The notes under the pieces: generated by a model
Database searches by the model: none
What the model was told of the DNA's origin: nothing
The model's input: only the letters and a program-made list of their open reading frames with translations
Shown: piece after piece, positions 1-64,000 of the stretch
Layout of the letters: the number at the start of each line of letters is the position of its first letter
Numbering within the stretch: position 1 is the first letter of the stretch
IMG/VR virus record: IMGVR_UViG_3300035497_000275
Coordinates: 1-64,000 of that record
Length of the DNA stretch: 64,000 bases
Reading direction: 5' to 3' (one strand)
Source: a virus
Lineage: Duplodnaviria > Heunggongvirae > Uroviricota > Caudoviricetes
Translations under genes and position numbers: made by a program

Positions 1-826
1 TTGATTTGATTTCATCTGGCAATGGATCAAAAGAATTATCTTTCAATGCTGCTTTTAGCATGATCTCAATGTCAATTTCATCATATCCAAGTTCAGTTAA
101 GTCACACTCAATATGATTCTTCAGTTCACTTATCAGTTTGCCACGATTCAGGACTTTAACCATTTCTGTTTTGGTCTTAGAATTAGAACGCTTTTTCCCC
201 ATGAATTTAACTTCACAGTATTTCAGCATAATCCATGATACGTCCCGAACCTTATACCCCTCGGCTTCCTTTGCCAGTGCATAAAACACAAGCTGCCGTC
301 CATGATGGATCAAATCAGCCGTCTTGAAATCAGTAGACGTTTTCCAATCATAGATAGAAATTGTTCCGTCTGAATTCTCCCGAATCAAGTCAATATAACC
401 TTGGATATAACGATCATCAGATAGTTTATATAAAACTAATTCCTCAGTTCTAAACCTACCCTTTGGCGGTTGGAAGGTATTGCAGAAATGTTTCATATCA
501 GCAATCCAATTATCCCGGATAGAATCATTACCTTTGAAATCTTTCGGAAATTCTAACCCCAATAAATCCAAATCCATTAGTTCTTGATTTAGAACATCAG
601 GCAATGTATCAACGGCTGCTTCACCTTGAACTATGGCCTCCAACTGGTCATGTATGCGTGTTCCTAACACACCATAGATACCGTTTACACCTTTATTATG
701 GAGAATATATGTGTTATAGGCTTCATACAAACATTCTTCGATAGTATTTGCTTTTGAGATACTATACACATTCTTTCCTGCATCGAATAATGCTTGTAAT
801 CTTGGGTCTTTTTCTCGTTTTGCCAA
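1..826 (-). CDS. PD-(D/E)XK superfamily nuclease (RecB/Cas4-like), N-terminal part; gene continues past window start
   Basis: Minus-strand ORF open to position 1. TTG start at 826 preceded by GAGGTGA RBS. Motif YIQGYIDLIRENSDGTISIYDWKTS (D...D-W-K) fits the PD-(D/E)XK core. Confidence 0.55.
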   Translation of the reverse strand, partial: MAKREKDPRLQALFDAGKNVYSISKANTIEECLYEAYNTYILHNKGVNGIYGVLGTRIHDQLEAIVQGEAAVDTLPDVLNQELMDLDLLGLEFPKDFKGNDSIRDNWIADMKHFCNTFQPPKGRFRTEELVLYKLSDDRYIQGYIDLIRENSDGTISIYDWKTSTDFKTADLIHHGRQLVFYALAKEAEGYKVRDVSWIMLKYCEVKFMGKKRSNSKTKTEMVKVLNRGKLISELKNHIECDLTELGYDEIDIEIMLKAALKDNSFDPLPDEIKS

Positions 827-850
827 GTTATCACCTCATTGCATTTATAG

Positions 851-1807
851 TTATTTTAGCCAAACAACATGATTTTTCATTAATCGAAGGAAAGCATCTT
901 TCCCTAAATCAGATGGACTGGCTTTGCTTCCTTTTTGGAGAATCGTGTTGTCTTTATCATAGATATACCCTACTTTATTCCGAAATACAGCATTGTCCAA
1001 AACAAGTTTCTGCGCTTGCTGTCGAACTTGTTCTTCTTCCAGCCCTTCGTCATAGGCCAAAATGATTTTAGAAGTCATCAATGATTTTAAGTGTTTCGCC
1101 TGAACGTCACTTACATCACAACCACAAGTTGCCAGCCCTACTTTGCTTCCCATTGAATAAAGCTGCTGGACAAACTTTTCTGATTCACCGATTACTACAA
1201 TGTTCTTTTGCTGAATTGAATCATAGTTATTATGATATCCATAAAGCGTCAAACTGCGAGAACATGGAATTATTGGAAGCCAGCGTTCATCTTTTGGGCA
1301 TTTGCTATCATTTAACCGTCCCATAATGCCGCACAGTTGACCATCCAGTGTGTATTCTGGAACTGTGATTCTCAATGATTCCAAATCGAATCCGACTTTG
1401 AATTTTTCTTGTGTTTGAAAATCAATACCATCTTTAAAAAACATCATATTGTATTTCCCGGAATACTCAGAAAGAATTGACTCATCATATGTTGTCATTG
1501 CATATTCTGGTTCTGTTATTTCACGCATTAATCCTTTATAGAACCCGGAAAATGGACGGCGAATTTTTTGACTAAATTGGTTCTTTTCAAGTCCCAATTT
1601 GCTTGTGATGAATTTCAAAGCATCCGGGAAAGATAAATATTCTGTTTTCATAACCAGTGTGTAGATATTCCCATGAGAATTGATAGAAAATCCATCAAAT
1701 TTTAAAGTATCTAACTTTAATCTCATAGCTGTTGGATTATGACCATCTTCACGGCTGAAACGTAACTCATTTTTGTTAGAACGATATGTGATCTGCGTAT
1801 ATCCCAT
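851..1807 (-). CDS. putative DNA primase (TOPRIM-like)
   Basis: 318 aa. Acidic motifs NIVVIGESEKF, CGCDVSD and ILAYDEG resemble TOPRIM. Lies in the replication module just upstream of the DnaB-like helicase. Confidence 0.4.
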   Translation of the reverse strand: MGYTQITYRSNKNELRFSREDGHNPTAMRLKLDTLKFDGFSINSHGNIYTLVMKTEYLSFPDALKFITSKLGLEKNQFSQKIRRPFSGFYKGLMREITEPEYAMTTYDESILSEYSGKYNMMFFKDGIDFQTQEKFKVGFDLESLRITVPEYTLDGQLCGIMGRLNDSKCPKDERWLPIIPCSRSLTLYGYHNNYDSIQQKNIVVIGESEKFVQQLYSMGSKVGLATCGCDVSDVQAKHLKSLMTSKIILAYDEGLEEEQVRQQAQKLVLDNAVFRNKVGYIYDKDNTILQKGSKASPSDLGKDAFLRLMKNHVVWLK

Positions 1808-1900
1808 TTCTTCTAAGAGTGTGATACACGCATCCTCGTTATTTGTCAGATAATTTGATAGTGCTAACGCATTAACGATGGTGTATCACCTCCTAAATTT

Positions 1901-3031
1901 TTATAAGTTAATAAATTCCCAGCACAATGGTATTCCATTATATTTCCCAGCACTTTGCAAATTACCATTACAACATTCTCCAACATGGCGAATATGATAA
2001 TATTGTTCTGCTGCCAATGCAGATTCAAATTTCATACCAGTTGTAACACAAATGACTGGCTTTTTCTTTCCAATTCCTTTTGCACCACGTTTTTGCGCTG
2101 TGGTTTTGTCATAATCACATAACCCACGATCTGCTGCCTGTTGAAGATATTTTCTTGTAGTAATTCGATTTATTTGTAATCTGTTAGAAATATCAACAAT
2201 TTTATACCCACTGTTCCATAATTCTGCGACTTTATTTGATAATGGAGTAGTTAAGTTTTCTTTAACTTTCGATTCATCAACTTTATCAAAATCAATCAGG
2301 AACGAAAGTTCAGAACACTTTATACTATTCATTAAATACTCAAAATCAGATTTTCTTGCATCAACACAAATATAATGTGTAATTCCGTTGTCTATCGCAA
2401 TTTTTCTTTTAAATTCATCGTTTTCTTTTTGTGAGCCTCGCATAAATGCTATTTCTTGATAATGCTGTCCTCCTTGCATTTCAATCAAAGTATTAATTTG
2501 AGGTATGTAGAAATCATATCTTTTATTATGTGACCACTCGAACAGTTTTTCGGTTTCAAAATTAATTCCAATGCAACTCAATACACTTGCCATAAATCTA
2601 TTTGGAATCGAAAATCCATCGGAACAACATGGGCAACACAATCCATTACGAAGTACAACATTATATTGTTTTTCAATAACCAACCCACAATTAGGACATT
2701 TCCATTTTGCGATTTTATTTGACTGTGGAAGATGTGTATAACCGTCATTTTGATTAAGCAACATTTTTGCTATATCAGGATACTTTGTACATAAATCATT
2801 ATATCCACGTTTCACTTTATGATTTGAACATACAGAACAACCGCATCCTCTTTTTATATTAGATTCAAAAATCTTAAATTTGCTATCACATTTTAAACAT
2901 TTACACACATATCCTTTTATTGTTTTGGATTGTCCGCAATTCATCATGATTTGTTCGAGTATTATAAAATCACTACTATTTGTTGATAATTTCTGTCCTA
3001 TTTGATATAAATATTTATCGACAAATATCAC
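1901..3031 (-). CDS. Vsr/DUF559-like endonuclease with N-terminal zinc ribbons; probable free-standing homing endonuclease
   Basis: 376 aa. Several Cys clusters (GCGCSVC, CPNCG, CCPCC), then RYDFYIPQINTLIEMQGGQH resembling the Vsr/DUF559 D..E.DG.H core. Inserted between primase and helicase genes. Confidence 0.45.
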   Translation of the reverse strand: MIFVDKYLYQIGQKLSTNSSDFIILEQIMMNCGQSKTIKGYVCKCLKCDSKFKIFESNIKRGCGCSVCSNHKVKRGYNDLCTKYPDIAKMLLNQNDGYTHLPQSNKIAKWKCPNCGLVIEKQYNVVLRNGLCCPCCSDGFSIPNRFMASVLSCIGINFETEKLFEWSHNKRYDFYIPQINTLIEMQGGQHYQEIAFMRGSQKENDEFKRKIAIDNGITHYICVDARKSDFEYLMNSIKCSELSFLIDFDKVDESKVKENLTTPLSNKVAELWNSGYKIVDISNRLQINRITTRKYLQQAADRGLCDYDKTTAQKRGAKGIGKKKPVICVTTGMKFESALAAEQYYHIRHVGECCNGNLQSAGKYNGIPLCWEFINL

Positions 3032-4506
3032 CTCCCCCTGTCGTTATAAATATGGCAGTACCCAATTTCCTTCCAGCGGTTATACCGCCCATTGAATTGA
3101 TACAAAACCTGAATTTTATCATCATCATTTCTGGTCTTATCGAGAAAAGCAACAATATATTTCTTGTCTTTATCAAGTTGAATCGGTTTTTTGATGTTGG
3201 TATACTTTCCGCTGCTATCTTTTTCAAGTTGATACGCCTTTACATCGAATTTTTCTCCAGTATATTCATCCTCCCATAATTGCCGTGCATAAACCATTTC
3301 AGAAAAAACTTCCTTGATTTGCTTTGCATTAGAAAGACAACTGGCATCTAAATACCGTTTATTCAATGTATGTAACGCAAGCTGATATGTACAAATCAAA
3401 GAAATATTTTCACGGCTTGTAATCTGAAACAACTTGCGACTATGGATCAAAAGCTGTTGCCACATAGAATCATCAATTTCATCTTCAGATTTCATAGTAT
3501 CAAACATGATTGTTTGATACCCTAATTTCGATAACTTCTTGATGATCCGTTTTACCTTGTTCATATCATTATCAAACAATTTGACAAATTGAATGGAACT
3601 ATATTTCTCTCTGGAGATTTTCTTAGCCTTGCGAAGCATTTCCCACTGTTCATCGTCAAATTTACCGATTTTCAGTTTTTTGCGAGTCAATCCCCAATAA
3701 TCCAAATCATTCGTTAAAATATGAACCAAAAGCAACTGCTTAAAATCTTTAGAACGCTGCTCATTGCTGATTACGGCGCATTTTACACCATCTTCTGTCA
3801 TCGGAATAATCATGTTCTCAAAAACAAAAGAAGTCTTTCCAACACCGCTATGCCCAGCAAACATATACATATCGCCTAATGGTGTGCCAAGCGTTAAATA
3901 ATTCAGAATCGGGCAATGTGCGCCATAACTAATACCCTGTGCTGATCCGTCATTACATTCTTCAAGAAATTTTTCATCAATTTCAAGAGTTTCAATGTCG
4001 ATATCGTGTGTGTTCTTAATGCTGACACTATTCAAAATATAATCATAGTAGTCATAGACTTCTTGATTTGTCATTTTTGAAAATTTATCAATATTGGCAA
4101 GAACATTAAACCCTTTATCATGTAATGTCATCAGCGTATTCATCTTTGCAATTTTATCATAATACGCATCGACATTTTCTGGAGAAACTAATGCACACAA
4201 TTCACTGACAGTAGAGTATCCGCCCAACTCATTAAAATGTTTTTTAACAGTTGGTTTGTTCTCCAAAAATGTATAGATTGTTACATTGTCAAACGTTCTG
4301 AACCCTTGATTATACATTTGCCGACCAAGGGAAAAATAAAACACTCCATCTTCTGTCTTTAGCGTTTTATCATCACCGACATTAACACGGCGAAAATCGT
4401 CAAACAAATCTGGCTGTTTATATAAGCAAAAAACGAATGTAGCTTCTGCACTTTCTCGTCCTTTGATTAATTCTTCAGGATAGTCTTTTAGTTCTATTTG
4501 AATCAC
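3028..4506 (-). CDS. replicative DNA helicase, DnaB family
   Basis: 492 aa. Walker A FAGHSGVGKTSF, Walker B-like IMFD, DnaB-type C-terminal RecA-like domain. Confidence 0.8.
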   Translation of the reverse strand: MIQIELKDYPEELIKGRESAEATFVFCLYKQPDLFDDFRRVNVGDDKTLKTEDGVFYFSLGRQMYNQGFRTFDNVTIYTFLENKPTVKKHFNELGGYSTVSELCALVSPENVDAYYDKIAKMNTLMTLHDKGFNVLANIDKFSKMTNQEVYDYYDYILNSVSIKNTHDIDIETLEIDEKFLEECNDGSAQGISYGAHCPILNYLTLGTPLGDMYMFAGHSGVGKTSFVFENMIIPMTEDGVKCAVISNEQRSKDFKQLLLVHILTNDLDYWGLTRKKLKIGKFDDEQWEMLRKAKKISREKYSSIQFVKLFDNDMNKVKRIIKKLSKLGYQTIMFDTMKSEDEIDDSMWQQLLIHSRKLFQITSRENISLICTYQLALHTLNKRYLDASCLSNAKQIKEVFSEMVYARQLWEDEYTGEKFDVKAYQLEKDSSGKYTNIKKPIQLDKDKKYIVAFLDKTRNDDDKIQVLYQFNGRYNRWKEIGYCHIYNDRGR

Positions 4507-4512
4507 CTTCCT

Positions 4513-5019
4513 TTATAATTCATCATCGTCTAAGAAACCGCTTATATCCTTTCCAGCCGTTTTCGTGCCAAGATTAGATATGTCACTACACTCGATTTCA
4601 GTCTTTTTCATTTGTGTTTCTTGCTGTTGCTGCCGCTGGCACTCTTTATAAACGTCACCAATCTTATCTTTTATGATCGCAAACATATAAGAAATCTTAT
4701 TATATTCATTCTTGAATTCCTTGTGATCAAAACTGTACAAAATATCATCGTGACATTTTTGAAAAGTACGAAGGATTACATCATAATCATAAAAAGACAA
4801 GTCTTTTAACTTTTTGGGTAGCGAGGGTGGGAACGAATTCCCATCCCCGTATCCCAATAATTCATAACTGATATAATCAATCAGTTTTCTATAATCCTCT
4901 TTCCTTTTATGGTCAGCGTCATAGACTTCTTGGTTCTTATAATACTTTCCATTGATCTTAATAAAAGTATCTGTTGTACCAATTTCCTGTGTAACACAAC
5001 ATTTACACTGTCTTGCCAT
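4513..5019 (-). CDS. hypothetical protein (acidic C-terminus ..DDDEL)
   Basis: 168 aa ORF tightly packed in the replication operon; no recognisable motif. Confidence 0.4.
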   Translation of the reverse strand: MARQCKCCVTQEIGTTDTFIKINGKYYKNQEVYDADHKRKEDYRKLIDYISYELLGYGDGNSFPPSLPKKLKDLSFYDYDVILRTFQKCHDDILYSFDHKEFKNEYNKISYMFAIIKDKIGDVYKECQRQQQQETQMKKTEIECSDISNLGTKTAGKDISGFLDDDEL

Positions 5020-5034
5020 TAGCTGACCTCCTGA

Positions 5035-6174
5035 TTACTCTGATTCCTTCAGCACGTTTACAATATTCGTTAATACAAGCGTAGGAATATCATCAGGATT
5101 CTTGAAATTCGGGATGTTGTTCTCCGCCATAATTGCCTTTACCTTCTTCTTGGTAGCAGCATCGGCCTCGGAGAACTTATTCTGAACAATCACAATCAAC
5201 TCAGCGTTCTTTTCTTCATCCACCTTATTTGCGGCCTCTTGTTCCAGCATTTCAGCAATCTCATGTTCCTTTTCTTTTCTGGATTCCTCCAGTTCCTTCA
5301 TAGACTGCTCAACGGACTTGTCACCCTTGCTATGCTCTGCCAAAATAGCATCTGTCAACGCCTTAATAAAGGCATCTGCATCCAGCGGAATCTCATCAAC
5401 AATATCGGCAAAACGGGACTTAGAATCAACACTGTAATTGTCATCCCGGAAAGAAATGCGGCGGGATTCACTCAAAACCTTTCCCTTTACTTCCTCCTGC
5501 TTTGTGACAACATTCTTCTTTCCTGTTTTCTGCTTGACAATCTCACGGTCAATGTAAGCGACACCAAGAAAATGCAGTTTCGTCTTTAACGCATTGAAAT
5601 AACGCTGAGACATATTCGTAGTCAAGATAGAATAGGACTCACCAGTAATCGGATCATCAACATCCTTCTTCTTGGTATGCCCAATTGCGATAAAGGAAAC
5701 ACCAACACTCTTCAGTTCCCACAGTTTATCAAGAACAATCTGGATTGCCTTATCCTCGCCAGCCATAAATCCACCAAAAGCAGCCTTAATAGAAGTAATC
5801 TTAGGCTTGTCAGGATTTGCCCGGTTGTGCATCCGAATCACTTCAGGCTCGGCAATTTCAAGCAACTGATCGAAAGTATCCAGAACAACCACACGCAAGT
5901 CCTTATAGTCAGTCAGTTTGTTCTCAATGATATCATCACAAACCTCCTTGAACTTTGCCCAATCAGGAATCTTCTCAGATACAATTCCATTAATTGCATC
6001 ATGACCATCTTCCTTGCCAATGTCGAAAGCAATATAGCCATCAACACCAGCCAGCTTTTCGCATACCTCCTTAATAAGAGTAGACTTGCCAATGCCTGAT
6101 TCACCAATCAGGCCAATATTATATGCAAGCGGATCAATACAAATTTCTCGTTTCTGTCCAAACTTTCTTGCCAT
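5035..6174 (-). CDS. RecA-fold ATPase, Sak4-like
   Basis: 379 aa. Walker A GLIGESGIGKST near the N-terminus, Walker B VVVLD. Long charged C-terminal tail. Confidence 0.55.
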   Translation of the reverse strand: MARKFGQKREICIDPLAYNIGLIGESGIGKSTLIKEVCEKLAGVDGYIAFDIGKEDGHDAINGIVSEKIPDWAKFKEVCDDIIENKLTDYKDLRVVVLDTFDQLLEIAEPEVIRMHNRANPDKPKITSIKAAFGGFMAGEDKAIQIVLDKLWELKSVGVSFIAIGHTKKKDVDDPITGESYSILTTNMSQRYFNALKTKLHFLGVAYIDREIVKQKTGKKNVVTKQEEVKGKVLSESRRISFRDDNYSVDSKSRFADIVDEIPLDADAFIKALTDAILAEHSKGDKSVEQSMKELEESRKEKEHEIAEMLEQEAANKVDEEKNAELIVIVQNKFSEADAATKKKVKAIMAENNIPNFKNPDDIPTLVLTNIVNVLKESE

Positions 6175-6176
6175 TA

Positions 6177-6668
6177 TTAATCTCCTTTACTCTTGTATGA
6201 CCAATCACCAAAATATTTTTCTTCTGCTTCTTTACGAGCGTTAATTGCGTCAGATAATTGATTATAATAACCAAGCGAAAGTTTCTTTTTATGTAAATGC
6301 AAATATGCTTGCCATTTTTGACGTTGCCTATTAAAACTTACTCCAGTACATCCACTTGTATTATTAATTGATAATTGTTCATTCATCTGATTATGACTTG
6401 CCGATCCTACTCGTAAATTGCATAGGCGATTGTCTAATTTATTATGATTTATGTGATCGACTTGTTTGTTTGAAGGACAATTAGTAATAATTCTGTGCAT
6501 GAGACACATTTTACCATCCAATGCCCCTTGTAAATAACCATGACTTCCAATAGACCAAGTACATTGAGAAATGATAGGATAGAATTGATGATCAAAAATG
6601 AATTTTTCACCTTTTGTTGTATATCCTATCATTTCATTTTCTTGTTTTTGAAAAAGGTTTTTACTCAA
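6177..6668 (-). CDS. HNH homing endonuclease with AP2 DNA-binding domain
   Basis: 163 aa. HINHNKLDNRLCNLRVGSASHN is an HNH_3 motif. GCTGVSFNRQRQKWQAYLHL..LGYYNQLSDAINARKEAEEKYFG is AP2-like. Confidence 0.75.
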   Translation of the reverse strand: MSKNLFQKQENEMIGYTTKGEKFIFDHQFYPIISQCTWSIGSHGYLQGALDGKMCLMHRIITNCPSNKQVDHINHNKLDNRLCNLRVGSASHNQMNEQLSINNTSGCTGVSFNRQRQKWQAYLHLHKKKLSLGYYNQLSDAINARKEAEEKYFGDWSYKSKGD

Positions 6669-7840
6669 AACAAATCTTCGTCATCCAACCCACCATTACC
6701 AGACTTTTTATCATCTGCATCAAAAGGAGGGTCATCATCTTCGTCATCCTTAGACTTCTTTGCTGCGGCCTTCTTTGAATTGTTCTTAGCCTGTTCCAGC
6801 GTTTCATCCTCGGCGGGGACAAAAATCTTTTCCTCAAACTCATCCGGGGTATCATCAACTTCCAGCAATCCGTCAGCAAAGTCACCCTCCAGCTTCGGAT
6901 CAAACAGACGGAATTCATCAATTCGATCACCGTAGATATTTCCCTTGGGACGGAAATCATCAACTGTCTTGATGCCAAGTTCGACCTGTTCACGCTGAGA
7001 ATCTGTCAGCATAGACTCATCAAATTCCGCTTCCTCTGCGCCACGAAGCAGAACAACCTCCCAAGGAATGTGCATCATCTTCTTAGACTTGATCTTGAGG
7101 TACTTCATCTTGTAATCCAGCAGTTTCTTATGACGCTCGTTATCAAGGTCATACTTTGCGGCAGAAAAAACAAGCTGAATGGGGACATACTTTTTACCAT
7201 CATCCTTGTTGATATACTGCTCGATGTAACAATCTAACGTCATCTTCTTGTTCTCATCGAAATCAGCATCATCCAGACTATCCTTGTTGTAGAACAGGTC
7301 AAGAGTCAGAGAAAGACGATTCTTCCGTTCCTCCTTCGCTGCGAAAACATTCTGAATACGGAACTTAGAGAAATATGTATTCTTCTTAGCGTACCAGTCA
7401 CGGCTAAACTGCCCTGTCACAACCACACGCCCATCATAATCAGGCAGAACCTTCTCCAGATGCTTGATCATATCGTAAGTGGTAATAAACTCCTGCCGAC
7501 CGCCGTGATCCTCGCCCAAGTCAACAACATACTTGCGGTAATTCGCAACCTTGGACACAATATCCTCGTCAAAGCGATCATCCCAATCAACTTCCATCTT
7601 CTCGTTGTCAGTATCAAAAGTCAGAATGGTGTCCTGAACGCTGCCAAATGCCTCGACAAACGCCATATTCGCATCATTCTCCTTGACACCGAATGTCATG
7701 GAAAGCATCTTGCGCTCTTTCTTTGTCTTTTCGTCCTTCTTGCTCATTTCCTTGCAGAAAGGACGTTTTGTATCCGCCTTCTGCTTCGGAATCACAGGAA
7801 AACCAACGAAACTAAATCTGGACTGATAACTCATACACAT
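6665..7840 (-). CDS. hypothetical protein with SSB-like acidic C-terminal tail (possible ssDNA-binding or recombination mediator)
   Basis: 391 aa ending ..DDEDDDPPFDADDKKSGNGGLDDEDLF, like the acidic tip of SSB. Next to the Sak4-like ATPase. Confidence 0.35.
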   Translation of the reverse strand: MCMSYQSRFSFVGFPVIPKQKADTKRPFCKEMSKKDEKTKKERKMLSMTFGVKENDANMAFVEAFGSVQDTILTFDTDNEKMEVDWDDRFDEDIVSKVANYRKYVVDLGEDHGGRQEFITTYDMIKHLEKVLPDYDGRVVVTGQFSRDWYAKKNTYFSKFRIQNVFAAKEERKNRLSLTLDLFYNKDSLDDADFDENKKMTLDCYIEQYINKDDGKKYVPIQLVFSAAKYDLDNERHKKLLDYKMKYLKIKSKKMMHIPWEVVLLRGAEEAEFDESMLTDSQREQVELGIKTVDDFRPKGNIYGDRIDEFRLFDPKLEGDFADGLLEVDDTPDEFEEKIFVPAEDETLEQAKNNSKKAAAKKSKDDEDDDPPFDADDKKSGNGGLDDEDLF

Positions 7841-7849
7841 CTACTCCTT

Positions 7850-8410
7850 TTAATTAATTACGTCAAAATTTACTTCTAAAAACTTTCTTGATGCTAAATA
7901 ATCGCATAAGTGAACAAATTTCTCAATTTTTGTTTTAGGCGTTGGAAGGACAGTCTTTGAATTTCTTGCAGTATTCCATTGCCCCATATGTGACGAAATT
8001 GCAGAACAAACGAATTTCTCTTGTTTATCATTCAGAAAATTGCTTTCAAAATTACATTTCTTAATGAAATCTGCCGCATACAGAGGATGTTCAAAAACAG
8101 TATGGCTTCCGCTTCCGTTACCTTGTTTGATCCCATCATGCAGCATCAGACTTACCAAAATCAAATCTTGATATTCCTCCGAAAACGGGAACATTTCGAG
8201 GTTGAACAGTTCCTTTGCAATCGTCAACGCTGCTTTCGTGTGCCGCAACAGGCCACCATCACCAAGCGCATAAGAAGGATGATACTTACCACTGGACGAA
8301 GCAGGAACATGGAAGAAATAATCCGGCAGATTATCTACACAGTATTGTGCGAATTTTGCAATATCTTCTGAATGAATCCAACTGATTTCCTTTTCAAATT
8401 CAGTTCGCAC
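7850..8410 (-). CDS. HD-domain metal-dependent phosphohydrolase
   Basis: 186 aa. SGKYHPSYALGDGGLLRHTKAA...LMLHDGIK gives the H..H...HD metal-binding pattern. Confidence 0.6.
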   Translation of the reverse strand: MRTEFEKEISWIHSEDIAKFAQYCVDNLPDYFFHVPASSSGKYHPSYALGDGGLLRHTKAALTIAKELFNLEMFPFSEEYQDLILVSLMLHDGIKQGNGSGSHTVFEHPLYAADFIKKCNFESNFLNDKQEKFVCSAISSHMGQWNTARNSKTVLPTPKTKIEKFVHLCDYLASRKFLEVNFDVIN

Positions 8411-8413
8411 TAA

Positions 8414-8674
8414 TCAATCCTCCAGAAAACTCTTGAACTTACCGATAATCTTCTCGTTGTGACTGTGCTGCTGCGTCATAGAATCAGCAATCCGATCCAA
8501 CTCTGTGCGATAACTGTCAATCTCCTGAACAGTCGAAACAATATCCTGATTCACGCTTTCCAAACTGTCGATTGTGCTGGTGATCAAAGAAACTGCGTTT
8601 TGAGACTGCTCCATCAGGGTATTCAACTTTGCTTCCTTTTCGGTCAAAATGTTCTGAATCTGAACCTTTCTCAT
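8414..8674 (-). CDS. hypothetical protein
   Basis: 86 aa ORF, coiled/charged, collinear with neighbours. Confidence 0.35.
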   Translation of the reverse strand: MRKVQIQNILTEKEAKLNTLMEQSQNAVSLITSTIDSLESVNQDIVSTVQEIDSYRTELDRIADSMTQQHSHNEKIIGKFKSFLED

Positions 8675-8982
8675 TGCTCTTTCTCCTTTTCAGTATTATT
8701 GTTTTCATCGTTCTTCTTTGCGAAATTATCCTGCTTTGCCAAACTCGTCATGCAAAGCTGTCGCAAGGCAATCAACTGTTTCTGTGGATTTGTACCGTGC
8801 ATCCCATTCATTCTTTGCAGGAACACTTCGCACATAGTTTTCATGCCAATAGACAAGCCTTTCACATAGGCGTTCTTCAGCATCGTTTCCAGTGTCTTTT
8901 CAAATTCTGATTTCTCTCTTGTCTTGTTATCAACTTGTTCTGTCGGTTTATCATTTCCAATCTCTACTACATTTTCACTCAT
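8671..8982 (-). CDS. hypothetical protein
   Basis: 103 aa ORF overlapping the downstream gene by 4 nt, typical operon coupling. Confidence 0.35.
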   Translation of the reverse strand: MSENVVEIGNDKPTEQVDNKTREKSEFEKTLETMLKNAYVKGLSIGMKTMCEVFLQRMNGMHGTNPQKQLIALRQLCMTSLAKQDNFAKKNDENNNTEKEKEQ

Positions 8983-9009
8983 CTGTTTGTTCCTTTCTTG
9001 TATTTATTG

Positions 9010-9881
9010 TTATAAGCCTTTAAAAATATGCTTAATAACATCCTTTGTCCAACCGTTTCCACATAAGGATCGGCGTACATTATCACTGTATCCTTCGGTA
9101 TATCCATCTGGTAAAGTTTGCAACCGTTCATATTCTACGGGAGATAATTTCCGAATCCGTTCATTATCCCAAACTTTCTTTTCCTGATACCCTCCATTGA
9201 CACAAGTAAGAGTTGCACATTTGAATTTTGGATTATATACACGCTTTAATAAATCATGCGTATTGATTTGCAAAGTCGCAATGACCTTTTTATCGTCACC
9301 ATGAAAAATAAACGGTTTATCATAGTAATCTTTTTCTGGTACAGACTCTACCATGATATCTTGTAAAACTGTGTTATTCTTTTCTGGCAAGGGAGCAATT
9401 GGAATGTTCGTCCAATATAGTCTTTCACGATCCTGTGCTGAAAAGAGGTTGCTATTTATGTGATAACAACTTGCCCCCCCAGATTTGCGGTAATGGTATC
9501 TATATCGGCTTTATACTTTGGAACAACATTCTCCAACATGAAATAACGTGGATGAATTTCTTTAACTGCTCTCGCATATTCAAAGAAAATACCAGATTTA
9601 CCATTTAGGCCAGAACAGATCGAATCATTTTCTTGTCGTACTACGGAAAGGCTCTGGCAGCACGTTCCCGCAATCACCAAATCAAATCCATTGAACTGAG
9701 AAAAATCCGCTCCAATTACATTCCCATGATGATGAATGAATGGAAAATGTCGTGAACTGATTTCAATGGCTGGTTGGAAAATCTCGAATGTATGATATTC
9801 GTCCACTGTAATTCCTAATTCCTGCAAGGCAATCAAGCCTGTTTCAATACCGCCACAAATCGACAATACTTTTAATCCCAT
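9010..9881 (-). pseudogene. DNA (cytosine-5)-methyltransferase interrupted by a -1 frameshift in a G7 homopolymer (ORFs 9456..9881 and 9010..9390)
   Basis: The N-part has motifs I (LSICGGIETG), IV (GTCCQSLS) and VI (ENV). It stops after ..ANLGGQVVIT at the coding-strand G7 run (plus C7 at 9474..9480). With G8 the frame reads LGGASCYHINSNLFSAQDRERLYW (motif VIII QxRxR) and continues in frame into the 9010..9390 ORF (RKLSPVEYERLQTLPDGYT, RRSLCGNGWT are motifs IX/X). Confidence 0.7.
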
Positions 9882-9893
9882 GTTTTACTCTTT

Positions 9894-10319
9894 TCAAAAT
9901 AAAGGAGAATTAACGAGCGCATAAACACGGTTATCTCCATCAAAGATAATTTCTTTGATACAGTTTTTGGATTTAATATGATAACACTTGTTACCATCCA
10001 ACTGGTACACTGTCATGCCTGTATTCAACGCATACATCAATTCATCAAAAACACCACGACCAATCATCCCGGAAACCGTAGAAAACACAAGTGTATCACA
10101 TTCAGCAAGTGTATCAATAGCTGCTGTCATGATTTCTGACTCAGCGCAATCCTGCGGAAGAACTTCACTCGGATTTACAATTTCAATTGAACTATCCGGG
10201 AAAGCATCATAGATAACGTTCTTCTCATAAGCCTCCATCTTTGTGTCATACTTCCATGTGTGATGTGCGTAATAAATTTTCACTTGTATACCTCCTATTA
10301 AGTTATCAAATAAGACCAA
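9894..10319 (-). CDS. hypothetical protein; possible nucleoside 2-deoxyribosyltransferase-like fold
   Basis: 141 aa. KIYYAHH near the N-terminus and GVFDELMYALNTGMTVY weakly resemble the NDT/Rcl fold motif FE.GYA.A.GKPV. Tentative. Confidence 0.3.
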   Translation of the reverse strand: MVLFDNLIGGIQVKIYYAHHTWKYDTKMEAYEKNVIYDAFPDSSIEIVNPSEVLPQDCAESEIMTAAIDTLAECDTLVFSTVSGMIGRGVFDELMYALNTGMTVYQLDGNKCYHIKSKNCIKEIIFDGDNRVYALVNSPLF

Positions 10320-10741
10320 CGATTTTTCATTTCTTCTGGTGAAACATAATAATCACGTTTTCTACTTCCAGTCCACGCAATTCCACCAGCTTCGCCATCA
10401 AATGTAAAATTACTTGCTTTTAATGAACTTCCATTTTCAGAAGCCAATGTATAAGTGATTACTCTTTGATACCCCATATCTTTAGCAATACCCAAACAGG
10501 CTCCATATAATTTAGAACAAGCATTTCTTGTTCCATCAACACAATTACGATAAATTTCTAATGTTAATCCATCATCTAAATATCTTGCCGTTGGTCTGCC
10601 GCATATTGCAACTCCACATAATCTGTCATCATCATAACAAGATATTGCAAACTTTCCTCCAACTGGCGGAATATTATGACGGTGATATTGTTTTACATAT
10701 TCTTTTGCTGGAGTAAGATGTATTGGTCTAATTTTTAACAT
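10298..10741 (-). CDS. hypothetical protein
   Basis: 147 aa ORF inside the methyltransferase island; no recognisable motif. Confidence 0.4.
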   Translation of the reverse strand: MLKIRPIHLTPAKEYVKQYHRHNIPPVGGKFAISCYDDDRLCGVAICGRPTARYLDDGLTLEIYRNCVDGTRNACSKLYGACLGIAKDMGYQRVITYTLASENGSSLKASNFTFDGEAGGIAWTGSRKRDYYVSPEEMKNRWSYLIT

Positions 10742-10764
10742 CTTTCAACACTCACTTATTCGCA

Positions 10765-11262
10765 TCACCTTTCTTGCACTCTAAAAATTACTGGAATCAT
10801 TACCGTAGTACGTTCCTGCATCCACGGTTTTGACGGTTCAGAAAATCTATTACTATGTTCATTGACTACGATAATATCTCCTATCGTATAGAAGAAATCG
10901 CAGTTTGATAAATCTTGCGGCAACTCAACTGATTTATCACAAGTTTCTAAATTAATGATTTTATTTAGACACTCTTGTACAGTTTCGAGTACAAATAACA
11001 GAGTTCCATCATGCCGTGATGTTTTTGTTGTAAAATATCTGAAATCAGCATTAGGATCATAGGTAATTGTTGAAGTCATTTCACTTGGTTTATCGCCAAC
11101 CGAATATGTACACTTGATTTGATTGTTCTTATCAAAAGTAATTAAACCAGTTGGAGATAAGACTGTTACATTTTCAAAAGATATATCAAAGCCATCTGCG
11201 CCAAATTCTTGAATTCTCTTTTTAATGAAATCCAAACTCTTATTCATACAATCACCTTTCAA
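10765..11262 (-). CDS. hypothetical protein
   Basis: 165 aa ORF; overlaps the upstream methyltransferase gene by 11 nt. Confidence 0.4.
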   Translation of the reverse strand: MKGDCMNKSLDFIKKRIQEFGADGFDISFENVTVLSPTGLITFDKNNQIKCTYSVGDKPSEMTSTITYDPNADFRYFTTKTSRHDGTLLFVLETVQECLNKIINLETCDKSVELPQDLSNCDFFYTIGDIIVVNEHSNRFSEPSKPWMQERTTVMIPVIFRVQER

Positions 11263-11881
11263 AATCGTCTATACGCTGACACGCTGTTTGATAATATTGA
11301 CCATCCAGTTCATATCCGATAAATCTTCGTCCTGTATGTAAAGCAGCCAATGCCGTTGAACCAGCACCGATAAAACCATCAAATACAATGTCATTTGGCC
11401 TACTGTTATTCCGAATAAACAGTTCGAGAAGTTCTGTCGGCTTTTCTGTTGGATGAACCAATTTCGCAGAAGATACCTTTGCACAGTCAATCACGTCTGC
11501 TATGCGCTTTTCTTGAAATAGTGAACGTCCTTTATGACCGAACAACACCATTTCATATTTTGGTGCATATGCACCTTTTAAGTCACCGCTGCCATGATTG
11601 TTCTTATTCCAAATCAGGATATTCTTCAGCGTAAAGTATTTCTCAAATTCCGTCTTGAAAAATTCAATATGATGCCAACTGCAAAACATATAAATTGCAG
11701 AATCGTTTTTCAAAATACGATGATATTGATATAACGACTTGGAAATTAACTGGTTTGCGTCTTTATCGTTTTGAATCCTATCAAACTTTTCTTTTACGAC
11801 ACGTCTATTACTTCTGTAATTAATCAAATAAGGAGGATCAGTTACAATCAAATCAACTGATTCATCAGGCATTTTCTCCAT
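11252..11881 (-). CDS. DNA methyltransferase, beta-class (N6-adenine or N4-cytosine; DPPY then FxGxG)
   Basis: 209 aa. DLIVTDPPY near the N-terminus, HPTEKP, C-terminal FDGFIGAGST (motif I). Confidence 0.8.
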   Translation of the reverse strand: MEKMPDESVDLIVTDPPYLINYRSNRRVVKEKFDRIQNDKDANQLISKSLYQYHRILKNDSAIYMFCSWHHIEFFKTEFEKYFTLKNILIWNKNNHGSGDLKGAYAPKYEMVLFGHKGRSLFQEKRIADVIDCAKVSSAKLVHPTEKPTELLELFIRNNSRPNDIVFDGFIGAGSTALAALHTGRRFIGYELDGQYYQTACQRIDDFER

Positions 11882-11994
11882 CCCACAAATGCAATCACTG
11901 TTGAAAATTACATTTGTTCGTAGTAAACTACTTTCAAGTGGTTCTCCTTGCCCCCCCCCAAGTTCTCGACTGCATCATGTTTCCCTCCATATTA

Positions 11995-12096
11995 TTACAC
12001 CGGGACTGGATAAGGAGAACAACATGAAAGCATAATTGACAACATCAACGCATATGTAATCAGAAAAATAATATGTTTTGATACTTTTACAGTCAT
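11995..12096 (-). CDS. putative 33-aa hydrophobic peptide (MTVKVSKHIIFLITYALMLSIMLSCCSPYPVPV)
   Basis: AAGGAGGT RBS 5 nt upstream of ATG at 12096. Below the ORF-track size cutoff. Confidence 0.25.
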   Translation of the reverse strand: MTVKVSKHIIFLITYALMLSIMLSCCSPYPVPV

Positions 12097-12118
12097 GATT
12101 ACCTCCTTGTTTTTGTGG

Positions 12119-12847
12119 TTATGTATCTAAAATATATAATTGCTCCGTGATATTTAACCGGGAAGCATTATCCAATGTTCTTTTGACTGGCTGTGACCAG
12201 ATCGACTTCCATTGTACTGGTGCGGCTTGTTCCGAAACCAAAACAATATTCTTAGCAGACATTTCTTCTGCCCAATTCCAGAATTGTTCATGGTCAAATT
12301 CTTGTTGATACCCTGTTGTATTCGCATATGGAATATCACAGTAAATTACACCATGTTCATACTTTGACTGATCAAGCTGCTGATAGTCAAACTCGGCAAA
12401 TTCTACTCCTTGTAATGATGGAATCTGATTTAACAAATTTCGCTTTGCTTCATCATAATAGTTCCGAATTGTGCCGATTTTTGTTTTGACTGTCCCGGCT
12501 CTTCCGCCAAAGAACTTCCCATTATACGATGCAAGAAATCCTACCGCACCGATATACCAATCTGGAAATTGATGATCACCAGTTTGGTAGGATTTTCTGA
12601 CTGCATCATACTCGTCTTTCGTAATTTCATCTGGCAAAGTAGTAATTAAATCCATATTCTTGAATAGTTCAATGAGATAATGGTTGATATCATATCCCAT
12701 TTTCCTATTGCAAGAAATCTTATCAATTACGTTTGCCCCCCCCACGAAAGGCTCAAGGTAAAAATCGGCATCAAAATCGCTGATATAAGTCTGTATAATT
12801 GGAACGATAAACTTAGCAATGCGGGATTTTGAGCCAACGTACTTCAT
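12119..12847 (-). CDS. DNA adenine methyltransferase, Dam (D12 class, alpha)
   Basis: 242 aa. KYVGSKSRIAKFIVPII...EPFVGGANV (motifs X/I) and later CDIPY (DPPY variant), the Dam order. Confidence 0.85.
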   Translation of the reverse strand: MKYVGSKSRIAKFIVPIIQTYISDFDADFYLEPFVGGANVIDKISCNRKMGYDINHYLIELFKNMDLITTLPDEITKDEYDAVRKSYQTGDHQFPDWYIGAVGFLASYNGKFFGGRAGTVKTKIGTIRNYYDEAKRNLLNQIPSLQGVEFAEFDYQQLDQSKYEHGVIYCDIPYANTTGYQQEFDHEQFWNWAEEMSAKNIVLVSEQAAPVQWKSIWSQPVKRTLDNASRLNITEQLYILDT

Positions 12848-12864
12848 ATCAGTTCACCAGACAG

Positions 12865-13764
12865 TTAATTGGTAGAACCAATGTCAATGATAGAAGTTGA
12901 ACCAGTTACAGTAGGCAGTTCACCATTCCACTGTTCATACTTGATCTTTTCAATCAGTTCAGGTGTCAGAGAAGCCGCAATCTTCTTATTTGCATCAGCT
13001 TCGGCCTCTGCCGCAATACGGGTTGCTTCAGCCTTTGCATTGGCATCAATAATCGCCTGTTCCGCATTGATCTCAGCAACTTCTTTATCCTTCTCAGCCT
13101 GAATCTTGGCAGTCTGAGCCTCAATATTCGCCAACTCCAACTCCTGCTGCGCTGTGACCTTTTTCTGAATTGCCGCTGCGGTTTCATCATCAACGGAAAT
13201 ATCCGTAAAGTTTACAGTATCAATGATAATTCCATACTTGTCGAACTTCTCACGAAGGTAAGTGTCCAGTTCTGCATTGATCTCTGTCCGCTTATCACCG
13301 AAAATATCAGTTACAGGATAATTTGCGGAAACCTCCTGCGTCCATGCAATGATCTTAGGCTTAATAAACGAAGTCTTAATATCCTCACCAGATTTGCCCT
13401 TGAATGTGGTAAAGGTTTCTGCGACACGCTCACTGTCAAACCGATAAGAAAATTCCAGATTCACACGAACAGTCTTACCATCGGACGTAGGAATGCTGAA
13501 ACTCTCATCATCAGGGGAATCGCCCTTATTCTCAGACGAAAGATAAGACTGCTCAATACCGATGGAATATGTCGTTACCTTCTTCGTGGGAGAAACAACG
13601 TGCCAGCCCTGTGTCAGCACCTCACCATCGACACCGCCGTTCATATTGTAGACAACGCCGACATAACCAGTAGGAATCCGCTCAGTACAGGCCAGACCAA
13701 GGAATACGCCACCAAAGATCACAATAGCGAGGACTACTGCACCAATAAAACCATTCTTCTTCAA
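12865..13764 (-). CDS. SPFH/band-7 (prohibitin/HflK-like) membrane protein
   Basis: 299 aa. N-terminal TM helix, SPFH-like core, C-terminal Ala/Glu-rich coiled coil. Confidence 0.7.
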   Translation of the reverse strand: MKKNGFIGAVVLAIVIFGGVFLGLACTERIPTGYVGVVYNMNGGVDGEVLTQGWHVVSPTKKVTTYSIGIEQSYLSSENKGDSPDDESFSIPTSDGKTVRVNLEFSYRFDSERVAETFTTFKGKSGEDIKTSFIKPKIIAWTQEVSANYPVTDIFGDKRTEINAELDTYLREKFDKYGIIIDTVNFTDISVDDETAAAIQKKVTAQQELELANIEAQTAKIQAEKDKEVAEINAEQAIIDANAKAEATRIAAEAEADANKKIAASLTPELIEKIKYEQWNGELPTVTGSTSIIDIGSTN

Positions 13765-13931
13765 TTTTCTTTACCATCCTTTTCATTTTCATTAATTTCG
13801 TCTTTCGACATAGAATCCTTTGCATCTTTAAAAATTCGATTCACTAACTTTCCAATCGGAATGTAGCAGAACGAAAGTAAAATACACAAAAGAAACGCAC
13901 CAATAAAGAGTAAAAGTATAAATACAGGCAA
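13761..13931 (-). CDS. putative 56-aa membrane peptide
   Basis: TTG start with GGAGG RBS. Hydrophobic N-terminus PVFILLLFIGAFLLCILLSF. Stop overlaps the SPFH start (TTGA). Confidence 0.3.
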   Translation of the reverse strand: MPVFILLLFIGAFLLCILLSFCYIPIGKLVNRIFKDAKDSMSKDEINENEKDGKEN

Positions 13932-13948
13932 GGTTTAACCTCCGTTCT

Positions 13949-14440
13949 TTATCTTAATTTGATCCAATATCCTATATCCGACATTTCTTTAACCGCAGCA
14001 TCATAGTCGTTGTCGGTAAATACGACTAATTCACTTGGGAAAGGCGCAGGATCGTCTTGGTCATTGAAACGCAATCGTCCTTTTACGAAACAAACGTATT
14101 TTGCATTTGGAAAAACATAATTGTGCTGTGCTTTTACATCTGTTCTTGCTGGAATCAACATCACAGAAGTAATGTGATTTAACTGGCTTTCAATACAACA
14201 CTTTTCAATCCAATCCTCTTGTCCCGGATGTGCCTTCGTCTTACGTTCATAAGGCGGATTACAAAAAACTGTTTGCCCCCCCCAAGTTTGTGCCAGTCCA
14301 TCTTGTTCGATGGTATAGTAGGCATCACACTTATGGTTCGTATCATCTGCACATGGATCAAGTGTGAAATGAAAGACAGAATTCAAGCGATCAAATAACC
14401 ATTGCGGCGTTCCCCAATTATTGTTTCCAGTGCTTAACAA
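13949..14440 (-). CDS. DNA N6-adenine methyltransferase, small phage Dam-like (NPPY) family
   Basis: 163 aa. WGTPQWLFD...TWGGQTVFCNPPY (motif IV NPPY). Confidence 0.7.
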   Translation of the reverse strand: MLSTGNNNWGTPQWLFDRLNSVFHFTLDPCADDTNHKCDAYYTIEQDGLAQTWGGQTVFCNPPYERKTKAHPGQEDWIEKCCIESQLNHITSVMLIPARTDVKAQHNYVFPNAKYVCFVKGRLRFNDQDDPAPFPSELVVFTDNDYDAAVKEMSDIGYWIKLR

Positions 14441-14470
14441 TACTGAATTAATGATTATCCCTCTTTTCTA

Positions 14471-14487
14471 CTTGCATTTATGGTTAT
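14471..14487 (-). promoter_or_regulatory. conserved 17-bp motif ATAACCATAAATGCAAG (copy 1)
   Basis: Exact match to the motif also found at 27628, 45318, 50171 and 54263; about 30 nt upstream of the 14440 start. Confidence 0.4.
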
Positions 14488-16667
14488 GTAGTTAAAAAAG
14501 AATTATAGAACATATCCCGAAGCTGGATGATATGTGTTGGATGATCTTCTTGGGCGGAAAGATTCATCACGAATCCATAGAACTGATTTTCAAGAGGTGT
14601 CTGCAACGAACCCATATACTTGAAATGTCCTTGGCGGAAAATTGTATGAGCCATTGACCGCATCTTCTTCCAGAGTTTATAATAAGACAGTTTGAACTTC
14701 ACCATGAATCCAACGCTATCCTCTACCACAAAACCCTCAATCACATGACCATCATACAAATAATCGTCAGTCATGATCTCATCATACCAATTGTAGAAAT
14801 CATGCCAATTCTGAATCTGAATCGCTCGTTTCTTTACCTCGAAGCCAAAATCCTTTCCAAGTTGGACAAGCTGCGAATACGAATACTTTTCAAATTCGAT
14901 CTCATTTTTCACTACATCCAGCAGGAACAAATGTGACTTATCATATTTGATAATATGAGGATCATGCTCCATATCTACACATTCAAACACGAATGTCACA
15001 TTCTTCTGCTTCATGTACTCTTTCAGCACATCCGCATTTTTGACGTTGGCATAGAACATATCATGCAACCAGTCAGAAAATTCTCCAGTAGGATCGGACT
15101 TGCTCGTGATAAAGAAATCATCCAGTTCGGCATCATAAGATACCATTCCAAGAAATCCATTCTCTTTCACATAAGCCGTGACAGGGAACCTGAATTTATG
15201 CTGGAGCATATCAAATCTTGTTTCTGGACGCTCGTTGACATTAAAGAATTTCGGATAGGCTCTTGCAACAACATTGCCAGTTACCGTATTGATAAACAAT
15301 CCTCTGGCCTTTGTTGTCTGCTCATTCCATTTCTTATCATAGAAGGCATTGCGAGTGAAATTGAAAGACGAAATATTTCCGAACTTCTTTTCGTTAATGT
15401 ACTTATTGCGCCGCATCTGGTCAACCAAATCCATTACCGTGGATTCTTTTTCAGTATACTTTTCAGGAATTTCTTCGTCCTGCTGCCTGAATACCGTATT
15501 CCGAATACTGATCGGATGGAAACCATCTGCATCCAGCGTTACAACTCGCAAATCCTTTCCGAATTCCACGCTGCCTTCCAAATCAAAACAACGGTCTGAA
15601 ACTTGAATCGGCAAATCCTGTGTATTTCGATGACCAAACACCTGATATACATTCTCAGGCATCAGTGTATCAAAACAATGAACAACATCTACATACTCAC
15701 TATATTTACCGACACCACGAATCATCTGGTCTGACGCAACCATTGTCAGATTATCAGGAATCATGCTCAAACCAGCGTGTGTGACAAGAACTGTCTTACC
15801 TCCATATGTATAATAGGCGCATTGACTCAGTTTTCGATACAACATTCTGGCAATCTTTGTATCCAGTCCGCTCATTTCAAGCTGCCTTCTTGTTACACGC
15901 TCAAATTCCGGGGACTTCGACACACCACCATGCGCCCAATACCAAAGCCAGCGTTCATGATTTCCTTCCAGCAGGATCACATTCGGACGATCCATAATAC
16001 TGTACAGGAAATTGATGACTTCAACATTTTCAATTCCACGGTCAATATAATCGCCGCAGAAAATGTACAGTTCATCATCCTGAATCCCATCATTCAAATA
16101 CTCCTGAAGGACGGTATTACAACCGTGGATATCACCAATATGATGGATTTTCTTAAAGTTGGAGAAATCCATTGGACGATACCAAATCTTGTCCAACTCG
16201 TCAGGCTGAATCACCGTCACACCCGCTGGAATCTTCTGCATAGCAAACCGGGAATACATATTATCAATGACTTCCTCTGGAACTTGCTTGTAGTATGGTC
16301 TGTTTTTATTTCTCCGTTTACATTCCTCAATAGGAACTGTGGTGAAATCAACGCAGTACATTCGATATCGGTAAGTTTTTGCCATATCCTTATAACGGTT
16401 GATCTCTGCCGTTTTAGAATTTGTAGCATCCACCACCACGAATTCTCCACGCTGCATTCTGGCTTCGAGCATCTGGAACAGTAATTGCCAAACTGTTTTA
16501 TCGTTACCCTGACTGATCCCCATTGAGCCATCCACTTGCATCACCGGGGACTGACACATCAGACGAATATTATCAGCGGAAAGCGTAAACTGTTCCAAAC
16601 CATGCTCTTTGATGTAGGTGGACTTTCCTACGCCAGCCGCACCACGCATCAATAACAATACTCGCAT
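14484..16667 (-). CDS. Pnkp-like RNA repair enzyme: polynucleotide kinase + calcineurin-type phosphatase + ligase-like adenylyltransferase
   Basis: 727 aa. N-terminal P-loop LLLMRGAAGVGKSTY. Central metallophosphatase motifs IGDIHGC, GDYIDRG, GNHE. C-terminal YVKENGFLG resembles nucleotidyltransferase motif I (KxDG/KEDGSL of RNA ligases). Same domain order as bacterial Pnkp. Confidence 0.75.
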   Translation of the reverse strand: MRVLLLMRGAAGVGKSTYIKEHGLEQFTLSADNIRLMCQSPVMQVDGSMGISQGNDKTVWQLLFQMLEARMQRGEFVVVDATNSKTAEINRYKDMAKTYRYRMYCVDFTTVPIEECKRRNKNRPYYKQVPEEVIDNMYSRFAMQKIPAGVTVIQPDELDKIWYRPMDFSNFKKIHHIGDIHGCNTVLQEYLNDGIQDDELYIFCGDYIDRGIENVEVINFLYSIMDRPNVILLEGNHERWLWYWAHGGVSKSPEFERVTRRQLEMSGLDTKIARMLYRKLSQCAYYTYGGKTVLVTHAGLSMIPDNLTMVASDQMIRGVGKYSEYVDVVHCFDTLMPENVYQVFGHRNTQDLPIQVSDRCFDLEGSVEFGKDLRVVTLDADGFHPISIRNTVFRQQDEEIPEKYTEKESTVMDLVDQMRRNKYINEKKFGNISSFNFTRNAFYDKKWNEQTTKARGLFINTVTGNVVARAYPKFFNVNERPETRFDMLQHKFRFPVTAYVKENGFLGMVSYDAELDDFFITSKSDPTGEFSDWLHDMFYANVKNADVLKEYMKQKNVTFVFECVDMEHDPHIIKYDKSHLFLLDVVKNEIEFEKYSYSQLVQLGKDFGFEVKKRAIQIQNWHDFYNWYDEIMTDDYLYDGHVIEGFVVEDSVGFMVKFKLSYYKLWKKMRSMAHTIFRQGHFKYMGSLQTPLENQFYGFVMNLSAQEDHPTHIIQLRDMFYNSFLTT

Positions 16668-16789
16668 TGAATCTTCCTTTCTTATTTATTTTTGTTATCA
16701 GTTGCTTTGGGTACAACGCCACATTTGCGTTCCAAACTTGCGTTTTGAACGCCTGTGGCGTTTAGATTGGAATAGATAACAGGATTAAC

Positions 16790-17569
16790 TTAGGAACTGA
16801 AAGCCGGGGCGACCCCACGCGAGTTGCGAGAGTAGCTGCTGTTCGCCGACCCGTCCGTATACACACGGCAGAAGTAGGTCGTGTAGGACGAGTTGACAGA
16901 GCGCAGCCAATTCCAATCCTTATCACCGTTGACATTCAACTTGAAATACGGTGTATTCTCCTTGGCATACAACGCATACCAGTGACCTTCACCGGGAGTT
17001 CCATAGAAACTGCGACCATACAACTCCTGTTCAGACTTCAACCACACACTATCAACAGACTTTACAATTTCGCCGTTTTCATTGGCGGTATATTTCCAAA
17101 CAGGCTTAACAATGGTCTGAAGTTCATCCGACATATTATTGAAGAAATCATCGTTCAGCCAGACACGACTATCAGAAGTCCCCCAATAACAGGATTCACC
17201 ATTTTTCTTCATGGGAATCTCGTCTTTGTACAGACCTTTTATATCCCACGAAATCGGAGCCTTACCGCTGCCATCCGCCAAATCATCATGGTCAAAATCC
17301 ATGATCTGATAAACGGCATCAAAGCCATTCTTCATGTGATCTGTCTTAGTTGCTCCAAGTGCAAAGTATGTTCTTGCCAGACCAGCCTTTCCGATACGGT
17401 CAATCTCTTCCCAAGAAATCTTATCCAGATCGACCAACGGCAAATTCAGAGGAAACAAAAAATCAGAATTGCTTGCGCCGTCCAGTTTCACAGTTACAAC
17501 ATTTTCGCTTTTGACGATATGCAAACTCGGATAACGGTTCAAAACATTCTGATCAATGCGGATATCCAT
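16790..17569 (-). CDS. hypothetical protein
   Basis: 259 aa ORF; no recognisable motif. The 3' end of the gene (16790-16920) is noticeably GC-richer than its surroundings. Confidence 0.45.
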   Translation of the reverse strand: MDIRIDQNVLNRYPSLHIVKSENVVTVKLDGASNSDFLFPLNLPLVDLDKISWEEIDRIGKAGLARTYFALGATKTDHMKNGFDAVYQIMDFDHDDLADGSGKAPISWDIKGLYKDEIPMKKNGESCYWGTSDSRVWLNDDFFNNMSDELQTIVKPVWKYTANENGEIVKSVDSVWLKSEQELYGRSFYGTPGEGHWYALYAKENTPYFKLNVNGDKDWNWLRSVNSSYTTYFCRVYTDGSANSSYSRNSRGVAPAFSS

Positions 17570-18017
17570 AATCTTCTCTCCTTCTTATGTATTGTACTAA
17601 GCATATATAATTGGTCATTGCTACATAACAGCCTTGCGGTTTCACGAAAGGGCAAGCATAACGTCCCAAACCGTATCCCAAGGATTTTTGACTACCTTTT
17701 AGCTTTATTGCCTAAAATTTAAACTTTGATCCAAAATAAACTTTGAATGTTGAAGTTTGAATTTTTAGCGTTGAGCCTTGAACTTTACAGTAGCAAACAT
17801 TTGATTTCTATGGAATGCCATTCATCAATAAGGCATCCAGCTTGAATCAAATAGATTTTATAATAAAATACAAACCAATATGTATTATCATAAAATTACT
17901 TCTGTAATTTTCTTTTTTTAAAGGCATGAAGTTTTTATCAATTTCCACCTCAGAACTTCATAAAACTCAGGCGTGTTATGGTTTATCGTTTTCGTTATGC
18001 AGCAATGCCAATTAGAC

Positions 18018-18656
18018 TTAGTAACTAATTGTAATGGTTGTCAATGCGTTGGAAACGCTAAGTGCGGAATCCACTTCGGGCATGAAACTGTTGATCATTT
18101 CCTCCAGTTCGGCAATCTTCTTCTCGATGCCAAGCGGATCAATGATATCCACTGTGTTGGAAGTAATGTAGGTCTTAACAGCTTTATCATACTCATCAGA
18201 GTTGACTTTGGTATCCTTATTGCCCATCAAATTGGTAACAAAGGCTTCCGCCTTCTGCTGGAGCGAAGCATTCTTGGTTTCCATTTCCTTCTTAGCGTCC
18301 GCAAGTTCGGAGGCCAACAGGTTATGTAACTGAATGTAATACTCCATGCCGTGGTTCTTCTTGTCGATTGCCTGAACCACCGTGTACTCCTTGCCGCCAA
18401 TCGTTACGACAGTATTGGCATTGGACACGTTGACGGCATCCTTCAGGGCGTTTCTCCGTCTAATCAGGTCACAGACCTTCGTGAACTGGTTCTTGACGTG
18501 TTCGTTGAACTGATCAGGCGTGTAACCAAGTACCTTATCCTGATTATTCTTTTTCGTACCTACATAGGTACTAAGCATTGCGTCCTGAATTCTCTTGTCC
18601 AGCACCTTCAGTTCCGCAAGGGCTTTGTGGACGGTCATAGTCTCAGTTGTTGCCAT
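18018..18656 (-). CDS. hypothetical protein
   Basis: 212 aa ORF with AAAGGATGA RBS. Confidence 0.45.
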   Translation of the reverse strand: MATTETMTVHKALAELKVLDKRIQDAMLSTYVGTKKNNQDKVLGYTPDQFNEHVKNQFTKVCDLIRRRNALKDAVNVSNANTVVTIGGKEYTVVQAIDKKNHGMEYYIQLHNLLASELADAKKEMETKNASLQQKAEAFVTNLMGNKDTKVNSDEYDKAVKTYITSNTVDIIDPLGIEKKIAELEEMINSFMPEVDSALSVSNALTTITISY

Positions 18657-18696
18657 AATTCATTCATCCTTTCACATTTAAACTTTGAAATATAAT

Positions 18697-18765
18697 ACAC
18701 AAGATACGGAATCGAACCGCAATCTCCGTGTTCATCACGGTATTCTTCCATTGAACTATCTCGTG
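18697..18765 (-). ncRNA. tRNA-like element or degenerate tRNA (5-nt anticodon loop)
   Basis: Acceptor stem CACGAGA/TCTTGTG, D-arm GTTC-AATGGAA-GAAT with G18G19, T-arm TGCGG-TTCGATT-CCGTA. The anticodon arm is CCGTG-ATGAA-CACGG, so the loop is only 5 nt, or 7 nt without U33. 69 nt. Confidence 0.4.
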
Positions 18766-18834
18766 ATATTATTGCATTTATCGTTATTTATGTAAGTTTT
18801 AAGAGGCATAATACCCCTTAAAACCTCAAGCAAA

Positions 18835-19806
18835 TTACTTGTACATATAATCCCGGAATTCGGCGTACTCATCATATTTGCTTGATAGAATATGTTTTGT
18901 CTTGGTCGTATAGGATTCTATTTCTGTCATGCCAAACAGCACCCGGATCGTATCATAATCCGCACGATCAATTTTACCGTGCTGCTTTTCGTATTGATAG
19001 ACACGATAGTACAGGCCAGACAGATAAATTCGATTCCAGCGAAAGATTTTTCCCGCATTTTCAGCGGCTTTATTCGCTGATGTGACCAGACTATTTAACT
19101 GCTTGACGGCGAACACAGCATTTTTATAACTGCGGAACAAATACTCGGATTGTTGATACCACAATGTTGTGCCGCCGAACTTATTAGAATCGTAGGACTC
19201 CGCATCCCGATAGGATACCAGAATTGACATTGCCCTTTTGGACAATTTAATCTGTTCTCCCGTAGCAGGATGAATAATTGAACCTTCGTCCTCGTTGATA
19301 TCTGTTTTAAGAATGTCTGGAAGATTTTTAACATCAATCCCATACCAAACCAATGTCGCAGCAGAACGAAACGTGTCAAACTCTGTTCCACGATTTTCAA
19401 ATGCCGCCTGAATGGAATTAAACAAATCATCGTAATCTACGAAATAAAATTTTTCATAGTATTCAGAACGGTTAATGTCGTTGAAATAAATATCCCGCAA
19501 CTGGATCAACGGCGAATCTGTTCCATTCCCTGTTTCATACATCCACTTCATGAAATCGTTAATTTTGCATTTGTAGGGGTTAAAACTGTTGCTTGTCATA
19601 AGACTGGACATAGAAAACATTTCAATCAAGTCTTGACGCTTGAGATCATTATAGGGAACATCAGGCTTCAAGCCGAAGAATCTAACCAGTAGAGCGGAGA
19701 TATTACGCTTGCTTGTGTCATTCATGTTAATGGATGACTCTTCAATGTAACGATCAACCAAATTTTGATCCAGCATAATATCACCTCTTCCTAAACATAA
19801 TAACAA
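18835..19806 (-). CDS. hypothetical protein
   Basis: 323 aa ORF; no recognisable motif. Confidence 0.45.
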   Translation of the reverse strand: MLLCLGRGDIMLDQNLVDRYIEESSINMNDTSKRNISALLVRFFGLKPDVPYNDLKRQDLIEMFSMSSLMTSNSFNPYKCKINDFMKWMYETGNGTDSPLIQLRDIYFNDINRSEYYEKFYFVDYDDLFNSIQAAFENRGTEFDTFRSAATLVWYGIDVKNLPDILKTDINEDEGSIIHPATGEQIKLSKRAMSILVSYRDAESYDSNKFGGTTLWYQQSEYLFRSYKNAVFAVKQLNSLVTSANKAAENAGKIFRWNRIYLSGLYYRVYQYEKQHGKIDRADYDTIRVLFGMTEIESYTTKTKHILSSKYDEYAEFRDYMYK

Positions 19807-19848
19807 ATTTCAGAATGATTGTCAAGAAGTTTTTTGCATTTATTGTTA

Positions 19849-20211
19849 TTATGCTGAAGTCCCAAGGCCAAGGCTAACCAGCATGGCGTAATTGATTTCC
19901 TGCATCTTTTCTTCCGTCACGCTGCCGACATAGTTCTCCAGTCTACTCTTGTCGATTGTCCTGACCTGTTCCAGCAGCACCGTTGAATCCATTGATAAAT
20001 TACTTTCGTTGCATGGAATTTCGATGTGCGTGGGCAGATTCTTCTTTTGCTTAGAAGTCAGAACCGCAACAATGATCGTAGGACTGTAATGATTCCCGAC
20101 ATTATTCTGAATTACGACCACGGGACGAGTGCCGCCCTGTTCAGACCCGATAGCGGGACTGAGATCGGCATAGTAGATTTCGCCTCTCATGATATTCTTC
20201 ATAACGAACAC
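19849..20211 (-). CDS. MazF/PemK-family endoribonuclease toxin (EndoA-like)
   Basis: RGEIYYADLSPAIGSEQGGTRPVVVIQNNVGNHYSPTIIVAVLTS..LPTHIEI..LLEQVRTIDKSRL is near-collinear with Bacillus EndoA/MazF. The likely true start is ATG at 20202 (MKNIMRGE), with a GGAAGGTG RBS. Confidence 0.8.
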   Translation of the reverse strand: MFVMKNIMRGEIYYADLSPAIGSEQGGTRPVVVIQNNVGNHYSPTIIVAVLTSKQKKNLPTHIEIPCNESNLSMDSTVLLEQVRTIDKSRLENYVGSVTEEKMQEINYAMLVSLGLGTSA

Positions 20212-20301
20212 CTTCCAACAACCTTTCTTGTTTTTCTGGTTATAGTATATACCACCTCACAAGAAAAGTCAATACCTTTTGTCAGGAAATATTGCCAAAT
20301 T

Positions 20302-21012
20302 TTACTCTCTGTCATAAAATTTGCGGGAAAACTCTCTGATTTCGTTGCACATTTGGCAATATTCTCCAGATAAGATTTCAACCATCGACTGGTCAAAGAT
20401 CAGTCTGCTTGTAATGGAGTTTTGGTTTTCTAAGTCGAAAACTCCTGCGTAGATACGATTTTGGTCATCGTTCATGCGAACTTGGAAACAAATCGTGCGG
20501 CAAAGCTGCATAGACTTACTCCGTCCATCCAACTGTGCATTGATGATATGGGAAATCCGCTCCTGCTGATGACGAGGAAGTTCCCCCAACAAGTAAGGAT
20601 CAACCACCAGAATCACCGTATCCAGTTCCTTAATATACTGGTTCAGATGATCACCGAAATAGGATGTATCCATAAAATCAAACACGTTGTTCCAGTGCCG
20701 CAGCTTACCAACCTTCATCGTCTGCGGCTTTTTATGTAGGGCTTCAATCTTATATGTTTCAGTGGGAGTTCGGCAGATGAATTCCGTTGCGCTCACCGCC
20801 CGAATCTCGATCAGAACATCGTCTGAAAAAACTGACAGTGCAAACAGCCTCCGAAATTCTAAAAATCCGTTCAAGACACATTCAACCCCCGTGGCCTTGA
20901 ATTGTTTCCAGTCATCAATTGTAATCTGAAACAGGTCATAATTGCTCAGAATGGCAACAAATGAAAGGATTTTTTCTTTTTCAACAATTTCCACATTGCT
21001 CATTTCAAACAC
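20302..21012 (-). CDS. hypothetical protein, paralog of 32702..33418
   Basis: 236 aa. Shares GFLEF(R/E)RLFA, V(I/V)L(V/I)VDP and (R/K)IYAGV(F/Y) blocks with the ORF at 32702..33418. Confidence 0.5.
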   Translation of the reverse strand: MFEMSNVEIVEKEKILSFVAILSNYDLFQITIDDWKQFKATGVECVLNGFLEFRRLFALSVFSDDVLIEIRAVSATEFICRTPTETYKIEALHKKPQTMKVGKLRHWNNVFDFMDTSYFGDHLNQYIKELDTVILVVDPYLLGELPRHQQERISHIINAQLDGRSKSMQLCRTICFQVRMNDDQNRIYAGVFDLENQNSITSRLIFDQSMVEILSGEYCQMCNEIREFSRKFYDRE

Positions 21013-21031
21013 ACTCTCCCAATTCTCTCAA

Positions 21032-21060
21032 TTGACAATCCCGTTTTTTGAACTTATAAT
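21032..21060 (+). promoter_or_regulatory. consensus sigma-A promoter TTGACA-17-TATAAT
   Basis: TTGACA at 21032..21037, 17-nt spacer, TATAAT at 21055..21060; about 100 nt upstream of the XRE gene. Confidence 0.6.
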
Positions 21061-21165
21061 TTGACTATATCTACAACAACTATCCGACATATTTTTAATA
21101 TTATCAGATAACTTTCACAATGTCAAGCTAAAATGAGATTATTTTCTCACAGGAGGTAGCAGTAT

Positions 21166-21528
21166 ATGGATTCAAGTATCTACTGGCGGATCAAAGAACT
21201 TTGCGACAGGCGAGGAATCACCATTACAAAGTTAGAAAAAGACTGCGGATTTTCCAATTCTACCGTCAAGAAATGGAAAAGTACGAGTACCCCAAACGCC
21301 GACACAATTCTTATCGTAGCAAAATACCTGAACGTTTCTACCGATTACCTCTTTGGTAACACCGACATTTGTACGCCAATTGACGAATACATAGGTAACG
21401 AAAATTATGTGAAGATGCAACGGAAAATGTCACGGATGAATTCAAAAGACCAAGAACGTGCGCTTCAAATGATTGATCTCGGCTTTCAAACCGCTTACGA
21501 TGATCAGGACAAGAATAAAAGCGAATAG
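21166..21528 (+). CDS. XRE-family helix-turn-helix transcriptional regulator (repressor-like)
   Basis: 120 aa. N-terminal HTH_3-like IKELCDRRGITITKLEKDCGFSNSTVKKWKS. Confidence 0.75.
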   Translation: MDSSIYWRIKELCDRRGITITKLEKDCGFSNSTVKKWKSTSTPNADTILIVAKYLNVSTDYLFGNTDICTPIDEYIGNENYVKMQRKMSRMNSKDQERALQMIDLGFQTAYDDQDKNKSE

Positions 21529-21580
21529 TCCTGAATATTGGACTTTGCATCTGTTATAATCCCTTATGAGGTGAACACCA

Positions 21581-22180
21581 TTGCTTAGATATGCCTATAT
21601 TTGCAACCAAGTCCTCCAGCTTTATCGGCAAATGCCGACTATTCAATTCCCCATTGACCCAAGACTTATCTTAGACCAAATTGAAAACTGCAAGACTATG
21701 ACTTATCAGACCTTCGCTGAAATCAACCACTGTTCGATCCAAGAAGTGTACACGATCTGCGAAAGTCAAAGCGGCTGCACCCATTATGATATTGTCAAAG
21801 ATCGTTACCTTGTCCTATTTAATTCCTCCACTGACAATAACAACGTGGCAGGAAGAATCCGCTGGACATTAGCACATGAATTAGGTCACATCATATTGAA
21901 GCACCTCCTTTATGTGGCTGATAAAAAGATTGCGGAACGAAATTTCAGAAATTTGTCCAACCCGGAATTAGAATCCGAAGCGGACTATTTCGCCTCCCTT
22001 CTGTTGGCTCCTATGCCGCTTTATAAGCAGCTTTCTATCCAGACGGCAAAGGATATTCAAACCACTTTTGGCTTGTCCTGTGAGGCCGCTGAATGCCGTT
22101 GGCGGGATTATCTGCGCTGGACACGCAATCACACGAAAACCGCATGGGAAAATGACTTGAAAAGGATATATCAATCTTAA
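21581..22180 (+). CDS. ImmA/IrrE-family zinc metallopeptidase
   Basis: 199 aa. HELGHIILKH (HExxH). TTG start with GAGGTGA RBS. Directly downstream of the XRE regulator. Confidence 0.75.
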   Translation: MLRYAYICNQVLQLYRQMPTIQFPIDPRLILDQIENCKTMTYQTFAEINHCSIQEVYTICESQSGCTHYDIVKDRYLVLFNSSTDNNNVAGRIRWTLAHELGHIILKHLLYVADKKIAERNFRNLSNPELESEADYFASLLLAPMPLYKQLSIQTAKDIQTTFGLSCEAAECRWRDYLRWTRNHTKTAWENDLKRIYQS

Positions 22181-22501
22181 CCTGTCAATTTACATCTTAC
22201 ACTCCAGCCTAAACTTCCGTTTGCTGGAACCACACCTTCGTTTCGTCCACGCCTCAGATGCAAATTGCGCTGACAGTTTCTAACCACCTAATAAGCGCAT
22301 ATTAGTTCTAACTCCCGCTTAATCCAGTCTGTTCTTGTTGTTCGACGTAGTTAGACGCTCATGCCCTTGAGCAGTTAGGCCATTTAAATTTGCCCCATCA
22401 CAGACTCGGTTTGCATTTTTTAAGCAAGTGCCGCTGCCACATTCCCATCTTGCCAACGTAGTCGCTGAACCAGCCATGATATATCATTTCACATGGACTT
22501 T

Positions 22502-22589
22502 TGGCGACAGCGGAGGGATTTGAACCCCCGGACGATTTCTCGCCTACGGTTTTCAAGACCGTTACCTTCAACCACTCGGTCACGCTGCC
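22502..22589 (-). tRNA. tRNA-Ser (anticodon UGA), CCA encoded
   Basis: Acceptor GGCAGCG/CGCTGTC, 3-bp D-stem, anticodon arm ACGGT-CTTGAAA-ACCGT, long variable arm, T-arm GGGGG-TTCAAAT-CCCTC, CCA. 88 nt. Confidence 0.85.
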
Positions 22590-22621
22590 ATGTATCTCCC
22601 TGTTTTACAGGGAGATTTTTG

Positions 22622-23350
22622 TTAAGCAACAGTTTCGTTATCCTCTGCGTTATCGTTCTGCTGCTTATTCTTGAATCTCAGGTTATTAGGCCAAATTGTA
22701 ACGGGAATTTTCTCTACCCCGAACATCTTATAGACCAGATAGGAAGTGTACCCATCAAACAGCACCATGTTCTCGTCCACCAGAATCGGTGTTTCACAAG
22801 CACCATGACTGCGGTACTCATCCAGACGCTTGTTCAACTTCTCGTTACGAGGCTGCGTCTTAGCGAAACTACTGGTGATCTTCACATCCGTCAGCAGAAC
22901 ATTCCTGCGCTCCAGATTGAAATATTCACAATCCTTCTGTGCGTCCTCCAGCGAAAAGTAAATGTTATCCTCCATCAGCTTCAGGACGTTGTTGGTTTCA
23001 CTACGAACATAATAGATCGTGGCAACTCGTCCATCAGGAAGAACATTCGCCTCCATCATTTCAATTACGGCTTGCTCAATCTGATACTTGATCTGACCGC
23101 TGGCCTTGATCGTCTTTTTACCACGGCACTCCGGGCAGACATAGGTTTTCACCGCATCAGGATTCATCAGAACATTCAAGAAGGAATCCGTCATCTTATC
23201 AACCGCTTCCGCCAGCGAATGGCAATCCTTTGTCACAGAATGACCAAGCCGAATCGTTCCATTGCCGCCGCACACTGGACACTCAATCCGCTTAATGGTT
23301 TTCAGATGGTAAATGGTATCACCGATGTTTCCGTTAATCTTCAGTTCCAT
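22622..23350 (-). CDS. hypothetical protein with CxxCxGxG zinc finger and possible ParB/Srx-like C-terminal region
   Basis: 242 aa. CPVCGGNGT and CPECRGKKT repeats. ETPILVDENMVLFDGYTSYLVYKMFGVEKIPVTIW resembles the ParB N-terminal motif but lacks GxxR. Confidence 0.4.
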   Translation of the reverse strand: MELKINGNIGDTIYHLKTIKRIECPVCGGNGTIRLGHSVTKDCHSLAEAVDKMTDSFLNVLMNPDAVKTYVCPECRGKKTIKASGQIKYQIEQAVIEMMEANVLPDGRVATIYYVRSETNNVLKLMEDNIYFSLEDAQKDCEYFNLERRNVLLTDVKITSSFAKTQPRNEKLNKRLDEYRSHGACETPILVDENMVLFDGYTSYLVYKMFGVEKIPVTIWPNNLRFKNKQQNDNAEDNETVA

Positions 23351-23487
23351 AGTTTTACCTCTTTCTTGTTTTTATAGTTATAATGTCTAAAAAATAAATA
23401 GGAAAGATTTTTATTTCTATCTTTTTACCTATTAACTCCTGACACTGATGATTATAATTGAATTTATCGTTATTGTCAATAGGTTTT

Positions 23488-23844
23488 TCAAATTTTCTTA
23501 AAAAACTTTGCGCCCTGAATTTTCGCCTCGTGATAGGTAGTCCGATTGCCACGGGCATTGGTGATCCACAGTTCCATTTCCTGCTCCTTATACTCCACCA
23601 AAACAGGCTCCACAAACCCATTCCACCACATAGAAACACACTGGTTATCCATCTTTTTAAGCTGGTCATATTTCAGTTCTTGTCTATCTGTACAAGGCGG
23701 AAACGGGCAGTTGTCGCACTCACTCCTATCACATCCCTGTGAAGGAGATTTTGCTGCCAAATAAATACCTAACAGCAGACAGAATCCCAAGACAACAATC
23801 ATCAAAATCATAGCGATTCTCCTTATTATGTAATCTAATATCAA
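23488..23844 (-). CDS. hypothetical membrane-anchored protein
   Basis: 118 aa. N-terminal TM helix, Cys-rich segment CDRSECDNCPFPPC. Preferred over the overlapping 23355..23669 ORF. Confidence 0.35.
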   Translation of the reverse strand: MILDYIIRRIAMILMIVVLGFCLLLGIYLAAKSPSQGCDRSECDNCPFPPCTDRQELKYDQLKKMDNQCVSMWWNGFVEPVLVEYKEQEMELWITNARGNRTTYHEAKIQGAKFFKKI

Positions 23845-24219
23845 TTACCAGCAATCATAGTCTGTGATATTTTCTTCCTCGCCGCACACTGGACACTTAA
23901 TGGAAATAGCCGTTCCAACTCCCGTGCCGACCAGATCATAGACATAATGACCACCATTCTTACAGGACGCATAATGACGCTCCCGGAACGCCTTTTGTGC
24001 GTTGCGCTCTTTTTCAGACAGCATCATTAAGGAGCGTTCATGCAAAGAATTGATTTCTGCATCACGGCTTTTAATTTCTTCTGCCTGATCATATTCTTTC
24101 AGCCTTTTCCGAAGTCGTGCATTATCATCACGAAGTTCCTGCACCTGTTCCGTGATTTTCTCCATTAACTGTTCAATGCTATAATCATGGAACACAAAAT
24201 GAAATCCCTTCTTTTTCAT
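23845..24219 (-). CDS. hypothetical protein (coiled coil plus C-terminal CxxC)
   Basis: 124 aa ORF. Confidence 0.4.
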   Translation of the reverse strand: MKKKGFHFVFHDYSIEQLMEKITEQVQELRDDNARLRKRLKEYDQAEEIKSRDAEINSLHERSLMMLSEKERNAQKAFRERHYASCKNGGHYVYDLVGTGVGTAISIKCPVCGEEENITDYDCW

Positions 24220-24228
24220 AATTCCTCC

Positions 24229-24438
24229 TTACTTATAATTGTTAATTAAAATCCACGGCGTTGTGAACCAAATTGTAAAAATCCAAAACATTGAACACAT
24301 TGCGGCAAATAACACAGAATCATTATCTTCATAAAGATGACTGTGCTTTTTGATATCCCTATGATTCAAATAACAAAATGTGAAATCAACGCACATAATT
24401 ACGATATACAGAAACGCCAAAAACGCAAACAATAACAA
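24229..24438 (-). CDS. small hydrophobic protein
   Basis: 69 aa, two predicted TM segments. Confidence 0.3.
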   Translation of the reverse strand: MLLFAFLAFLYIVIMCVDFTFCYLNHRDIKKHSHLYEDNDSVLFAAMCSMFWIFTIWFTTPWILINNYK

Positions 24439-24580
24439 CTATTTCACCACCTAATCTTGACGAATATTTAATTCCAAGCAGTCTGCACAAATTGGAGTAA
24501 ATTCATCCAGCATGAACATCTTATCTACCGATTCATACATTCCGCAAAATGGGCAAAGAAAGACGTATTCATTTCCTCTT

Positions 24581-24988
24581 TTAATACAATGATCTTTGTA
24601 AGGCATTACGATCCTCCCACTTTTCAACCCAATAATAGTTCTCTACATCGTCCTGTTTATCCAGATCAGCAATCGCTTCCTCTTTTGTTTTGAATACACA
24701 TGGGCAAATATGCCCCTTTGTCAAATTCACATACGACCATCCGCTGCCGTCCTTATGTGGAACTAAAAGCACATCTACATTGTCATTCTTTCGCAAAACT
24801 GTAATATGTAAGATATTATCCGACATTAAGATAGCCTTAATCGTTGGCACGGTTTTAGCGGATTGCACATACTTCATACAATCGCTTACTGTACCGCTGA
24901 CATAACCGTGTTTCTCCCATTCCTTTGCCCTTAATCGAAAAGCATCCAGTTTAGCAAGTAACTCGTCAGCATCAATTATCCGGGACAT
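24581..24988 (-). CDS. hypothetical protein (MSRIIDAD family, copy 1)
   Basis: 135 aa. N-terminus MSRIIDADELL is shared with the next gene. Confidence 0.4.
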   Translation of the reverse strand: MSRIIDADELLAKLDAFRLRAKEWEKHGYVSGTVSDCMKYVQSAKTVPTIKAILMSDNILHITVLRKNDNVDVLLVPHKDGSGWSYVNLTKGHICPCVFKTKEEAIADLDKQDDVENYYWVEKWEDRNALQRSLY

Positions 24989-25409
24989 TCATTTCACCCC
25001 CATCCATCTTCGCCCCACACTTTGGGCAATAATCAAGCCAACTATCAGAACTTCGTCCATTACATTCAGAACAATACAAATCATCGTACTCCATTCGCTC
25101 ATCTACTGTAATGGTATGTTCATTACCAAATTCATCTGTTCCAGTATATTGTCTGATACCGCCATGAATTGCTCGTTTCTTAACCCAATGACCATGACGT
25201 ATCGGTGTTGCATCTACGGTTGGCTGATCATCTATGCTACTCAGAAAATCGTTTGTATCATAAATATGTTCATTCTGTCCATTGTTCAGCCATTCCTCAC
25301 GCAGAATATCAGCATCAATAATTCTGCTCATTATTCTGCTCTCCATATCTGGTGTTCCATTTTTCAACAACGGTCTGATAGCCATTGATTTTGAAAACAG
25401 GTTCACCAT
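24972..25409 (-). CDS. hypothetical protein (MSRIIDAD family, copy 2) with C-terminal zinc ribbon
   Basis: Probable true start at about 25331 (MSRIIDADILREEW), minimising overlap with the upstream gene. CSECNG...CPKCGAKM. Confidence 0.4.
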   Translation of the reverse strand: MVNLFSKSMAIRPLLKNGTPDMESRIMSRIIDADILREEWLNNGQNEHIYDTNDFLSSIDDQPTVDATPIRHGHWVKKRAIHGGIRQYTGTDEFGNEHTITVDERMEYDDLYCSECNGRSSDSWLDYCPKCGAKMDGGEMNVPDN

Positions 25410-25578
25410 TTACAAGATGAAATTCAGAATTACAGGAAAAATCAATGCGACAATTTTCGCATCCACACGAATAAGACGCAGTAAACATCCCGTCATTTTT
25501 ATGTCCACAAGCATATTCCCTAATTCTTGCCTTACCACCACAAAACGGACACGGCTTCAAATCAGCCATCTTGTTCAC
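25315..25578 (-). CDS. Lar-family restriction alleviation-like protein
   Basis: 87 aa. N-terminal MADLKPCPFCGGKARI matches the conserved Lar-family start (LKPCPFCGG). Confidence 0.5.
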   Translation of the reverse strand: MNKMADLKPCPFCGGKARIREYACGHKNDGMFTASYSCGCENCRIDFSCNSEFHLVNGEPVFKINGYQTVVEKWNTRYGEQNNEQNY

Positions 25579-26027
25579 CTCTTTCTTTTTTGTTCAAACA
25601 CTTTTCGTAAAAATCCGCTGATCCATTCATCAGCAGAAATTTCTACTGGCTCAGATGGATATGTATGCTCTTTCCAAGCTGTTGTCGGAGAAACAATGTG
25701 TTGTCCCCACGGTAGATTCTTTGACATATCCCATGTAAACGAATGACCATCCCAATGAGCATAGTAAAAGTTGCCAACTCTCATACCAAGTAAATAGCTA
25801 TCTTCACTTTCACAATAATAAAAGCGATACAAGCCTACTTCCTGCTGCTTTTGTAATTCTTCTGATTTTGAAGTGGTTGAAGTAAAAGCCTCATTCGGAA
25901 AATCAATTTGCGGTAAACTGTTTTTCAATTCCTGCCTTGCCATCCATCCTGCTTGATTGGCCTCGCAAAAGACAGATTGGATTTCTGCATTATCCATTTT
26001 TATTCTCTCCATCATTGATGATATCAA
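25575..26027 (-). CDS. hypothetical protein
   Basis: 150 aa ORF. Confidence 0.4.
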   Translation of the reverse strand: MISSMMERIKMDNAEIQSVFCEANQAGWMARQELKNSLPQIDFPNEAFTSTTSKSEELQKQQEVGLYRFYYCESEDSYLLGMRVGNFYYAHWDGHSFTWDMSKNLPWGQHIVSPTTAWKEHTYPSEPVEISADEWISGFLRKVFEQKRKR

Positions 26028-26361
26028 GGAATTTTACAACTTCTCCCTCTTTCAATGTCGGGAACATATCATTATTCAGTTGAACACCTGTTCTTTTCTT
26101 TGATGTGTCGTACAAATAAGGATGTTTATTCGTCCCCATAAAGACGGCATCATACAAATAGAAAAATGAGCGCATAAGTGCTTGTGCATCCAACTTTTCC
26201 TGTTCTGTAAAGCGTGAAAATGTTTCAATGCCCCAATCTTTTGGACAATTAATAAAATTTTCATCACACAGTTTTTTCAATCTACATTCCGTGCAATGTT
26301 TTATTACAGAAACATAATCCACCAATTCTCCAAGTTTCAAATTGTTTAGTATACTGCTCAT
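25990..26361 (-). CDS. hypothetical protein
   Basis: 123 aa ORF, Cys-containing (CTECRLKKLC..CPKDWG). Confidence 0.4.
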   Translation of the reverse strand: MSSILNNLKLGELVDYVSVIKHCTECRLKKLCDENFINCPKDWGIETFSRFTEQEKLDAQALMRSFFYLYDAVFMGTNKHPYLYDTSKKRTGVQLNNDMFPTLKEGEVVKFLDIINDGENKNG

Positions 26362-26373
26362 GGTTCATCCTCC

Positions 26374-27213
26374 TTAATTATAGGACGCAACAAAAACAAA
26401 CTGGTTGATGTAGTCCGGCTGCTGTGTGAAGATAGGAATTTCCATATCAAAGCACCACTTATTTCGCACGATCTCACCAATCTTCACAGGCTTCTTTACA
26501 CAACAAGTACCACGCTTACAAGGTGTAGAGAAATCATTCCAGTTGATCCCCTTTTCTGTGAAAAGCATATCCTGAATCTTATCGCAGGATTGGTTCATCA
26601 ACTGCTTGTGGGAGAAATTAGCCTGACCGACAGATTGAATACTGTTCCGTGTGCAATCTACCTGTCTCCACACGAAGTAATTGGCAACATCATCCTTCGG
26701 CACATTGAATACACGGGCATCAAACAATGCCTTATCAAACCGGGATGTGTAAATCTGCGCCAGCTTCAAGGCATCCCGATCCACATTCGGATCATTTGTT
26801 CCGCCTTCATACCAGTCTGGCAAAGTCTCATTGCCCCATTCATCCACGTTCTTACGCCATGCGGCATTGAAGGCCATTGTTGCCATAGACGCTGAGACAC
26901 TACACATCTTCTGAAGCGTATTATCAAACCAAGAATCGCTTGCAATCGTCTGATAATCGACCAGCAACAGAGAAATTTCATCCGACTGTGTATAACCAAG
27001 CACACAGCCCTGAATATTTTCGCAGAGATACTTCATCGTATCCTGCATCGTTTTCATCAAAATCTGATCAAAAGGTTTCTTAAATCCTCTTGTAAATGTG
27101 TGAAAGGCTTTCCCATCAATCCGAATGATAACAGGCATACGCCGCACCAAATGCGCCCTTGTGACATTCTCGTAGGTTTTCATACGGTTGCCAAGATTAT
27201 CACGCTTATCCAT
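26374..27213 (-). CDS. Thg1-like protein (tRNA-His guanylyltransferase / 3'-5' nucleotidyltransferase family)
   Basis: 279 aa. KTYENVTRAHLVRRMPVIIRIDGKAFHTFTRGFKKPFD and YTQSDEISLLLVD match the Thg1 catalytic RIDG..FH.F and SDE blocks. Confidence 0.8.
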   Translation of the reverse strand: MDKRDNLGNRMKTYENVTRAHLVRRMPVIIRIDGKAFHTFTRGFKKPFDQILMKTMQDTMKYLCENIQGCVLGYTQSDEISLLLVDYQTIASDSWFDNTLQKMCSVSASMATMAFNAAWRKNVDEWGNETLPDWYEGGTNDPNVDRDALKLAQIYTSRFDKALFDARVFNVPKDDVANYFVWRQVDCTRNSIQSVGQANFSHKQLMNQSCDKIQDMLFTEKGINWNDFSTPCKRGTCCVKKPVKIGEIVRNKWCFDMEIPIFTQQPDYINQFVFVASYN

Positions 27214-27634
27214 TATTCTGTTCCTCCTTTAAAATTCCCAAGTCAATTAACTGGTTGATTTTCTGCAAGAAACGCTCCTGAATCAGCAAGTCGTTCTCAC
27301 ATTCAATGTCTTTTTCCTGAAAGAATTGTTTGAAAGAATAGCCGCACATTCCACCATAGGACGTAAAATAAAACCTGAATTTCCCGGCGTATGCTTTAGC
27401 GTTCTCATCGTAAATTCCAATCCAATAGGAAGTATTCGTTCCAAACTGTTCATCCGCTGCTGTCCCAGCAGATTCACAGATACACCACGCCTGAATCCCG
27501 CTGTTCCTCCAAAACAACGGTTCATGTATCAGACTTCTATCTGCGATCCGCAATTTACGGATTTTTGCAGGAGTTAAATTGTACTTGTTTTCTACCGTAG
27601 GTTTTCTCATGTTCTCCACCTTATGTAATTGCAT
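27206..27634 (-). CDS. hypothetical protein (likely starts at 27610, MRKPTVENK)
   Basis: An internal ATG with AAGGTGGAG RBS sits directly after a copy of the 17-bp motif. Confidence 0.4.
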   Translation of the reverse strand: MQLHKVENMRKPTVENKYNLTPAKIRKLRIADRSLIHEPLFWRNSGIQAWCICESAGTAADEQFGTNTSYWIGIYDENAKAYAGKFRFYFTSYGGMCGYSFKQFFQEKDIECENDLLIQERFLQKINQLIDLGILKEEQNNG

Positions 27635-27644
27635 TTATGGTTAT
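27628..27644 (-). promoter_or_regulatory. conserved 17-bp motif ATAACCATAAATGCAAT (copy 2)
   Basis: 16/17 match to the motif; immediately upstream of the RBS of the 27610 start. Confidence 0.4.
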
Positions 27645-27655
27645 GTGATGAAAAA

Positions 27656-27961
27656 TTAAACAGTCACTCCGGGTACTGTTTCCGCTGCACAATCCATGAT
27701 AAACCCATCAAACAGGCTCGGCGTAGGATTTGCGCCGTTCAACTGCGCCCAATGCTTTCGCTCTGCTGGAATTGTCCAGTCCTTGATTACATCTTCCAAA
27801 GTTTCATACTGGAATACTACACGTTCCACTGGACAGACCACAAAAATCTCATGGTGTCTGGTTTGCAACTCGATCTGACACGTCTGGTCTTTCTGCAACC
27901 CACACTTTGGTTTTCCTATGTACTTGCCAGAAATCATTTTTACCTCCCTTTCTTTTTCCAT
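27656..27961 (-). CDS. hypothetical protein
   Basis: 101 aa ORF. Confidence 0.35.
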   Translation of the reverse strand: MEKEREVKMISGKYIGKPKCGLQKDQTCQIELQTRHHEIFVVCPVERVVFQYETLEDVIKDWTIPAERKHWAQLNGANPTPSLFDGFIMDCAAETVPGVTV

Positions 27962-28041
27962 TCATATAATTTCTGCTCAATTCGCCACTTGAACAGTTGC
28001 CAACGGAATTTAAAATTGAAACGAAAACGTTTCATTGCAGA

Positions 28042-28230
28042 TCACTCCTGTCTATTTCTAATCTGCTGCTTTGCAATTTCTACACGGGACAAACCGCAGA
28101 TCGGGCAATAGAGAAACTGTTTTTCTAAAGGAAACCGATAGCTGCCACCAGCCATAATCACACGAGAACCATATTTGTCTGTCTCATAAGAAGCAGTACC
28201 AAAATCAAAGCGACTGCAAAAATCACACAT
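28042..28230 (-). CDS. small zinc-ribbon protein
   Basis: 62 aa. CDFC...CPICG. Confidence 0.3.
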   Translation of the reverse strand: MCDFCSRFDFGTASYETDKYGSRVIMAGGSYRFPLEKQFLYCPICGLSRVEIAKQQIRNRQE

Positions 28231-28754
28231 TACGATTCCTCCATCAGTTTCTTAACTCGTTCAATTTCAGCAGCAGTATGTGGTGTTCCTCCATCATTCA
28301 TATCAATATACCACTGTAAAACTTCATTGCGAGTCTTTAAATCGTTTACGTTCACAATCATACTATGATCAACAAGGTCTAATTCGCCTTCATAATCCAA
28401 GTACAGAATTCCAAACGCAGGAATTTCATTATTCAAGAAACGGCGAATTGCAGTAATCCGCTGCAACCCATCAACGCACACAAAATCATTATAACCATCT
28501 GTTACAGGAATGTGCCAACTTGGATTATTAAAATACAATGTACGACCAGATTTACCACAACGCAAAATGTATTCAATAAATTTGATTTGCTGTTCCTGTG
28601 TCCAAACATGACCACGTTGAAAATCTGGAATCATTTGCAATCCTTCTTCTTCAATCCATTGGTCAATTTGTTTAATCAAAAATTTCAATGACATATTGAC
28701 TTCGTATGAGCCACATCTTGTAAATTTAGGAATATCACGAAATTTCATTTTCAC
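28230..28754 (-). CDS. DUF262-like (ParB/Srx-fold) protein
   Basis: 174 aa. DFQRGHVW and VCVDGLQRITAIRRF match the DUF262 QR..W / DGQQR blocks. Confidence 0.5.
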   Translation of the reverse strand: MKMKFRDIPKFTRCGSYEVNMSLKFLIKQIDQWIEEEGLQMIPDFQRGHVWTQEQQIKFIEYILRCGKSGRTLYFNNPSWHIPVTDGYNDFVCVDGLQRITAIRRFLNNEIPAFGILYLDYEGELDLVDHSMIVNVNDLKTRNEVLQWYIDMNDGGTPHTAAEIERVKKLMEES

Positions 28755-28760
28755 AACTCC

Positions 28761-29015
28761 TTACAAATCCTGATTGTCCATGTCCATTTGAGAAAAGAAT
28801 TCCCGTTTGAGATTTTCCAAGCCAAATTCACCATACTGGATATAGCACAGTACAGCTTCTTCTAAAGTATCTGCGTTTTCTGATTTTGTCGGAATTGAAC
28901 TTGCGTTAGGAATCAACTCCTGCAAAGCATTGATAACTTCCGAAGTCGCTTCCGTTGCTCTATCTTGCTTTTCTTTCGCAGTTTTGATCAGCTTGCAAAT
29001 CTCATTTACGGTCAT
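28761..29015 (-). CDS. hypothetical protein
   Basis: 84 aa ORF. Confidence 0.35.
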   Translation of the reverse strand: MTVNEICKLIKTAKEKQDRATEATSEVINALQELIPNASSIPTKSENADTLEEAVLCYIQYGEFGLENLKREFFSQMDMDNQDL

Positions 29016-29017
29016 AA

Positions 29018-29416
29018 TTACTCCCCATCTATCATCTGTTTCAATTTTCTCAATTGTTCCAGACTTGTATTGTAAATATACTTATTAAGATTTCGCTCGA
29101 TATACTGAATCGTATGAATACGCTCCATATAATTACGCATGGATTCTTCCGTTGGGAACAACATATCATAAGACGAATACTGCGTTTTTTCTACAAGATA
29201 TTCGTCACCATCACTCTTTAAATAATACTGTCTCTTCCAGCCTTCTTTGAGCGTGACATATTTGTTTCCAACTTTTTCGATTGTGACTTCGCTGGTACTG
29301 TCAAACGTAAAACCAGTTCGACTATTGATCAACCACGCAGTTTGTCCGGGTACAAAATCTTTCAATGATACCATAGCAAATTCCTCATTAGCCCTTGAAC
29401 AAGTCGATAGCGTCAA
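29018..29416 (-). CDS. hypothetical protein
   Basis: 132 aa ORF. Confidence 0.4.
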   Translation of the reverse strand: MTLSTCSRANEEFAMVSLKDFVPGQTAWLINSRTGFTFDSTSEVTIEKVGNKYVTLKEGWKRQYYLKSDGDEYLVEKTQYSSYDMLFPTEESMRNYMERIHTIQYIERNLNKYIYNTSLEQLRKLKQMIDGE

Positions 29417-29573
29417 TAATTTCTTTCAGCAGATCACGCACCTCGACCAATTCTCCGTTCTCATAATCCTCCGCTGCCTGAGTCAACGCTTCCACGATTT
29501 TTTCATCGTCTAATTCCGCTCCGTTGGAGGAAATAAACCGATTCTTCTGTATCATTTGATACCATCCTTTCAA
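29388..29573 (-). CDS. hypothetical small acidic protein
   Basis: 61 aa ORF. Confidence 0.3.
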   Translation of the reverse strand: MKGWYQMIQKNRFISSNGAELDDEKIVEALTQAAEDYENGELVEVRDLLKEIIDAIDLFKG

Positions 29574-29653
29574 AATTATACAGACCTTTTTCGTAAGGCC
29601 ACGAAAATGGAAGAACGATTCAAAAAACAGCCCTATTTTTAAATCGTAATATC

Positions 29654-29848
29654 TTACCTACTGGTTTTCTCCAATTCTTGTTGCATTTTTAAAGCAATGA
29701 TTGCCATTTGCGCTGCCTTTCGTTTATGCGGCCTTGCTGACCAAGTTTTTCCATCAGAATTTGCATCTTTAGACAAAATGAAAATTGCCTCTTCGATAGT
29801 CATATCCTGAACATCTTGTTCCGTAGAAGTATGGTCAAACTTTCGCAT
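29654..29848 (-). CDS. hypothetical protein
   Basis: 64 aa ORF. Confidence 0.3.
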   Translation of the reverse strand: MRKFDHTSTEQDVQDMTIEEAIFILSKDANSDGKTWSARPHKRKAAQMAIIALKMQQELEKTSR

Positions 29849-30038
29849 CTGTCACACTTTTCTCCGCTCTTTTCACCTTAAACTGGTCACGGTCAAAAGC
29901 CGGGAGGCTGGTTTGTCCGTTGGCAATGGCAATATGGTAATAGTCATCCACGAACATGATCGTTCCCCATTCATTATAATAAGGACTTTCCTTGTCCGTG
30001 ATGACCACACGTTTTCCAACCATCTTTGACTGCTTCAT
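29835..30038 (-). CDS. hypothetical protein
   Basis: 67 aa ORF. Confidence 0.3.
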   Translation of the reverse strand: MKQSKMVGKRVVITDKESPYYNEWGTIMFVDDYYHIAIANGQTSLPAFDRDQFKVKRAEKSVTDAKV

Positions 30039-30039
30039 T

Positions 30040-31377
30040 TTACACCTCCAGATATGTTTTTGCCTGTTCCATCAAAACAGACCTTTTATTTTCCAATGTG
30101 CCTTCCACCACGGCATCCAGCAACTTTTTCAAAACTGCTCCAAGCTGGATACCTTGACGGAAACCAAGTTCCATCAGGTCTTTTCCGCTGACCGCCAAAT
30201 CCTTTAAGGTATAGCAGTCCTGCTCGGCCTGAATCTCCGCATAGATTTCCCAAATCTTTGAAAGGTTCGCTCGATCATCCGCAATGGGAGTCTGCGCCGC
30301 TTTATCTGCTGCCTTGACGTGCAACAGGCGTTCAAACTGTTCCGCTCCATAACGGTTCAAACAACGGCGCACAGAGGCTTTTGTGGGCGCAATCTCATGG
30401 TCATGAAATTCCACAAGCTGCGTAACAGTTTCCACCGTTTTATTATCAAAACGAAGATTCTTCAAGGAATTTTCCGCTATTCCAGCACTGATCACAGAAT
30501 GGTGATAGAAATGTCCATTCCCCTGTTCATCCAGCGTCATGCAATGGGGTTTTCCAAGGTCATGATAAAGTAGCGCAAGGCGGACATACAAATCCTTCGG
30601 CGCATAGGAAACTGCCGTGACAGTATGATTCCACACGTCCATATAATGATGAGGATTATGCTGCAAAAATCCAACGGCTGGCGTGATTTCCGGGATGATG
30701 ACGGCGAAAATCTCCTGATAACAGCGAAGCATGGTATAGCAAGCGTCACTCAGCAGGATTTCAGACAGTTCTCCAATCATCCGCTCTGGCGCAATTTGCT
30801 TCAGCAAATCCTTATGACGGAACATGGCTTCCTCTGTCCGCTTTTCCACAAAGAATCCAAACCGGGACGCAAAGCGAATGGCACGGAGAATCCGCAAAGC
30901 ATCCTCCTGAAACCGCTTATCTGGATTTCCAACACAGCAGATTTGTCCAAGTTTCAAATCAAAACGGCTTTTGGAATAGTCGATCACTCTGCCGCTGCTG
31001 TCTGCCGCCATTGCGTTGATCCGAAAATCACGGCGGGACAAATCTTCCTTTAGGTCACTGACGAATTCCACAGAATCAGGATGACGATGATCCGAATACA
31101 CACCATCTTTACGAAACGTGGTGATTTCATAACCTACACCATCCAGCAGGACAGTCAATGTTCCATGCTTCAATCCCGTTTCAATAACACGGAAATTACG
31201 GAAAATAGATTTCATCTGTCCCGGCAACGCACTGGTGCAAATGTCCCAATCATGCGGCGTTCTTCCAAGCAGACTATCCCGGACACATCCGCCCACCACA
31301 TAGGCGGAACATCCCGCATCCGTCAAAATATTCATCAACTGACGGGGAGCATCAGGAATTTCAATATAGGTGTCCAT
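30040..31377 (-). CDS. CCA-adding tRNA nucleotidyltransferase with C-terminal HD domain
   Basis: 445 aa. Pol-beta head motif AYVVGGCVRDSLLGRTPHDWDICT. C-terminal HD signature LLYHDLGKPH. Confidence 0.85.
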   Translation of the reverse strand: MDTYIEIPDAPRQLMNILTDAGCSAYVVGGCVRDSLLGRTPHDWDICTSALPGQMKSIFRNFRVIETGLKHGTLTVLLDGVGYEITTFRKDGVYSDHRHPDSVEFVSDLKEDLSRRDFRINAMAADSSGRVIDYSKSRFDLKLGQICCVGNPDKRFQEDALRILRAIRFASRFGFFVEKRTEEAMFRHKDLLKQIAPERMIGELSEILLSDACYTMLRCYQEIFAVIIPEITPAVGFLQHNPHHYMDVWNHTVTAVSYAPKDLYVRLALLYHDLGKPHCMTLDEQGNGHFYHHSVISAGIAENSLKNLRFDNKTVETVTQLVEFHDHEIAPTKASVRRCLNRYGAEQFERLLHVKAADKAAQTPIADDRANLSKIWEIYAEIQAEQDCYTLKDLAVSGKDLMELGFRQGIQLGAVLKKLLDAVVEGTLENKRSVLMEQAKTYLEV

Positions 31378-31398
31378 ATTTCCACCACCTTCTATTTA

Positions 31399-31599
31399 TC
31401 AAGAATCGGAATTTTGATCCTCAGATACTTTCGTTTCATCCAATTCGTAATTATCACCGCAAAAGCTGCTGGTGTTGATATCATAGGTATCCTTCGGGAG
31501 TTCCTGATCTCTCCCGGTCATAATGAAATACCGAAAAATAGCTGCGCTATGGTAGAGGCATCCGGGATTTTTCTTACAGGTCTTACAAGACTTCTCCAT
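31399..31599 (-). CDS. hypothetical Cys-containing protein
   Basis: 66 aa. CKTCKKNPGC. Confidence 0.3.
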   Translation of the reverse strand: MEKSCKTCKKNPGCLYHSAAIFRYFIMTGRDQELPKDTYDINTSSFCGDNYELDETKVSEDQNSDS

Positions 31600-31628
31600 T
31601 TTGTTTGTCCTCCTATAAAAATATGAAG

Positions 31629-32705
31629 TTAATCCAACCCAATGAATTTACCTAAATACTGCCTTTCAAAGCACAAGTCCGGCATACCATCCTGCATGAT
31701 GGAATAGCGGTTGACATACATGGTAAATTCCTCGATCTCCTTGCTGTTTGGCTTTTCCGGGAGGGAGGAATTTTCCTTTGCGTAGTTCATCCGCTTTTCG
31801 TACTCATTGACCATATCGTAAAATTCCTGTCGAAACGTTCCATCTTCGTTCTGGAATTCTCCGTTGCGAATGGACATTAACAACGGCAAATCATGCTCCC
31901 GGTAGGTAATGATCTCTTCCTTTTCCAGAATGTCAATGCACATCAGGTACAGACGGATCAAGTGCATAGCGTGTTTTGCCAAATAAGCATCGTCTTTCTT
32001 CTTGTTCCGCTGCGTGATTTTTCCGTAGTCCTTGATAATTTTGTTGAGGTCGCTCCAAATGTTCTTATAATCCCGCAACGGATAATGCTTTAAGGAAACG
32101 TCCGCAAAAATCTCCGTGTCCAAATCCTCCTGCTGCGACTGGTCAACATACAACTGGAATGTTCCGTTTTCAAAATCCTGATACCGCTCGTTGAAAGAAA
32201 ACATAGCGGATTTACAGGAGGACAAAATGTGCGCCTCTTTTTCTGACTGCCCATAATTGTTTCTCGCCAAGGCCGCTTGCAGACGGCGAAGCTGCTGTGT
32301 GGCATATCCGCCAAAAGCGTAAATGGCTTTCCGGGACAGGAACATCTTACGCTTTTCCACCAGCAGTTTTCCGATCTCATTATAGAAATGGTAACTGTCT
32401 GGTCTGCATCCAAGTAATTCGATTGTGTTAGGATTACAGTTTTCCAACAGGCCAACCAGTTTATTAAAACTATAAATCGTGGTGTCCGTCTGGTTATCCA
32501 CGACCTGTTCAAAGTTGGTTCTTCCAAGCAAATCCCGGCTTGAATTCAAAGCGCATCCACGCACGTCAATGTCGGAGTCCGGGACGTTTGTTCCATAGGC
32601 GTGACTGCCGCCAAAAGTGGCAAATATCATCCGCTGTCCAAGATGTTCATTGGTATTGATAAACTGATATTCAGGACGTGCAAGCACTTCAATAATGTCC
32701 ATCAT
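31629..32705 (-). CDS. Pol-beta superfamily nucleotidyltransferase (NTase head plus helical tail)
   Basis: 358 aa. FATFGGSHAYGTNVPDSDIDVRG gives the GS-x10-DxD NTase signature. Sits next to the CCA-adding enzyme. Its stop overlaps the start of 32702..33418. Confidence 0.6.
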   Translation of the reverse strand: MMDIIEVLARPEYQFINTNEHLGQRMIFATFGGSHAYGTNVPDSDIDVRGCALNSSRDLLGRTNFEQVVDNQTDTTIYSFNKLVGLLENCNPNTIELLGCRPDSYHFYNEIGKLLVEKRKMFLSRKAIYAFGGYATQQLRRLQAALARNNYGQSEKEAHILSSCKSAMFSFNERYQDFENGTFQLYVDQSQQEDLDTEIFADVSLKHYPLRDYKNIWSDLNKIIKDYGKITQRNKKKDDAYLAKHAMHLIRLYLMCIDILEKEEIITYREHDLPLLMSIRNGEFQNEDGTFRQEFYDMVNEYEKRMNYAKENSSLPEKPNSKEIEEFTMYVNRYSIMQDGMPDLCFERQYLGKFIGLD

Positions 32706-33418
32706 TTTTCCACCTCATTTTTAAAACATTCTGGAACTACCACGCTTAATAAATTACGACAAATTAAAGCCTCATCTTTGTCCATATAGTATTCTTTTTC
32801 TCCATGATAAATTTTCCGTTCATTCACCATTATTTCGTTTTCTGGAAAATATACTCCCGCATAAATCTTCGTGTTTGCAAAATCCTTGTATTCAATTCGA
32901 TAATATATTGTTCTGTACCGCTGCCAAAACTCTCCTTGAACATTAAATGTACCATTAAGGATCGACATAATTCCAACTTTCTGGCGATATGATAATCCAT
33001 CAAGTTTATCAGGATCAACAATCAACACAACGCAGGAAGTCATCTTATTTAGATAATTTAGATAATAGTGTGTCAGGTATTTTTTATCCATCAAATCATA
33101 AATGTTGTGAAAGACTTTTCCATTCGTATCTGCCGATTTTCCCGCTCTTTTATGTGTTGCCTCAATGACATAAAAGTTTGCTTTAGTATAAACAATACAT
33201 TTTGTTTCTCCACGCATTTCATATTTGACAACCGTATCAGAAATTTTAGAACTGGCGAACAAACGTTCAAACTCCAAAAAACCGGGTACTGATTCACTAA
33301 TCCCACTACATAAAAATGTAGAGCAATCATTCAAAGTGATATTAAAACGATCATAACCACAGAATTTATTAACAACTGCTGTTGAAACTGTACATTTTTC
33401 CATATACCTATACCTCAT
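32702..33418 (-). CDS. hypothetical protein, paralog of 20302..21012
   Basis: 238 aa. Shares GFLEFERLFA, VVLIVDP and KIYAGVY blocks with 20302..21012. Start overlaps the NTase stop (ATGA). Confidence 0.5.
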   Translation of the reverse strand: MRYRYMEKCTVSTAVVNKFCGYDRFNITLNDCSTFLCSGISESVPGFLEFERLFASSKISDTVVKYEMRGETKCIVYTKANFYVIEATHKRAGKSADTNGKVFHNIYDLMDKKYLTHYYLNYLNKMTSCVVLIVDPDKLDGLSYRQKVGIMSILNGTFNVQGEFWQRYRTIYYRIEYKDFANTKIYAGVYFPENEIMVNERKIYHGEKEYYMDKDEALICRNLLSVVVPECFKNEVEK

Positions 33419-33458
33419 TTTTCCGTCATCAATTTCGTGTTATCACGAATTAGATTTT

Positions 33459-34037
33459 TCACTTTGCGAATTTTCCATAAACGTACTTGATCTGCTGGTC
33501 GATGTGATTTTCTGCGTACTGTCTGGCCTCGGCAAAGGTCATCAGTTTATCATCCACTGTGATTTTTCCATTCCTAAAATTCTCCCGCTCGGCTGCGTCA
33601 AACCTTGTCAAAAAGCATGGCGGTTCATACCAGAATCTCTTTTTTCCTATTCCAGACCAACAGGCTTGTTTCATCCGCTTGCTGATATAATCTTCTACTT
33701 CATACAGGTCAAAGGTTCTCCAAATGTACGGCTGCACATTTCCTTCATCGTCCATCAGTTCCCGCTCGGAGAATGGATAAATACCTTGTTCCAGTTTATC
33801 CAAAAAACTAATTAGCTGATCATAGGTGGTGTCCGCACTGAAATTTGTGTGAAATCTGTCCCGCTTACAGCCGTGTAGGTATTCGATCCGTTCCCGCCGT
33901 TCCTGTGCCGTTTGTTCCTGCTGACGCTTTTCCCGTTCCTCTGGCTTCATGGTCTGAATAAATACAAGAACGGATACAATGAAAACCATTACAAAAATCA
34001 ATCCAAGGGTTCCAAGGAAAACCATCCAAATCATCAT
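33459..34037 (-). CDS. hypothetical membrane-anchored protein
   Basis: 192 aa. N-terminal TM helix, then a charged ERE-rich segment. Confidence 0.4.
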   Translation of the reverse strand: MMIWMVFLGTLGLIFVMVFIVSVLVFIQTMKPEEREKRQQEQTAQERRERIEYLHGCKRDRFHTNFSADTTYDQLISFLDKLEQGIYPFSERELMDDEGNVQPYIWRTFDLYEVEDYISKRMKQACWSGIGKKRFWYEPPCFLTRFDAAERENFRNGKITVDDKLMTFAEARQYAENHIDQQIKYVYGKFAK

Positions 34038-34091
34038 TTATCCATCCTTCCGTTTTCTCAGTTATTATTCTAATTGTTTTTCTGGTTATTG

Positions 34092-34328
34092 TCAAGAGTT
34101 TTCTTCTGAAATCTGTAAATTTTCTTTCCTGCTTTTCCGCAAGGCTCTTTGATTCCAGTATTGGTGCTGCTCATTCTTCTGTAAATGGTGGCACTGTTTG
34201 CCCAAGCAGTTTTTCCGCTTGATCTCATGTACCGTCAAGGCTCCGCAATGCAAAGCACAATACGCTGCCGGGTTTGCTGGCCTACCGCCGTAAATGGTTT
34301 TCTCCATCTTACTTTTCCTCCGTTCCAA
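34092..34328 (-). CDS. hypothetical protein
   Basis: 78 aa ORF. Confidence 0.3.
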   Translation of the reverse strand: MERRKSKMEKTIYGGRPANPAAYCALHCGALTVHEIKRKNCLGKQCHHLQKNEQHQYWNQRALRKSRKENLQISEENS

Positions 34329-34692
34329 CTGGCGGTTTTGGTTTTTCCATCCAGTGTGTAATTTTCATTCCATGTTTTCTTGCATAATCAGTCATTTCCC
34401 ATATAGCAATGATTTCTCCGTTTTCTTTCTGATATGGGATCAACATAGAAACCTCTACACAGCCGCTACCATCATTAAACAAGGTTTTTACAATGACTTG
34501 CTGAAAGAAAGACAAATTATTTTCCGCCATAAAACTATAATAATCTTCAACATCAGGAACATCATGCCATATAACAATTTGTGCATTATATTTATCTAAA
34601 ATCTTTTGTAACCCATTGGTATCTTTATTTCCCATATCATTCTTCCTCCCTGTCTGGCGGGATATCCACCGTTCCACGTCTGGCATTATCAC
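34309..34692 (-). CDS. hypothetical protein
   Basis: 127 aa ORF. Confidence 0.4.
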   Translation of the reverse strand: MIMPDVERWISRQTGRKNDMGNKDTNGLQKILDKYNAQIVIWHDVPDVEDYYSFMAENNLSFFQQVIVKTLFNDGSGCVEVSMLIPYQKENGEIIAIWEMTDYARKHGMKITHWMEKPKPPVGTEEK

Positions 34693-35257
34693 ATCGACTG
34701 CACTTGCAATGTCCGTATGGATTCCCGGTTCTCAGCCAATAGCTGCTGACCTCAATGATCCTGCCGCAATTTGTACATTCACATTTCCAGCGGATTTCAT
34801 TTCCCGCAAGGCGGTCATTCTTGACTGCCTCCAATACCTTTAAATATCCAATGGTTTCTCCCGTCAAATCGTGTTTCAGTTCGTGACGAAGGCAACCGCA
34901 GGAATTGGTTCTATCATTCCGCAAACTGTCTGAAAGAACAGAAACCACGTTTCCACACTCACAGTCACAAATCCAGTAGGCTTTTCCGCCTTTTTTAGAG
35001 GTGTCCCGGCAACGCACCTTCAGTTTTCCGAAGGTCTTTCCAGTCAAATCAATGAATGTTGACGGCGTTTGGTGGCGGAGGCAACCGCAGGACTTTGTTC
35101 CATTGGTTTTTGTCAAGTTCGTGGAAGAAACCACCACGATATTTCCGCACTCACACTGGCACTCCCACATGGGTCTGCCGGGTTTCCGATCTTCCACACG
35201 GCGGATCACTCTCAAGCTGCCGAATGTTCTGTTGGTCAAATCAAGTAGTTTTCCCAT
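34637..35257 (-). CDS. zinc-binding protein with three tandem ~62-aa repeats (LTG.TFG.L.V...W.C.CECGN...SCGCLRH)
   Basis: 206 aa. The three repeat units start at LTNRTFGSLRV, LTGKTFGKLKV and LTGETIGYLKV, each with a CxCxCGN...CGC cluster. Confidence 0.5.
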   Translation of the reverse strand: MGKLLDLTNRTFGSLRVIRRVEDRKPGRPMWECQCECGNIVVVSSTNLTKTNGTKSCGCLRHQTPSTFIDLTGKTFGKLKVRCRDTSKKGGKAYWICDCECGNVVSVLSDSLRNDRTNSCGCLRHELKHDLTGETIGYLKVLEAVKNDRLAGNEIRWKCECTNCGRIIEVSSYWLRTGNPYGHCKCSRCDNARRGTVDIPPDREEE

Positions 35258-35549
35258 TTCGTTTCACCCTGTTCACAATAAACCCGTCAATATAAAATCT
35301 GTTCTCATCATACGCATACTCTACATCTGCGTTAAAGTCGATGGGAAAAATCAGATTGTCCGCAAAATGTGAAAAGGCTTGATCATTTTTCCGCCTGTAA
35401 TTTTCATCACGACAAAGCTGCTCTGCCTCTTTCCTTGTGATTCTTTCCGCATTTTCCGGGACTAATTTTTCCTGCTCTGCATTTTCCGTATAGAACAGAT
35501 TATAAGTATTCGCAAAGTCATTCCAATACCGCACATAATACTTTTTCAT
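35241..35549 (-). CDS. hypothetical protein
   Basis: 102 aa ORF. Confidence 0.35.
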   Translation of the reverse strand: MKKYYVRYWNDFANTYNLFYTENAEQEKLVPENAERITRKEAEQLCRDENYRRKNDQAFSHFADNLIFPIDFNADVEYAYDENRFYIDGFIVNRVKRNGKTT

Positions 35550-35848
35550 TGTTCATTTTCCTTTCTGACTGTTTCCAGTTCCATTCTCATTCCATTATCT
35601 GCTGGAATGGTGATAAATTTTCCGTAGCTGTCTGCGTCATAGGGATTATCGCCGTACCACATTCCCATGAACAAACCGAAACATTGATAATCCCTGTGCC
35701 AAAGCACAATTCCTGTGTAGTTTCTGCTCTTTATGTGGATCGTATCACCTGTCCTGATCTCGTCCCCATTCACATCCAGCAATCCCGTCAAAATTCCAAT
35801 GCGCTCTAACTTGCTGCGTGGTGTTTTCCTGTGTCTGATCTTTTCCAT
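35546..35848 (-). CDS. hypothetical protein
   Basis: 100 aa ORF. Confidence 0.35.
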   Translation of the reverse strand: MEKIRHRKTPRSKLERIGILTGLLDVNGDEIRTGDTIHIKSRNYTGIVLWHRDYQCFGLFMGMWYGDNPYDADSYGKFITIPADNGMRMELETVRKENEQ

Positions 35849-35853
35849 TCTGG

Positions 35854-36105
35854 TTAATCCTCCAAAGGAATTATCATGGCCTTTACAACGGCTGGCGGAA
35901 CGTCCAGCACCGCAACGATGGCTTCTCCGTCAATACTGATACTCTTAACAAGGATTTCTAAAATTCCGTTGTAACTACACATGGTAGGTGTCAGTTCGAC
36001 CAAATCTTCCTTGCCTTTATAGTCATACAGTGAACGAAGCATGATTTTTCCAAATCCAAAGGCATATCGTAACTGTCCAATGGTCATTGATTTAAAGTTA
36101 TCCAT
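35854..36105 (-). CDS. hypothetical protein
   Basis: 83 aa ORF. Confidence 0.35.
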   Translation of the reverse strand: MDNFKSMTIGQLRYAFGFGKIMLRSLYDYKGKEDLVELTPTMCSYNGILEILVKSISIDGEAIVAVLDVPPAVVKAMIIPLED

Positions 36106-36277
36106 TACGATTCCTCCTTAATATCTTTTTCAAGTTCATTGAGAACGTACCGCAATAATTGTGTCGAAACGTCTACAACAGGATCAAGATTACGACCTGA
36201 ATTACAGTATTCCTCAAGGGCGCATACAGGCGCAACAAGTTTTCCATGAAGTTCTGATTTCGTCATTTTTCTACACC

Positions 36278-36562
36278 TCACATTTCATAGTCAAATTCCT
36301 GCAACCCGCCCATATCGGACACATAGGCTGCTACGTCCTGCACATTGATCATCGTGGAATTTTTCTCGACTGTGTAATAGTACCGACCAGAATCATTCAA
36401 TTCTCTGTAATAGTGAAGGAGAATCATCACAACCAGATTTTCCAGCGAAGTCTTGATCGTGTAGTTTTGGCTGCTGATCCAGTCTGCTACCAAATCCATA
36501 TCACACTTCTTTTCCTCTGGCGTTCCGGGAATGTATTTCCACTGACCTACATTGTTCACCAT
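36278..36562 (-). CDS. hypothetical protein
   Basis: 94 aa ORF. Confidence 0.35.
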   Translation of the reverse strand: MVNNVGQWKYIPGTPEEKKCDMDLVADWISSQNYTIKTSLENLVVMILLHYYRELNDSGRYYYTVEKNSTMINVQDVAAYVSDMGGLQEFDYEM

Positions 36563-36828
36563 GATTTTTCCGACCTCGCTTTCCAGTATTCTTCCATTTC
36601 CTTATCCTGCAACGCTACAAATTCATCGTAGGACATACACTTCACACTTGGGTATACATTGCGTAACTGTTTGGGGAAATTTCCAAGGCACGATTTAAGC
36701 GTGTGCGTAACGTGTTTAATCATTCCTGCGCTGTTAAACCCCACCACGACTTCCTCACCCATTTTTCCAACCTCCTTTACAAAATACTTTGAAAGTTCGT
36801 CAAGCCTTCTGCCGCTGACTTTGCCCAC
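36556..36828 (-). CDS. hypothetical protein (probable start at 36762)
   Basis: Internal ATG preceded by GGAGGTTGGAAAA, the conserved initiation context of this gene block. Confidence 0.35.
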   Translation of the reverse strand: MGKVSGRRLDELSKYFVKEVGKMGEEVVVGFNSAGMIKHVTHTLKSCLGNFPKQLRNVYPSVKCMSYDEFVALQDKEMEEYWKARSEKSW

Positions 36829-37085
36829 TTGTCTGTTTCATCCAAAAAATGCGTTCCCTCATCAATGGTATCGGGATCATCCAGACTAATCAAATCATCG
36901 TCATAGGCTTCCTGCGCCTTGTCGATGGCCTCTGACAGTTCTTCCGCCTCCACCTCGACAATCATGCTGCGCTGTTCCACAACGCTGATATAGTATTTCA
37001 TGCTGTCCGCCTCACTTTCCCGCAAGGAGGCTCTTGCAAATCGTCTTGAACTTCTTTTCCGCCTTGTCCTGCTCCGTTCCGCCAA
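36777..37085 (-). CDS. hypothetical acidic protein
   Basis: 102 aa ORF. Confidence 0.35.
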   Translation of the reverse strand: MAERSRTRRKRSSRRFARASLRESEADSMKYYISVVEQRSMIVEVEAEELSEAIDKAQEAYDDDLISLDDPDTIDEGTHFLDETDKWAKSAAEGLTNFQSIL

Positions 37086-37290
37086 ACAGGGTAACGGTTT
37101 CCTGATCCTTGCCGCCTTCCAGCTTCAGCGCAAAGATGTTTCCGATAGGGGTTTCCATCTGGTACAGATAGACGTGCTTCCCGTTGATCATGGCCTCGTT
37201 CTTGGTAATGAAAGTGGTTTCCATAGTGATTTCTCCTTTTTGTTTTGATTTTTTGTGTGTTGTTGTTGTTTTTCCAGTCTTGCTATTCAA
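37012..37290 (-). CDS. hypothetical protein
   Basis: 92 aa ORF. Confidence 0.35.
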   Translation of the reverse strand: MNSKTGKTTTTHKKSKQKGEITMETTFITKNEAMINGKHVYLYQMETPIGNIFALKLEGGKDQETVTLFGGTEQDKAEKKFKTICKSLLAGK

Positions 37291-38108
37291 CCTACCTTGT
37301 CCGCCTCCCTGTTGACTGCTTCGATCAAATCATTCATACAGTCAAAGAATTTTTGTGAACACGTTGATCTGCCTGTCTTATAAAACCGTACCTCAGACAC
37401 TTTTCCATCATGGATCGAAACAGTTCCTAACTTTTCTCCGATCCAGCCTTGTGTCCGAATGGGACAAGCGATCCCGTATTTCTTCATCAGGTAAAGGACA
37501 ACTGTTGTTTCCGTGTGGTCATAGCGGGAACGGTAAAAGTCAACGTGACTGTTTCGCAATTCTCCACCGCTGCGGATGATCTGAAGGGAAGTTTCCACGA
37601 TCTCCTGTGCCGCCGTGTTCTTTTCATCCACATACTGTCTGTCGGCTTCCTCCTGCTGCTTCCGCCGTTCTTCCCGTTCTCCCAAAAGCTGTTCCGCATA
37701 GCGTTTCCGGGATTCCCACATTGGATTTTCCAGTTCTGGCGCAAGTGTTTTGATCATTTCAATCTCGATATATCGGAAATACTCATCGTTCAGAAGTTTC
37801 CGCTGGATCGTCTGCAAAAACTGTTCCGCCGTGTCCATCTGATACATACTGATCTTTTCCATGACAATCACGGTATCTTCGCTGGTGTCCACCTGTGCAA
37901 CCCACATTCCAGCGGATTTTCCGGGATAGCAAATGTACAAGTCGCACACGTCATAACTGGCTCCACGCCGTTTTTCCGTTTCACCACGATACAGGTTTCC
38001 ACCGATCTGCTGCATCCACCGTGCATGATAGACCGCTTTTGTCTGATCTACATTGTAAGTGATAACACGTTTCCGTTCCCACTCTGTTTCCAAATCCGAT
38101 AATTTCAC
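37287..38108 (-). CDS. hypothetical protein
   Basis: 273 aa ORF; no recognisable motif. Confidence 0.45.
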   Translation of the reverse strand: MKLSDLETEWERKRVITYNVDQTKAVYHARWMQQIGGNLYRGETEKRRGASYDVCDLYICYPGKSAGMWVAQVDTSEDTVIVMEKISMYQMDTAEQFLQTIQRKLLNDEYFRYIEIEMIKTLAPELENPMWESRKRYAEQLLGEREERRKQQEEADRQYVDEKNTAAQEIVETSLQIIRSGGELRNSHVDFYRSRYDHTETTVVLYLMKKYGIACPIRTQGWIGEKLGTVSIHDGKVSEVRFYKTGRSTCSQKFFDCMNDLIEAVNREADKVG

Positions 38109-38144
38109 TCGCTCTCCATCCTCTCTAACACTGGTCAGGTGTTG

Positions 38145-38666
38145 TTATTTTTTGACTGCATTGCAAGGCACCCACTGTTTGCCGTTCCATTTCAATTTGC
38201 TGACACGTTCCACTTCGTTATAAACCTGTTCCGCCGTCAAATCGGGGCGCAAGGCAAGCAAGGCCAAACGGAACGCCTTGATCCGCTCTGTATCGTGGTT
38301 CGGATCATCGTTAATTTTCCGCTGCTGTTCGACTGCATATGAGAAGATATGTTTTGTCGCTTGCTTGTAATGCTGAATTTTCCGCTCCATTTCATCCTGA
38401 TCATCATACAGACGGTTCATCCGCTTCATGGCTTCCTCCACCACGATATGGGACAATTCATATTCCGTGGTAAAGGTTTCCGTGTCCAGTTCCGACAGGA
38501 TATCCATATGGGCGTGATACTTGCCGATACTGTGTTCCACATTGATAAAAGCCGTTATCCGTTCCTTCCCGGTTACAGTGTCCAGCTTTTGCATATTGTC
38601 GTTCATCGTCATGACGGCTTCGCCAATTTCCTCCGTCAACTTCTGCACCAGATTTTCCATGTTCAT
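38145..38666 (-). CDS. hypothetical protein
   Basis: 173 aa. Start context GGAGGTTGGAAAAATG. Confidence 0.4.
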   Translation of the reverse strand: MNMENLVQKLTEEIGEAVMTMNDNMQKLDTVTGKERITAFINVEHSIGKYHAHMDILSELDTETFTTEYELSHIVVEEAMKRMNRLYDDQDEMERKIQHYKQATKHIFSYAVEQQRKINDDPNHDTERIKAFRLALLALRPDLTAEQVYNEVERVSKLKWNGKQWVPCNAVKK

Positions 38667-38681
38667 TTTTCCAACCTCCGT

Positions 38682-39038
38682 TTAATTCAAATATCCGTGA
38701 ATGAAGTAGCTGCTGACCATACAGGCAATGTGACGATATTTCCGCAACAGCCGTTCTGACTGAATGGTTCTTCCTCTGCTGTCAACTGCCTTGTGAATTT
38801 CCATCTTGTTTCCAGACAAGTACAGATACACGGTAAACAGTTCACCGTTCAGACTGGAAACAGTAAACTCACCAACTTCACCCATGAAGTCAATTTTCCA
38901 ATCATTCATAAACCTATCCTTGACGTGCCAACTCTTCCGCCGTGGCAAGGGATTTTCCATAGGGCTGATCTGGAGTCCTTGCCAATCAATGGCCTCCTGC
39001 AACTCCTGCTTCGTGGTCACGTTGGTACAACTGTACAT
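38682..39038 (-). CDS. hypothetical protein
   Basis: 118 aa. Start context GGGAGGTGGAAAAATG. Confidence 0.4.
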   Translation of the reverse strand: MYSCTNVTTKQELQEAIDWQGLQISPMENPLPRRKSWHVKDRFMNDWKIDFMGEVGEFTVSSLNGELFTVYLYLSGNKMEIHKAVDSRGRTIQSERLLRKYRHIACMVSSYFIHGYLN

Positions 39039-39050
39039 TTTTCCACCTCC

Positions 39051-39290
39051 CTAAATGATCCCGTTTTCTTTAAATTCTCTGACCAAACCATATTTCCGTG
39101 CCAACTGTTCAAAATAGGCTTGCTGTTCCGCAATTTCCCCATAAGAATAATCATGCTCTGAAAATTCCGCTTGCCATTCAATGGCTTCCTGTCTGGCTGC
39201 GTCTTTCCGCTTTTCGTAGTTTGTCATTTTTCCAGCCCTCCTAAAGCGTGATAACCACTCTGTAACCGGGTTTAATCTCCATCTGTGCAA
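39051..39290 (-). CDS. hypothetical protein
   Basis: 79 aa. Start context AGGAGGGCTGGAAAAATG. Confidence 0.35.
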   Translation of the reverse strand: MHRWRLNPVTEWLSRFRRAGKMTNYEKRKDAARQEAIEWQAEFSEHDYSYGEIAEQQAYFEQLARKYGLVREFKENGII

Positions 39291-39501
39291 CGAAGTTTAC
39301 AAGGGAATGTAGATAGTCACGCACCATCTGACGTGCCTTTTCCGTGTCCTTGATATAAACTGATTTATCCCACACGGGAGGCTTCTCAATGTTCGAGCCG
39401 GGAGCGAAGTATTGAACGTTCAAATAGATATGTTCATGATCATACCATTCTTCCGCCAACACTTTATAACAACCGATCCAGCCGTCTTTGAACACTAACA
39501 T
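39241..39501 (-). CDS. hypothetical protein
   Basis: 86 aa. Start context AGGAGGCTGGAAAAATG. Confidence 0.35.
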   Translation of the reverse strand: MLVFKDGWIGCYKVLAEEWYDHEHIYLNVQYFAPGSNIEKPPVWDKSVYIKDTEKARQMVRDYLHSLVNFVAQMEIKPGYRVVITL

Positions 39502-39513
39502 TTTTCCAGCCTC

Positions 39514-40164
39514 CTACATTTCAAAGGTAACAATTCTTCCGCTGTCAAGCTGATAATAGTTTTCTTCGTTCAGTAAGTCCTCACCAAACTTTTCAAAGTC
39601 GAAGTATTTTTCCACGACATTGTTCGTATCAGTCCCGACATAACCCAATTCATACGCCTCTTCTCTGCCTAATTCCTCCGTATCCTCAAACACACAGCCG
39701 ATAATGCTTCTGTCCTGATAGTCCAGCGGATAGGCGTTAAAGGCTTCTTCCACTTCATCCTCCGTCAAGTCGTGTTCGTCCATGACGATTTCTTTTTCCT
39801 CTGCTACGATGTTCTGGAAAAATTCTTTTGCATCCTCGCTGCACAGTCTGTCATAGACTGGCTGAATTTTCCGACACAGTTCAACGCCTTCCTGATAACG
39901 GCTATCGCCTCTTTCAATGCCGTATCCCAATTTTCCAATATCCTGATCAAATTTCCGCAAGGCGTTATATTCCGCCTCTGTCAAGATCGTTTCAATTTCT
40001 CCATAGGCGTTCCATGTATGCCCACAATAGCAAGCACCATGTAAATTTACGCCTCCGAAGTAGTGACCACATTCAAACCGCAAAGGATTTTCTTCAATGT
40101 ATGCAAGACTGTCCCGATCTTCGCTATCCTTGATCCTGTACAAAAATACCTTACTCATAATCAA
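39514..40164 (-). CDS. hypothetical acidic protein
   Basis: 216 aa ORF. Confidence 0.4.
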   Translation of the reverse strand: MIMSKVFLYRIKDSEDRDSLAYIEENPLRFECGHYFGGVNLHGACYCGHTWNAYGEIETILTEAEYNALRKFDQDIGKLGYGIERGDSRYQEGVELCRKIQPVYDRLCSEDAKEFFQNIVAEEKEIVMDEHDLTEDEVEEAFNAYPLDYQDRSIIGCVFEDTEELGREEAYELGYVGTDTNNVVEKYFDFEKFGEDLLNEENYYQLDSGRIVTFEM

Positions 40165-40631
40165 TTTTCCCTTCTGCGTCTTTGACGCTTTTCTATGATC
40201 TCTTGCGCTCTGACGGGTTTATTTTTCCGCTTGTCTGTTTGTCCCGCCTTGATCCGTGTGGGTTTTCCAGCCTCTAAAAGCTGCTTATCCATACCGTGTT
40301 CATAGGCTTTATCCCGCATTGTTTGAGAATACGATTTTTCCGTTGTCCGTGAATTGCTGCATAGGCCAAAGGTTTCCTTGTATTCCGCTATGGTCATTCC
40401 GTGGGATTCTCTGATATGGCTTCCCAATCTGGTATAGGATTTTCCGCAAATGTGGCAAATGACTTTCCCGGTTTCGTCCCTCTGGATCGTGCCGTATTCC
40501 GGTAAACTGTGGATTTTTCCGCCGTCTCTGAAATACTTGTAACAACCCTGACACAATCCTGTATAGCTTTTTGGGGAGGGTTTTCCGCAATGGCTGCAAA
40601 TGATCATTTTTCCATCACTCCAGAAAATCAT
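40161..40631 (-). CDS. Ros/MucR-like zinc-finger protein
   Basis: 156 aa. ICHICGKSYTRLGSHIRESHGMTIAEYKETFGL matches the Ros/MucR C2H2 pattern C..CG....L..H....H.....EY....GL, with an extra N-terminal CxxC...CxxC ribbon. Confidence 0.5.
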   Translation of the reverse strand: MIFWSDGKMIICSHCGKPSPKSYTGLCQGCYKYFRDGGKIHSLPEYGTIQRDETGKVICHICGKSYTRLGSHIRESHGMTIAEYKETFGLCSNSRTTEKSYSQTMRDKAYEHGMDKQLLEAGKPTRIKAGQTDKRKNKPVRAQEIIEKRQRRRREN

Positions 40632-40851
40632 TCTTTTCCAGTCTGACTATCATGGTTTTTACAATAGCGTTGATCTCTTTCAGTGTTCCATACCAAAGTT
40701 CGTTCCCGTTCATGCACAATCTGTAAAGCCGGGTTTCCTCGCTGTCTGGTAAATCCTCCACATAGATATAACTTGCAACCATTCCACGGTTATTCAACAT
40801 ATTCCACCGCTGACAATCTTTGTTGACGGTTTCAAAAAGGTTTACTTTCAT
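40615..40851 (-). CDS. hypothetical protein
   Basis: 78 aa. Start context AGGAGGTAACGGAAAAATG. Confidence 0.3.
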   Translation of the reverse strand: MKVNLFETVNKDCQRWNMLNNRGMVASYIYVEDLPDSEETRLYRLCMNGNELWYGTLKEINAIVKTMIVRLEKNDFLE

Positions 40852-40993
40852 TTTTCCGTTACCTCCTGTTATGCGCTCTCTTGCTGGTAGTAGTCCGACA
40901 ACTTCACATAAACTTTTCCGCCATAGTAGAAGGCTTTTTCATGTTCGCTATCGCTTGCAAGTTCAATACACGGTACACCAAAAATATAATAGA

Positions 40994-41311
40994 TCATGGT
41001 TTTATCCTCCTATGTTTCCGCTGCTTCCGTCTGTTGATTTTCCGCCGATAGTTTCCGGGATCGTTCCCTCCCGTGTATTCCCACACATAGAAGGAAACAG
41101 CCGCAATTCCCACATAAATGAACGTTGACGGGAAAATCTCGCTCCAATCTGCTCCACAGTCTGACGCTCCAGCTTTTCCAAGTATCATGATGAAACTGAA
41201 GGCCAACACAAAACCGCTGATCCGTCTTATCCATGTTTTCATCTGTAAACCGCTCCTTTTTCCGTCAACCGGGATATGCTGCAATGACAAGATCGTTTTT
41301 CTGATCGTCAA
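40994..41311 (-). CDS. hypothetical membrane protein
   Basis: 105 aa, hydrophobic segments. Confidence 0.3.
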   Translation of the reverse strand: MTIRKTILSLQHIPVDGKRSGLQMKTWIRRISGFVLAFSFIMILGKAGASDCGADWSEIFPSTFIYVGIAAVSFYVWEYTGGNDPGNYRRKINRRKQRKHRRIKP

Positions 41312-41501
41312 AGTAGAAATGATTTTTCTTCGTTTTACTTTCCCTGATCCCTTTTATGTGTTTGGGATAATCCGCCGTGTTCCAGTTTTTCCGCAAATAC
41401 TGTTCTATGTAGTTGATCAAGGCTTGTTTTGGCTCTGTTGTGTATTCCGCAACTTTGCTAATTTTTCCGTTCCCGTCACACTGATAAATCAAACTAACCA
41501 T
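41265..41501 (-). CDS. hypothetical protein
   Basis: 78 aa. Start context GGGAGGAACGGGAAAATG. Confidence 0.3.
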   Translation of the reverse strand: MVSLIYQCDGNGKISKVAEYTTEPKQALINYIEQYLRKNWNTADYPKHIKGIRESKTKKNHFYFDDQKNDLVIAAYPG

Positions 41502-41519
41502 TTTCCCGTTCCTCCCTGT

Positions 41520-41840
41520 TCAGTTGTTCCAGCCGTCAAAATAACCGCTGTACCGTGTCTGTATGATCTGATCGTCATAAATGATCTCTGTACCGCTTTT
41601 ATACATGGTCAAGCTGCAAATATCGCCTTCTATCCAATCTTCCACGCCGTAGAACGTCCACAAGTTTCCGTTAAAGTCCTGTACCGTTACAACGTCTGTT
41701 TCCGTGTCCACGTCAACAACAACCGTTGTTAATGGGTAAATCTCTTCCAGTTTTGCCGCCGTTCCGCTGCTGAATGTAAACAGGTTTACAACGGCGATAA
41801 ATGTAAGGATAAAGTTTTTCATGTTCTGTTCCTCCGTCAA
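41520..41840 (-). CDS. small secreted protein (signal peptide)
   Basis: 106 aa. N-terminal MKNFILTFIAVVNLFTFSSGTAA. Confidence 0.4.
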   Translation of the reverse strand: MTEEQNMKNFILTFIAVVNLFTFSSGTAAKLEEIYPLTTVVVDVDTETDVVTVQDFNGNLWTFYGVEDWIEGDICSLTMYKSGTEIIYDDQIIQTRYSGYFDGWNN

Positions 41841-42061
41841 ATAAAGTTTTCTTGTACGCCCAACTGTAACCGCCCTATTTTGTTGATCGTTCCATTCTGT
41901 TCATACAAGATCAATTCTGTTCTGGTCAAATATCCGTCTGTGAATTTTCCAAAATCCGCAACCGCTTTATTATGAAAGTCAATGTAATTGTGAATTTTCG
42001 CTTTATCCGCTGGAAGAAAATCATGTTTTTCCATGTATTCATCAATGGTTTTATAATTCAT
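41837..42061 (-). CDS. hypothetical protein
   Basis: 74 aa ORF. Confidence 0.3.
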   Translation of the reverse strand: MNYKTIDEYMEKHDFLPADKAKIHNYIDFHNKAVADFGKFTDGYLTRTELILYEQNGTINKIGRLQLGVQENFI

Positions 42062-42076
42062 TTTCTGTTCCTCCAG

Positions 42077-42319
42077 TTATCGCAAGATACTAATTAGACT
42101 GTTCTGGAATTTAACAAGGGTTTTCTGTGTGGGATCGTTCCAATCTCCTAAATCCCGCCTCCATTGTTGTAAAACCGGGAAAACCGCCGTCACAACTTCG
42201 TTTACCGTCATTTTTCCATTGTCGATATCTGTTAAATAACTGTGATAATCGCCGTTAGGATCGTTTCTTTGCATATAGTCAAATAGCTTTACAAGGGTTT
42301 TCCGCTGCTGCTGATCCAT
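42077..42319 (-). CDS. hypothetical protein
   Basis: 80 aa ORF. Confidence 0.3.
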   Translation of the reverse strand: MDQQQRKTLVKLFDYMQRNDPNGDYHSYLTDIDNGKMTVNEVVTAVFPVLQQWRRDLGDWNDPTQKTLVKFQNSLISILR

Positions 42320-42331
42320 GTTTTCAGCCTC

Positions 42332-42553
42332 CTAAACTTCGTCATACTGGAATTTAAACCGCCGTTCATATCCTGTATAGGCTTCATGTGCAATGACTTC
42401 TGTTATTTTTCCGTTCCTGTATGGTAGACTGTTCAAGGCTTTTAAAACGGTTTTACAATCCTGTTCCAGTCTTTCCCGGTTAGAAACTCCCGTTGTTAGT
42501 TCTCTGTAATTGTCATTAGGATCAAAGAAAACATAATCTTTATAATAGTTCAT
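42332..42553 (-). CDS. hypothetical protein
   Basis: 73 aa ORF. Confidence 0.3.
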   Translation of the reverse strand: MNYYKDYVFFDPNDNYRELTTGVSNRERLEQDCKTVLKALNSLPYRNGKITEVIAHEAYTGYERRFKFQYDEV

Positions 42554-42568
42554 AGGTTTTCTAACCTC

Positions 42569-42832
42569 CTAACAGACTTCTCTAATAATTGCGTTCATAC
42601 AAGGATCAATTTCACAGATTTTCCATGTATCCGGGATAATTCCATTGTGTGCATTTAAATAGTTTTGCGCTGCTTCCACCGTTTCAAAGGTCAAGGCATA
42701 ACTACACGGGAGCCTTCCGCCGTATACAGGGCGAAGCGGAGCAATATAATCTTTAGCCATAAATTTCCCCATATAGGAACGTTCAAGAATATAACCCGCC
42801 TTCGCTCCATTGCTTGTTAAAACGTAACTCAT
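42569..42832 (-). CDS. hypothetical protein
   Basis: 87 aa ORF. Confidence 0.3.
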   Translation of the reverse strand: MSYVLTSNGAKAGYILERSYMGKFMAKDYIAPLRPVYGGRLPCSYALTFETVEAAQNYLNAHNGIIPDTWKICEIDPCMNAIIREVC

Positions 42833-42973
42833 TTTTCTAACCTCCGTATTTTGTCAAGTTCGTTTTCCGTTGTTTTGGTACTCACTCAAACGGTAAATAA
42901 TCCGGGTTTATATTTACCGCTTGATCAATACCAAATTTCAACCGCCGTTTTCCTCCCTGTATGGTTTTTATGG

Positions 42974-43363
42974 TTATTTGCCGCCGTTTTCTTTTATGGC
43001 CTGTTCCCGCCATTTCTCCACGGTGGATATAATAGGCTTCATCACGTCTTTATAGTTGTATCCGTATTTCTCCAGATACTTTTTTAACTGTTCAGAAGTC
43101 ACGGCGTATTTATCGCCGTATTCATTCTTTACAACTTCGGCGGCAAATTCCAGATATGCAAGCCATACAAGAGAGTGAATTTTCCGTGACGTGTCCAGCA
43201 TGGAAACAGTAAAGCGGCTTTTCCCGGCTCCTACGTTGGTACTTCTCCATACAATATCAATTTGATCTTCGATACAGTCCCGGAAATAATCAATGTTTAA
43301 CGTTCCTTTTTCCGTCTGAAAATAGCCGTCAAGGGCGTTAAAAGTGAATTGTGTTTTAGTCAT
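42974..43363 (-). CDS. hypothetical protein
   Basis: 129 aa. Start context AGGAGTGACGGAAAAATG. Confidence 0.4.
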   Translation of the reverse strand: MTKTQFTFNALDGYFQTEKGTLNIDYFRDCIEDQIDIVWRSTNVGAGKSRFTVSMLDTSRKIHSLVWLAYLEFAAEVVKNEYGDKYAVTSEQLKKYLEKYGYNYKDVMKPIISTVEKWREQAIKENGGK

Positions 43364-43575
43364 TTTTCCGTCACTCCTAAATTATATTTGTGTGTGATTT
43401 TCCGCCGTGTAGCTTCCACCGCTAAAATGATCCGGGTTTTCCGTGCATAGTCGCTTGCATATGCGTTTGCTTCCTCCAGTGTTCCAAATACCTTGTTATC
43501 TGTTTTGTAGTGTTCCGGGTTTTCCATGCTGCTATTCCTCCGTTCCGTTTTCCAGTTCTTCCCGTGTAAATGCAA
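43360..43575 (-). CDS. hypothetical protein
   Basis: 71 aa ORF. Confidence 0.3.
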   Translation of the reverse strand: MHLHGKNWKTERRNSSMENPEHYKTDNKVFGTLEEANAYASDYARKTRIILAVEATRRKITHKYNLGVTEK

Positions 43576-43822
43576 GGTTTTCTAAAGCGTTTAACGCTTC
43601 CTTTAGTGTTTCATATACGGAAACATGAAACAGAAAACCGCCGTCATAGTCTGAAGATATTGATACACGAAAAGCGGGTTGACGTTTTGGGGCCTCGCAA
43701 TACGGGAAAATATTCACCTCTTCAATTTTCGCCGTATTTCTGAATTTACTATGATATACACGCATTTTTCCGCCTCCTTTACAGGTATTCCACTTCAGTA
43801 AATGCGGGATCGTTCTGGACAC
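43532..43822 (-). CDS. hypothetical protein (probable start at 43765, MRVYHSKF)
   Basis: Internal ATG preceded by AGGAGGCGGAAAA. Confidence 0.35.
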   Translation of the reverse strand: MSRTIPHLLKWNTCKGGGKMRVYHSKFRNTAKIEEVNIFPYCEAPKRQPAFRVSISSDYDGGFLFHVSVYETLKEALNALENLAFTREELENGTEE

Positions 43823-43979
43823 GGTTTAGAAGCTCCCTATAATCCGCCGTCTTGATCTCTATTCCTTCCGGGATCATGTGCGCTTCCCGTGTGGTATAGG
43901 TTTTCTTTTCCGTGTCGATTTTCAAGGTTTTGCGGCTCCCGTTGGTTTTGTTCCGTGCCGTTTTAAACTGGAATAACAT
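43779..43979 (-). CDS. hypothetical protein
   Basis: 66 aa ORF. Confidence 0.3.
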   Translation of the reverse strand: MLFQFKTARNKTNGSRKTLKIDTEKKTYTTREAHMIPEGIEIKTADYRELLNRVQNDPAFTEVEYL

Positions 43980-43993
43980 TTTTAAACCCTCCT

Positions 43994-44344
43994 TTATTTC
44001 TCCGTTGCTTCCCGGATAAACTGATCAATCAGTTTTCCCATTTCAAGCGCAAGTGTTTCATAATCGAAAACCCGCTTGTTATAAAGGGCTTCCTTCAGTT
44101 CTCCCGCTGCTTTTTCATAACGGCGAGTCACTTCATAGGAAGTTTTGACGTTTCCGAAGGGAGCGTAACCCGTGGCAATGGCAATATCTCCGAAGGCGTA
44201 AATATCGGCTCCCCAACCTTCCCGCCGTGCCGTGTATGCAATGGGATTTTCAAAAGATAACAGGGATTGCAAATTGCAATAGGGAACGGAAATGATCTTG
44301 CTAAAACGGCTCTTAATGGCCTTCTGTGTGGTTTTGTATTTCAT
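43994..44344 (-). CDS. hypothetical protein
   Basis: 116 aa ORF. Confidence 0.4.
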   Translation of the reverse strand: MKYKTTQKAIKSRFSKIISVPYCNLQSLLSFENPIAYTARREGWGADIYAFGDIAIATGYAPFGNVKTSYEVTRRYEKAAGELKEALYNKRVFDYETLALEMGKLIDQFIREATEK

Positions 44345-44378
44345 GGTTTAAACCTCCTATAATTGTTTGTATGGTTAT

Positions 44379-44711
44379 TTAAATATAATCAACTTCGCCG
44401 GATCGGATCATGGAAAGAATACCGTTTAATTCATTACAAATATACCGCTTGATCCTGTTTAATTCGCCGTCAAGTTCAGACTTTTTAAAGCCCTTGTAAT
44501 TATAGGCCATATTCCTATATTGCTTCAATTCAATATCAGGATCGAAAAGCCAACTATTGACATTATCGGCGGCAAACTGGAAAACCTTTTCAATTTCCAT
44601 ATACTTTGCAAAGTGTTGATCTTTTCGGTTTACGCTCCACGTTATAGCCTTGACTTTATCGGCGGCTTCATTCAATGCCTTCAGATTATAACAGGCTCTT
44701 TCAAATACCAT
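44379..44711 (-). CDS. hypothetical protein
   Basis: 110 aa ORF. Confidence 0.4.
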   Translation of the reverse strand: MVFERACYNLKALNEAADKVKAITWSVNRKDQHFAKYMEIEKVFQFAADNVNSWLFDPDIELKQYRNMAYNYKGFKKSELDGELNRIKRYICNELNGILSMIRSGEVDYI

Positions 44712-44726
44712 TTTAATAACCTCCCT

Positions 44727-44957
44727 TTAAAACTGAAAACCCTTTTTGTAAAGTCTATTGATAGCTTCATCATAGCTATTATAAACTCGCTTGCTTCCAT
44801 TCTCAAATTTTACGGCGGCTGCTCCATTTTCCAGTTCTTCAACCGTGACTTCTTCGCCGTTAATGTTATACAATGTTTCAACCATTTTAAAAGCCTCCAT
44901 ATAATTGATTTTGTGGTTATTTGTTTTTTGGAATAGGGCTTTTTTGTGGAAAACCAT
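44727..44957 (-). CDS. hypothetical protein
   Basis: 76 aa ORF. Confidence 0.35.
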   Translation of the reverse strand: MVFHKKALFQKTNNHKINYMEAFKMVETLYNINGEEVTVEELENGAAAVKFENGSKRVYNSYDEAINRLYKKGFQF

Positions 44958-44990
44958 TTAGAAAACCCGCCTTTATTGACTTTATTGTTA

Positions 44991-45185
44991 TTAGTTGTTA
45001 AAATTAAGAATACCAGTATTTAAAAACCGCTGAAAAGTATTGATACAATCATTAAAATAGAAATTTGTACTAATCATATAATAGTTCATGATTGCGTTTA
45101 TAATTCCTACGCAAGCCGGGAAATTATACTTGTTTTGTTTTTTGGCTTCGCTATACATTGCGTTTATTGTATCGTAGTAACCCAT
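44991..45185 (-). CDS. hypothetical protein (first gene of the leftward block)
   Basis: 64 aa. GGGAGG RBS preceded by a degenerate copy of the ATAACC motif. Confidence 0.3.
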   Translation of the reverse strand: MGYYDTINAMYSEAKKQNKYNFPACVGIINAIMNYYMISTNFYFNDCINTFQRFLNTGILNFNN

Positions 45186-45317
45186 TTTATAAACCTCCCA
45201 TTTATTGCATATACGGTTATTTAGTAACTATTTAACGGATCAGCGGGTTTTTGTTTGGCTTATTTGATCCCGCTGCTTTATTTCCCCTTCCTCTTTACAA
45301 GTATATGTTACCACATT

Positions 45318-45334
45318 ATAACCATAAATGCAAG
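45318..45334 (+). promoter_or_regulatory. conserved 17-bp motif ATAACCATAAATGCAAG (copy 3, rightward)
   Basis: Exact match, in the divergent control region. Confidence 0.4.
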
Positions 45335-45479
45335 AACTTTTTTCGATTTTAGGCGTTTAAAATTGCACAAAAAAGTATAATATATTTTGTGTATATTGCA
45401 TATGTGGTTATACGCTGCTATGTGGTTTTGATTATTAGATTATGCTGTATTTGGTACTATGTTTTGCTGATTTGATTAT

Positions 45480-45770
45480 TAGGTTTTTCAGCGGATCGGA
45501 AAAGCACGGCGAAAACGATTGTATCACGGCGGGAAAAGTAACGGCGGGACAACTGGACAAAACCCGGAAAAGCAGCCGGGACAAATCCCGCCTTGATCCC
45601 GTGGGAATGTGGGAGCCGTTCCCGGTTGAAATTTGGCCTATGACGGCGGATCAAGTTTTGTTCGGTTTTTGGGATTTGGCGAACAAAACCCGTTGAAAAC
45701 CCGTGCATTTCATACGGCGGATCGGTGGAAAGACGGCGGGAGGGTTTACACTTCGGATCGGTTTTGATTT
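45480..45770. repeat. iteron-like repeats in the divergent intergenic region (putative origin or control region)
   Basis: AAAACCCG(G/T) three times (about 45556, 45683, 45694), CGGGACAA twice, and (A/G)CGGATC(A/G)G five to six times, each carrying a GATC. No credible ORF. Confidence 0.4.
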
Positions 45771-46030
45771 TCGCCCAGCGGTAGAGTACATCTACTCAAC
45801 ATCCAACCCCAAAAATCCAGCCCACATCAGTCCAGTCGAAAATCCCCTATTTTTCATCGGTTTTTGCATCGGGAAATTCCCTGAAATCCAGACTACATCA
45901 AACATCCAGCGTCTACCCTCTTGCTGCCGTCCTGTACTTTTTGCCTATGCAAAACCTATTGAATCTGCGGATGTTTGGAATTCTGATCACGATGAGGGCA
46001 AAAATAATAACAATAAATTCAAGAAAGTTG

Positions 46031-46059
46031 TTGACATTTGATATGAAAAGGCTTATAAT
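46031..46059 (+). promoter_or_regulatory. consensus sigma-A promoter TTGACA-17-TATAAT
   Basis: TTGACA 46031..46036, 17-nt spacer, TATAAT 46054..46059; 87 nt upstream of the recombinase gene. Confidence 0.65.
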
Positions 46060-46145
46060 GATAATTGAAGATAGGCACTGACAATCAAAGATTTTCAAGC
46101 TAATCTGGGATATGAACTGGACAATAAAAATCGGAGGTCTTTACG

Positions 46146-46898
46146 ATGACGAATAAAATTGTTGAAAATTCCGAAAATGTGAAAATCGAATTTGCTCCTT
46201 GGTTCGAGGCCATGATCGACCAAAAGGCGCAAACAGCAGCTAAAGTCGCCGCTCCTATTATGGATGAAAGCTATTGTGAGCGTGAACATATCAGTCATGA
46301 ATCTGTTGAGCCGATTCGGTCACTGGATGATGTGGAGCGGATCAAGAATTACTTTTTAACCCGTAAGGGGCATGGAAACAACAGTATTCGCAATTACGCC
46401 TATTTTGTCCTTTCGCTGAATATTGCACGGAGGGCGGGGGATATTTTAAATCTCCATGTATATGACGTGCTGAATAAGGACGGTACTTTTAAAACCCACG
46501 TCACTTTCGAGCATGAGCAAAAAACCGGGAAAAAATCTGACGTGCTTTTAAATAGTAAGGCAGTTGAAGCGTTGACTATGTATTTTAACACATTGGGCGA
46601 ATATAAAATGTCTGACTGGCTTTTCCCCAAACTGAATGATCCTGCTGAACATATCAGTGTGGATGGAATGAGGCGGATGCTTCAACGGGCAGTTAAAGAT
46701 TTGGGGTTGGACATTCATATTGGGACACATTCTCTGCGTAAGACTATGCCTTATCATGTTATCAGTAACAGCACAAATACTGAGGACGAAGTTATTATTT
46801 CACAATTCCTCAAGCACAATGATGTAAAAACCACTTATCACTATATAGGGCGCAGCCAGAGCGAAATGGACGCATTTGTGGAGGCGCATGGTATTTAA
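46146..46898 (+). CDS. tyrosine-type site-specific recombinase/integrase (short, catalytic domain only)
   Basis: 250 aa. ARRAGDI (Arg), GTHSLRKT (HxxR), TTYHYIG (Tyr) in the order of the tyrosine recombinase catalytic residues. Confidence 0.75.
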   Translation: MTNKIVENSENVKIEFAPWFEAMIDQKAQTAAKVAAPIMDESYCEREHISHESVEPIRSLDDVERIKNYFLTRKGHGNNSIRNYAYFVLSLNIARRAGDILNLHVYDVLNKDGTFKTHVTFEHEQKTGKKSDVLLNSKAVEALTMYFNTLGEYKMSDWLFPKLNDPAEHISVDGMRRMLQRAVKDLGLDIHIGTHSLRKTMPYHVISNSTNTEDEVIISQFLKHNDVKTTYHYIGRSQSEMDAFVEAHGI

Positions 46899-47111
46899 AC
46901 TATATTATAATATATAGTGCTGGCGCAAAGTTTTCGGCTGTGCGACTGCCTACGGCAGATCGCTTCGCCGTTCTGTCCTTTCCTTGCGGAAAGTCCAGAA
47001 AATCAGGCAAAATCAATTGTTTTGGAAATCGTAATCATAGTTGCCCTCCGAGCCTACCCTTTGAAAATGTCTGAAGATGTGGGCTTTTGGGGACTTGTGG
47101 GCGAAAAAAAA

Positions 47112-47153
47112 GACCCATAATAAATATTATATATAATTATGGCGGTTTTTTTT
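47112..47153 (+). terminator. putative rho-independent terminator (AT-rich stem plus T8)
   Basis: CCATAAT..ATTATGG stem flanked by GACC/GGCGG, followed by TTTTTTTT at 47146..47153. Confidence 0.4.
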
Positions 47154-47250
47154 GGCCTCGACACGCTGAAACCTGTTGAAACTGCGGCTGTTTGACGAGG
47201 TTGGGCTGGAGGGCAACTTTTGATAATTTTGAAAAGAAAGGAGATTGTGA

Positions 47251-48363
47251 ATGGAACAAACTGGCGCAAAGCTAAAATGTATCGAGTACAACGAATCAGT
47301 TCTGGTTGATAAAGTATGCACGGATGCACAGCGCAAGGCATATAGGAAAAAGAATAAGTTCGTCAATTCAACATACCGCAAGATGTTCTTGGATACACTA
47401 TCAAGATACTGCGATTATGAGTATGACGCAGAATCCAAGAAGTACAGGATCACGGAGGTTTTTGACTACCCCATTACTTTGGCTGAATCACGAATTCACA
47501 AGGGGATATATCAGTACCTTACTCCGCTGATTCTGAATGAAGTCTTGTTTGGCGAGGAAAGTACGAACCGTAAAGCTGTCATTACATCTGTTGATTTGGC
47601 ACGGTCAGTTGGTATGATCAACGAAAACTACAATGTCGCAAAATTTAACCAAGATGCAATGCAAACTGATTTGGACTTTTCTTCTGCTGTGCTTGCTGAA
47701 TATTTCAACAAAGCTGATAATCGGATGGACGAATACATACGGCGGTGTATCAAATATCTAAAATCAATGAACTGTGTGATTTACAACGAAACGCATATGA
47801 TCAGTTTATTGCCGCAGGAAGTTGAAATTGAGAATGGTCGAATTATCATCAAGCCGCATACAATCAGGAGAGCAACTGATGATGAAATGAAGTTGTATGC
47901 TTCTTTGGTTGATCAAGCTGCTAAACAGGCCAAGATCACTTCGGACAATGAAAAGTGGTACGGGAAGAAAGCACTTAAATATCGCAATACGTTGACTGCA
48001 TTGCTGCGGGAACATAACATCGAATTTGTTTGTCGGGCATTTGAATTGTGGCGTGTTGACACAGATCGGTGCAAGTCAATCATGCGAAGTTTTGCAGATA
48101 AGACTATTGACCAGCGAAGGCATGAAATTGGGTACTTGATGCAGACCGTCATGGATACAAATGCTGAAAATCGGCTGATTAAGAATCCAAGTCTTGGTGC
48201 GAACTATCTGGAACAGTTTAAAAAGCTATCAGATATTGTAATGCCCCCAGATGCAGAAGATATTCGTCCTAAGTTAAAATCAATCAAAGAACAAGATTTA
48301 CAAGAAAAATTGAAAAATAAATATAATTACGAAATTGAGTATGCTATATCAGGTGGTGAATAA
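47251..48363 (+). CDS. hypothetical protein
   Basis: 370 aa ORF with AAAGGAG RBS; no recognisable motif. Confidence 0.5.
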   Translation: MEQTGAKLKCIEYNESVLVDKVCTDAQRKAYRKKNKFVNSTYRKMFLDTLSRYCDYEYDAESKKYRITEVFDYPITLAESRIHKGIYQYLTPLILNEVLFGEESTNRKAVITSVDLARSVGMINENYNVAKFNQDAMQTDLDFSSAVLAEYFNKADNRMDEYIRRCIKYLKSMNCVIYNETHMISLLPQEVEIENGRIIIKPHTIRRATDDEMKLYASLVDQAAKQAKITSDNEKWYGKKALKYRNTLTALLREHNIEFVCRAFELWRVDTDRCKSIMRSFADKTIDQRRHEIGYLMQTVMDTNAENRLIKNPSLGANYLEQFKKLSDIVMPPDAEDIRPKLKSIKEQDLQEKLKNKYNYEIEYAISGGE

Positions 48364-48366
48364 TTT

Positions 48367-50166
48367 TTGGAACTGAGTAAGGTTCAAAAGGAAGCGGTGG
48401 ATTTTTACACTGGATGTTGTAATGTCATTGCTTCTGCTGGTTCTGGAAAAACAAGAGTGTTGGTAAACAGGATTGTTAATTTAATTGACGAGTATGATGT
48501 GGAGCCGGGAAAGATTTTAGCAATTACATTTAGCAAGAAAGCAAAAGAAAACATGGTTGAGAGATTGCAGAAAATGATACCAGAGTATGCAAATTTAATC
48601 AACATCGAAACATTTCATTCTTTTGGATATCGTATTATCCGCAAGTTTAATCGTGAGCAATTTGAAATTCTTGATGCAGACTGGAAGAAAGTCAAAATCA
48701 TTGAAGAAATTTTGCATCAGTATTTTCACGAAAAAGAGCCTGATGGACAGGAAATCGCAGATGTACTTAGTTTTATTTCGATTCAGAAAAATCAGATGAA
48801 AAAGCCAAATACTTCTACGAAATTCGGAAAAATTTATCAAAAGTACGAGGAATATAAGGATTTACATAATCAGCTTGATTTTGATGATATGTTGGTAAAA
48901 TGCTATCGCATTTTAAGTACAAATGAAAAGTGCTTGGCATATTGTCAAGAGCAATATCAGTTTATTCTTGCGGACGAAATGCAAGACACCAATGCAGTTC
49001 AGTATGAAATTCTACGGCTAATTGGCGAGAAATATAAGAATGTTTTTGTAGTAGATGATCCGTTACAGAACATCTTCATGTGGCGTGGAAGCAATAATCG
49101 GTATGTGATGAATTTCGATCAGGATTGGCCTGATGCGAAAATTATTCATCTGAACAAGAATTATCGCAGTAGTCAAGACATTGTATCGGCGGCAAATAAG
49201 TTCGCACAGTGTATCCCGGAGTCACATCACAGACATTACGTTGAGAGCGTTGCAGACAAGGATACATTTGAACAGCCGCATTATATTCGGTACGCAGACG
49301 AAACTTCTGAGGCCAACGGCGTATCCAGTCAGGTTCAAGAACTACATGAACTTGGATATGAATATAAGGATATGGCGGTGCTGACAAGGACAAACGCTCA
49401 GTTGCAGAATTTTGAAACAGCGTTTTATAGAAACGGAGTTCCATATCAGGTTGTTGATGGAATGTCATTTATTGACCGCCGTGAAATCAAAATCGTCCTC
49501 TGTTATTTGAGGCTTGTTTGTAATGGTGATGATGACGAAGCATTTGAGTACATTTACAATCGTCCAAACCGCTGGCTTGGTTCTGCATTTTTACAGGAAG
49601 TCAAGCGGATCGCAAGAAAAGAAAAAATATCTTTGTTTTCTGCAATGTTTAAGACAACATCCAATTGGCGGTATAAGAATGCAGTCAATAATATTTATTC
49701 TACTGTAAAATCTATTCGTGATACAGAATATAAATCAGTAGATAAGGCTATTGCTGATCTGCGAAAAAGATTGAATTTGGATTCTTATGTGTCAAAGGAT
49801 TTGTGCGAGAATGATGACAGTAAGGTTGAAAATTTGAATACGCTGGAGCGTATGGCATCTAACTATTCTGATATCAAGCGTTTTATTTCATTTATGATGA
49901 AGTTTGCAAAGGAAAAGAAGTCAAATCCAAATTCCGTTCAACTAATGACAATTCATAAATCAAAAGGGTTGGAATTCCCTGTTGTGTTTGTCGCTGGTGT
50001 GAATCAAGGGCTTCTTCCTCATGAAAAGAATCAGAATCAAGATGAAGAAAAGCGGTTGATGTATGTGGCTATTACAAGAGCCGAAAAAATATTGAATATC
50101 TCTTCTACACAACAGTATAACGGAAAGGATGTAAAGGAAAGCGAGTTTATTCCCGTTTTATTTTAA
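48367..50166 (+). CDS. UvrD/Rep/PcrA-family SF1 DNA helicase
   Basis: 599 aa. Walker A IASAGSGKTRVL, LADEMQDTN (motif II), VVDDPLQNIF, C-terminal TIHKSKGLEFPVVFV. TTG start. Confidence 0.8.
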   Translation: MELSKVQKEAVDFYTGCCNVIASAGSGKTRVLVNRIVNLIDEYDVEPGKILAITFSKKAKENMVERLQKMIPEYANLINIETFHSFGYRIIRKFNREQFEILDADWKKVKIIEEILHQYFHEKEPDGQEIADVLSFISIQKNQMKKPNTSTKFGKIYQKYEEYKDLHNQLDFDDMLVKCYRILSTNEKCLAYCQEQYQFILADEMQDTNAVQYEILRLIGEKYKNVFVVDDPLQNIFMWRGSNNRYVMNFDQDWPDAKIIHLNKNYRSSQDIVSAANKFAQCIPESHHRHYVESVADKDTFEQPHYIRYADETSEANGVSSQVQELHELGYEYKDMAVLTRTNAQLQNFETAFYRNGVPYQVVDGMSFIDRREIKIVLCYLRLVCNGDDDEAFEYIYNRPNRWLGSAFLQEVKRIARKEKISLFSAMFKTTSNWRYKNAVNNIYSTVKSIRDTEYKSVDKAIADLRKRLNLDSYVSKDLCENDDSKVENLNTLERMASNYSDIKRFISFMMKFAKEKKSNPNSVQLMTIHKSKGLEFPVVFVAGVNQGLLPHEKNQNQDEEKRLMYVAITRAEKILNISSTQQYNGKDVKESEFIPVLF

Positions 50167-50170
50167 GCAT

Positions 50171-50187
50171 ATAACCATAAATACAAG
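50171..50187 (+). promoter_or_regulatory. conserved 17-bp motif ATAACCATAAATACAAG (copy 4)
   Basis: About 40 nt upstream of the 50227 start. Confidence 0.4.
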
Positions 50188-50226
50188 TATTGGAGGGATA
50201 TATTATAGATAGGAGTATGATAATGT

Positions 50227-50421
50227 ATGGAGCATTCGGAAGAATTTTCGTGTTTAGATTGTATCTGGTGTGATCAATGTCGTGATGTACAACCATGTAT
50301 GTTTTTTGATAACGGCAAATCTGGAATCGTGACCGATCAGGACGTGGAACAAATTGTAGAGAAAAACCGAAAAGATTATAGTGAAGCGTATTTGGATTAT
50401 TTAGCTGAATTTAACGATTAA
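50227..50421 (+). CDS. hypothetical Cys-rich protein
   Basis: 64 aa. CLDCIWCDQC. Confidence 0.35.
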   Translation: MEHSEEFSCLDCIWCDQCRDVQPCMFFDNGKSGIVTDQDVEQIVEKNRKDYSEAYLDYLAEFND

Positions 50422-50433
50422 GGAGAATGAAAT

Positions 50434-51627
50434 ATGAATGTAATGCAAGCACAACATATCATTTATCTTGATAATGCTGCTACTACGAAACCATACAAAG
50501 GTGTTATCAACGCAGTTTTGAATACAATTGATGATGGGTATGGTAATCCGAGCAGTCTGCATAAGAAAGGAAAAGCAGCTTCAAAACTTGTGCAAGAAGC
50601 ACGGGAACTGATTGCTGATTTTATTCATGCAAAGCCCAGTGAGATTATCTTTACTTCTGGTGGCAGCGAGTCTGATAATCTTGCGCTGCGTGGAATTGCA
50701 CCATATTTGAAAAGCATTGGCAAGACAACCATTGTAACCAGTGTAATTGAACATCCTGCGGTGCTGAATACTTGTGCTGATTTAAAGAAGGATGGGTTTA
50801 AGATCATCTATATGCCAGTTGATAAGGATGGTCGTGTGGATATTGAAGAATTTGATAAAGTTCTTAAACAGAAGCACGATGAAATTGGTCTTGTCTATAT
50901 TATGGCAGTTAATAATGAAATTGGTTCTATCCAACTCATTGATGATATTGGTGAACTTTGTCACGAATATTCTATCATTTTTGGTACAGATGCGGTTCAG
51001 GCGTTGACACATATTCCGCTGGATGTACAGGCCAGCCATATTGATCTGATGGCAATGTCGGCGCATAAGATTCATGGTATGAAAGGAATCGGCGCATTGT
51101 ATGTTCGGGATGGGATTACCCTCTCCCCTATTATTACCGGGGGTGGTCAGGAAAATCATCTTCGTGCTGGTACGGAGAATGTGCCGGGTATCGTAGCTTT
51201 TGGCGAAGCTATTCGATTTGCAAAGGTTTTGATGAACGATGATACAAGACACTATTGGAATTTGCGAGAACAATTTTTTAATGTGCTGAATGAATCTGAT
51301 ATTAAGTATCATGTTAATGGTGATGGCGGTGTCCCGAATATCATTAGTTTAACTTTGCCGGGATGTGAAAGTGAAGCCATGCTGTTGTTGTTAAATGAAC
51401 AGAATGTATGCGTGTCTGCTGGTTCAGCTTGTGCGGCTGGATCACTGGAACCAAGTCATGTGTTGAAGGCTTTATATCTTCCTGATGGATATGCGAATTG
51501 TACAATTCGGATTTCAATGGGTGGAAATACTGATGAGTTTGAAATTGTGACGGCAGCACAGGCTATTATCAAAGCAGTCCATCAACTTCTTGATATGCAG
51601 CCGAAAGTGGAGGATGAAAATGGATAA
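50434..51627 (+). CDS. cysteine desulfurase (NifS/IscS, class V aminotransferase)
   Basis: 397 aa. IYLDNAATTKP, SGGSESDNLALRG, PLP-lysine SAHKIHGMKGIGALYVR, C-terminal SAGSACAAG with the active Cys. Confidence 0.85.
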   Translation: MNVMQAQHIIYLDNAATTKPYKGVINAVLNTIDDGYGNPSSLHKKGKAASKLVQEARELIADFIHAKPSEIIFTSGGSESDNLALRGIAPYLKSIGKTTIVTSVIEHPAVLNTCADLKKDGFKIIYMPVDKDGRVDIEEFDKVLKQKHDEIGLVYIMAVNNEIGSIQLIDDIGELCHEYSIIFGTDAVQALTHIPLDVQASHIDLMAMSAHKIHGMKGIGALYVRDGITLSPIITGGGQENHLRAGTENVPGIVAFGEAIRFAKVLMNDDTRHYWNLREQFFNVLNESDIKYHVNGDGGVPNIISLTLPGCESEAMLLLLNEQNVCVSAGSACAAGSLEPSHVLKALYLPDGYANCTIRISMGGNTDEFEIVTAAQAIIKAVHQLLDMQPKVEDENG

Positions 51628-52441
51628 GAAATGGGTTAAATCAGAAAAATGCAGATTGTTGGATATTGCACAAGAAAAACAAAGGAATATCATTTTTCAA
51701 ATTAATTCTGCTGAGTTATTGACGGCGAAGGATAAGGAAGATTTGATTAATCTGCTTGATTCAACTTCAAGAAAATCTCATTATGATTCATTTGGAACAT
51801 ATTCTCTTTCCAAATTGTTTGATAATCATAATAAAGATGATGATTTTGATTTTGGTTCTGCTTATGATTTTATTGAACACATTTGCAGTGACGAATATTT
51901 TTCATTAATATTTAGAATCAATCACATTTTAGACAGATATATTGATTCTGATGAAGTTGAATTTGACGGTGACATTATTATCACTGATCCGTGCTATGTT
52001 GCAAAAGATGAAGATTCTGATTGGGATAAATGCTGCTGTGGAGAAAATTTGGACAAGATCGGAATTACACATTTCATGACACGGGACACACTTTACGGTG
52101 ATTGGGGATGTACTGTTTATAATTCTGATACAAAGCAGAAAATCGGGGAATTTTGCGCTGATGCTGGTATGGTTTCTGTTATGTTGTTAGATGATGTTCT
52201 GAAATATAATCCAGATTTTAATTATCATACAGAACGGACGTGGACAACGACTTTGATTCAAGATTTTCATGGAAAAGTTCAGTTTGTTGTAGAGCGTACT
52301 GAAGGTGTCTATGATGAAGATTCTAAATGGCATAAGGCTGGCGATAAGTGGGAAGATTTTAGTGTTCATGTTGTTGGTCATGGTGTAAATAAAAAGACTG
52401 GCGAAAAAATTAATTTCCGCAGCAGTCAGACTTCTTTATAA
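51620..52441 (+). CDS. hypothetical protein
   Basis: 273 aa. ATG overlaps the cysteine desulfurase stop (AATGGATAA). Confidence 0.45.
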   Translation: MDKKWVKSEKCRLLDIAQEKQRNIIFQINSAELLTAKDKEDLINLLDSTSRKSHYDSFGTYSLSKLFDNHNKDDDFDFGSAYDFIEHICSDEYFSLIFRINHILDRYIDSDEVEFDGDIIITDPCYVAKDEDSDWDKCCCGENLDKIGITHFMTRDTLYGDWGCTVYNSDTKQKIGEFCADAGMVSVMLLDDVLKYNPDFNYHTERTWTTTLIQDFHGKVQFVVERTEGVYDEDSKWHKAGDKWEDFSVHVVGHGVNKKTGEKINFRSSQTSL

Positions 52442-52445
52442 GCCT

Positions 52446-53012
52446 ATGGAAGAATACTGGACAGGCGCATGGTATGATGGAGTTGATTATTCTTGGCGTT
52501 TTGAAGTATCTACGTTAGGAAGATTGCGAAACGCCAAGAATAAGAAAATTTACATTTTACATACTGGAGCAAATGGATATTTACAGATATGTACTTCTAT
52601 TAATGGGAAGAACAAAAATATCCGTGTTCATCGTTGCGTTGCTGAAACATTTCTTGATAATCCATATGGCTATGAAATTGTAAATCATTTAGATGGTAAT
52701 AAGCAAAATAATCGGTTGGATAATTTGGAATGGTGTACACGTCATGACAACTATGAACACGCTGTTCAAATGGATTTAATAAATCCAGATTACAGTTATA
52801 TGCTTGGTCAGAATTCACATTATGGGTATTATCGTGGAAGTTATAATGGAATGGCAAAATTGACTGAGCAAGATGTAATTTACATTCGTGAAAATTATAT
52901 ACCGAAAGGAAAGGGGCAAAAATGTAATCGTCAAGAACTTGCAACTTATTTTGGTGTTAGTGTTGGTTTAATTTCACGCATTATCAAAAATGAAATTTGG
53001 ACTCATGTGTAA
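52446..53012 (+). CDS. HNH homing endonuclease (HNH_3)
   Basis: 188 aa. VHRCVAETF...VNHLDGNKQNNRLDNLEWCTRHDN. Confidence 0.7.
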   Translation: MEEYWTGAWYDGVDYSWRFEVSTLGRLRNAKNKKIYILHTGANGYLQICTSINGKNKNIRVHRCVAETFLDNPYGYEIVNHLDGNKQNNRLDNLEWCTRHDNYEHAVQMDLINPDYSYMLGQNSHYGYYRGSYNGMAKLTEQDVIYIRENYIPKGKGQKCNRQELATYFGVSVGLISRIIKNEIWTHV

Positions 53013-53025
53013 GGAGGTCAAAAAA

Positions 53026-53814
53026 ATGATTAATTGTAAAACGATTGCTGCTGAACGAAAGCAAAAGATGAAAGAGTACATTGATAAGAACAATTTGAAC
53101 ATCACGCTTGCAGTATTTCAGGTCGGTGATAATCCAGCATCAAATTCTTATATCAAAGGAAAACACAAAGATTGTGATGAAGTTGGAGTTGATTTTCTAC
53201 ATATCAAATATGACGAAAGTGTGAGTACAGAAGAAATTATTCGTGATATTCAGTGGGCTAATATTAATACTTCAATTAACGGAATTATTGTTCAACTTCC
53301 GTTGCCGAAGCATTTGGATCAGGGAAAAATTCTGAATGAAATTTGTGATGAAAAGGATGTAGATGGGTTTAAACATAACAGTTCTTTTGTTCCGTGTACT
53401 CCAAAAGGTGTCATGATGATTCTCGATCATATTGGTTATGACGTTGATGGAAAATTGTGTTGTGTAATTGGTCGTGGAGCAGTTGGGAAGCCAATGGTAG
53501 ATGAATTAACAGCGAAGAATGCGACTGTTCTTTGGTGCAATAGTCATACACCAGAAAAACTTCTTGATGAATATGTTATGATCTCAGATGTTGTAATTTC
53601 TGCGGCAGGAGTCCCAAAATTGATTCATTCTTATACTGAAGATCAAATTATTATTGATGTTGGTATTAATCGTGATGAAGATGGGAAACTGTGTGGTGAT
53701 GTAGATAAGGACTGTTATCATGATGATTTTCAGATTACTCCTGTTCCCGGTGGTGTTGGCCTGATGACCAGAGTTGCGTTGTTAGAAAATACGGTATATG
53801 GAGGTAAGAGATAA
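53026..53814 (+). CDS. folD: bifunctional methylenetetrahydrofolate dehydrogenase/cyclohydrolase FolD
   Basis: IIVQLPLP, TPKG, VIGRGAVGKP, PVPGGVG. ATG at 53026 with AAGGAGG RBS; the track ORF starts earlier. Confidence 0.8.
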   Translation: MINCKTIAAERKQKMKEYIDKNNLNITLAVFQVGDNPASNSYIKGKHKDCDEVGVDFLHIKYDESVSTEEIIRDIQWANINTSINGIIVQLPLPKHLDQGKILNEICDEKDVDGFKHNSSFVPCTPKGVMMILDHIGYDVDGKLCCVIGRGAVGKPMVDELTAKNATVLWCNSHTPEKLLDEYVMISDVVISAAGVPKLIHSYTEDQIIIDVGINRDEDGKLCGDVDKDCYHDDFQITPVPGGVGLMTRVALLENTVYGGKR

Positions 53815-54266
53815 TGGGACAGATCAAGGTTGTTGACGGTGATTTGCTCAATGCGAAGGAATCCTATATTGCCCATCAAGTAAATTGTTATGGTGCAATG
53901 GGACGTGGAGTTGCTTTACAGATTCGTCATATGTATCCTGATGTTTATAGACGATATAAAGCATATTGTGAAGAACATCGTGTAAAAAATCTACTTGGTC
54001 GTATTTTGATTATCCCGACAGATGATGGTCGCATTATTTGTAATTTGTTTGGTCAAGAGGGTTATGGTCAAGGAAAATGCAACACGGATATCGCTGCTTT
54101 GACAAAGTGTTTCCAAAGTCTTGAGAAAATTGTTCCGCATTCCGAGTCCATTGCAATGCCGTATCAGATTGGATGTGGTCTTGGAGGCGGAAATTGGGAT
54201 TTGGTACTTCCTTTGATTCGAGATATTTTTGTTCATCATACGGTTGTTCTTTACAGGTACAAATAA
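53814..54266 (+). CDS. macro-domain protein (ADP-ribose / Appr-1''-p binding or processing)
   Basis: 150 aa. HQVNCYGAMGRGVALQI and IGCGLGGGNW resemble the macro-domain N..G.GGV.AI and GIFG blocks. Confidence 0.55.
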   Translation: MGQIKVVDGDLLNAKESYIAHQVNCYGAMGRGVALQIRHMYPDVYRRYKAYCEEHRVKNLLGRILIIPTDDGRIICNLFGQEGYGQGKCNTDIAALTKCFQSLEKIVPHSESIAMPYQIGCGLGGGNWDLVLPLIRDIFVHHTVVLYRYK

Positions 54267-54279
54267 CCATAAATACAAG
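54263..54279 (+). promoter_or_regulatory. conserved 17-bp motif ATAACCATAAATACAAG (copy 5)
   Basis: Ends 9 nt before the ATG at 54288 and overlaps its RBS. Confidence 0.4.
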
Positions 54280-54287
54280 GAGGAAAT

Positions 54288-54929
54288 ATGAAAGTTTTGG
54301 AATTGTTTGCTGGGACTCGTTCTATTGGCAAGGCTTTTGAACGGGGGGGGCATGAAGTTTTTAGTATAGAATGGGATCAGCATTTTGAGAACATTAATCT
54401 TTATGCCGATATTGGTAAGGTAACTGCTGAAGAAATTATTAAACAGTTTGGCAGACCTGATGTGATTTGGGCTTCCCCTGATTGTACTACATATTCAATT
54501 GCTGCGATTTCACATCATAGAAGAAAAGAAGATGATGGCAATTTAGCAGCGGTTTCAGAATACGCAAAATTTTGTGATCAAGTAAATGTTCATGTTTTGG
54601 AGTTGATTAAAGAATTGAATCCAAAATTTTGGTTCATTGAAAATCCTCGTGGTGGATTAAGGAAGATGCGTTTTATGCAAGGGCTTCCACGTTATACTGT
54701 TACATATTGTCAATATGGCGATTCTCGTATGAAACCAACAGATATTTTTACAAATCACCCAAATCCAGAATTTAAACCGCCTTGCCATAATGGTGATCCG
54801 TGTCATGTATCTGCGCCAAGAGGTGCTAAGACTGGAACACAAGGATTAAAGGGGCATATTGAACGTTCTATTATTCCAGAACAATTATGTGACCATATTG
54901 TAAAAATTTGCGAAGATTATTGGGAGTGA
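54288..54929 (+). CDS. compact SAM-dependent DNA methyltransferase, cytosine-5-like
   Basis: 213 aa. LELFAGTRSIG (motif I), ASPDCTTYS (PC motif), FIENPRG (ENV-like). Contains a G8 run at 54343..54350. Confidence 0.5.
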   Translation: MKVLELFAGTRSIGKAFERGGHEVFSIEWDQHFENINLYADIGKVTAEEIIKQFGRPDVIWASPDCTTYSIAAISHHRRKEDDGNLAAVSEYAKFCDQVNVHVLELIKELNPKFWFIENPRGGLRKMRFMQGLPRYTVTYCQYGDSRMKPTDIFTNHPNPEFKPPCHNGDPCHVSAPRGAKTGTQGLKGHIERSIIPEQLCDHIVKICEDYWE

Positions 54930-54933
54930 TTTA

Positions 54934-55293
54934 TTGAAATGTGAAATTTGCGGCAAGGAAATTAATGCGAGTTCTTATTCAAATGCCGTGCTTTGTAGTA
55001 GTAAGTGCTTTCATACTCATTTCTGGAGAGAAATTATTGCCGAAAAGGAAAAACATATTATCATTCATGGTAACTGTTATTGTGATGGCGGAAACATCGA
55101 AAATCCACGTTCAACTGCCTTTGTTGGATTTAGTGGGCGTAGGTTCTGGATTCGATTTTTTGATGGACACGAAATCACGACAAACAATTTGTGGACTCAG
55201 GGAGAAATACCAGAGGAATTCAGGGAACAGCTTCCAGATAACGCAGAATTCTTTTGGCCTGAAACAAAGAACTTGATTCAGCAGAATTATTAA
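54934..55293 (+). CDS. hypothetical zinc-binding protein
   Basis: 119 aa. CEICGK...CSSKC..H. TTG start. Confidence 0.4.
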   Translation: MKCEICGKEINASSYSNAVLCSSKCFHTHFWREIIAEKEKHIIIHGNCYCDGGNIENPRSTAFVGFSGRRFWIRFFDGHEITTNNLWTQGEIPEEFREQLPDNAEFFWPETKNLIQQNY

Positions 55294-55307
55294 ACGGGAG
55301 GGATTTC

Positions 55308-58300
55308 ATGCTTGAAAGCGGAGTTCGTATTCCGTCATTAGACGGTAAAGATATTTTTATTTCAAATCATTATCTTAAAAAGAATGAAGTCGGATATAAA
55401 TTGCGGAATCAGAACGGTGACTTGAATCTTTCTCGTTTTATTAACACGTTGGATTATAGTTTGGATTTGATTAAAATGCAGGAGGTTTATGCTTCTGTAT
55501 ATAAGCAAAACGATTTTTCATTTCATAAAAATGGAAAGGATTACACGCAGCGAGTTATCAATGTTACATTCAAATATAGCAATAAATTATTTAACCGTGT
55601 AAGAAATAATTTGTATGTGAAATTTGGTTATGCTGTTGATGATCTTGTCTTTGAAGATTGTGTAGCTTTCCATAACGGAGAACTTGTCGGTATTCAGGTT
55701 GGTGAAGATGTAAAATCACCTCTTGATAAAGAAAAAATTGATAAGTGCTTCTATTTTGAAAATGGTACATATCAAGTTAAAGCAAATATTCCAATTTTGA
55801 ATGGCGTTGCTGATATCCGTTCTCAGATTTATCAGGATGGGTTTTACTGTGATGGAATCCATTTTGTGCGGTTCAAGAGAAGTTCCGGGTCAAGTCGTGT
55901 TGGTAAATGTCTGTTCATTGATGAACGGTTATATGATCAGATGCACGAATGGGAAATGTGTGGCATTGAAGTCAAGCACGGGCAGGACATTGACCTTGCC
56001 GCACTGGAGCCGTATATTGCACTGACACTTAGCAGTATTGTTGGGACAATTCAGATTCGGCCTGAAAACATTCTTGTTATTGATGACTATTCCAGCGTTT
56101 TCAAAGAACGAGCAGTTGCGACACGGTTGGTAGATGGCAGACTGGTTTCAAAACCAGAGGATGTAGAAATTTCAAATAGTATTTGGGATGGGCAGTCCTT
56201 AATGGATAAAAGTCTGTTTGGCGAGTATAAACAATGGGGTATGCTTCTGCTTCGGGCAAGGTTTTTCAAGTCCTGCTGTTTTAATGCCAATATTCAGGAG
56301 TGGTTTCGTGATAATGGTATTACAGAAGTTAGTCAGTTGAATGGGCGTACTCAGGCAAAACGAATTGAAGATGTAAAACTGATTACTACACCGAGTTCTA
56401 TCAAATATTTGAAGTTTGGAAATCTGGATACTTGGCTGAATACTTTGGAAACTACTTTTGGTGTTGTGAAGCATGAAAAGCCGACACATTTCTTTGATGG
56501 GCGCATGGTACAGACACACTATCAACTTCTGAACACATTGCAGATGGCTTATCAGGAAGTTGAACAGCTTGTGCAACCTTCATTGGATTTTGCAAAGATG
56601 GTCAAAACTGATCCGGCAGCACTGAGATATCAGATCAGTTATCAATATCATTCTCCAGATGATACATTCTACACAAAGGCAGTTACATCAAAGAATGATA
56701 TTATTTATCGGCTTTTAAGTATCAACGATAAATTTGCTGAAACAAAGATGTATCGGCAATTCTGTAATGATTTGATTAAATCTTTTATCAAGAATTTGCG
56801 TTGCGGACATATTCTTGTACATGGAAATTACAGTACACTTTGCGGAAATTCTATTGAAATGTTGAAACAGGCCATTGGAACTTTTGATGGAACTTCTGTG
56901 ATAGAAATTAATACGGTTCATAGCACAAAGTTTGAAAATGGTAAAGAGTTGCTTGGTTCACGCAGCCCACACGTTACGGTTGGCAATGTGCTTGTGACAA
57001 CGAATGTATGGCATGATGAAATCACGAAGTATATGAATTCAACGCCAGAAATTGTCTATATTAACAGCATTGGGGAAAACATACTGGAACGTCTGTCTGG
57101 AGCAGATTTTGACAGTGATACAATGCTATTGACAGATAACGAGATTTTAGTGACGGCGGCGAAACGGAACTATCAGAACTTCCCTGTTCCTACAAAACTG
57201 GTTGAATCCGCAAAGCGAAAGAGGAAATATACCAATGAGGAAAAGGCTGATCTTGATGTAAAGACCAGTGTGAACAAAATTGGAGAAATTATTAATCTTT
57301 CGCAGGAGTTGAATTCGATTCTTTGGGATCGGTTGAACAGCGGTGAATCAGTTTCCGATGTAATGGATTTGTATTGTGATATTTCTCAGTTGGATGTTAT
57401 GTCTAATTTGGAGATTGATTCTGCAAAGCGAGAGAATCCAGCAAATAATACATATGAACTGCAATGTTTAAAGAAAAAGTATGATGTGCGTGATAAGAAG
57501 AACCGTCATGTGCGTCCACTGTTCTTTAAGTATATTGATGGATATAAGGGTTATCGTGATGATTATTACTTGTATTCTGATCAAGATGATGATATTCAGA
57601 AAATTGCAAGGTTAGAAAAATCAACTGAAGCATATAAGTTCAAATCAGATTATGAAGCAAAAAGCAAAGAAAGTGGAAATGAAGTTAAAGTAATTGTTGA
57701 GCGTGGAAGAATGTCTTATCGTTCACACAAGACTTCAATGGATTATTTGCAACATTGTATTGATAAGAATTTTTCTATGCCAAGGAAACAGTCAACAAAA
57801 TTATTGTCTGATATACTGACTTGTCCTGATGATTCACCAGAAGAAATCAATCTTGAATTGGAAGAACAAACTTTGTGTCTTATAAAAGATACGAAGGCAA
57901 AAATCAATGGTGTGTGGAATAGTGATGAATTTTCAAGTAGAGAAAAGCGTGAACTGGCGCAAGAAACAAGAGTTGAATGTATCCAAGAAATGACTAATAT
58001 AGATTTTAACCAGTCCACTTTATATCATTTTCTTTGTCGGGTTGAACAAGAAGATATTCAGAAAAATAATGACAATGGAGAAGATCGTTATTTGAGATTC
58101 TTATTTTATCTGATGATGGATGAACAGAATTGGAAAATGAGGTCTGCAATTGGAAGATTAATTTTTAGAAGTAAAACAAAAGTTTATGAACTTGTAGAAT
58201 CAGATGATGGTGATATTCTAATTTATAATTTTAAGTATAGGAGGGTTGAAAACGGTATGCCATATGAAAGTTCAGATGAAATGAAAAATATCGTGAATTC

Positions 58301-58475
58301 ATTTCTATCAGAATACGGACTTAAAACTTTGTGGTTTGCAAATAAGATCGGAATTGACAAAATCAAATTGAGCCGTTTTTTGTCAGGTCAACGTCCAATC
58401 AATGATACTGAGCAATTGAAGAAAATGTATTTGTTCATTGATGATTATAAAGAGAGAATGAGCGGTTTGATGTGA
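55308..58475 (+). CDS. large protein, candidate single-subunit DPBB-type RNA polymerase (YonO / beta-prime-like)
   Basis: 1055 aa. ADFDSDTM at 57102..57125 closely resembles the universal beta-prime Mg-binding motif NADFDGDQM. No polB/polA/primase motif set. GGGAGGG RBS. Confidence 0.4.
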   Translation: MLESGVRIPSLDGKDIFISNHYLKKNEVGYKLRNQNGDLNLSRFINTLDYSLDLIKMQEVYASVYKQNDFSFHKNGKDYTQRVINVTFKYSNKLFNRVRNNLYVKFGYAVDDLVFEDCVAFHNGELVGIQVGEDVKSPLDKEKIDKCFYFENGTYQVKANIPILNGVADIRSQIYQDGFYCDGIHFVRFKRSSGSSRVGKCLFIDERLYDQMHEWEMCGIEVKHGQDIDLAALEPYIALTLSSIVGTIQIRPENILVIDDYSSVFKERAVATRLVDGRLVSKPEDVEISNSIWDGQSLMDKSLFGEYKQWGMLLLRARFFKSCCFNANIQEWFRDNGITEVSQLNGRTQAKRIEDVKLITTPSSIKYLKFGNLDTWLNTLETTFGVVKHEKPTHFFDGRMVQTHYQLLNTLQMAYQEVEQLVQPSLDFAKMVKTDPAALRYQISYQYHSPDDTFYTKAVTSKNDIIYRLLSINDKFAETKMYRQFCNDLIKSFIKNLRCGHILVHGNYSTLCGNSIEMLKQAIGTFDGTSVIEINTVHSTKFENGKELLGSRSPHVTVGNVLVTTNVWHDEITKYMNSTPEIVYINSIGENILERLSGADFDSDTMLLTDNEILVTAAKRNYQNFPVPTKLVESAKRKRKYTNEEKADLDVKTSVNKIGEIINLSQELNSILWDRLNSGESVSDVMDLYCDISQLDVMSNLEIDSAKRENPANNTYELQCLKKKYDVRDKKNRHVRPLFFKYIDGYKGYRDDYYLYSDQDDDIQKIARLEKSTEAYKFKSDYEAKSKESGNEVKVIVERGRMSYRSHKTSMDYLQHCIDKNFSMPRKQSTKLLSDILTCPDDSPEEINLELEEQTLCLIKDTKAKINGVWNSDEFSSREKRELAQETRVECIQEMTNIDFNQSTLYHFLCRVEQEDIQKNNDNGEDRYLRFLFYLMMDEQNWKMRSAIGRLIFRSKTKVYELVESDDGDILIYNFKYRRVENGMPYESSDEMKNIVNSFLSEYGLKTLWFANKIGIDKIKLSRFLSGQRPINDTEQLKKMYLFIDDYKERMSGLM

Positions 58476-58510
58476 CTTGGCAATAAAAATTGCCAAACAA
58501 AAAATAAAAC

Positions 58511-58537
58511 AGTCTGATTTTCAGACATTTTCATCTT
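58511..58537 (+). terminator. putative rho-independent terminator
   Basis: AGTCTGA-ttt-TCAGAC hairpin followed by ATTTTCATCTT. Preceded by a second hairpin, TTGGCAAT-aaaa-ATTGCCAA, at 58477..58496 just after the stop codon. Confidence 0.4.
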
Positions 58538-58628
58538 CGCTAAGTGAGTCTAAGGGTAAGACAACGAAAACGCTGAAAAATCAGTGTTTTCGCTGCCTCC
58601 CAAATTGAATGAAAAGGAATGAATATAT

Positions 58629-58847
58629 TTGATTAGTATTACTAAGCCTGAGTCCGAAAAGATTCGTGAAGTATTCCCTCGTGCGGAAATCGTGCGAACT
58701 TGTATTCAAAAGAGCAAGCGTCACCACTACTATCTGCCAGAGAACGAGAAGTATTTGCGTCTGATCGTGGACAGCAATCATGCGGCTGCTTCTATCTGCC
58801 AGCAGATCGACAAGGAACGTGAGCGCAAGCGTAAGTATCGTGGTTAA
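58629..58847 (+). CDS. hypothetical small basic protein
   Basis: 72 aa, TTG start. Confidence 0.3.
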   Translation: MISITKPESEKIREVFPRAEIVRTCIQKSKRHHYYLPENEKYLRLIVDSNHAAASICQQIDKERERKRKYRG

Positions 58848-58861
58848 TGGAGGTGGACAAT

Positions 58862-59494
58862 ATGAGAAAGACTGATTTTTACGATATTGACTTTAATGAG
58901 GCCGAAGTTGTGAAAACTTGGGGGGTCGATGAGATTTTCTATCTGCGTAATTTGCAGGATAGGAAACTGTTTCTCAGTGATGAGATTGATGAAATGGTTA
59001 TCGACAATATTGTTCGCCATATTTTACAGTATAATGCCGATGATAAGGGCAAGCCTGTGGAAGATCGCAAGCCAATTCTTCTGTATGTTTCCTCCAATGG
59101 CGGCAGTGTTGATCCCGGTTTTGAATTGATTGATGTGATTCTTCAGAGTAAGACACCTGTGTACACAGTGAATATTGGGTATCAGTATTCAATGGGATTT
59201 TTGATTGGCCTTGCTGGTCATAAGCGGTTTGCGTCTAAGACTGCAAAGTTTTTGATGCACGATGGTTCCAACTTTGTGTTTAATTCTGGTGCAAAGGCGC
59301 AAGACCAGATGGAGTTCAATAAGCGTATTGAGGAACGCATTAAGCAATATGTATTGTCAAGAAGTAAGATTTCAGCAGATGAGTATGATAGTAAACTGCG
59401 TGTTGAATGGTACTTATTTGCGGATGAAGCAAAGGAGAAAGGTTTCTGCGATTTGATCATTGGTGAAGATTGCAGTCTTGACGATATTGTGTAA
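58862..59494 (+). CDS. ClpP-family serine protease (possible prohead protease)
   Basis: LYVSSNGGSV and TVNIGYQYSMGFLIGLAG (Ser in a GxSMG-like context). ATG at 58862 with GGAGGTGG RBS. Confidence 0.55.
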   Translation: MRKTDFYDIDFNEAEVVKTWGVDEIFYLRNLQDRKLFLSDEIDEMVIDNIVRHILQYNADDKGKPVEDRKPILLYVSSNGGSVDPGFELIDVILQSKTPVYTVNIGYQYSMGFLIGLAGHKRFASKTAKFLMHDGSNFVFNSGAKAQDQMEFNKRIEERIKQYVLSRSKISADEYDSKLRVEWYLFADEAKEKGFCDLIIGEDCSLDDIV

Positions 59495-59510
59495 AAAGGG
59501 AGAATCATAT

Positions 59511-60338
59511 ATGGTTGAATACCGAGGATTTCAGGAAATCAGTACGGACGATGTTAGACTGGCGGACTTTTATCGTGACTTAACGGTAAATACTTTTCAG
59601 TGTTTACAAAATGAATATGTTCTGATTCAAGACCAGACTGGCGTGATTCATGACTTTTATCGCTGGAATGGAACAGAATATGTTCTTGTACCCTATAAGA
59701 TCATTAAGAATGACTATATGGGTGATGTGAAGCCGAGAAATCCGCAACAGCGAATTGCAGTTGATATGCTTTATAACGATGATATTACTGTTAAGATTTT
59801 GTCTGGTTGCTTTGGTTCTGGTAAGGATTATTTGATGGCGGCAGCGGCACTTGATCTGGTATTTCAGGGTAAATACGATAGGATCATGTGGGTTCGGAAT
59901 AATGTTGAAGTGAAGAATTCAAAGCCGCTTGGATTTTTGCCGGGTGATGCTTTTGATAAACTGCTTCCATTTGCTATGCCGCTGGCAGATCATGTTGGTG
60001 GTCGTGAAGGACTGGAGCGTTTAATTAGCAGCGGACAGATTGAGGTAGAACATCTTGGGTTCATTCGTGGTCGTGATATTAAGCATACGATCATTATGTG
60101 TAGTGAATCTGAAAATATGACAAAGGAGCATATTCAGTTACTTCTTGGTCGTGTTGGCGAAGGGTCTGCCCTGTGGCTGAATGGTGATTATAAGCAGACA
60201 GATCACAAGGTATTTGCCGATAATAATGGACTGATGATTGCCGTAGATCGGCTCAAAGGTCATCCAAAGTTTGGATTTGTCAAACTGTTAAAGACTGAGC
60301 GAAGTGAAACCGCAGCAATGGCGGATTTACTTGATTAA
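59511..60338 (+). CDS. PhoH-like ATPase
   Basis: QQRIAVDMLYNDDITVKILSGCFGSGKDYLM (P-loop) plus CSESENMT; typical phage PhoH-family order. ATG at 59511 with AAAGGGAG RBS. Confidence 0.65.
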   Translation: MVEYRGFQEISTDDVRLADFYRDLTVNTFQCLQNEYVLIQDQTGVIHDFYRWNGTEYVLVPYKIIKNDYMGDVKPRNPQQRIAVDMLYNDDITVKILSGCFGSGKDYLMAAAALDLVFQGKYDRIMWVRNNVEVKNSKPLGFLPGDAFDKLLPFAMPLADHVGGREGLERLISSGQIEVEHLGFIRGRDIKHTIIMCSESENMTKEHIQLLLGRVGEGSALWLNGDYKQTDHKVFADNNGLMIAVDRLKGHPKFGFVKLLKTERSETAAMADLLD

Positions 60339-60372
60339 TCAAATAACTATATATACAAGAGAGGTACAAATT

Positions 60373-60558
60373 ATGATTAATAATTTTATGTGCGATAATT
60401 GCAGACATTACATGGTGTGTTCTAAGTTGAACACTCTGATGAAGTTTCATGAGACTGCAAAGAAGGATTTGATGATTACACTGAAGATGGAAGAGTGTAT
60501 GGATTACGAGGCCGATCCTGATGAAGATGCCGATGCGTCTGATGAGGATGTGGAGTAA
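60373..60558 (+). CDS. small Cys-containing protein with acidic tail
   Basis: 61 aa. CDNCRHYMVC. C-terminal DPDEDADASDEDVE. Confidence 0.3.
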   Translation: MINNFMCDNCRHYMVCSKLNTLMKFHETAKKDLMITLKMEECMDYEADPDEDADASDEDVE

Positions 60559-60630
60559 CCAGTAAGGAGGTAGATCGTTATAGAACAAGCAGATTTTTTA
60601 AGTCGGCAGTTCGATTTACTCTCTAATCGT

Positions 60631-61776
60631 TTGGATGATCCTTCTATTGAATGGCAAGATGTGGCGGATTTACGAGCGGAGTATTTCGGTGGGACAGAAC
60701 ACATTGATACGATTCGCAAGGGGTCTAAATTATTTTATGAGTATTTGAATGCGGGATGGATTAAAAATCCTGATGAAAGTTCAACGGCTACTTCTTTACA
60801 AATGACTCATCAAATAAGAGAATTACAAAAGGAACGTTATAAACTCCAAACAGAAAAGTTAGAGATTAATCGTTGGTTGCGTGAAAATGCTCGTGATGAA
60901 TTGATCGTTGAACATATTCGTCAGGCAGTTGATACGCTGGAGCCTTTGGTTATTCCTGAACCAATTATTCCAATCCATGATAATCGTGAATATTTGTTCT
61001 GTTTTGGTGATTGCCATTATGGAATCGAATTTGAAATCAATGATTTAGACGGGAATGTAATTAACGCATATAGTCCAGAGATTTTTGAAAATAGAATGTG
61101 GGATTTACTTTCTCAGATTCTTGAGATCGTTCAGGAACGTCATATTACTGAACTTAATGTGTGGGACTTGGGTGATAATATCCAAGGTATTCTGCGATTA
61201 AATTCACAGCTTATGAAATTACGTTACGGAATTATTGATTCAAGCCTTCGATATGCTGACTTTGTTGCTAATTGGCTTAATGAATTAAGCAAGAAAGTAA
61301 AGATTAGATTTCAGATGGTTGTTGATTCAAACCATAATCAGTTACGAATTTGTAATGCTCCAAAGAACGCATTCAAAGATGAAAACATGAGTAAGGTTAT
61401 TCTTTGCTACATGAAACAGAGATTAATTGATAATCCGAATGTAGAATTTGTTGAAAATCCTACTGGAATGGACTTTTCTGTTCTGTCTGATTTCGCAATT
61501 TTAGGTATTCATGGTGAAGTTAAGAATTTAGCTGAATCGTTATCAAAATATTCTATCGCATATAAACGATCAATTGATTACATAATTGGGGCGCATTGTC
61601 ATCATTTCACTAACACAGAAATTGGTCGTAAATGTGAATCAATTCAGATTAGAAGCATTATCGGCGTTGATCCATATGGGTTATCTCTTAATGCCACGTC
61701 AGATTCAGGTGCGTCCTTGCTGTGTTTTGAGCAAGGTAAGGGACTTATATGTGATTATAAGTTGATTTTGAATTGA
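60631..61776 (+). CDS. calcineurin-like metallophosphoesterase
   Basis: 381 aa. FCFGDCHYG, DLGDNIQG, SNHN, GIHGEV, GAHCHH give the GDxHG / GDxxD / GNH / GH.H motif set. TTG start; the ORF is open upstream to 60574. Confidence 0.7.
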   Translation: MDDPSIEWQDVADLRAEYFGGTEHIDTIRKGSKLFYEYLNAGWIKNPDESSTATSLQMTHQIRELQKERYKLQTEKLEINRWLRENARDELIVEHIRQAVDTLEPLVIPEPIIPIHDNREYLFCFGDCHYGIEFEINDLDGNVINAYSPEIFENRMWDLLSQILEIVQERHITELNVWDLGDNIQGILRLNSQLMKLRYGIIDSSLRYADFVANWLNELSKKVKIRFQMVVDSNHNQLRICNAPKNAFKDENMSKVILCYMKQRLIDNPNVEFVENPTGMDFSVLSDFAILGIHGEVKNLAESLSKYSIAYKRSIDYIIGAHCHHFTNTEIGRKCESIQIRSIIGVDPYGLSLNATSDSGASLLCFEQGKGLICDYKLILN

Positions 61777-61785
61777 GGTGGTGCA

Positions 61786-62061
61786 ATGAATCGAAAGGAA
61801 TTGATTGCCGATATTGCTGCACGAACAGATTTCAGTAAAAAGGATGTGACTGAGATTCTTGACGCATATGAAAAGTCTATTATTGATGCTTTACGGCGTG
61901 GGGAGAATGTTCAGTTACATGGGTTTATGAATATTGAGCATGGTGTTCGTAAAGGCCATAAGGGACGTGATTTCAATAAGGGCGTTATGATTGATATTCA
62001 GGATCAGCCGATTATTAAAGTTCGTCCGGGGACAATGTTGGCGGCGTGTTTAGAAACATAA
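61786..62061 (+). CDS. HU/IHF-family DNA-binding protein
   Basis: 91 aa. MNRKELIADIAARTDFSKKDVTEILDA...RPGTMLA, a typical HU fold sequence. Confidence 0.8.
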   Translation: MNRKELIADIAARTDFSKKDVTEILDAYEKSIIDALRRGENVQLHGFMNIEHGVRKGHKGRDFNKGVMIDIQDQPIIKVRPGTMLAACLET

Positions 62062-62066
62062 TAATA

Positions 62067-62095
62067 AGGGGAGAGTAATCCTCTCCTCTATTTAT
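62067..62095 (+). terminator. rho-independent terminator
   Basis: AGGGGAGAG-taatc-CTCTCCTCT hairpin followed by ATTTAT. Confidence 0.5.
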
Positions 62096-62177
62096 GGGAA
62101 GGTAGCTTATCATGGTAAAGCATTTGACGAGCCAAAGCTGGTCAAAACGGTAATAGGTTCAAGTCCTGTCCTTCCAC
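62096..62177 (+). ncRNA. tRNA-like element with extended hairpin in place of the anticodon arm
   Basis: Acceptor GGGAAGG/CCTTCCA (6/7 bp), D-arm GCTT-ATCATGGTA-AAGC, T-arm ATAGG-TTCAAGT-CCTGT. The anticodon position is TTTGAC-G-AGC-CAAA-GCT-G-GTCAAA: a 9-bp helix with a G-G mismatch and a 4-nt loop. No CCA. Confidence 0.4.
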
Positions 62178-62209
62178 TCAAAAATTTTTAAAAACTTTTC
62201 TGAAAACCC

Positions 62210-62238
62210 TTGACAATAACCATATATTCAAGTATAAT
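62210..62238 (+). promoter_or_regulatory. consensus sigma-A promoter TTGACA-17-TATAAT driving the tRNA array
   Basis: TTGACA 62210..62215, spacer ATAACCATATATTCAAG (a variant of the 17-bp motif), TATAAT 62233..62238. Confidence 0.65.
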
Positions 62239-62301
62239 AGTCAATGTCAGGAGGCAATGAAACCTGATAATTCAAACGGTAGATAACCACATATACAATA
62301 T

Positions 62302-62376
62302 GGCGTGTTAGTCAAGTGGTTAAGACACCGCCCTTTCACGGCGGTAACACGAGTTCGAGTCTCGTACACGTCACCA
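62302..62376 (+). tRNA. tRNA-Glu (UUC)
   Basis: Acceptor GGCGTGT/ACACGTC, anticodon arm CCGCC-CTTTCAC-GGCGG, T-arm ACGAG-TTCGAGT-CTCGT, CCA encoded. 75 nt. Confidence 0.85.
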
Positions 62377-62520
62377 ATAGGGAACGGTTAATTAGAATAT
62401 CATAAACTCTTTGTTAGACGAAAGGGTTCGCTGCTCATGAGGCGTGTCTATATGATATTGTAAGTAAGGATTAACCAAGTAATAAGAGTTATGGAGTGGT
62501 TTTCTTATTACAAAAGACAA

Positions 62521-62594
62521 TGCGGAATATTGTAATGGTAGCATATTAGCCTCATAAGCTGATGATTCTGGTTCAATTCCAGATTCCGCAACCA
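62521..62594 (+). tRNA. tRNA-Met/Ile2 type (CAU), D-arm atypical
   Basis: Acceptor TGCGGAA/TTCCGCA, anticodon arm TTAGC-CTCATAA-GCTGA, T-arm TCTGG-TTCAATT-CCAGA, CCA. No clean 4-bp D-stem found by eye. Confidence 0.6.
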
Positions 62595-62597
62595 AAT

Positions 62598-62686
62598 GGA
62601 GTGTTGCCAGAGTTGGTAATGGGTCGGATTGCTAATCCGCAGCCAACGGAAACGTTGCGAAGGTTCAAATCCTTCACACTCCGCCA
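62598..62686 (+). tRNA. tRNA-Ser (GCU)
   Basis: Acceptor GGAGTGT/ACACTCC, anticodon loop TTGCTAA, long variable arm, T-arm AAGG-TTCAAAT-CCTT, CCA. 89 nt. Confidence 0.75.
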
Positions 62687-62694
62687 AAATATAT

Positions 62695-62770
62695 GCTGCT
62701 GTGGCGCAATAGGTAGCGCAACTGATTTGTAATCAGTAGGTTGCAGGTTCGATTCCTGTCAGCAGCTCCA
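62695..62770 (+). tRNA. tRNA-Thr (UGU)
   Basis: Acceptor GCTGCTG/CAGCAGC, D-arm GCGC-AATAGGTA-GCGC, anticodon arm ACTGA-TTTGTAA-TCAGT, CCA. 76 nt. Confidence 0.85.
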
Positions 62771-62773
62771 TAT

Positions 62774-62849
62774 GGGGACGTGGCGCAATTGGGAGCGCAT
62801 CTGATTTGCATTCAGAGGGTTGTGGGTTCGAGTCCCATCGTTTCCACCA
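62774..62849 (+). tRNA. tRNA-Ala (UGC)
   Basis: Acceptor GGGGACG with G3-U70, anticodon arm TCTGA-TTTGCAT-TCAGA, T-arm GTGGG-TTCGAGT-CCCAT, CCA. 76 nt. Confidence 0.85.
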
Positions 62850-62852
62850 TAT

Positions 62853-62939
62853 GCGGATGTGATGGAATTGGTAGACGTGCTTGACTCAAAATCAAGTGGT
62901 AGTGATACCGTGTGGGTTCGAGTCCCACCATCCGTACCA
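62853..62939 (+). tRNA. tRNA-Leu (CAA)
   Basis: Acceptor GCGGATG/CATCCGT, anticodon arm CTTGA-CTCAAAA-TCAAG, long variable arm, CCA. 87 nt. Confidence 0.85.
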
Positions 62940-63013
62940 ATATTCCCGTATTACAATGGTCTATGTATCTTTCCTATTGGCGAGAGCGGCTTGCAACGCA
63001 GCGGGAATTATAT

Positions 63014-63088
63014 AGGAGTGTAGTGTAACGGTCAGCATATCGGACTTTGACTCCGCTGGTAAAGGTTCAAATCCTTTCACTCCTGCCA
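63014..63088 (+). tRNA. tRNA-Gln (UUG)
   Basis: Acceptor AGGAGTG/CACTCCT, anticodon loop CTTTGAC, T-arm AAAGG-TTCAAAT-CCTTT, CCA. 75 nt. Confidence 0.75.
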
Positions 63089-63099
63089 TAATTAAATAT

Positions 63100-63187
63100 G
63101 GGGGTATAGCCGAACTGGTATAGGCAACAGACTTAAAATCTGTCGGTAGTGATACCATTGTGGATTCGAGTTCCACTACCCCTACCA
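63100..63187 (+). tRNA. tRNA-Leu (UAA)
   Basis: Acceptor GGGGGTA/TACCCCT, anticodon arm ACAGA-CTTAAAA-TCTGT, long variable arm, T-arm GTGGA-TTCGAGT-TCCAC, CCA. 88 nt. Confidence 0.85.
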
Positions 63188-63190
63188 TAT

Positions 63191-63264
63191 TGAGGGTATG
63201 GTGTAATGGTAACACGCTTGCCTTGGGAGCAAGAGTAGCAGTTCAAGTCTGATACCTTCAGCCA
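63191..63264 (+). tRNA. tRNA-Pro (UGG)
   Basis: Anticodon arm CTTGC-CTTGGGA-GCAAG perfect, D-stem GTGT/ACAC, T-loop TTCAAGT, ends ..ACCTTCAGCCA. Short variable arm; exact ends uncertain. Confidence 0.7.
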
Positions 63265-63267
63265 AAA

Positions 63268-63308
63268 GCGTCCTTACTGTATCGAAAGATTGCAGTAAGG
63301 GCGTTTTT
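63268..63308 (+). terminator. rho-independent terminator after the tRNA array
   Basis: GCGTCCTTACTG - 13-nt loop - CAGTAAGGGCGT stem followed by TTTTT. Confidence 0.6.
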
Positions 63309-63340
63309 ATATATTCAAATTTAAATAGTGAGGTGGCAGT

Positions 63341-64000
63341 ATGGCAAGAAAGTCTGGCAGTTCTACTGCCAACCAAATTAAAAAGAAACAGTGTTCTACT
63401 TGTCAAAATGATAAACGGATCAATGATTTTTATATGAGTTATAATCCGTTGCATATGGATAATAGGATGCCGATTTGTAAGGAATGTATTCGTAATGCTT
63501 GTTTTACTGAAGATGGAGAATTTGATATCGAAAAATTGTATTCTATTCTTCGTCAAACAGATCGCCCATTCTTATGTAATATTTGGGAAAAGAGTATTAA
63601 TGAAGTTCAGAAAAACACTGGCGTAAAATACGAAGATATTTCTTATGATGCTGTTTTGGGTAAATATTTTAAAAATATTGCTTTGCAACAGCATCGTTCA
63701 AAAACTTGGTCTGATAGCATTTTTGATTCAAAATCAAGCGCAGATAGTTATGTTGAAAGTTCACGCAGAAAGAGTGGAATATACAATGATAAGGTATTTT
63801 ATCTTTCTCAGGATGATTTCAAGGTAACAAACGAAATTATTCAGTTATTCGGTGAAGGATATACTTCAAAAGAATATTCGATTATGAATCATTATTACGA
63901 AACAATGCTACAAGATTATCCGAATATCACAAGCAGTCAAAAAAATCTGTTGATTCGTTATGTTAGATTTGCGGCAAAAGAGGAATTGGCAACAAGTTAT
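63341..64000 (+). CDS. hypothetical protein with N-terminal CxxC...CxxC zinc ribbon, 5' part; continues past window end
   Basis: ATG at 63341 with GAGGTGG RBS. Open reading frame to position 64000 (MARKSGSSTANQIKKKQCSTCQNDKRINDFYMSYNPLHMDNRMPICKECIRNAC...). Not in the ORF track because it has no stop in the window. Confidence 0.5.
   Translation, partial: MARKSGSSTANQIKKKQCSTCQNDKRINDFYMSYNPLHMDNRMPICKECIRNACFTEDGEFDIEKLYSILRQTDRPFLCNIWEKSINEVQKNTGVKYEDISYDAVLGKYFKNIALQQHRSKTWSDSIFDSKSSADSYVESSRRKSGIYNDKVFYLSQDDFKVTNEIIQLFGEGYTSKEYSIMNHYYETMLQDYPNITSSQKNLLIRYVRFAAKEELATSY

Follow-up and report, generated by a model that had tools for sequence, protein, structure and literature searches.

Each orphan DNA methyltransferase (MTase) gene of an SPbeta-like phage of gut Clostridia carries one poly-G tract within its 5′ half. 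We think it probable that these tracts are hypermutable simple-sequence contingency loci controlling phage DNA modification; switching at the population level and an anti-restriction benefit are inferred. The preliminary description of this DNA had already read the tracts as slipped-strand contingency loci for phage DNA modification, and that reading is supported by reshuffled ON/OFF states, by indels located in G runs and by purifying selection.

Five G tracts in five methyltransferase genes

The stretch of DNA analysed (the window, 64,000 nt) belongs to a genome of about 124 kb, among whose called genes the SPbeta hallmark families YonB, YonD_N, YonG_N, YonJ_CC and Phage_SPbeta_YorH were found with Pfam. 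The phage is probably temperate. It encodes an integrase and supplies DnaB, Pol III alpha and ligase of its own; since a 1055-aa ORF had no Pfam match, the presence of a YonO-like RNA polymerase is no more than a suspicion. Its relatives are IMG/VR viral contigs, and the nearest relative from an isolate assembly lies in Flintibacter muris DSM 110149. The features are listed below, the tracts as located by a run scan.

9010-9881, minus strand: C5 cytosine MTase gene (290 aa when repaired), split; Pfam PF00145
9474-9480: C7, poly-G (G7) on the minus-strand 290-aa C5 MTase gene; gene OFF
11252-11978, minus strand: beta-class N6_N4 MTase gene with corrected start; Pfam PF01555, matched on 11252-11881
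11951-11959: C9, poly-G (G9) on the minus-strand beta MTase gene, codons 8-10; gene OFF
11973-11978, minus strand: beta MTase start ATGATG, the true start being the ATG at 11978
11982-11987, minus strand: Shine-Dalgarno sequence GGAGGG of the beta MTase gene
12119-12847, minus strand: D12-class Dam-like MTase gene; Pfam PF02086
12736-12743: C8, poly-G (G8) on the minus-strand D12 Dam-like gene; in frame, ON
13949-14440, minus strand: phage Dam-type N6-adenine MTase gene, a 163-aa gene call; Pfam PF05869
14276-14283: C8, poly-G (G8) on the minus-strand phage Dam gene, encoding TWGGQ; in frame, ON
14484-16667, minus strand: PNK/phosphatase/RNA-ligase gene flanking the MTase island
46146-46898: integrase gene
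54288-54929, plus strand: compact (213-aa) C5 MTase gene; Pfam PF00145
54343-54350, plus strand: G8 in codons 19-21 (ERGGH) of the compact C5 MTase gene; in frame, ON

Exactly five G/C homopolymers of at least 7 exist in the whole 64,000 nt, each inside a different one of five Pfam-recognisable DNA MTase genes, which bears out the earlier claim that the window's only such runs are associated with these genes. The next longest G/C run is a single G6 at 58920, and there are no C6 runs. Short runs are depleted (16 of at least 5 nt against 36 expected), while 5 runs of at least 7 were observed against about 1.5 expected and 4 of at least 8 against about 0.3. The probability that all five tracts would lie within MTase genes, which occupy 5.4% of the window, is 4.6e-7, and that of one tract per MTase gene is 1.6e-8. 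No further MTase or tract was found in the Pfam lists and called genes of the window and about 26 kb beyond it. G7+ runs, had they been common elsewhere, would have refuted the earlier proposal; no other was found across about 90 kb of the genome. As expected of contingency loci, homopolymers above the instability threshold (G7-G9) lie inside all five ORFs and, as expected of such loci in a phage, the tracts are phage-encoded and within coding sequence.

The three intact coding tracts had been described as G8 (Dam-like, phage Dam and compact C5) with the peptides FVGGA, TWGGQ and ERGGH and with (T/C)-Gn-CA flanks, and all of this holds, each tract being in frame. The D12 tract falls within AdoMet motif I (PFVGGAN) of an enzyme whose motif IV is DIPY, not DPPY, and the phage Dam tract lies just upstream of NPPY. 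In the 290-aa C5 MTase gene the frameshift at the tract leaves two ORFs, 9456-9881 and 9010-9390, with a stop 5 codons past the Gly-Gly. Changing G7 to G8 restores ...TANLGGASCYHINS..., as had been proposed, and the repaired product aligns end to end with many full-length 290-aa homologues (77-87% identity); the lesion could equally stem from a lost T adjoining the run, not a lost G.

The beta-class gene required correction. Its G9 had been placed in the leader, and the gene callers annotated only 11252-11881; the tract is in fact intragenic and the gene is frameshifted OFF, its frame reading MMQSRTWGGARRTT*. With G8 or G11 it gives MMQSRTWGGQGEPLESSLLRTNVIFNSDC...DPPY. The Shine-Dalgarno sequence and an ATG 6-8 codons upstream of the tract are kept in the ON frame in 7 relatives, as is the peptide (K/Q/R)TWGGQ..P, and all relatives have this gene ON at G8 modulo 3. 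Because the corrected start is in frame only at G8, G8 is the in-register (ON) length for all five genes. In this clone, three of the five are therefore ON (PF05869 Dam, D12 Dam-like and compact C5) and two are OFF, the 290-aa C5 gene by G7 and the beta N6/N4 gene by G9.

Homopolymers are error-prone on some platforms and two genes appear broken here, which might suggest a sequencing or assembly artefact. That explanation is effectively refuted. Different samples yielded at least 10 independent assemblies (JGI and Logan) that differ by 0-2 SNPs per 20 kb and agree at every tract covered (G8/G8/G9/G7/G8), and relatives show coherent, gene-specific patterns. A fixed length with G8 at 9474 would have pointed to an error; instead, all 8 contigs of independent assemblies that cover this tract have G7, so it is not an assembly error. 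Comparing independent assemblies thus reproduced the tract lengths, but the heterogeneity that had been anticipated was not seen within the focal clone, where at least 10 assemblies, without read-level data, revealed none at the consensus level. The length variation expected of contingency loci is seen across the clade, not within this clone.

Tract variation and selection among relatives

The same tracts occur at orthologous codons in about 18 related phages, one of them in the Flintibacter muris isolate assembly. Orthologous lengths range from G5 to G11, and the ON/OFF combination differs in nearly every genome. The 290-aa C5 tract (G5-G11) is mostly ON (about 16 of 18-19 genomes), the D12 tract (G5-G9) is ON in about 10 and OFF in 5, the phage Dam tract (G7, G8 or G9) is ON as G8 in 6 and OFF in 10, and the beta MTase gene is ON in only 1 of 9. 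The compact C5 tract is also G8 in L100 and L102 and is G9, hence OFF, in a relative that is 88% identical (L199). More distant compact C5 homologues have A(K/R)GH without a tract, and the tract arose in place from that motif.

Among close relatives, tract-length differences at orthologous sites outnumber other indels, again as expected of contingency loci. L112 and L114 are 99.88% identical, with 19 substitutions and 3 indels, and all three indels are in G runs; L116 and L118 are 99.4% identical, and their sole indel is the beta tract (G7 vs G9). All indels fall in G runs in two of the three near-identical pairs (99.4-99.9%), and similar pairs occur in a more distant family. From the near-identical pairs, the rate of change of a single tract comes to only about 10^2-10^3 times that of substitution at one site, which is modest compared with classical bacterial phase variation; consensus sequences underestimate it. 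Run-length spectra are bimodal in the window, in the close clade with its distant homologues and in the second, more distant family. In the clade and its distant homologues, G/C runs of 5, 6, 7, 8 and 9 were counted 66, 19, 49, 26 and 9 times and runs of 10-11 six times; in the second family, lengths 5 to 10 gave counts of 383, 17, 4, 24, 12 and 2.

In relatives the tracts are not confined to MTases. Extra tracts lie in MT-A70, an NPPY MTase, a PAPS-reductase-like gene, a PNK/RNA ligase (RNA-repair) gene and a small ORF, and up to about 8 modification genes bear tracts. The PNK gene of the window lacks a tract (EMSGLD); that of relatives has G6-G8 at the same codons (EAGGLD) and is ON in 12 of 15 genomes, OFF in 3. 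The small-ORF tract is also missing from the window. The PAPS-reductase-like gene is OFF in most relatives, and for this gene and the beta MTase gene (OFF in 8/9) a relaxed need could also fit.

Considering that OFF alleles are numerous, that the MTase island is variable accessory DNA, with different sets of genes in different relatives, and that the focal clone lacks heterogeneity, the tracts might be non-adaptive hotspots, in which G-rich Gly-Gly codons of dispensable genes grew into runs during ongoing gene loss. One allele is in line with this: in L215 a G11 tract is accompanied by a downstream deletion removing motif VIII, which makes it either a true pseudogene or a low-coverage assembly error. 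Nevertheless, we regard this explanation as unlikely. Each OFF allele returns to full length by a change of ±1 nt, no second lesion was found in about 40 OFF alleles, and dN/dS is about 0.05-0.2 even when both members of a pair are OFF. Tracts are retained across the clade despite saturated synonymous sites (dS above 1), although GGG, the codon used, is the rarest Gly codon (14%). Moreover, tracts have originated independently more than 10 times, with a concentration in DNA-modification genes; there is a deficit of G5-G6 runs, and the structural-gene region is almost free of tracts, since only two G7 runs, both apparently intergenic, occur in about 250 kb of it from members of the clade. Length changes thus flip the frame of genes that are otherwise intact and under selection, as is expected of contingency loci, and since purifying selection persists where sampled alleles of some genes are mostly OFF, the OFF state is transient on evolutionary time.

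The same strong purifying selection on mostly OFF genes (beta MTase and PAPS-reductase-like), together with the stable G7 and G9 states in all focal-clone assemblies, would also be compatible with programmed recoding. Homopolymers are known slippage sites for RNA polymerases, and transcriptional slippage by the host polymerase or the suspected YonO-like one of the phage, or ribosomal frameshifting, would let out-of-frame alleles still yield some enzyme, so that the tract would be an expression attenuator rather than a heritable switch. We give this little credence. A programmed frameshift or slippage gene should conserve its out-of-frame arrangement, whereas in-frame, +1 and -1 alleles exist for each gene, and on this ground that candidate was rejected. 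The frame also matters, with the 290-aa C5 MTase and PNK genes in frame in about 85% of genomes. In addition, the flank signature described below follows the G strand even for those tracts that read as poly-C in the coding direction, which speaks for a feature of the DNA and not of the mRNA.

The flank signature and the proposed working of the switch

The tracts share a conserved flank, Y-Gn-CA. Among the G7+ runs of the clade, CA follows in 33 of 36 distinct flank variants and A precedes in none, while around background G3-G5 runs CA follows in 4-13% and A precedes in 25-37%. The rule tracks the G strand even where the coding strand carries a C run. In the more distant family the 3′ flank differs: of 25 variants, 19 have T as the next base and a single one has A. 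We define the locked form of the tract as GGAGGTGG, as opposed to the native tract. The flank is not predicted by simple slippage and is unexplained. Its near invariance, its strand rule and the separate 3′ rule of the distant family, in a phage with several HNH_3 endonucleases and its own replisome, raise the idea that Y-Gn-CA is primarily a DNA-level signal to a phage or host factor (for instance a primase at its start site, a nicking or HNH endonuclease, or a regulator), with frameshifting as a by-product or as factor-promoted targeted hypermutation. This seems to us very improbable: no candidate factor was identified, and a bordering pyrimidine might merely be a base that an A-to-G transition cannot make part of the run. 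In many cases the CA forms part of a conserved codon of ancestral origin (His CAT in compact C5, Ala GCA in the small ORF), so that the signature may show no more than where a stable run is able to grow.

Under the contingency-locus reading, the switch would work as follows. G8 in register would give the full-length enzyme, which is seen in the reading frames of all five genes, and with one G more or fewer the frame would run into a stop no more than about 5 codons later, ahead of the catalytic motifs or within them, which is likewise observed. That runs gain and lose Gs during replication is inferred from established slipped-strand mispairing. The comparison of relatives supplies the next step, since lengths there change far faster than other indels and the genes flip ON and OFF independently. 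A phage population may then be spread over many of the 2^5 methylation states, and over a larger number still in relatives; some progeny would be protected from methylation-sensitive restriction (Types I-III), and others would be spared either methylation-dependent restriction (Type IV or DpnI-like) or the cost that the enzymes impose. The population most likely hedges its DNA-methylation pattern against host defences. Enzyme activity, methylation specificity and effects on host range and restriction are all inferred, and several of the enzymes have divergent motifs, among them CCQ and PDC in the C5 genes.

Comparison with known phase-variable and phage methylation systems

Simple-sequence contingency loci are well known in bacteria, as in the Type III mod phasevarions of Haemophilus, Neisseria, Helicobacter and Moraxella, and restriction-modification genes of Campylobacter and H. 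pylori carry poly-G/C tracts. The loci described here resemble them in that an intragenic G/C homopolymer of about 7-11 lies in DNA methyltransferase genes, a 1-nt change toggles the frame, several loci per genome switch independently and orthologous lengths vary between strains. They differ in being phage orphan MTases of at least 5 unrelated classes without adjacent res/hsd partners, and their presumed benefit is protection of phage DNA, not control of a bacterial regulon. The Pfam gene lists contain none of the families res, hsdR and hsdS, the neighbours of the MTases being an SPFH protein, small ORFs and other MTases, and a phasevarion with mod/hsdM of a Type III or Type I system was rejected on this basis. 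Because of the integrase and the relative in a F. muris isolate assembly, host-regulon switching remains possible in lysogens, although there are no data on methylation-driven change of host gene expression. To our knowledge, gut Clostridia are not known for poly-G phase variation.

Orphan, multispecific DNA MTases are found in the SPbeta-group Bacillus phages SPbeta, SPR, phi3T and rho11. The present phage shares with them an SPbeta-like genome (YonB, YonD, YonG, YonJ and YorH families) and phage-borne MTases for self-protection against host restriction. Those phages have a single C5 MTase with several target-recognition domains, whereas this clade has many separate MTases of different classes, each bearing a tract. 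No homopolymer control is known for the Bacillus enzymes.

The closest parallels are in other phages. Poly-A tracts in T2 agt toggle sensitivity to TgvAB vs McrBC (Gomez, Barrick and Waters, bioRxiv 2025, PMC12633550), and Campylobacter phage is reported to have poly-G tracts in receptor-binding genes (Sorensen et al., Cell Rep 2021, cited in PMC12823448). In both, as proposed here, phage-encoded homopolymers create frameshift ON/OFF diversity in progeny; the present case is without experimental evidence. T2 agt, too, encodes an enzyme that modifies DNA, and there, as in the present proposal, two types of restriction are traded off against each other. However, A runs are ordinary in the AT-rich T2 genome, which has 168 simple-sequence repeats of at least 6 (PMC12633550), whereas the G runs here stand out against the base composition and hardly occur outside DNA-modification genes. 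The present tracts lie in modification genes and not, as reported for the Campylobacter phage, in receptor-binding genes. Unlike both systems, each MTase gene here has its own tract, giving a combinatorial methylome.

Homopolymeric runs and the methyltransferase genes

All homopolymers of the 64-kb window (G+C 39.6%) were scanned, and exactly five G/C runs of at least 7 nt were found. The scan and the Pfam assignments agreed with the preliminary description that the only runs of this length belong to five DNA methyltransferase (MTase) genes.

G/C runs of at least 7 nt and the genes concerned (gene coordinates from Pfam matches)
9474-9480, C7, poly-G on the coding strand of a (-) gene: split C5 MTase, PF00145, 9010-9881 (-)
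11951-11959, C9, poly-G on the coding strand of a (-) gene: beta MTase, N6_N4 MTase PF01555, 11252-11881 (-)
12736-12743, C8, poly-G on the coding strand of a (-) gene: D12 Dam-like MTase, PF02086, 12119-12847 (-)
14276-14283, C8, poly-G on the coding strand of a (-) gene: phage Dam, PF05869, 13949-14440 (-)
54343-54350, G8 (+): compact C5 MTase, PF00145, 54288-54929 (+)

The MTase genes together occupy 5.4% of the window, and the probability that all five runs fall in them by chance is 4.6e-7 (1.6e-8 for one run per gene). Measured against an analytic calculation plus shuffles, the run-length spectrum was bimodal: G/C runs of at least 5 were depleted (16 observed, 36 expected), while those of at least 8 were enriched (4 observed, 0.3 expected). 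Frequent G7+ runs elsewhere in the genome would have counted against the initial interpretation; the ~26 kb of extensions outside the window contained no additional G/C run of at least 7 nt, and ~34 kb of the focal genome lay beyond the data covered. Nor did the precomputed Pfam lists contain another MTase among the called genes of the whole window and the ~26 kb beyond. Besides the five, the sole G/C run of at least 6 in the window is a G6 at 58920-58925 (+; context aaactt-G6-tcgatg), at about codon 25 of a ClpP-like gene (58847-59494); it is retained as G6 in the relative L199 and is either a sub-threshold or a nascent tract.

Some side features of these genes deserve mention. Motif IV of the D12 Dam-like MTase is DIPY instead of the canonical DPPY, also in relatives, so its activity should not be assumed. 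A weak Mom-like match without a tract (PF25680, E = 3e-4, below the cut-off; 10298-10741, -) lies inside the MTase island, and a GmrSD_N (DUF262) domain protein is encoded at 28230-28754 (-). Both proteins relate to DNA modification or modification-dependent restriction.

The genes were scored as ON when the tract length kept the full reading frame and as OFF when it was frameshifted (a tract-locked ON form would be GGAGGTGG). The coding strand of the beta MTase reads GGAGGGaaacATGATGcagtcgagaactt-G9-caaggagaa. With G8 or G11, an ATG at 11978 preceded by a Shine-Dalgarno (SD) sequence is in frame through the MTase (MMQSRTWGGQGEPLESSLLRTNVIFNSDCICGMEKMPDESVDLIVTDPPY); with G9, the ORF ends after MMQSRTWGGARRTT. 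The same layout, an SD and an ATG 6-8 codons 5' of the run, is common to seven relatives, in which the peptide (K/Q/R)TWGGQ..P...SLRTNVIFN.DC is kept in the G8-equivalent frame only. The tract had been placed in the leader of this gene; it is in fact intragenic, and the start had been mis-called by two gene callers. Because the start at 11978 is in frame at G8, all five genes are ON at G8. Three genes are ON in the window; the other two, the C5 gene with G7 and the beta MTase with G9, are OFF, both meeting a stop 5 codons after Gly-Gly. The earlier inference that G8 restores the split C5 MTase was borne out: over its whole length of 290 aa, the repaired protein can be aligned with many homologues of equal size (77-87% identity). 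The window has aatct-G7 at this site, compared with aatctt-G7 in L109 and aaactt-G7 in L214; a T rather than a G could have been lost, and gain of a G is predicted to restore the protein either way.

Errors of sequencing or assembly at homopolymers might produce such frameshifts. Exact-protein look-ups recovered the same phage from at least 10 independent assemblies (JGI samples 3300035495, 3300035498, 3300035499, 3300043004, 3300043075, 3300043077, 3300043078, and 3300043104; Logan runs SRR11792099, SRR11792166, SRR11792607, and SRR11792608), which were 99.95-100% identical to the window. All of them had G8 (PF05869 Dam), G8 (D12), G9 (beta), G7 (C5), and G8 (compact C5), and this concordance leaves practically no room for an artefact. 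Contig breaks at tracts were considered as a possible sign of read heterogeneity: contigs broke near the G9 tract in one sample (L087 and L091), and the other breaks were at least 200 nt from tracts. The length heterogeneity anticipated in the preliminary description was absent among the assemblies at consensus level; thus the consensus states are stable in the population, as far as can be said without a read-level view.

Orthologous tracts, length change, and selection in relatives

Alignment with the C5 MTase gave 80 IMG/VR loci, and further look-ups added L107/L108, L109/L110, L191, L199, L214, and L215. In the close clade (77-88% protein identity, 36-39% G+C), the MTase island is syntenic and the tracts occupy orthologous positions. 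The island consists of a PNK/phosphatase/RNA-ligase gene (PNK/RNA ligase), PF05869 Dam, D12 Dam, beta MTase, a PAPS-reductase-like gene, C5 MTase, and a small ORF, sometimes with an NPPY MTase or MT-A70. In the next clade out (52-59% identity), essentially no tracts were present in ~1.1 Mb sampled.

ON and OFF states scored by homology across genomes
PF05869 Dam: ON at G8; ON in 6 genomes; OFF in 10 (G7 or G9)
D12 Dam: ON at G7 (G8 in the window owing to a GTG codon); ON in ~10; OFF in 5
Beta MTase: ON at G8 modulo 3; ON in 1; OFF in 8 (G6, G7, G9, G10)
C5 MTase, 290 aa: ON length context-dependent; ON in ~16; OFF in the window and L191, and in L215 with a second lesion
PAPS-reductase-like (two tracts in some genomes): ON length varies; ON in few; OFF in most, via either tract
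PNK/RNA ligase: ON at G6 or G7; ON in 12; OFF in 3
Small ORF: ON at G8; ON in 2; OFF in 2
Compact C5: ON at G8; ON in the window; OFF in L199 (G9)

The combination of ON and OFF genes differs in nearly every distinct genome. The MT-A70 gene of L128 is split by a C9, and its repaired protein matches PF05063 over the full length (E = 3e-29). C7 or C8 is present in the gene for an NPPY protein of 175 aa, which is probably an adenine MTase and has no more than weak Pfam matches. The C5 allele of L215 (position 2126; ENA ERZ13405010, 2.8x coverage) combines G11 with a downstream deletion of ~18 nt that removes motif VIII, and is either truly dead or a low-coverage assembly error. Programmed recoding, by which full-length protein would be made from a frameshifted gene, is quite unlikely, considering that alleles in frame, at +1, and at -1 are all represented and that selection on the frame is evident for PNK and the 290-aa C5 MTase.

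Length change was concentrated in the runs. Between L112 and L114 there are 19 substitutions in 16.5 kb and three indels, each of the indels in a G run, and the single indel between L116 and L118 (99.4% identical) is the beta tract, G7 versus G9. In a more distant SPFH-linked family, one site has G6, G7, G8, and G9 among genomes 98.5-99.9% identical. The per-tract change rate in near-identical pairs was only ~10^2-10^3 times the per-site substitution rate; together with the invariant consensus lengths in the focal clone, this disfavours a very fast switch.

Every OFF allele regains a full-length ORF by +/-1 nt. On repaired frames, dN/dS was 0.05-0.2 even when both alleles were OFF, with dS up to saturation (PF05869 Dam L128/L129, 0.07; PAPS L115/L191, 0.055; beta window/L124, 0.071). 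Thus, OFF alleles are not decaying pseudogenes. These values, the conservation of the tracts, and their localisation make it improbable that the runs are merely neutral hotspots or marks of pseudogenisation. GGG is the rarest Gly codon (14%) and GGG-GGG codons nonetheless persist, which indicates, on codon evidence, that the run itself is under selection.

It had been claimed that the tracts did not descend from a common ancestor, and the relatives support this. The window has EMSGLD (PNK) and SQNAVS (small ORF) where relatives have the tract-bearing EAGGLD and SGGAVS, and the compact C5 has RGGH in the clade versus A(K/R)GH in distant homologues. Judged from these alignments, tracts are gained and lost in situ with the protein context conserved, and origin from one common cassette was rejected. 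In ~250 kb of the structural-gene region of clade members, only two G7 runs occur: one at an annotated ORF start codon, possibly serving as the SD of an ATG further downstream, and one just past the stop of the same ORF.

In the SPFH-linked family (L001-L080), the MTase island is not syntenic. The reading taken from this family that tracts are not MTase-associated was rejected, since this family is more distant and has tracts of its own, including some within MTase or PAPS-reductase genes. A G7-G9 run lies ~200 nt upstream of the SPFH gene in L019, L020, L027, L028, L041, L042, and L044-L046, 5 nt 5' of the start codon (ATG or TTG) of the gene for a small membrane protein that precedes SPFH (G8-tagag-ATG, e.g., L027 9802). 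Its length differs between 99.6%-identical genomes, and it may be a poly-G SD or spacer giving translational phase variation. In L052 (19936-20888) and L057, a distant relative with 56% GC, a single C5 MTase has two tracts, a coding G9 (ON would be G8) and a C8 near the ORF end; the adjoining N6_N4 MTase has G8 versus G9 between 99.9%-identical genomes.

Flanking sequence and mechanism

In the clade, CA follows G7+ runs in 33 of 36 distinct flank variants and A precedes none of the 36; for G3-G5 runs, the figures are 4-13% and 25-37%. The loci were the five window tracts and L107, L111-L129, L191, L199, and L214. The rule goes with the G strand, also at sites where the coding strand has the C run, and its stable elements are a Y at -1 and a CA at +1 and +2. 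A TTG...CAA inverted-repeat hairpin was rejected as the rule, TT being upstream at only about half of the sites. In the sister SPFH-linked family, T follows the run in 19 of 25 variants, giving Gn-T(A/G) as against Y-Gn-CA. The flank rule, which is unexplained, keeps alive the very remote alternative that the runs are a DNA-level signal with frameshifting as a by-product. Based on this lineage-specific, G-strand-following rule, it is also conceivable, though doubtful, that the tracts are targets of dedicated sequence-directed diversification and not passive slippage sites. The rule would then mark sites where a replisome component or nickase promotes length change, such as a primase that starts at ...GCA, or an HNH enzyme. 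If so, there would be a programmed generator of combinatorial methylomes from up to ~8 DNA-modification genes, and the host methylome in lysogens could also be reprogrammed.

The likely best explanation, in our view, is that the tracts are slipped-strand contingency loci, each switching its phage DNA-modification gene independently. The initial proposal of contingency loci holds: the anatomy, the frame logic, the run-concentrated length polymorphism, and the selection on genes OFF when sampled were observed, and switching within a population is inferred. Slippage of the phage replisome would change run length, leaving a population heterogeneous in tract state. By analogy with T2 agt, in which a poly-A tract switches the phage between TgvAB and McrBC sensitivity (PMC12633550), the benefit may be a hedge between methylation-sensitive and methylation-dependent (Type IV or DpnI-like) restriction.

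The phage and comparison with known systems

The Pfam families YonB, YonD, YonG, YonJ, and YorH, with DnaB, phage Pol III alpha, NAD-dependent ligase, and integrase, mark the phage, by gene content, as SPbeta-like and probably temperate. A ~136-bp overlap between the ends of the 123,740-bp JGI contig (window ~23758-23893) points to a circular or terminally redundant genome and places the contig junction inside the window. Among named organisms, the nearest relative was found in the assembly of a mouse-gut isolate, Flintibacter muris DSM 110149 (PNK/ligase 74% identity), and more distant ones are in Acetatifactor and Christensenella assemblies. The F. muris element is on contig NZ_CALPCP010000004.1, at ~72-95 kb. 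INPHARED phages, searched in near and distant modes, gave no relatives except short MTase fragments, and the D12 Dam gene retrieved no related loci from IMG/VR. A DNA-ligase query for the replication region of relatives gave 2 loci only, and no record was found for the exact protein of 31629-32705. Scanning metagenomes for the beta-tract flanks, with the gap between them left variable, gave 0 matches; thus, the scanned collection lacks the focal strain.

The PNK/phosphatase/T4-type RNA-ligase fusion (14484-16667, -), which has a switchable G tract in relatives, accompanies a Thg1-like 3'-5' polymerase, a CCA-adding enzyme, RlaP, a 9-tRNA array, and two tRNA-Ser(UGA) genes. The coordinates of this RNA/tRNA-repair and tRNA set are 14484-16667 (-), 26374-27213 (-), 30040-31377 (-), 31629-32705 (-), 62302-63264 (+), 18697-18765 (-), and 22502-22589 (-), and it suggests a countermeasure to tRNA-cleaving defences. 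A 1055-aa ORF (55308-58475, +) with a GADFDSD motif, no Pfam match, and an SPbeta-like gene context is a candidate YonO-like single-subunit RNA polymerase.

The usual view of phage-borne orphan MTases is that they are constitutive anti-restriction armour. In this case every orphan MTase of a whole clade of large gut phages, along with other DNA-modification genes, would be under independent stochastic switches, and phage populations would carry a combinatorial epigenetic repertoire. On this view, methylation would harm a phage roughly as often as help it, for instance in the face of Type IV or DpnI-like defences. This explains the frequent broken or truncated annotation of such genes in metagenomes; annotation pipelines should repair or flag such tracts, as the mis-called beta MTase start illustrates. 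The close relative in the cultured F. muris isolate makes the system directly testable.

Our literature search found no description of homopolymer-controlled MTase arrays in phages. The phage tracts work like bacterial SSR phase variation of MTases; however, they lack a Type III or Type I context and so are not phasevarions by membership. In Campylobacter phages, poly-G tracts are reported to lie in receptor-binding genes (Sorensen et al. 2021, cited in PMC12823448). The present tracts belong with these and T2 agt among the few described phage contingency loci. They would add a multi-gene 'methylome hedge' to a list so far made up of receptor-binding genes and the lone T2 agt case.

Follow-up and report, generated by a model that had tools for sequence, protein, structure and literature searches.

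A run of seven G residues interrupts a phage gene for a predicted cytosine methyltransferase of the Dnmt3 type. This run is probably a hypermutable contingency locus, found here in its OFF state, within an orphan enzyme encoded by the phage, and it is one of a set of poly-G runs. Comparison of related genomes shows, at the level of sequence, that such runs are conserved, over-represented and gene-specific, that their length alone sets the reading frame, and that natural length polymorphism is abundant. The phage apparently possesses a multi-switch, phase-variable methylome. Below, "the window" denotes the whole 64-kb stretch of DNA that was analyzed, and ON and OFF refer to tract lengths that leave a gene in or out of frame.

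A Poly-G Tract Splits a Predicted Dnmt3-like Methyltransferase Gene

The G7 tract of the C-5 cytosine methyltransferase (C5) gene occupies positions 9474-9480 on the minus strand; the in-frame (ON) length in this lineage is G8. The N-terminal part of the gene is the minus-strand ORF 9456..9881 (141 aa), which carries motifs I, IV and VI and ends in ...ANLGGQVVIT*, with its stop codon seven codons past the tract (CTG GGG GGG CAA GTT GTT ATC ACA TAA on the minus strand). The C-terminal part (9010..9473, minus strand), with motifs VIII, IX and X, is read in another frame, which is open from before the tract to position 9010 without an internal stop. As sequenced, the window thus does not encode motifs I-X in one polypeptide, the frame of VIII-X being different from that of I-VI; the single-polypeptide set appears only once G7 becomes G8. 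Addition of one G (or removal of two) at 9474-9480 yields a continuous 290-aa ORF that stops at 9010 and reads ...LGGASCYHINSNLFSAQDRERLYWTNIPIAPLPEKNNTVLQD... across the tract, where the change from G7 to G8 restores CTG GGG GGG GCA, i.e., LGGA. The repaired 290-aa protein gives a single match to Pfam PF00145, covering profile positions 3-320 of 324 (80.9 bits); matches of the unrepaired fragments are limited to positions 3-111 (N-terminal) and 255-320 (C-terminal).

The original prediction, made from the sequence alone, described a C5 gene split at a G7 tract, with motifs I, IV and VI in an ORF ending right after LGGQVVIT, and proposed that one inserted G would lead, through a QxRxR motif VIII, into ORF 9010..9390 with motifs IX/X. 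ORF and Pfam analyses bear out this description: the G7 is exact, one additional G rejoins both PF00145 parts in a frame that runs to 9010, and motif VIII is present in the restored frame as QDRER. The remaining motifs read ICGGIETG (I), TCCQ (IV), ENV, within LENV (VI), RKLSPVEYERLQTLPDGY (IX) and GNGW (X). Both features expected of a C5 enzyme, the SAM-binding motif I (ICGGIETG) and the catalytic cysteine of motif IV (GTCCQSLS), are found, and the cysteine is invariant in 21 homologues. Motif IV (window positions 9650-9670) reads G-T-C-C-Q-S-L-S in place of the usual S/P-P-C-Q; in an alignment with DNMT3A its TCC lies opposite SPC, proline having been replaced by cysteine in most of this clade, and homologues P0030 and P0032 are among the few that retain SPC. 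The best solved relatives of the repaired protein are the catalytic domains of DNMT3A/3B (E = 1e-18), and comparison with DNMT3 places the G run in the loop that separates motif VI from motif VIII. We conclude that the repaired gene is predicted to encode a Dnmt3-like C-5 cytosine DNA methyltransferase.

All Long G/C Runs of the Window Lie in Methyltransferase Genes

All five G/C runs of at least seven bases in the 64-kb window are inside DNA methyltransferase genes, which represent four Pfam families; the window contains no further ORF with methyltransferase motifs and no recognizable methyltransferase ORF without a run. Besides the C5 gene (PF00145; G7, OFF, G8 needed), the N6_N4 gene (PF01555) is OFF, with a G9 tract at 11951-11959 on the minus strand where G8 is needed. 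Three genes are ON with G8: the D12-class Dam (PF02086, ORF 12119..12847, minus strand), whose tract at 12736-12743 encodes FVGGA of motif I; the phage-type Dam (PF05869, ORF 13949..14440, minus strand), whose tract at 14276-14283 encodes TWGGQ just upstream of NPPY; and a small C5-like gene on the plus strand (N-terminal part of PF00145, ORF 54288..54929, 213 aa), whose tract at 54343-54350 encodes ERGGH after motif I.

In the N6_N4 gene, which spans 11252..11978 on the minus strand when its tract-bearing N terminus is included, the G9 lies seven codons past an ATG preceded by a ribosome-binding site (11978, MMQSRTWGG..) and puts this start out of frame with the DPPY domain. Its state was therefore judged by a start-codon-aware analysis, stop-to-stop ORF length being misleading for an N-terminal tract. 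Frame arithmetic gives ON at G8, G5 or G11. An ORF from an internal ATG extends over 11252..11881, and gene calls at this locus consist of an internal-ATG ORF (209 or 206 aa) and a 33-aa stub.

Such runs exceed what the composition and codon usage of the window lead one to expect of homopolymers within ORFs. At 39.6% G+C, the window has 10 overlapping matches to GGGGGGG, compared with a mean of 2.1 and a maximum of 7 in shuffled sequences. In its long ORFs, GGG is a minority glycine codon (15% of Gly codons), and the only two GGG-GGG pairs among 33 Gly-Gly dipeptides are both in methyltransferases.

Tract Length and Reading Frame Vary across the Phage Family

A scan of viral contigs, metagenomes and reference genomes located the C5 gene in about 50 related contigs, at 77-87% protein identity; many of these contigs are 100-145 kb long, and a number of them carry the label human gut metagenome. 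The samples underlying IMG 3300045988 contain at least seven strains of the family. With one exception, the ancestral-looking L011/L059 lineage (ATG GGG GTA), the relatives share the codon position of the run. Tabulated from the alignment, C5 tract lengths in the family are G5, G6, G7, G8 and G9; 26 contigs have the gene ON and 20 have it OFF. Altering the run alone restores a protein of 291-303 aa from every OFF allele that lies wholly within its contig. One contig, L009, has an interrupted run (GGGGGAG) and is locked ON. Family-wide, therefore, length polymorphism toggles the frame of otherwise intact genes.

The in-frame length itself depends on the sub-lineage, being G7 in TTG GGG GGG CAA ATT and in CTT GGG GGG GCA AGT and G8 in CTT GGG GGG GGC AAT. 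This variation of the in-frame length, taken with a compensating difference of 1 nt immediately 3′ of the run in the alignment, suggests that a compensating indel close by sometimes rescues an OFF allele and thereby sets a new ON length. A separate observation concerns homologue P0016, which leaves the frame at the run and regains it only just ahead of TNI (LGGGANSPVVKFKSLFCTRQ), so that motif VIII is lost. Either a far-off indel has compensated for an OFF allele here, or the gene was miscalled.

At the tract sites of the approximately 50 family contigs, runs are 5-11 bases long. The PF05869 Dam of relatives is OFF with G7 (14 cases) or G9 (3 cases) and ON with G8 (13 cases) or G11 (1 case). 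D12 runs extend from G6 to G11; G7 is ON in 12 relatives, this being the ON length where the 5′ codon is GTC or ATC, and G6, G8, G9 and G11 are OFF. N6_N4 runs range from G6 to G10 and are ON at G8 only, and the small C5 gene is OFF with G9 in L037, a relative of the same family. Additional carriers are found among the relatives: an MT-A70-type methylase with a sense-strand poly-C run (C6-C9, C8 being ON), a gamma-class NPPY methylase (C7 OFF, C8 ON), a PAPS-reductase-domain protein with one or two runs, a Pnkp/RNA-ligase-like gene (G6-G8, mostly ON and occasionally OFF) and a small ORF of 85 aa. Family-wide, the tract carriers thus comprise at least seven methyltransferase genes and the PAPS-reductase-domain, Pnkp/RNA-ligase-like and small-ORF genes. 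The notion that the runs are always G on the sense strand was dropped, as two further methylase genes have poly-C there. The combination of ON and OFF genes differs in nearly every genome of the family; L001, L017 and L018, which are 99.8-99.9% identical, have three different ON/OFF states.

In genomes that are 97-99.99% identical, nearly all indels are of one to four Gs within poly-G runs. Across 13 pairs of such genomes, a length difference was seen in 25 of the 49 comparisons of G/C runs (at least seven bases) and in 2 of the 83 comparisons of A/T runs (at least six bases); Fisher's test gives a p of about 2e-11, with the caveat that the pairs are not independent. A/T runs are much commoner and yet near-invariant, a pattern that generic homopolymer sequencing error does not fit. 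An apparent 1149-bp deletion between tracts (L006 compared with L008) proved to be an alignment artefact at a contig end, with no rearrangement.

Outside the family, the runs are not seen. C5 proteins of at most 70% identity have LGV.P in place of the run, and small-C5 homologues read GCT AGG GGG CAT or GCA AAA GGT CAT, with no run. G runs of at least seven are absent from about 143 kb of unrelated phage loci with homologous methylases; methylase clusters of the family contain 3.3 of them per 10 kb. As the outside homologues lack runs, these appear to have been built convergently in several unrelated enzyme families of one phage lineage. Judged by sequence comparison, the runs are selected, not incidental.

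The G7 Allele Is the Consensus of the Strain

Contigs of the same strain were defined as those that encode exactly the D12 methylase of the window or exactly the 141-aa C5 fragment. They came from JGI metagenomes 3300035495, 3300035498, 3300043077, 3300043078 and 3300043104 and from SRA runs SRR11792166, SRR11792607 and SRR11792608, and are 99.99-100% identical to the window; the contig from 3300035498 is 123,740 bp long. Every one of them that covers a tract has the length found in the window (C5 G7, N6_N4 G9, D12 G8, Dam G8), these run lengths being those of metagenome consensus assemblies, some of which may share underlying samples. Hence the OFF state is a reproducible consensus of this phage strain. 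Run-length polymorphism is seen across the phage family, but there is none within the strain itself among these consensus contigs. A homology search of 5.8 billion proteins found no ON allele of this strain, the best match being 87% identical. Given the invariant tract lengths and the lack of an ON allele in that search, the strain could be stably OFF.

The start of L008 and the ends of five short metagenome contigs (L063, L065, L073, L076 and L077) lie at or near poly-G runs. Assemblers would be expected to break contigs there if run length were heterogeneous within a sample, an indirect indication at most.

Alternative Explanations for the Interrupted Gene

A G7 read in place of G8 is a classic miscall on some platforms, and the remainder of the C5 gene is intact, as would be the case if the real template had G8 and the gene were whole. 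Such a sequencing or assembly error is nevertheless extremely improbable: at least eight contigs, built by different assemblers from three SRA runs and no fewer than five JGI samples, have the same G7; A/T homopolymers almost never differ among close relatives, whereas G runs do; and an error gives no account of runs that are confined to methyltransferase genes or defy codon usage. The original prediction had left the choice between an OFF-phase contingency gene and a homopolymer sequencing error; the former is supported, and the occurrence of G7 in every same-strain contig speaks against the latter. It is also conceivable that the gene is not truly OFF but is recoded, by programmed -1 ribosomal frameshifting on G_GGG_GGG or by transcriptional slippage. 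Indeed, CU G GGG GGG CAA is a perfect zero-frame X_XXY_YYZ heptamer on which a -1 shift yields LGGA..., and the region downstream of the run folds somewhat better than shuffled sequences (z = -2.6). However, the predicted fold pairs the G run itself and provides no spaced stimulator, most relatives are in frame, and the OFF relatives need corrections of +1, +2, -1 or -2, so that no conserved shift is required. Furthermore, the run and its G(n)CA flank (see below) are antisense in two other methylase genes, so this signature is not translational. Neither the conserved, required shift nor the spaced downstream stimulator of a programmed -1 frameshift was thus found in the homologues and the predicted RNA fold, and we regard recoding as very unlikely.

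Alternatively, the C5 gene of this strain could be a recent pseudogene, inactivated by a one-base deletion (possibly of the flanking T), with no useful switching, and persisting only for want of time for further decay. Every sample of the strain is OFF, the protein database has no ON allele of it, and the window reads AATCT-G7-CAA where the nearest intact C5 relatives read AAxCTT-G7-GCA; from this alignment, the base lost could be the T beside the run and not a G within it. Deletion of that T is one possible route to the OFF state. Another possible route is a change of CTT to CTG, creating an in-frame G8, followed by slippage to G7. The same genome offers a parallel to this second route: with GTG, not GTC or ATC, as the codon before its run, D12 has an in-frame G8; the GTC to GTG analogue makes CTT to CTG and a -1 slip equally plausible. 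Moreover, the C5 gene has no second lesion. Compared with the closest intact genes (L052, L053 and L001), dN/dS is 0.04-0.08, low in both halves, and there is no excess of nonsynonymous change in the half downstream of the frameshift, which is unlike a decaying pseudogene. The G7 run is kept, a +1 slip gives a perfect LGGA protein, and sister lineages hold both OFF and ON alleles at 99.9% identity. We therefore consider fixed inactivation unlikely and prefer to view the C5 tract as a contingency locus in its OFF phase.

A Common Sequence Follows the Runs

We surveyed the flanks of long G runs in the window and in contigs L001-L023, L037 and L052-L082. In 37 of the 39 distinct contexts, a run of at least seven Gs is followed by CA (mostly CAA or CAG); CA follows 7.9% of G4-5 runs. 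Roughly 10 of the 11 tract sites show the G(n)CA arrangement; they belong to unrelated genes, with the Gs on the sense strand in some and on the antisense strand in others. At many of them the run interrupts the palindrome TTGCAA, giving TTG-G(n)-CAA. A longer string, G(n)CAAGT[AT]GTT, is common to the Dam gene, the PAPS-reductase gene and the C5 gene of the window type. The flank stays with the G strand whichever strand is coding, and the C5 genes of the various lineages translate the same G(n)CAA string in all three frames. This independence of strand and frame indicates a feature of the DNA and not of translation.

The flank is not predicted by simple slippage. It may point to copying of tracts between genes or to a requirement of the slippage process. 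One could go further and propose that the runs are installed and maintained by a sequence-directed process, a "methylome shuffler" with up to 2^9 states, which could operate by tract copying between genes (template switching or gene conversion) or through a phage factor that recognizes the motif; we think this doubtful.

Proposed Role of Switching and Relation to Known Systems

If the tracts are contingency loci, slipped-strand mispairing during phage DNA replication would add Gs to the runs or remove them, and each tract-bearing gene would toggle independently, so that many methylation patterns would coexist in one phage population. In the ON state, a methylase would protect the phage from host restriction-modification systems that cut unmethylated sites; in the OFF state, it would let the phage escape methylation-dependent (type IV) restriction as well as the cost of expression. 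The function of switching would then be bet-hedging between host types, a logic that has an experimental precedent in the A run of T2 agt, where there is a trade-off between restriction by TgvAB and restriction by McrA/BC (bioRxiv 10.1101/2025.10.21.683753).

The T2/T4 contingency loci (Gomez, Barrick and Waters, 10.1101/2025.10.21.683753) resemble the present case in that homopolymer frameshifts occur inside a phage DNA-modification gene, and in the trade-off between defences against modified and unmodified DNA. In T2, an A run of about nine lies in one glucosyltransferase gene of a cultured coliphage, and reversible switching was measured. Here, G/C runs are found in five to nine genes, mostly for SAM-dependent methyltransferases, in uncultured Clostridia phages, and the case for switching comes from comparison. 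Fletchervirus, a Campylobacter phage, is likewise reported to have polyG runs (7-11) in its genes, and these hypermutable tracts create phenotypic subpopulations (Sorensen et al., Cell Rep 2021). The Fletchervirus tracts are in receptor-binding protein genes and alter host recognition, and the host is Campylobacter, whose own genome is polyG-rich; ours are in DNA-modification genes of phages of Gram-positive Clostridia. A polyG run in a phage methylase gene is also on record for Bordetella phage BPP-1 (Liu et al. 2004); as cited in later work, it concerns one gene, was reported in passing and was not studied further, with no description of a multi-gene set or of population polymorphism. In bacterial phasevarions and restriction-modification genes (type III mod, type I hsd, polyG in C. 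jejuni cj0031), a repeat within the methyltransferase ORF, as here, toggles methylation ON and OFF by slipped-strand mispairing. Those genes are chromosomal, are usually parts of restriction-modification systems, and regulate host gene expression or defence, whereas the present ones are orphan phage methylases, with several independent switches per genome and a presumed role in counter-defence.

Contingency loci of bacteria and phages are thus already known, those of phages having been recognized only lately, in 2021 for receptor-binding genes of Campylobacter phages and in 2025, in a preprint, for T2/T4. Our literature searches turned up neither this phage family nor methylase tracts spread over several genes, nor any phage family reported to have switches in essentially all its DNA-modification genes. 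A whole family of large phages of human-gut Clostridia appears to have acquired, convergently, poly-G switches in essentially every such gene. If this is true, phages diversify their epigenetic coat combinatorially against hosts that differ in restriction-modification and methylation-dependent restriction, which bears on how phage host range, gut phage-host dynamics and metagenomic phage methylomes are read. For annotation it would mean that "frameshifted" phage methylase genes should not be silently repaired or discarded.

Gene Neighborhood and Probable Nature of the Phage

The replication genes of the window encode DnaB-like and UvrD helicases, an AAA_24 protein and a YorH-domain protein. 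There are 11 tRNA genes, nine in a cluster and two for tRNA-Ser elsewhere. A tRNA repair and supply set (14484-16667, 26374-27213, 30040-31377, 31629-32705 and 62302-63264) includes a Pnkp-like kinase/phosphatase/RNA ligase, a Thg1-like guanylyltransferase, a CCA-adding enzyme and an RlaP nucleotidyltransferase; repair together with tRNA supply suggests a defence against host anticodon nucleases. From the Pfam annotation of an identical contig (L026), we also located an ORF for a PemK/MazF-type toxin (19849-20211, minus strand), adjoining which is a plus-strand pair for an HTH repressor (21166-21528) and an ImmA-like Peptidase_M78 protein (21581-22180). Such a module fits a temperate lifestyle, or may be a toxin-based module.

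Blastn of the region against deposited phages gave no match, and tblastn against them detected only distant C5 homologues, at most 45% identical; hence the phage has no cultured close relative. A scaffold of "Clostridiaceae bacterium strain 9" (QXXE01000019.1) contains one family member, and Blautia has a C5 homologue of 58% identity. SPbeta-like Bacillus phages encode Pnkp-like proteins with 45% identity to the one in the window. By these sequence similarities, we read the element as an SPbeta-like large, probably temperate, phage of gut Clostridia. Bacillus phages of the SPbeta group are large temperate phages of Firmicutes that have their own C5 methyltransferases (M.SPR, M.phi3T) for self-protection, and these enzymes are multispecific; they are not known to have homopolymer switches. 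The window has in common with this group the YorH domain and the Pnkp-like gene; its C5 enzyme differs from theirs in being Dnmt3-like, with a best match of 45% in deposited phages.

The neighbors in the methylase cluster are other orphan methyltransferases, a Band_7 protein, a Mom-like ORF and small ORFs, none of them recognizable as a restriction subunit; the cluster accordingly does not qualify as a phasevarion of the type I/III restriction-modification kind. The Mom-like ORF (147 aa, 10298-10741, minus strand) lies between the N6_N4 and C5 genes; its match to Mom (PF25680) is weak and below threshold (20.9 bits; cut-off, 27.1). Many relatives have in its place a 430-aa PAPS-reductase-domain gene with poly-G runs of its own.

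Follow-up and report, generated by a model that had tools for sequence, protein, structure and literature searches.

On the minus strand of the window (the whole stretch of DNA analysed, 64,000 nucleotides of a Caudoviricetes genome), a run of nine G's lies within the first codons of a gene for a predicted beta-class N6/N4 DNA methyltransferase. In the 5′ to 3′ order of that strand, the locus consists of a GGAGGG sequence (11988-11983), AAAC, ATGATG (11978-11973), CAGTCGAGAACTT, the G9 run (11959-11951) and CAAGG. The features of this gene, and of the four other methyltransferase genes of the window that carry a tract, are as follows.

11951-11959, minus strand: poly-G tract, G9, in codons 7-10 of the beta-class N6/N4 methyltransferase gene; out of frame (OFF).
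11983-11988, minus strand: Shine-Dalgarno sequence GGAGGG, 4 nt 5′ of the predicted true start, ATG 11978-11976; read directly from the sequence.
11934-11978, minus strand: the 'uORF' of the first-pass annotation, MMQSRTWGGARRTT*; seven apparently authentic methyltransferase codons, followed by the out-of-frame reading after G9 up to the TGA at 11936-11934.
11252-11978, minus strand: whole gene of the beta-class N6/N4 DNA methyltransferase (PF01555); 241 aa if the tract is G8, frameshifted at the tract in this genome.
11252-11881, minus strand: 209-aa ORF (P0001), as gene callers annotate it; N-terminally truncated, its start being a conserved, probably internal Met (M33 of the intact protein).
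9474-9480, minus strand: G7 tract in a C5 cytosine methyltransferase gene (PF00145; 9010-9881); OFF, with G8 giving an intact protein of 290 aa.
12736-12743, minus strand: G8 tract in a D12-class Dam methyltransferase gene (PF02086; 12119-12847), in the FxGxG region EPFVGGAN; ON.
14276-14283, minus strand: G8 tract in a phage Dam-type N6-adenine methyltransferase gene (PF05869; 13949-14440); ON.
54343-54350, plus strand: G8 tract in codons 19-21 of a short C5-type methyltransferase gene (PF00145; 54288-54929), 40 kb from the cluster; ON.

With nine G's, the frame opened by ATG 11978 reads MMQSRTWGGARRTT and stops at the TGA at 11936-11934. With G8, and likewise with G5 or G11, the same frame is joined in silico to MEKMPDES... 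without stops; these lengths alone connect the start codon to the methyltransferase, and the other lengths fail. The G8 form is 241 aa long and has 32 N-terminal residues more than the 209-aa ORF. The first-pass annotation had placed the G9 tract in a leader mini-ORF with a strong ribosome binding site, upstream of a methyltransferase starting at ATG 11881. The tract, the GGAGGG site and the frame of the mini-ORF are on the sequence as it described them, and its G8 read-through to MEKMPDES..., with 32 additional residues, was reproduced exactly. The stop of the mini-ORF, which it had put 40 nt before the methyltransferase start, lies 52 nt upstream of ATG 11881 by our measurement.

The encoded protein matches PF01555 (N6_N4_Mtase) with 117 bits, against a Pfam cutoff of 26.7 (E 1.6e-33). 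DPPY (motif IV, residues 47-50 in the numbering of the G8 form) precedes DGFIGAGST (FxGxG, motif I, residues 200-208), and the gene product thus combines a score above the gathering cutoff with the motif order, IV before I, of a beta-class PF01555 enzyme. Structure matches were found to DpnA, CcrM, MboIIA, RsrI and PvuII, and the best PADLOC matches are MTase_II and oMTase; for the 209-aa ORF, the best PADLOC profile match begins at profile position 22. The methyltransferases look orphan, because no restriction endonuclease was recognised in the methyltransferase cluster with Pfam and PADLOC.

We then considered where the enzyme begins. If a separate mini-ORF regulated a 209-aa methyltransferase translated from ATG 11881, through coupling or reinitiation, the G8 product would be an extended isoform. 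The G9-state mini-ORF indeed possesses a strong ribosome binding site and stops 52 nt before ATG 11881, the 209-aa ORF is what gene callers annotate, and a weak GGAG lies 3 nt 5′ of the second Met (ATGGAGAAAATG). However, the part of the query that IMG/VR relatives match starts between residues 3 and 24, well ahead of residue 33, where the enzyme was supposed to begin, and tract-less homologs (57-68% identity) all begin 13-22 residues before M33 (for example MTKKLLGSIELNRIYQRDCIEGIRMIPDKSVDLVVTDPPY). N22, D28, C29, G32 and M33 are conserved at 90% or more in an alignment of 18 sequences. Solved structures can be aligned from residue 23 onwards for CcrM (6pbd; VIFNSDCICGMEKMPDESVDLI) and from residues 21-22 onwards for N4-cytosine methyltransferases. 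A natural intact relative, P0002, is 84% identical, reads MIENSKTWGGQAEPF... and was modelled with AlphaFold. In this model, residues 1-14 are disordered, including the tract-encoded TWGGQ and its glycines, and a strand (24-26) and a helix (30-34) are predicted at a pLDDT of about 91, in a part that is absent from the 209-aa ORF. A complete N-terminal strand-helix before motif IV (residues 21-34) is present in the G8 reading only and missing from the 209-aa ORF of the G9 allele, which, to judge from the model, would lack this folded strand and helix.

In relatives with G8 (P0002, P0124, P0004, P0126 and P0131), this start codon and the methyltransferase share one reading frame, and neither the out-of-frame peptide tail nor the GGAG before the internal Met is conserved in relatives. 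The leader RNA is predicted to be unstructured (z = -0.32), an Rfam search of it gave no match at E ≤ 1, and a promoter and terminator scan of it gave no signal above chance. Neither a separate conserved ORF nor a structured leader RNA, as would be typical of a regulatory uORF or leader peptide, was therefore found. Regulation of the 209-aa ORF by a distinct leader peptide is thus very unlikely. Because the residues upstream of it are conserved, align to solved structures and are confidently folded in the model, ATG 11881 is best regarded as a conserved internal Met of the family motif and not as a start, and the 'leader mini-ORF' as the true 5′ end of the methyltransferase gene, thrown out of frame by one extra G. 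The 32 residues that had been taken as an optional extension appear to be an ordinary part of the enzyme. As for the proposal that tract length switches the methyltransferase, its core stands, since the tract decides the frame of the ATG that bears the ribosome binding site and relatives exist in and out of frame; the gene anatomy on which it had been built does not. The placement of the tract in an apparently tolerant tail would also explain the in-frame variant TWGQ found in P0133. Just 3′ of the tract, an SD-like AAGGAG followed by a TTG might be taken for another start site; this site would open an ORF of 9 codons in the wrong frame, and relatives do not conserve it.

In its 64 kb (39.6% G+C), the window contains only five G/C runs of at least 7 nt. 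Every one of them reads as G on the coding strand, within a gene that Pfam confirms as a DNA methyltransferase. All methyltransferase genes that were found carry one such tract each, and they belong to four Pfam families (PF00145, PF01555, PF02086 and PF05869). G8 corresponds to an intact protein at all five tracts, so that this genome has three genes ON and two OFF; the OFF C5 gene at 9010-9881 appears in the JGI gene calls as two pieces of 141 and 126 aa, both assigned to PF00145. The lengths of G/C runs show a bimodal distribution, with ten runs of 5, one of 6, one of 7, three of 8 and one of 9. The sequence G7CA occurs five times in the window as compared to 0.11 expected from dinucleotide-preserving shuffles, none of which contained more than one. 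GGG accounts for 14% of Gly codons in the window, and among the 56 Gly-Gly dipeptides encoded by ORFs of at least 100 aa, GGG-GGG is found at these tracts only. In the short C5 gene, the closest relative (L072) has G9, and homologs that are less closely related have AGAGGACAT or AGGGGGCAT in the corresponding place, so the long run is a derived state, produced by expansion in this phage clade only. The G9 tract at 11951-11959 is thus a homopolymer of at least 7 bases inside an ORF and above chance expectation, and repeat number switches its gene between an intact and a truncated frame, both in silico and in natural alleles, as expected for a contingency locus. Since it is one of five equivalent tracts, which the first-pass annotation had not noticed, its meaning shifts from that of a single-gene curiosity to that of a system, which the sequences indicate the tracts form.

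The window is part of a genome of about 124 kb (a JGI contig of 123,740 bp), and its relatives measure 119-130 kb. The phage encodes a head maturation protease, a DnaB helicase, a Sak4-like protein, an exonuclease, an SPbeta YorH-like protein and PolIII-alpha, together with a tRNA-repair toolkit and an array of 9 tRNAs. A megablast search of the methyltransferase cluster against deposited phage genomes returned no match; the nearest deposited phages are SPbeta-like Bacillus phages, with about 45% identity for one protein (Pnkp/RNA ligase). One relative is located on a 196-kb contig of the assembly of Flintibacter muris DSM 110149, a cultured mouse-gut isolate of the Clostridia. This single link points to gut Clostridia as the host group. 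One short-ORF allele is indexed in 291 blocks of a public assembly collection, and the phage family is widespread.

Tract lengths were compared among relatives. At the orthologous tract of the PF01555 gene we found G6, G7, G8, G9, G10 and G12, as well as an in-frame G5 form. G9 is the length in the window, as in the other three assemblies of this phage in which the tract is covered. L001 has G7 and L002-L005 have G6; the P0004 lineage has G7 or G8, the F. muris DSM 110149 assembly G10 and a mouse-gut MAG G8. Three metagenome contigs retrieved by their flanks alone, which are those of the sister lineage, have G7, G8 and G7. In the P0122 lineage, G6, G7, G9 and G12 were found, with G9 in 8 of 12 contigs, an excess that is partly a retrieval bias, the 209-aa query favouring lengths divisible by 3. 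A search of metagenome_contigs and viral_contigs with the exact flanks of the window lineage and a variable gap gave zero matches and no other lengths.

The same variation is seen at the protein level. Intact proteins read through the tract as TWGGQ in P0002, P0124 (73 contigs), P0126 (24 contigs) and P0004 (at least 14 contigs); P0003 is also an intact protein reading through the tract, and P0133 is intact with TWGQ, corresponding to G5. P0122 is an out-of-frame call of 209 aa, present in 215 contigs. P0125 (60 contigs) and P0135 (40 contigs) begin with 'MGGQ', which is the gene caller's use of the TTG in cTTGGGGGGG, a G7 form. Among database contigs, out-of-frame alleles of the PF01555 gene are commoner than in-frame ones. 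The other tracts vary likewise. For the C5 tract (9474-9480), contigs of the sister lineage have G7 or G8 and the F. muris locus (L064) has G9, and the tracts of the D12-class Dam gene (12736-12743) and of the PF05869 Dam gene (14276-14283) both range from G6 to G9 in relatives. Between lineages whose proteins are 76-85% identical, tract positions are conserved and tract lengths differ. Further tracts occur in relatives in a PAPS-reductase-like gene, in two small genes and in the Pnkp/RNA ligase gene, which is split by its tract.

Pairs of contigs from the same project differ by 0-1 substitutions per 4.9-8.4 kb versus 1-4 indels in G/C runs. For example, L046 and L048 show no substitution and three tract indels, and L030 and L032 no substitution in 8,447 bp and two tract indels. 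The sole indel outside G/C runs in these pairs is a single-base deletion adjoining a tract (L058/L059), and none of this kind was seen in A/T runs when these contigs were compared. Contigs of the P0004 lineage are 99.5-99.9% identical, yet their four other tracts range from G6 to G9. Polymorphism of repeat number among near-identical genomes is thus found in relatives; the window lineage itself is uniformly G9 where covered. When ON and OFF states were assigned by homology scoring against intact proteins (or, for PF01555 tracts two or more steps from G8, by the modulo-3 rule, since only 7 residues upstream of the tract are available for scoring), at least five ON/OFF combinations were present among ten P0122-lineage contigs, the states assorting independently between genes.

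Four independent JGI assemblies of the phage of the window, from four samples that represent two sets of samples, are 99.99-100% identical and have G8, G8, G9 and G7 wherever these tracts are covered. The G9 is not a random assembly slip. Since the four assemblies share one state, switching is not fast enough to make the consensus differ everywhere. Several contigs start in or just after tracts, some exactly at the PF05869 Dam tract, and L028 starts 6 nt past the tract orthologous to G9. These breaks might perhaps reflect the behaviour of assemblers at heterogeneous sites. From the differences between assemblies and the breaking of contigs at tracts, we infer that tract length may be heterogeneous within one phage population.

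Taken together, these data make it very probable that the G9 tract is a hypermutable contingency locus in an orphan beta-class methyltransferase gene, and one of a set of multi-locus switches. Slipped-strand mispairing of the polymerase during replication of phage DNA would add or remove G's. At lengths of 2 modulo 3 (5, 8 or 11), ATG 11978 and its GGAGGG would be in frame and the full 241-aa enzyme would be made (ON). At lengths of 0 modulo 3 (6, 9 or 12), translation would end after 14 codons, with no further start until M33; an ORF truncated to M33 would be deprived of the conserved strand and helix, and the enzyme would presumably be inactive and effectively OFF. At lengths of 1 modulo 3 (7 or 10), the ATG would be out of frame and a TTG at the tract, devoid of a ribosome binding site, would be in frame. 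If each tract slips independently, a burst would contain phages with mixed combinations of ON and OFF methyltransferases, and a phage population can probably carry many DNA-methylation patterns at once. Recoding GGGGGGGG to GGTGGAGG would lock the tract state.

The purpose of such switching is probably bet-hedging against host restriction. Methylation would protect phage DNA against Type I-III restriction-modification systems and sensitise it to methylation-dependent (Type IV) restriction. Since methylation both protects and exposes, a mixed methylome would benefit a phage that meets diverse hosts, a mixed population always holding variants fit for the next host strain.

Several other explanations of the tracts have to be weighed. 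The sequences could have undergone non-adaptive decay, with error-prone replication at G runs and dispensable methyltransferases drifting to pseudogenes, in which case the tracts would be functionless. The prevalence of out-of-frame PF01555 alleles in database contigs also fits relaxed selection, this genome has two methyltransferase genes out of five in a disrupted state, and the splitting of the Pnkp/RNA ligase gene by a tract in relatives could be read in the same way. Nevertheless, there are few runs of 5-6, those of 7-9 exceed expectation and are limited to modification genes, and the doubling of the rare GGG codon occurs at these sites only. Lineages of 76-85% protein identity keep each tract at one and the same codon although its flanks differ, OFF alleles are otherwise undamaged (changing 1 nt is enough to regain a conserved protein of full length), intact alleles are common, and the tract of the short C5 gene arose by expansion to an in-frame length and was not lost. 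Decay is on these grounds an unlikely explanation. It also seems unlikely, to about the same degree, that the tracts are targets of a sequence-directed process, phage-encoded or replication-coupled, which would create, maintain or mutate G runs at defined sites. The context (T/C)-G(n)-CA(A/G) is found in 24 of 28 tract contexts, whatever the reading frame or gene family, and CA follows 6% of G3, 18% of G4 and 0% of G5-6 runs in the window. If such a process existed, the phage would possess a dedicated 'methylome diversifier' that works combinatorially, with 2^5 states or more. Its purpose would be analogous to that of diversity-generating retroelements, acting instead on epigenetic self-marking.

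The remaining two explanations concern the G9 state itself. G9 could be decoded productively by programmed +1 ribosomal frameshifting or by RNA-polymerase slippage, tract length then tuning the level of enzyme. G9 is the commonest out-of-frame length in the sister lineage (the 8 of 12 contigs mentioned above), it is stably fixed in the four assemblies of this phage, and long homopolymers are sites of RNA polymerase slippage. Such slippage is known mainly for A/T runs, G/C runs being poorer substrates for it. The G9 excess is in part the retrieval bias already noted, the length varies from G5 to G12, unlike that of a programmed site, and in-frame G8 and G5 alleles exist. No stimulatory structure was found downstream of the tract, and the SD-like AAGGAG 3′ of it is unconserved in relatives. 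With neither a fixed length nor a stimulatory element, the tract does not resemble a site of programmed frameshifting or transcriptional slippage, and productive decoding of G9 is decidedly improbable. Finally, the true tract could be G8, with G9 and the G7 of the C5 gene being homopolymer miscalls. G homopolymers are error-prone, Illumina assemblies can miscall G runs, and some contigs end at or beside tracts, including L028. But the four assemblies from four samples agree at every covered tract, other lineages have reproducible but different lengths within sample series, and the contig comparisons gave essentially no indels other than those in G/C runs. An artefact is therefore extremely unlikely, and five tracts would remain even if G9 were wrong.

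In the usual view, phages evade restriction by fixed sets of methyltransferases or by anti-restriction proteins. If the tracts are contingency loci, each burst would instead contain a standing mixture of methylation patterns, a form of bet-hedging versus the methylation dilemma. The link to a cultured isolate, F. muris DSM 110149, makes this idea directly testable. There are also practical consequences. Gene callers annotate such genes as truncated, split or TTG-started, and assemblies break at the tracts. Phase-variable methylation of phages would also mislead attempts to link hosts and phages in metagenomes through their methylomes.

Phase-variable methyltransferases and phasevarions are known in Haemophilus, Neisseria, Helicobacter and Campylobacter, where they involve Type III mod, Type I hsd and Type IIG cj0031 genes (PMC5909438, PMC4889913). 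As in the window, the repeat lies in the 5′ part of the methyltransferase ORF, frameshifting turns the gene ON or OFF, and clonal populations have, or in the case of the phage would have, heterogeneous methylomes. In contrast, the bacterial genes are parts of chromosomal restriction-modification systems and their switching rewires host expression. The genes described here encode small, apparently orphan Type II-like enzymes of four families, are phage-borne and several per genome, and the presumed selection is restriction evasion. The PF01555 enzyme, phage-borne and Type II-like or orphan, is accordingly no chromosomal Type I or Type III restriction-modification methyltransferase of the kind that defines a phasevarion.

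Among phages, Fletchervirus phages of Campylobacter have been described as carrying poly-G tracts of G7-G11 in the genes of their receptor-binding proteins (Sorensen et al. 2021, Cell Rep 35:109214, as reported in bioRxiv 10.1101/2025.10.21.683753 and PMC12823448). The two systems share several in-ORF poly-G tracts per phage genome, shifts of frame and, as we predict for the phage of the window, phenotypically mixed phage populations. They differ in that the Fletchervirus tracts are in tail fibre genes of phages whose Gram-negative host has its own poly-G switching, whereas those of the window are in DNA-modification genes of an SPbeta-like phage of, probably, gut Clostridia. Adsorption is diversified in the former and, as we predict, the phage's own methylation pattern in the latter. 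A poly-G tract in a methylase gene has been noted for Bordetella phage BPP-1 (Liu et al. 2004, as cited in bioRxiv 10.1101/2025.10.21.683753). This is likewise a homopolymeric G run within a phage methylase gene; in that citation, it is a single tract mentioned in passing and not followed up, with no set across methyltransferases and no population evidence. The same preprint (bioRxiv 10.1101/2025.10.21.683753) proposes contingency loci in coliphages T2 and T4, with homopolymers of at least 6 in genes of many functions. Hypermutable homopolymers, reversible frameshifts and the concept of bet-hedging are common to both cases. The T2 and T4 loci are, however, spread over many functions, and the word 'methyltransferase' has no occurrence in the preprint, whereas the long G runs described here are almost exclusively in DNA-modification genes.

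In the literature searched, which covers subscription journals thinly so that absence is not proof, no phage with a set of methyltransferases switched by simple sequence repeats was described. Bacterial methyltransferases switched by such repeats and poly-G tracts in phage receptor genes were thus already known; what appears to be new is a phage whose whole seen methyltransferase complement is gated by homopolymers. Bacillus phages of the SPbeta/phi3T type carry orphan and multispecific methyltransferases, presumably for anti-restriction, that are constitutively expressed in infection. Like these, the phage of the window is a large phage, probably of Bacillota, with several apparently orphan methyltransferases; unlike them, it has each of these genes gated, as we propose, by a tract of its own.

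The long G tracts share a flank at the DNA level, (T/C)-G(n)-CA(A/G), which is found across differing reading frames and in unrelated genes. It surrounds all five long tracts of the window, at the following positions:

9472-9480, flanked tract (C5 methyltransferase gene)
11949-11959, flanked tract (beta-class methyltransferase gene)
12734-12743, flanked tract
14274-14283, flanked tract
54343-54352, flanked tract

Within the clade formed by the window phage and its relatives, 24 of the 28 long-tract contexts, drawn from loci L001, L002, L029, L039, L063, L064 and L072, carry this flank. Shorter G runs of the window are followed by CA in only 6% of cases for G3, 18% for G4 and 0% for G5-6.

Further G tracts were found in the related phages, in or next to the following genes:

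L053-L062, about 4163-5452; L001, 5250-5258; L002, 10829-10839: PAPS-reductase-like gene (PF01507, 429 aa)
L001, 1047-1053; also L058, L059 and L087: GAAGCT-G6/G7-TTGG run in the Pnkp/RNA ligase gene, orthologous to window 14484-16667
L002 and L004, 2484-2490; L087, 4957-4963: G7 run (GATA-G7-TGCTGATATG) just 5′ of where a PemK/MazF-type toxin gene starts

The PAPS-reductase-like gene, absent from the window, is placed in these relatives between the beta and C5 methyltransferase genes and has its own G7-G11 tract close to its 5′ end. The Pnkp/RNA ligase tract lacks the CA flank, and at G7 length it splits the gene in two; the window copy contains no run of six or more G's. The run preceding the toxin gene, possibly within its ribosome-binding region, has the same length in all contigs seen (L002, L004 and L087). 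Comparison of the C5 methyltransferase tract between relatives L059 and L058 showed G8 followed by AAATT in L059 in place of CAAATT: a single base, the C next to the tract, is missing, and its loss puts the gene back in frame. Either a compensatory mutation or a mistake in the assembly accounts for this deletion.

Metagenome contigs repeatedly start inside a G tract or within 6-8 nt 3′ of one (L028, L034, L035, L036 and L037), L028 beginning 6 nt past the beta methyltransferase G9 site. Such starts fit assembly-graph breaks at heterogeneous sites.

Two neighbours were identified within the methyltransferase cluster:

11995-12096 (-), 33-aa ORF directly 5′ of the beta methyltransferase gene
10298-10741 (-), Mom-like gene for DNA modification (phrog_1384 at 9e-34; below the cutoff for Pfam Mom)

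The 33-aa ORF looks like a signal peptide with a lipobox and a mature part of about 10 residues (MTVKVSKHIIFLITYALMLSIMLSCCSPYPVPV). Its 37-aa homolog, database protein P0121, occurs on 634 database contigs and lies directly 5′ of the methyltransferase in all of them. The Mom-like gene has no G tract and is located between ORFs of 141 and 165 aa, neither of which matched any family. In more distant relatives, an IS605 OrfB/TnpB-type gene is inserted beside the methyltransferase genes (L040, 10452-11678; L041, 6317-7543).

On a larger scale, GC skew and gene orientation both change sign around position 46000 of the window, genes being on the (-) strand before about 46 kb and on the (+) strand after it. 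This position may correspond to a replication origin or to a divergent transcription boundary.

The window also encodes a tRNA-repair toolkit of three enzymes, a polynucleotide kinase-phosphatase fused to an RNA ligase, a Thg1-like tRNA-His guanylyltransferase and a CCA-adding enzyme, together with a nine-gene tRNA array. The toolkit loci are:

14484-16667 (-)
26374-27213 (-)
30040-31377 (-)
62302-63264 (+)

The combination of repair enzymes and tRNA array suggests a defence against host anticodon nucleases.
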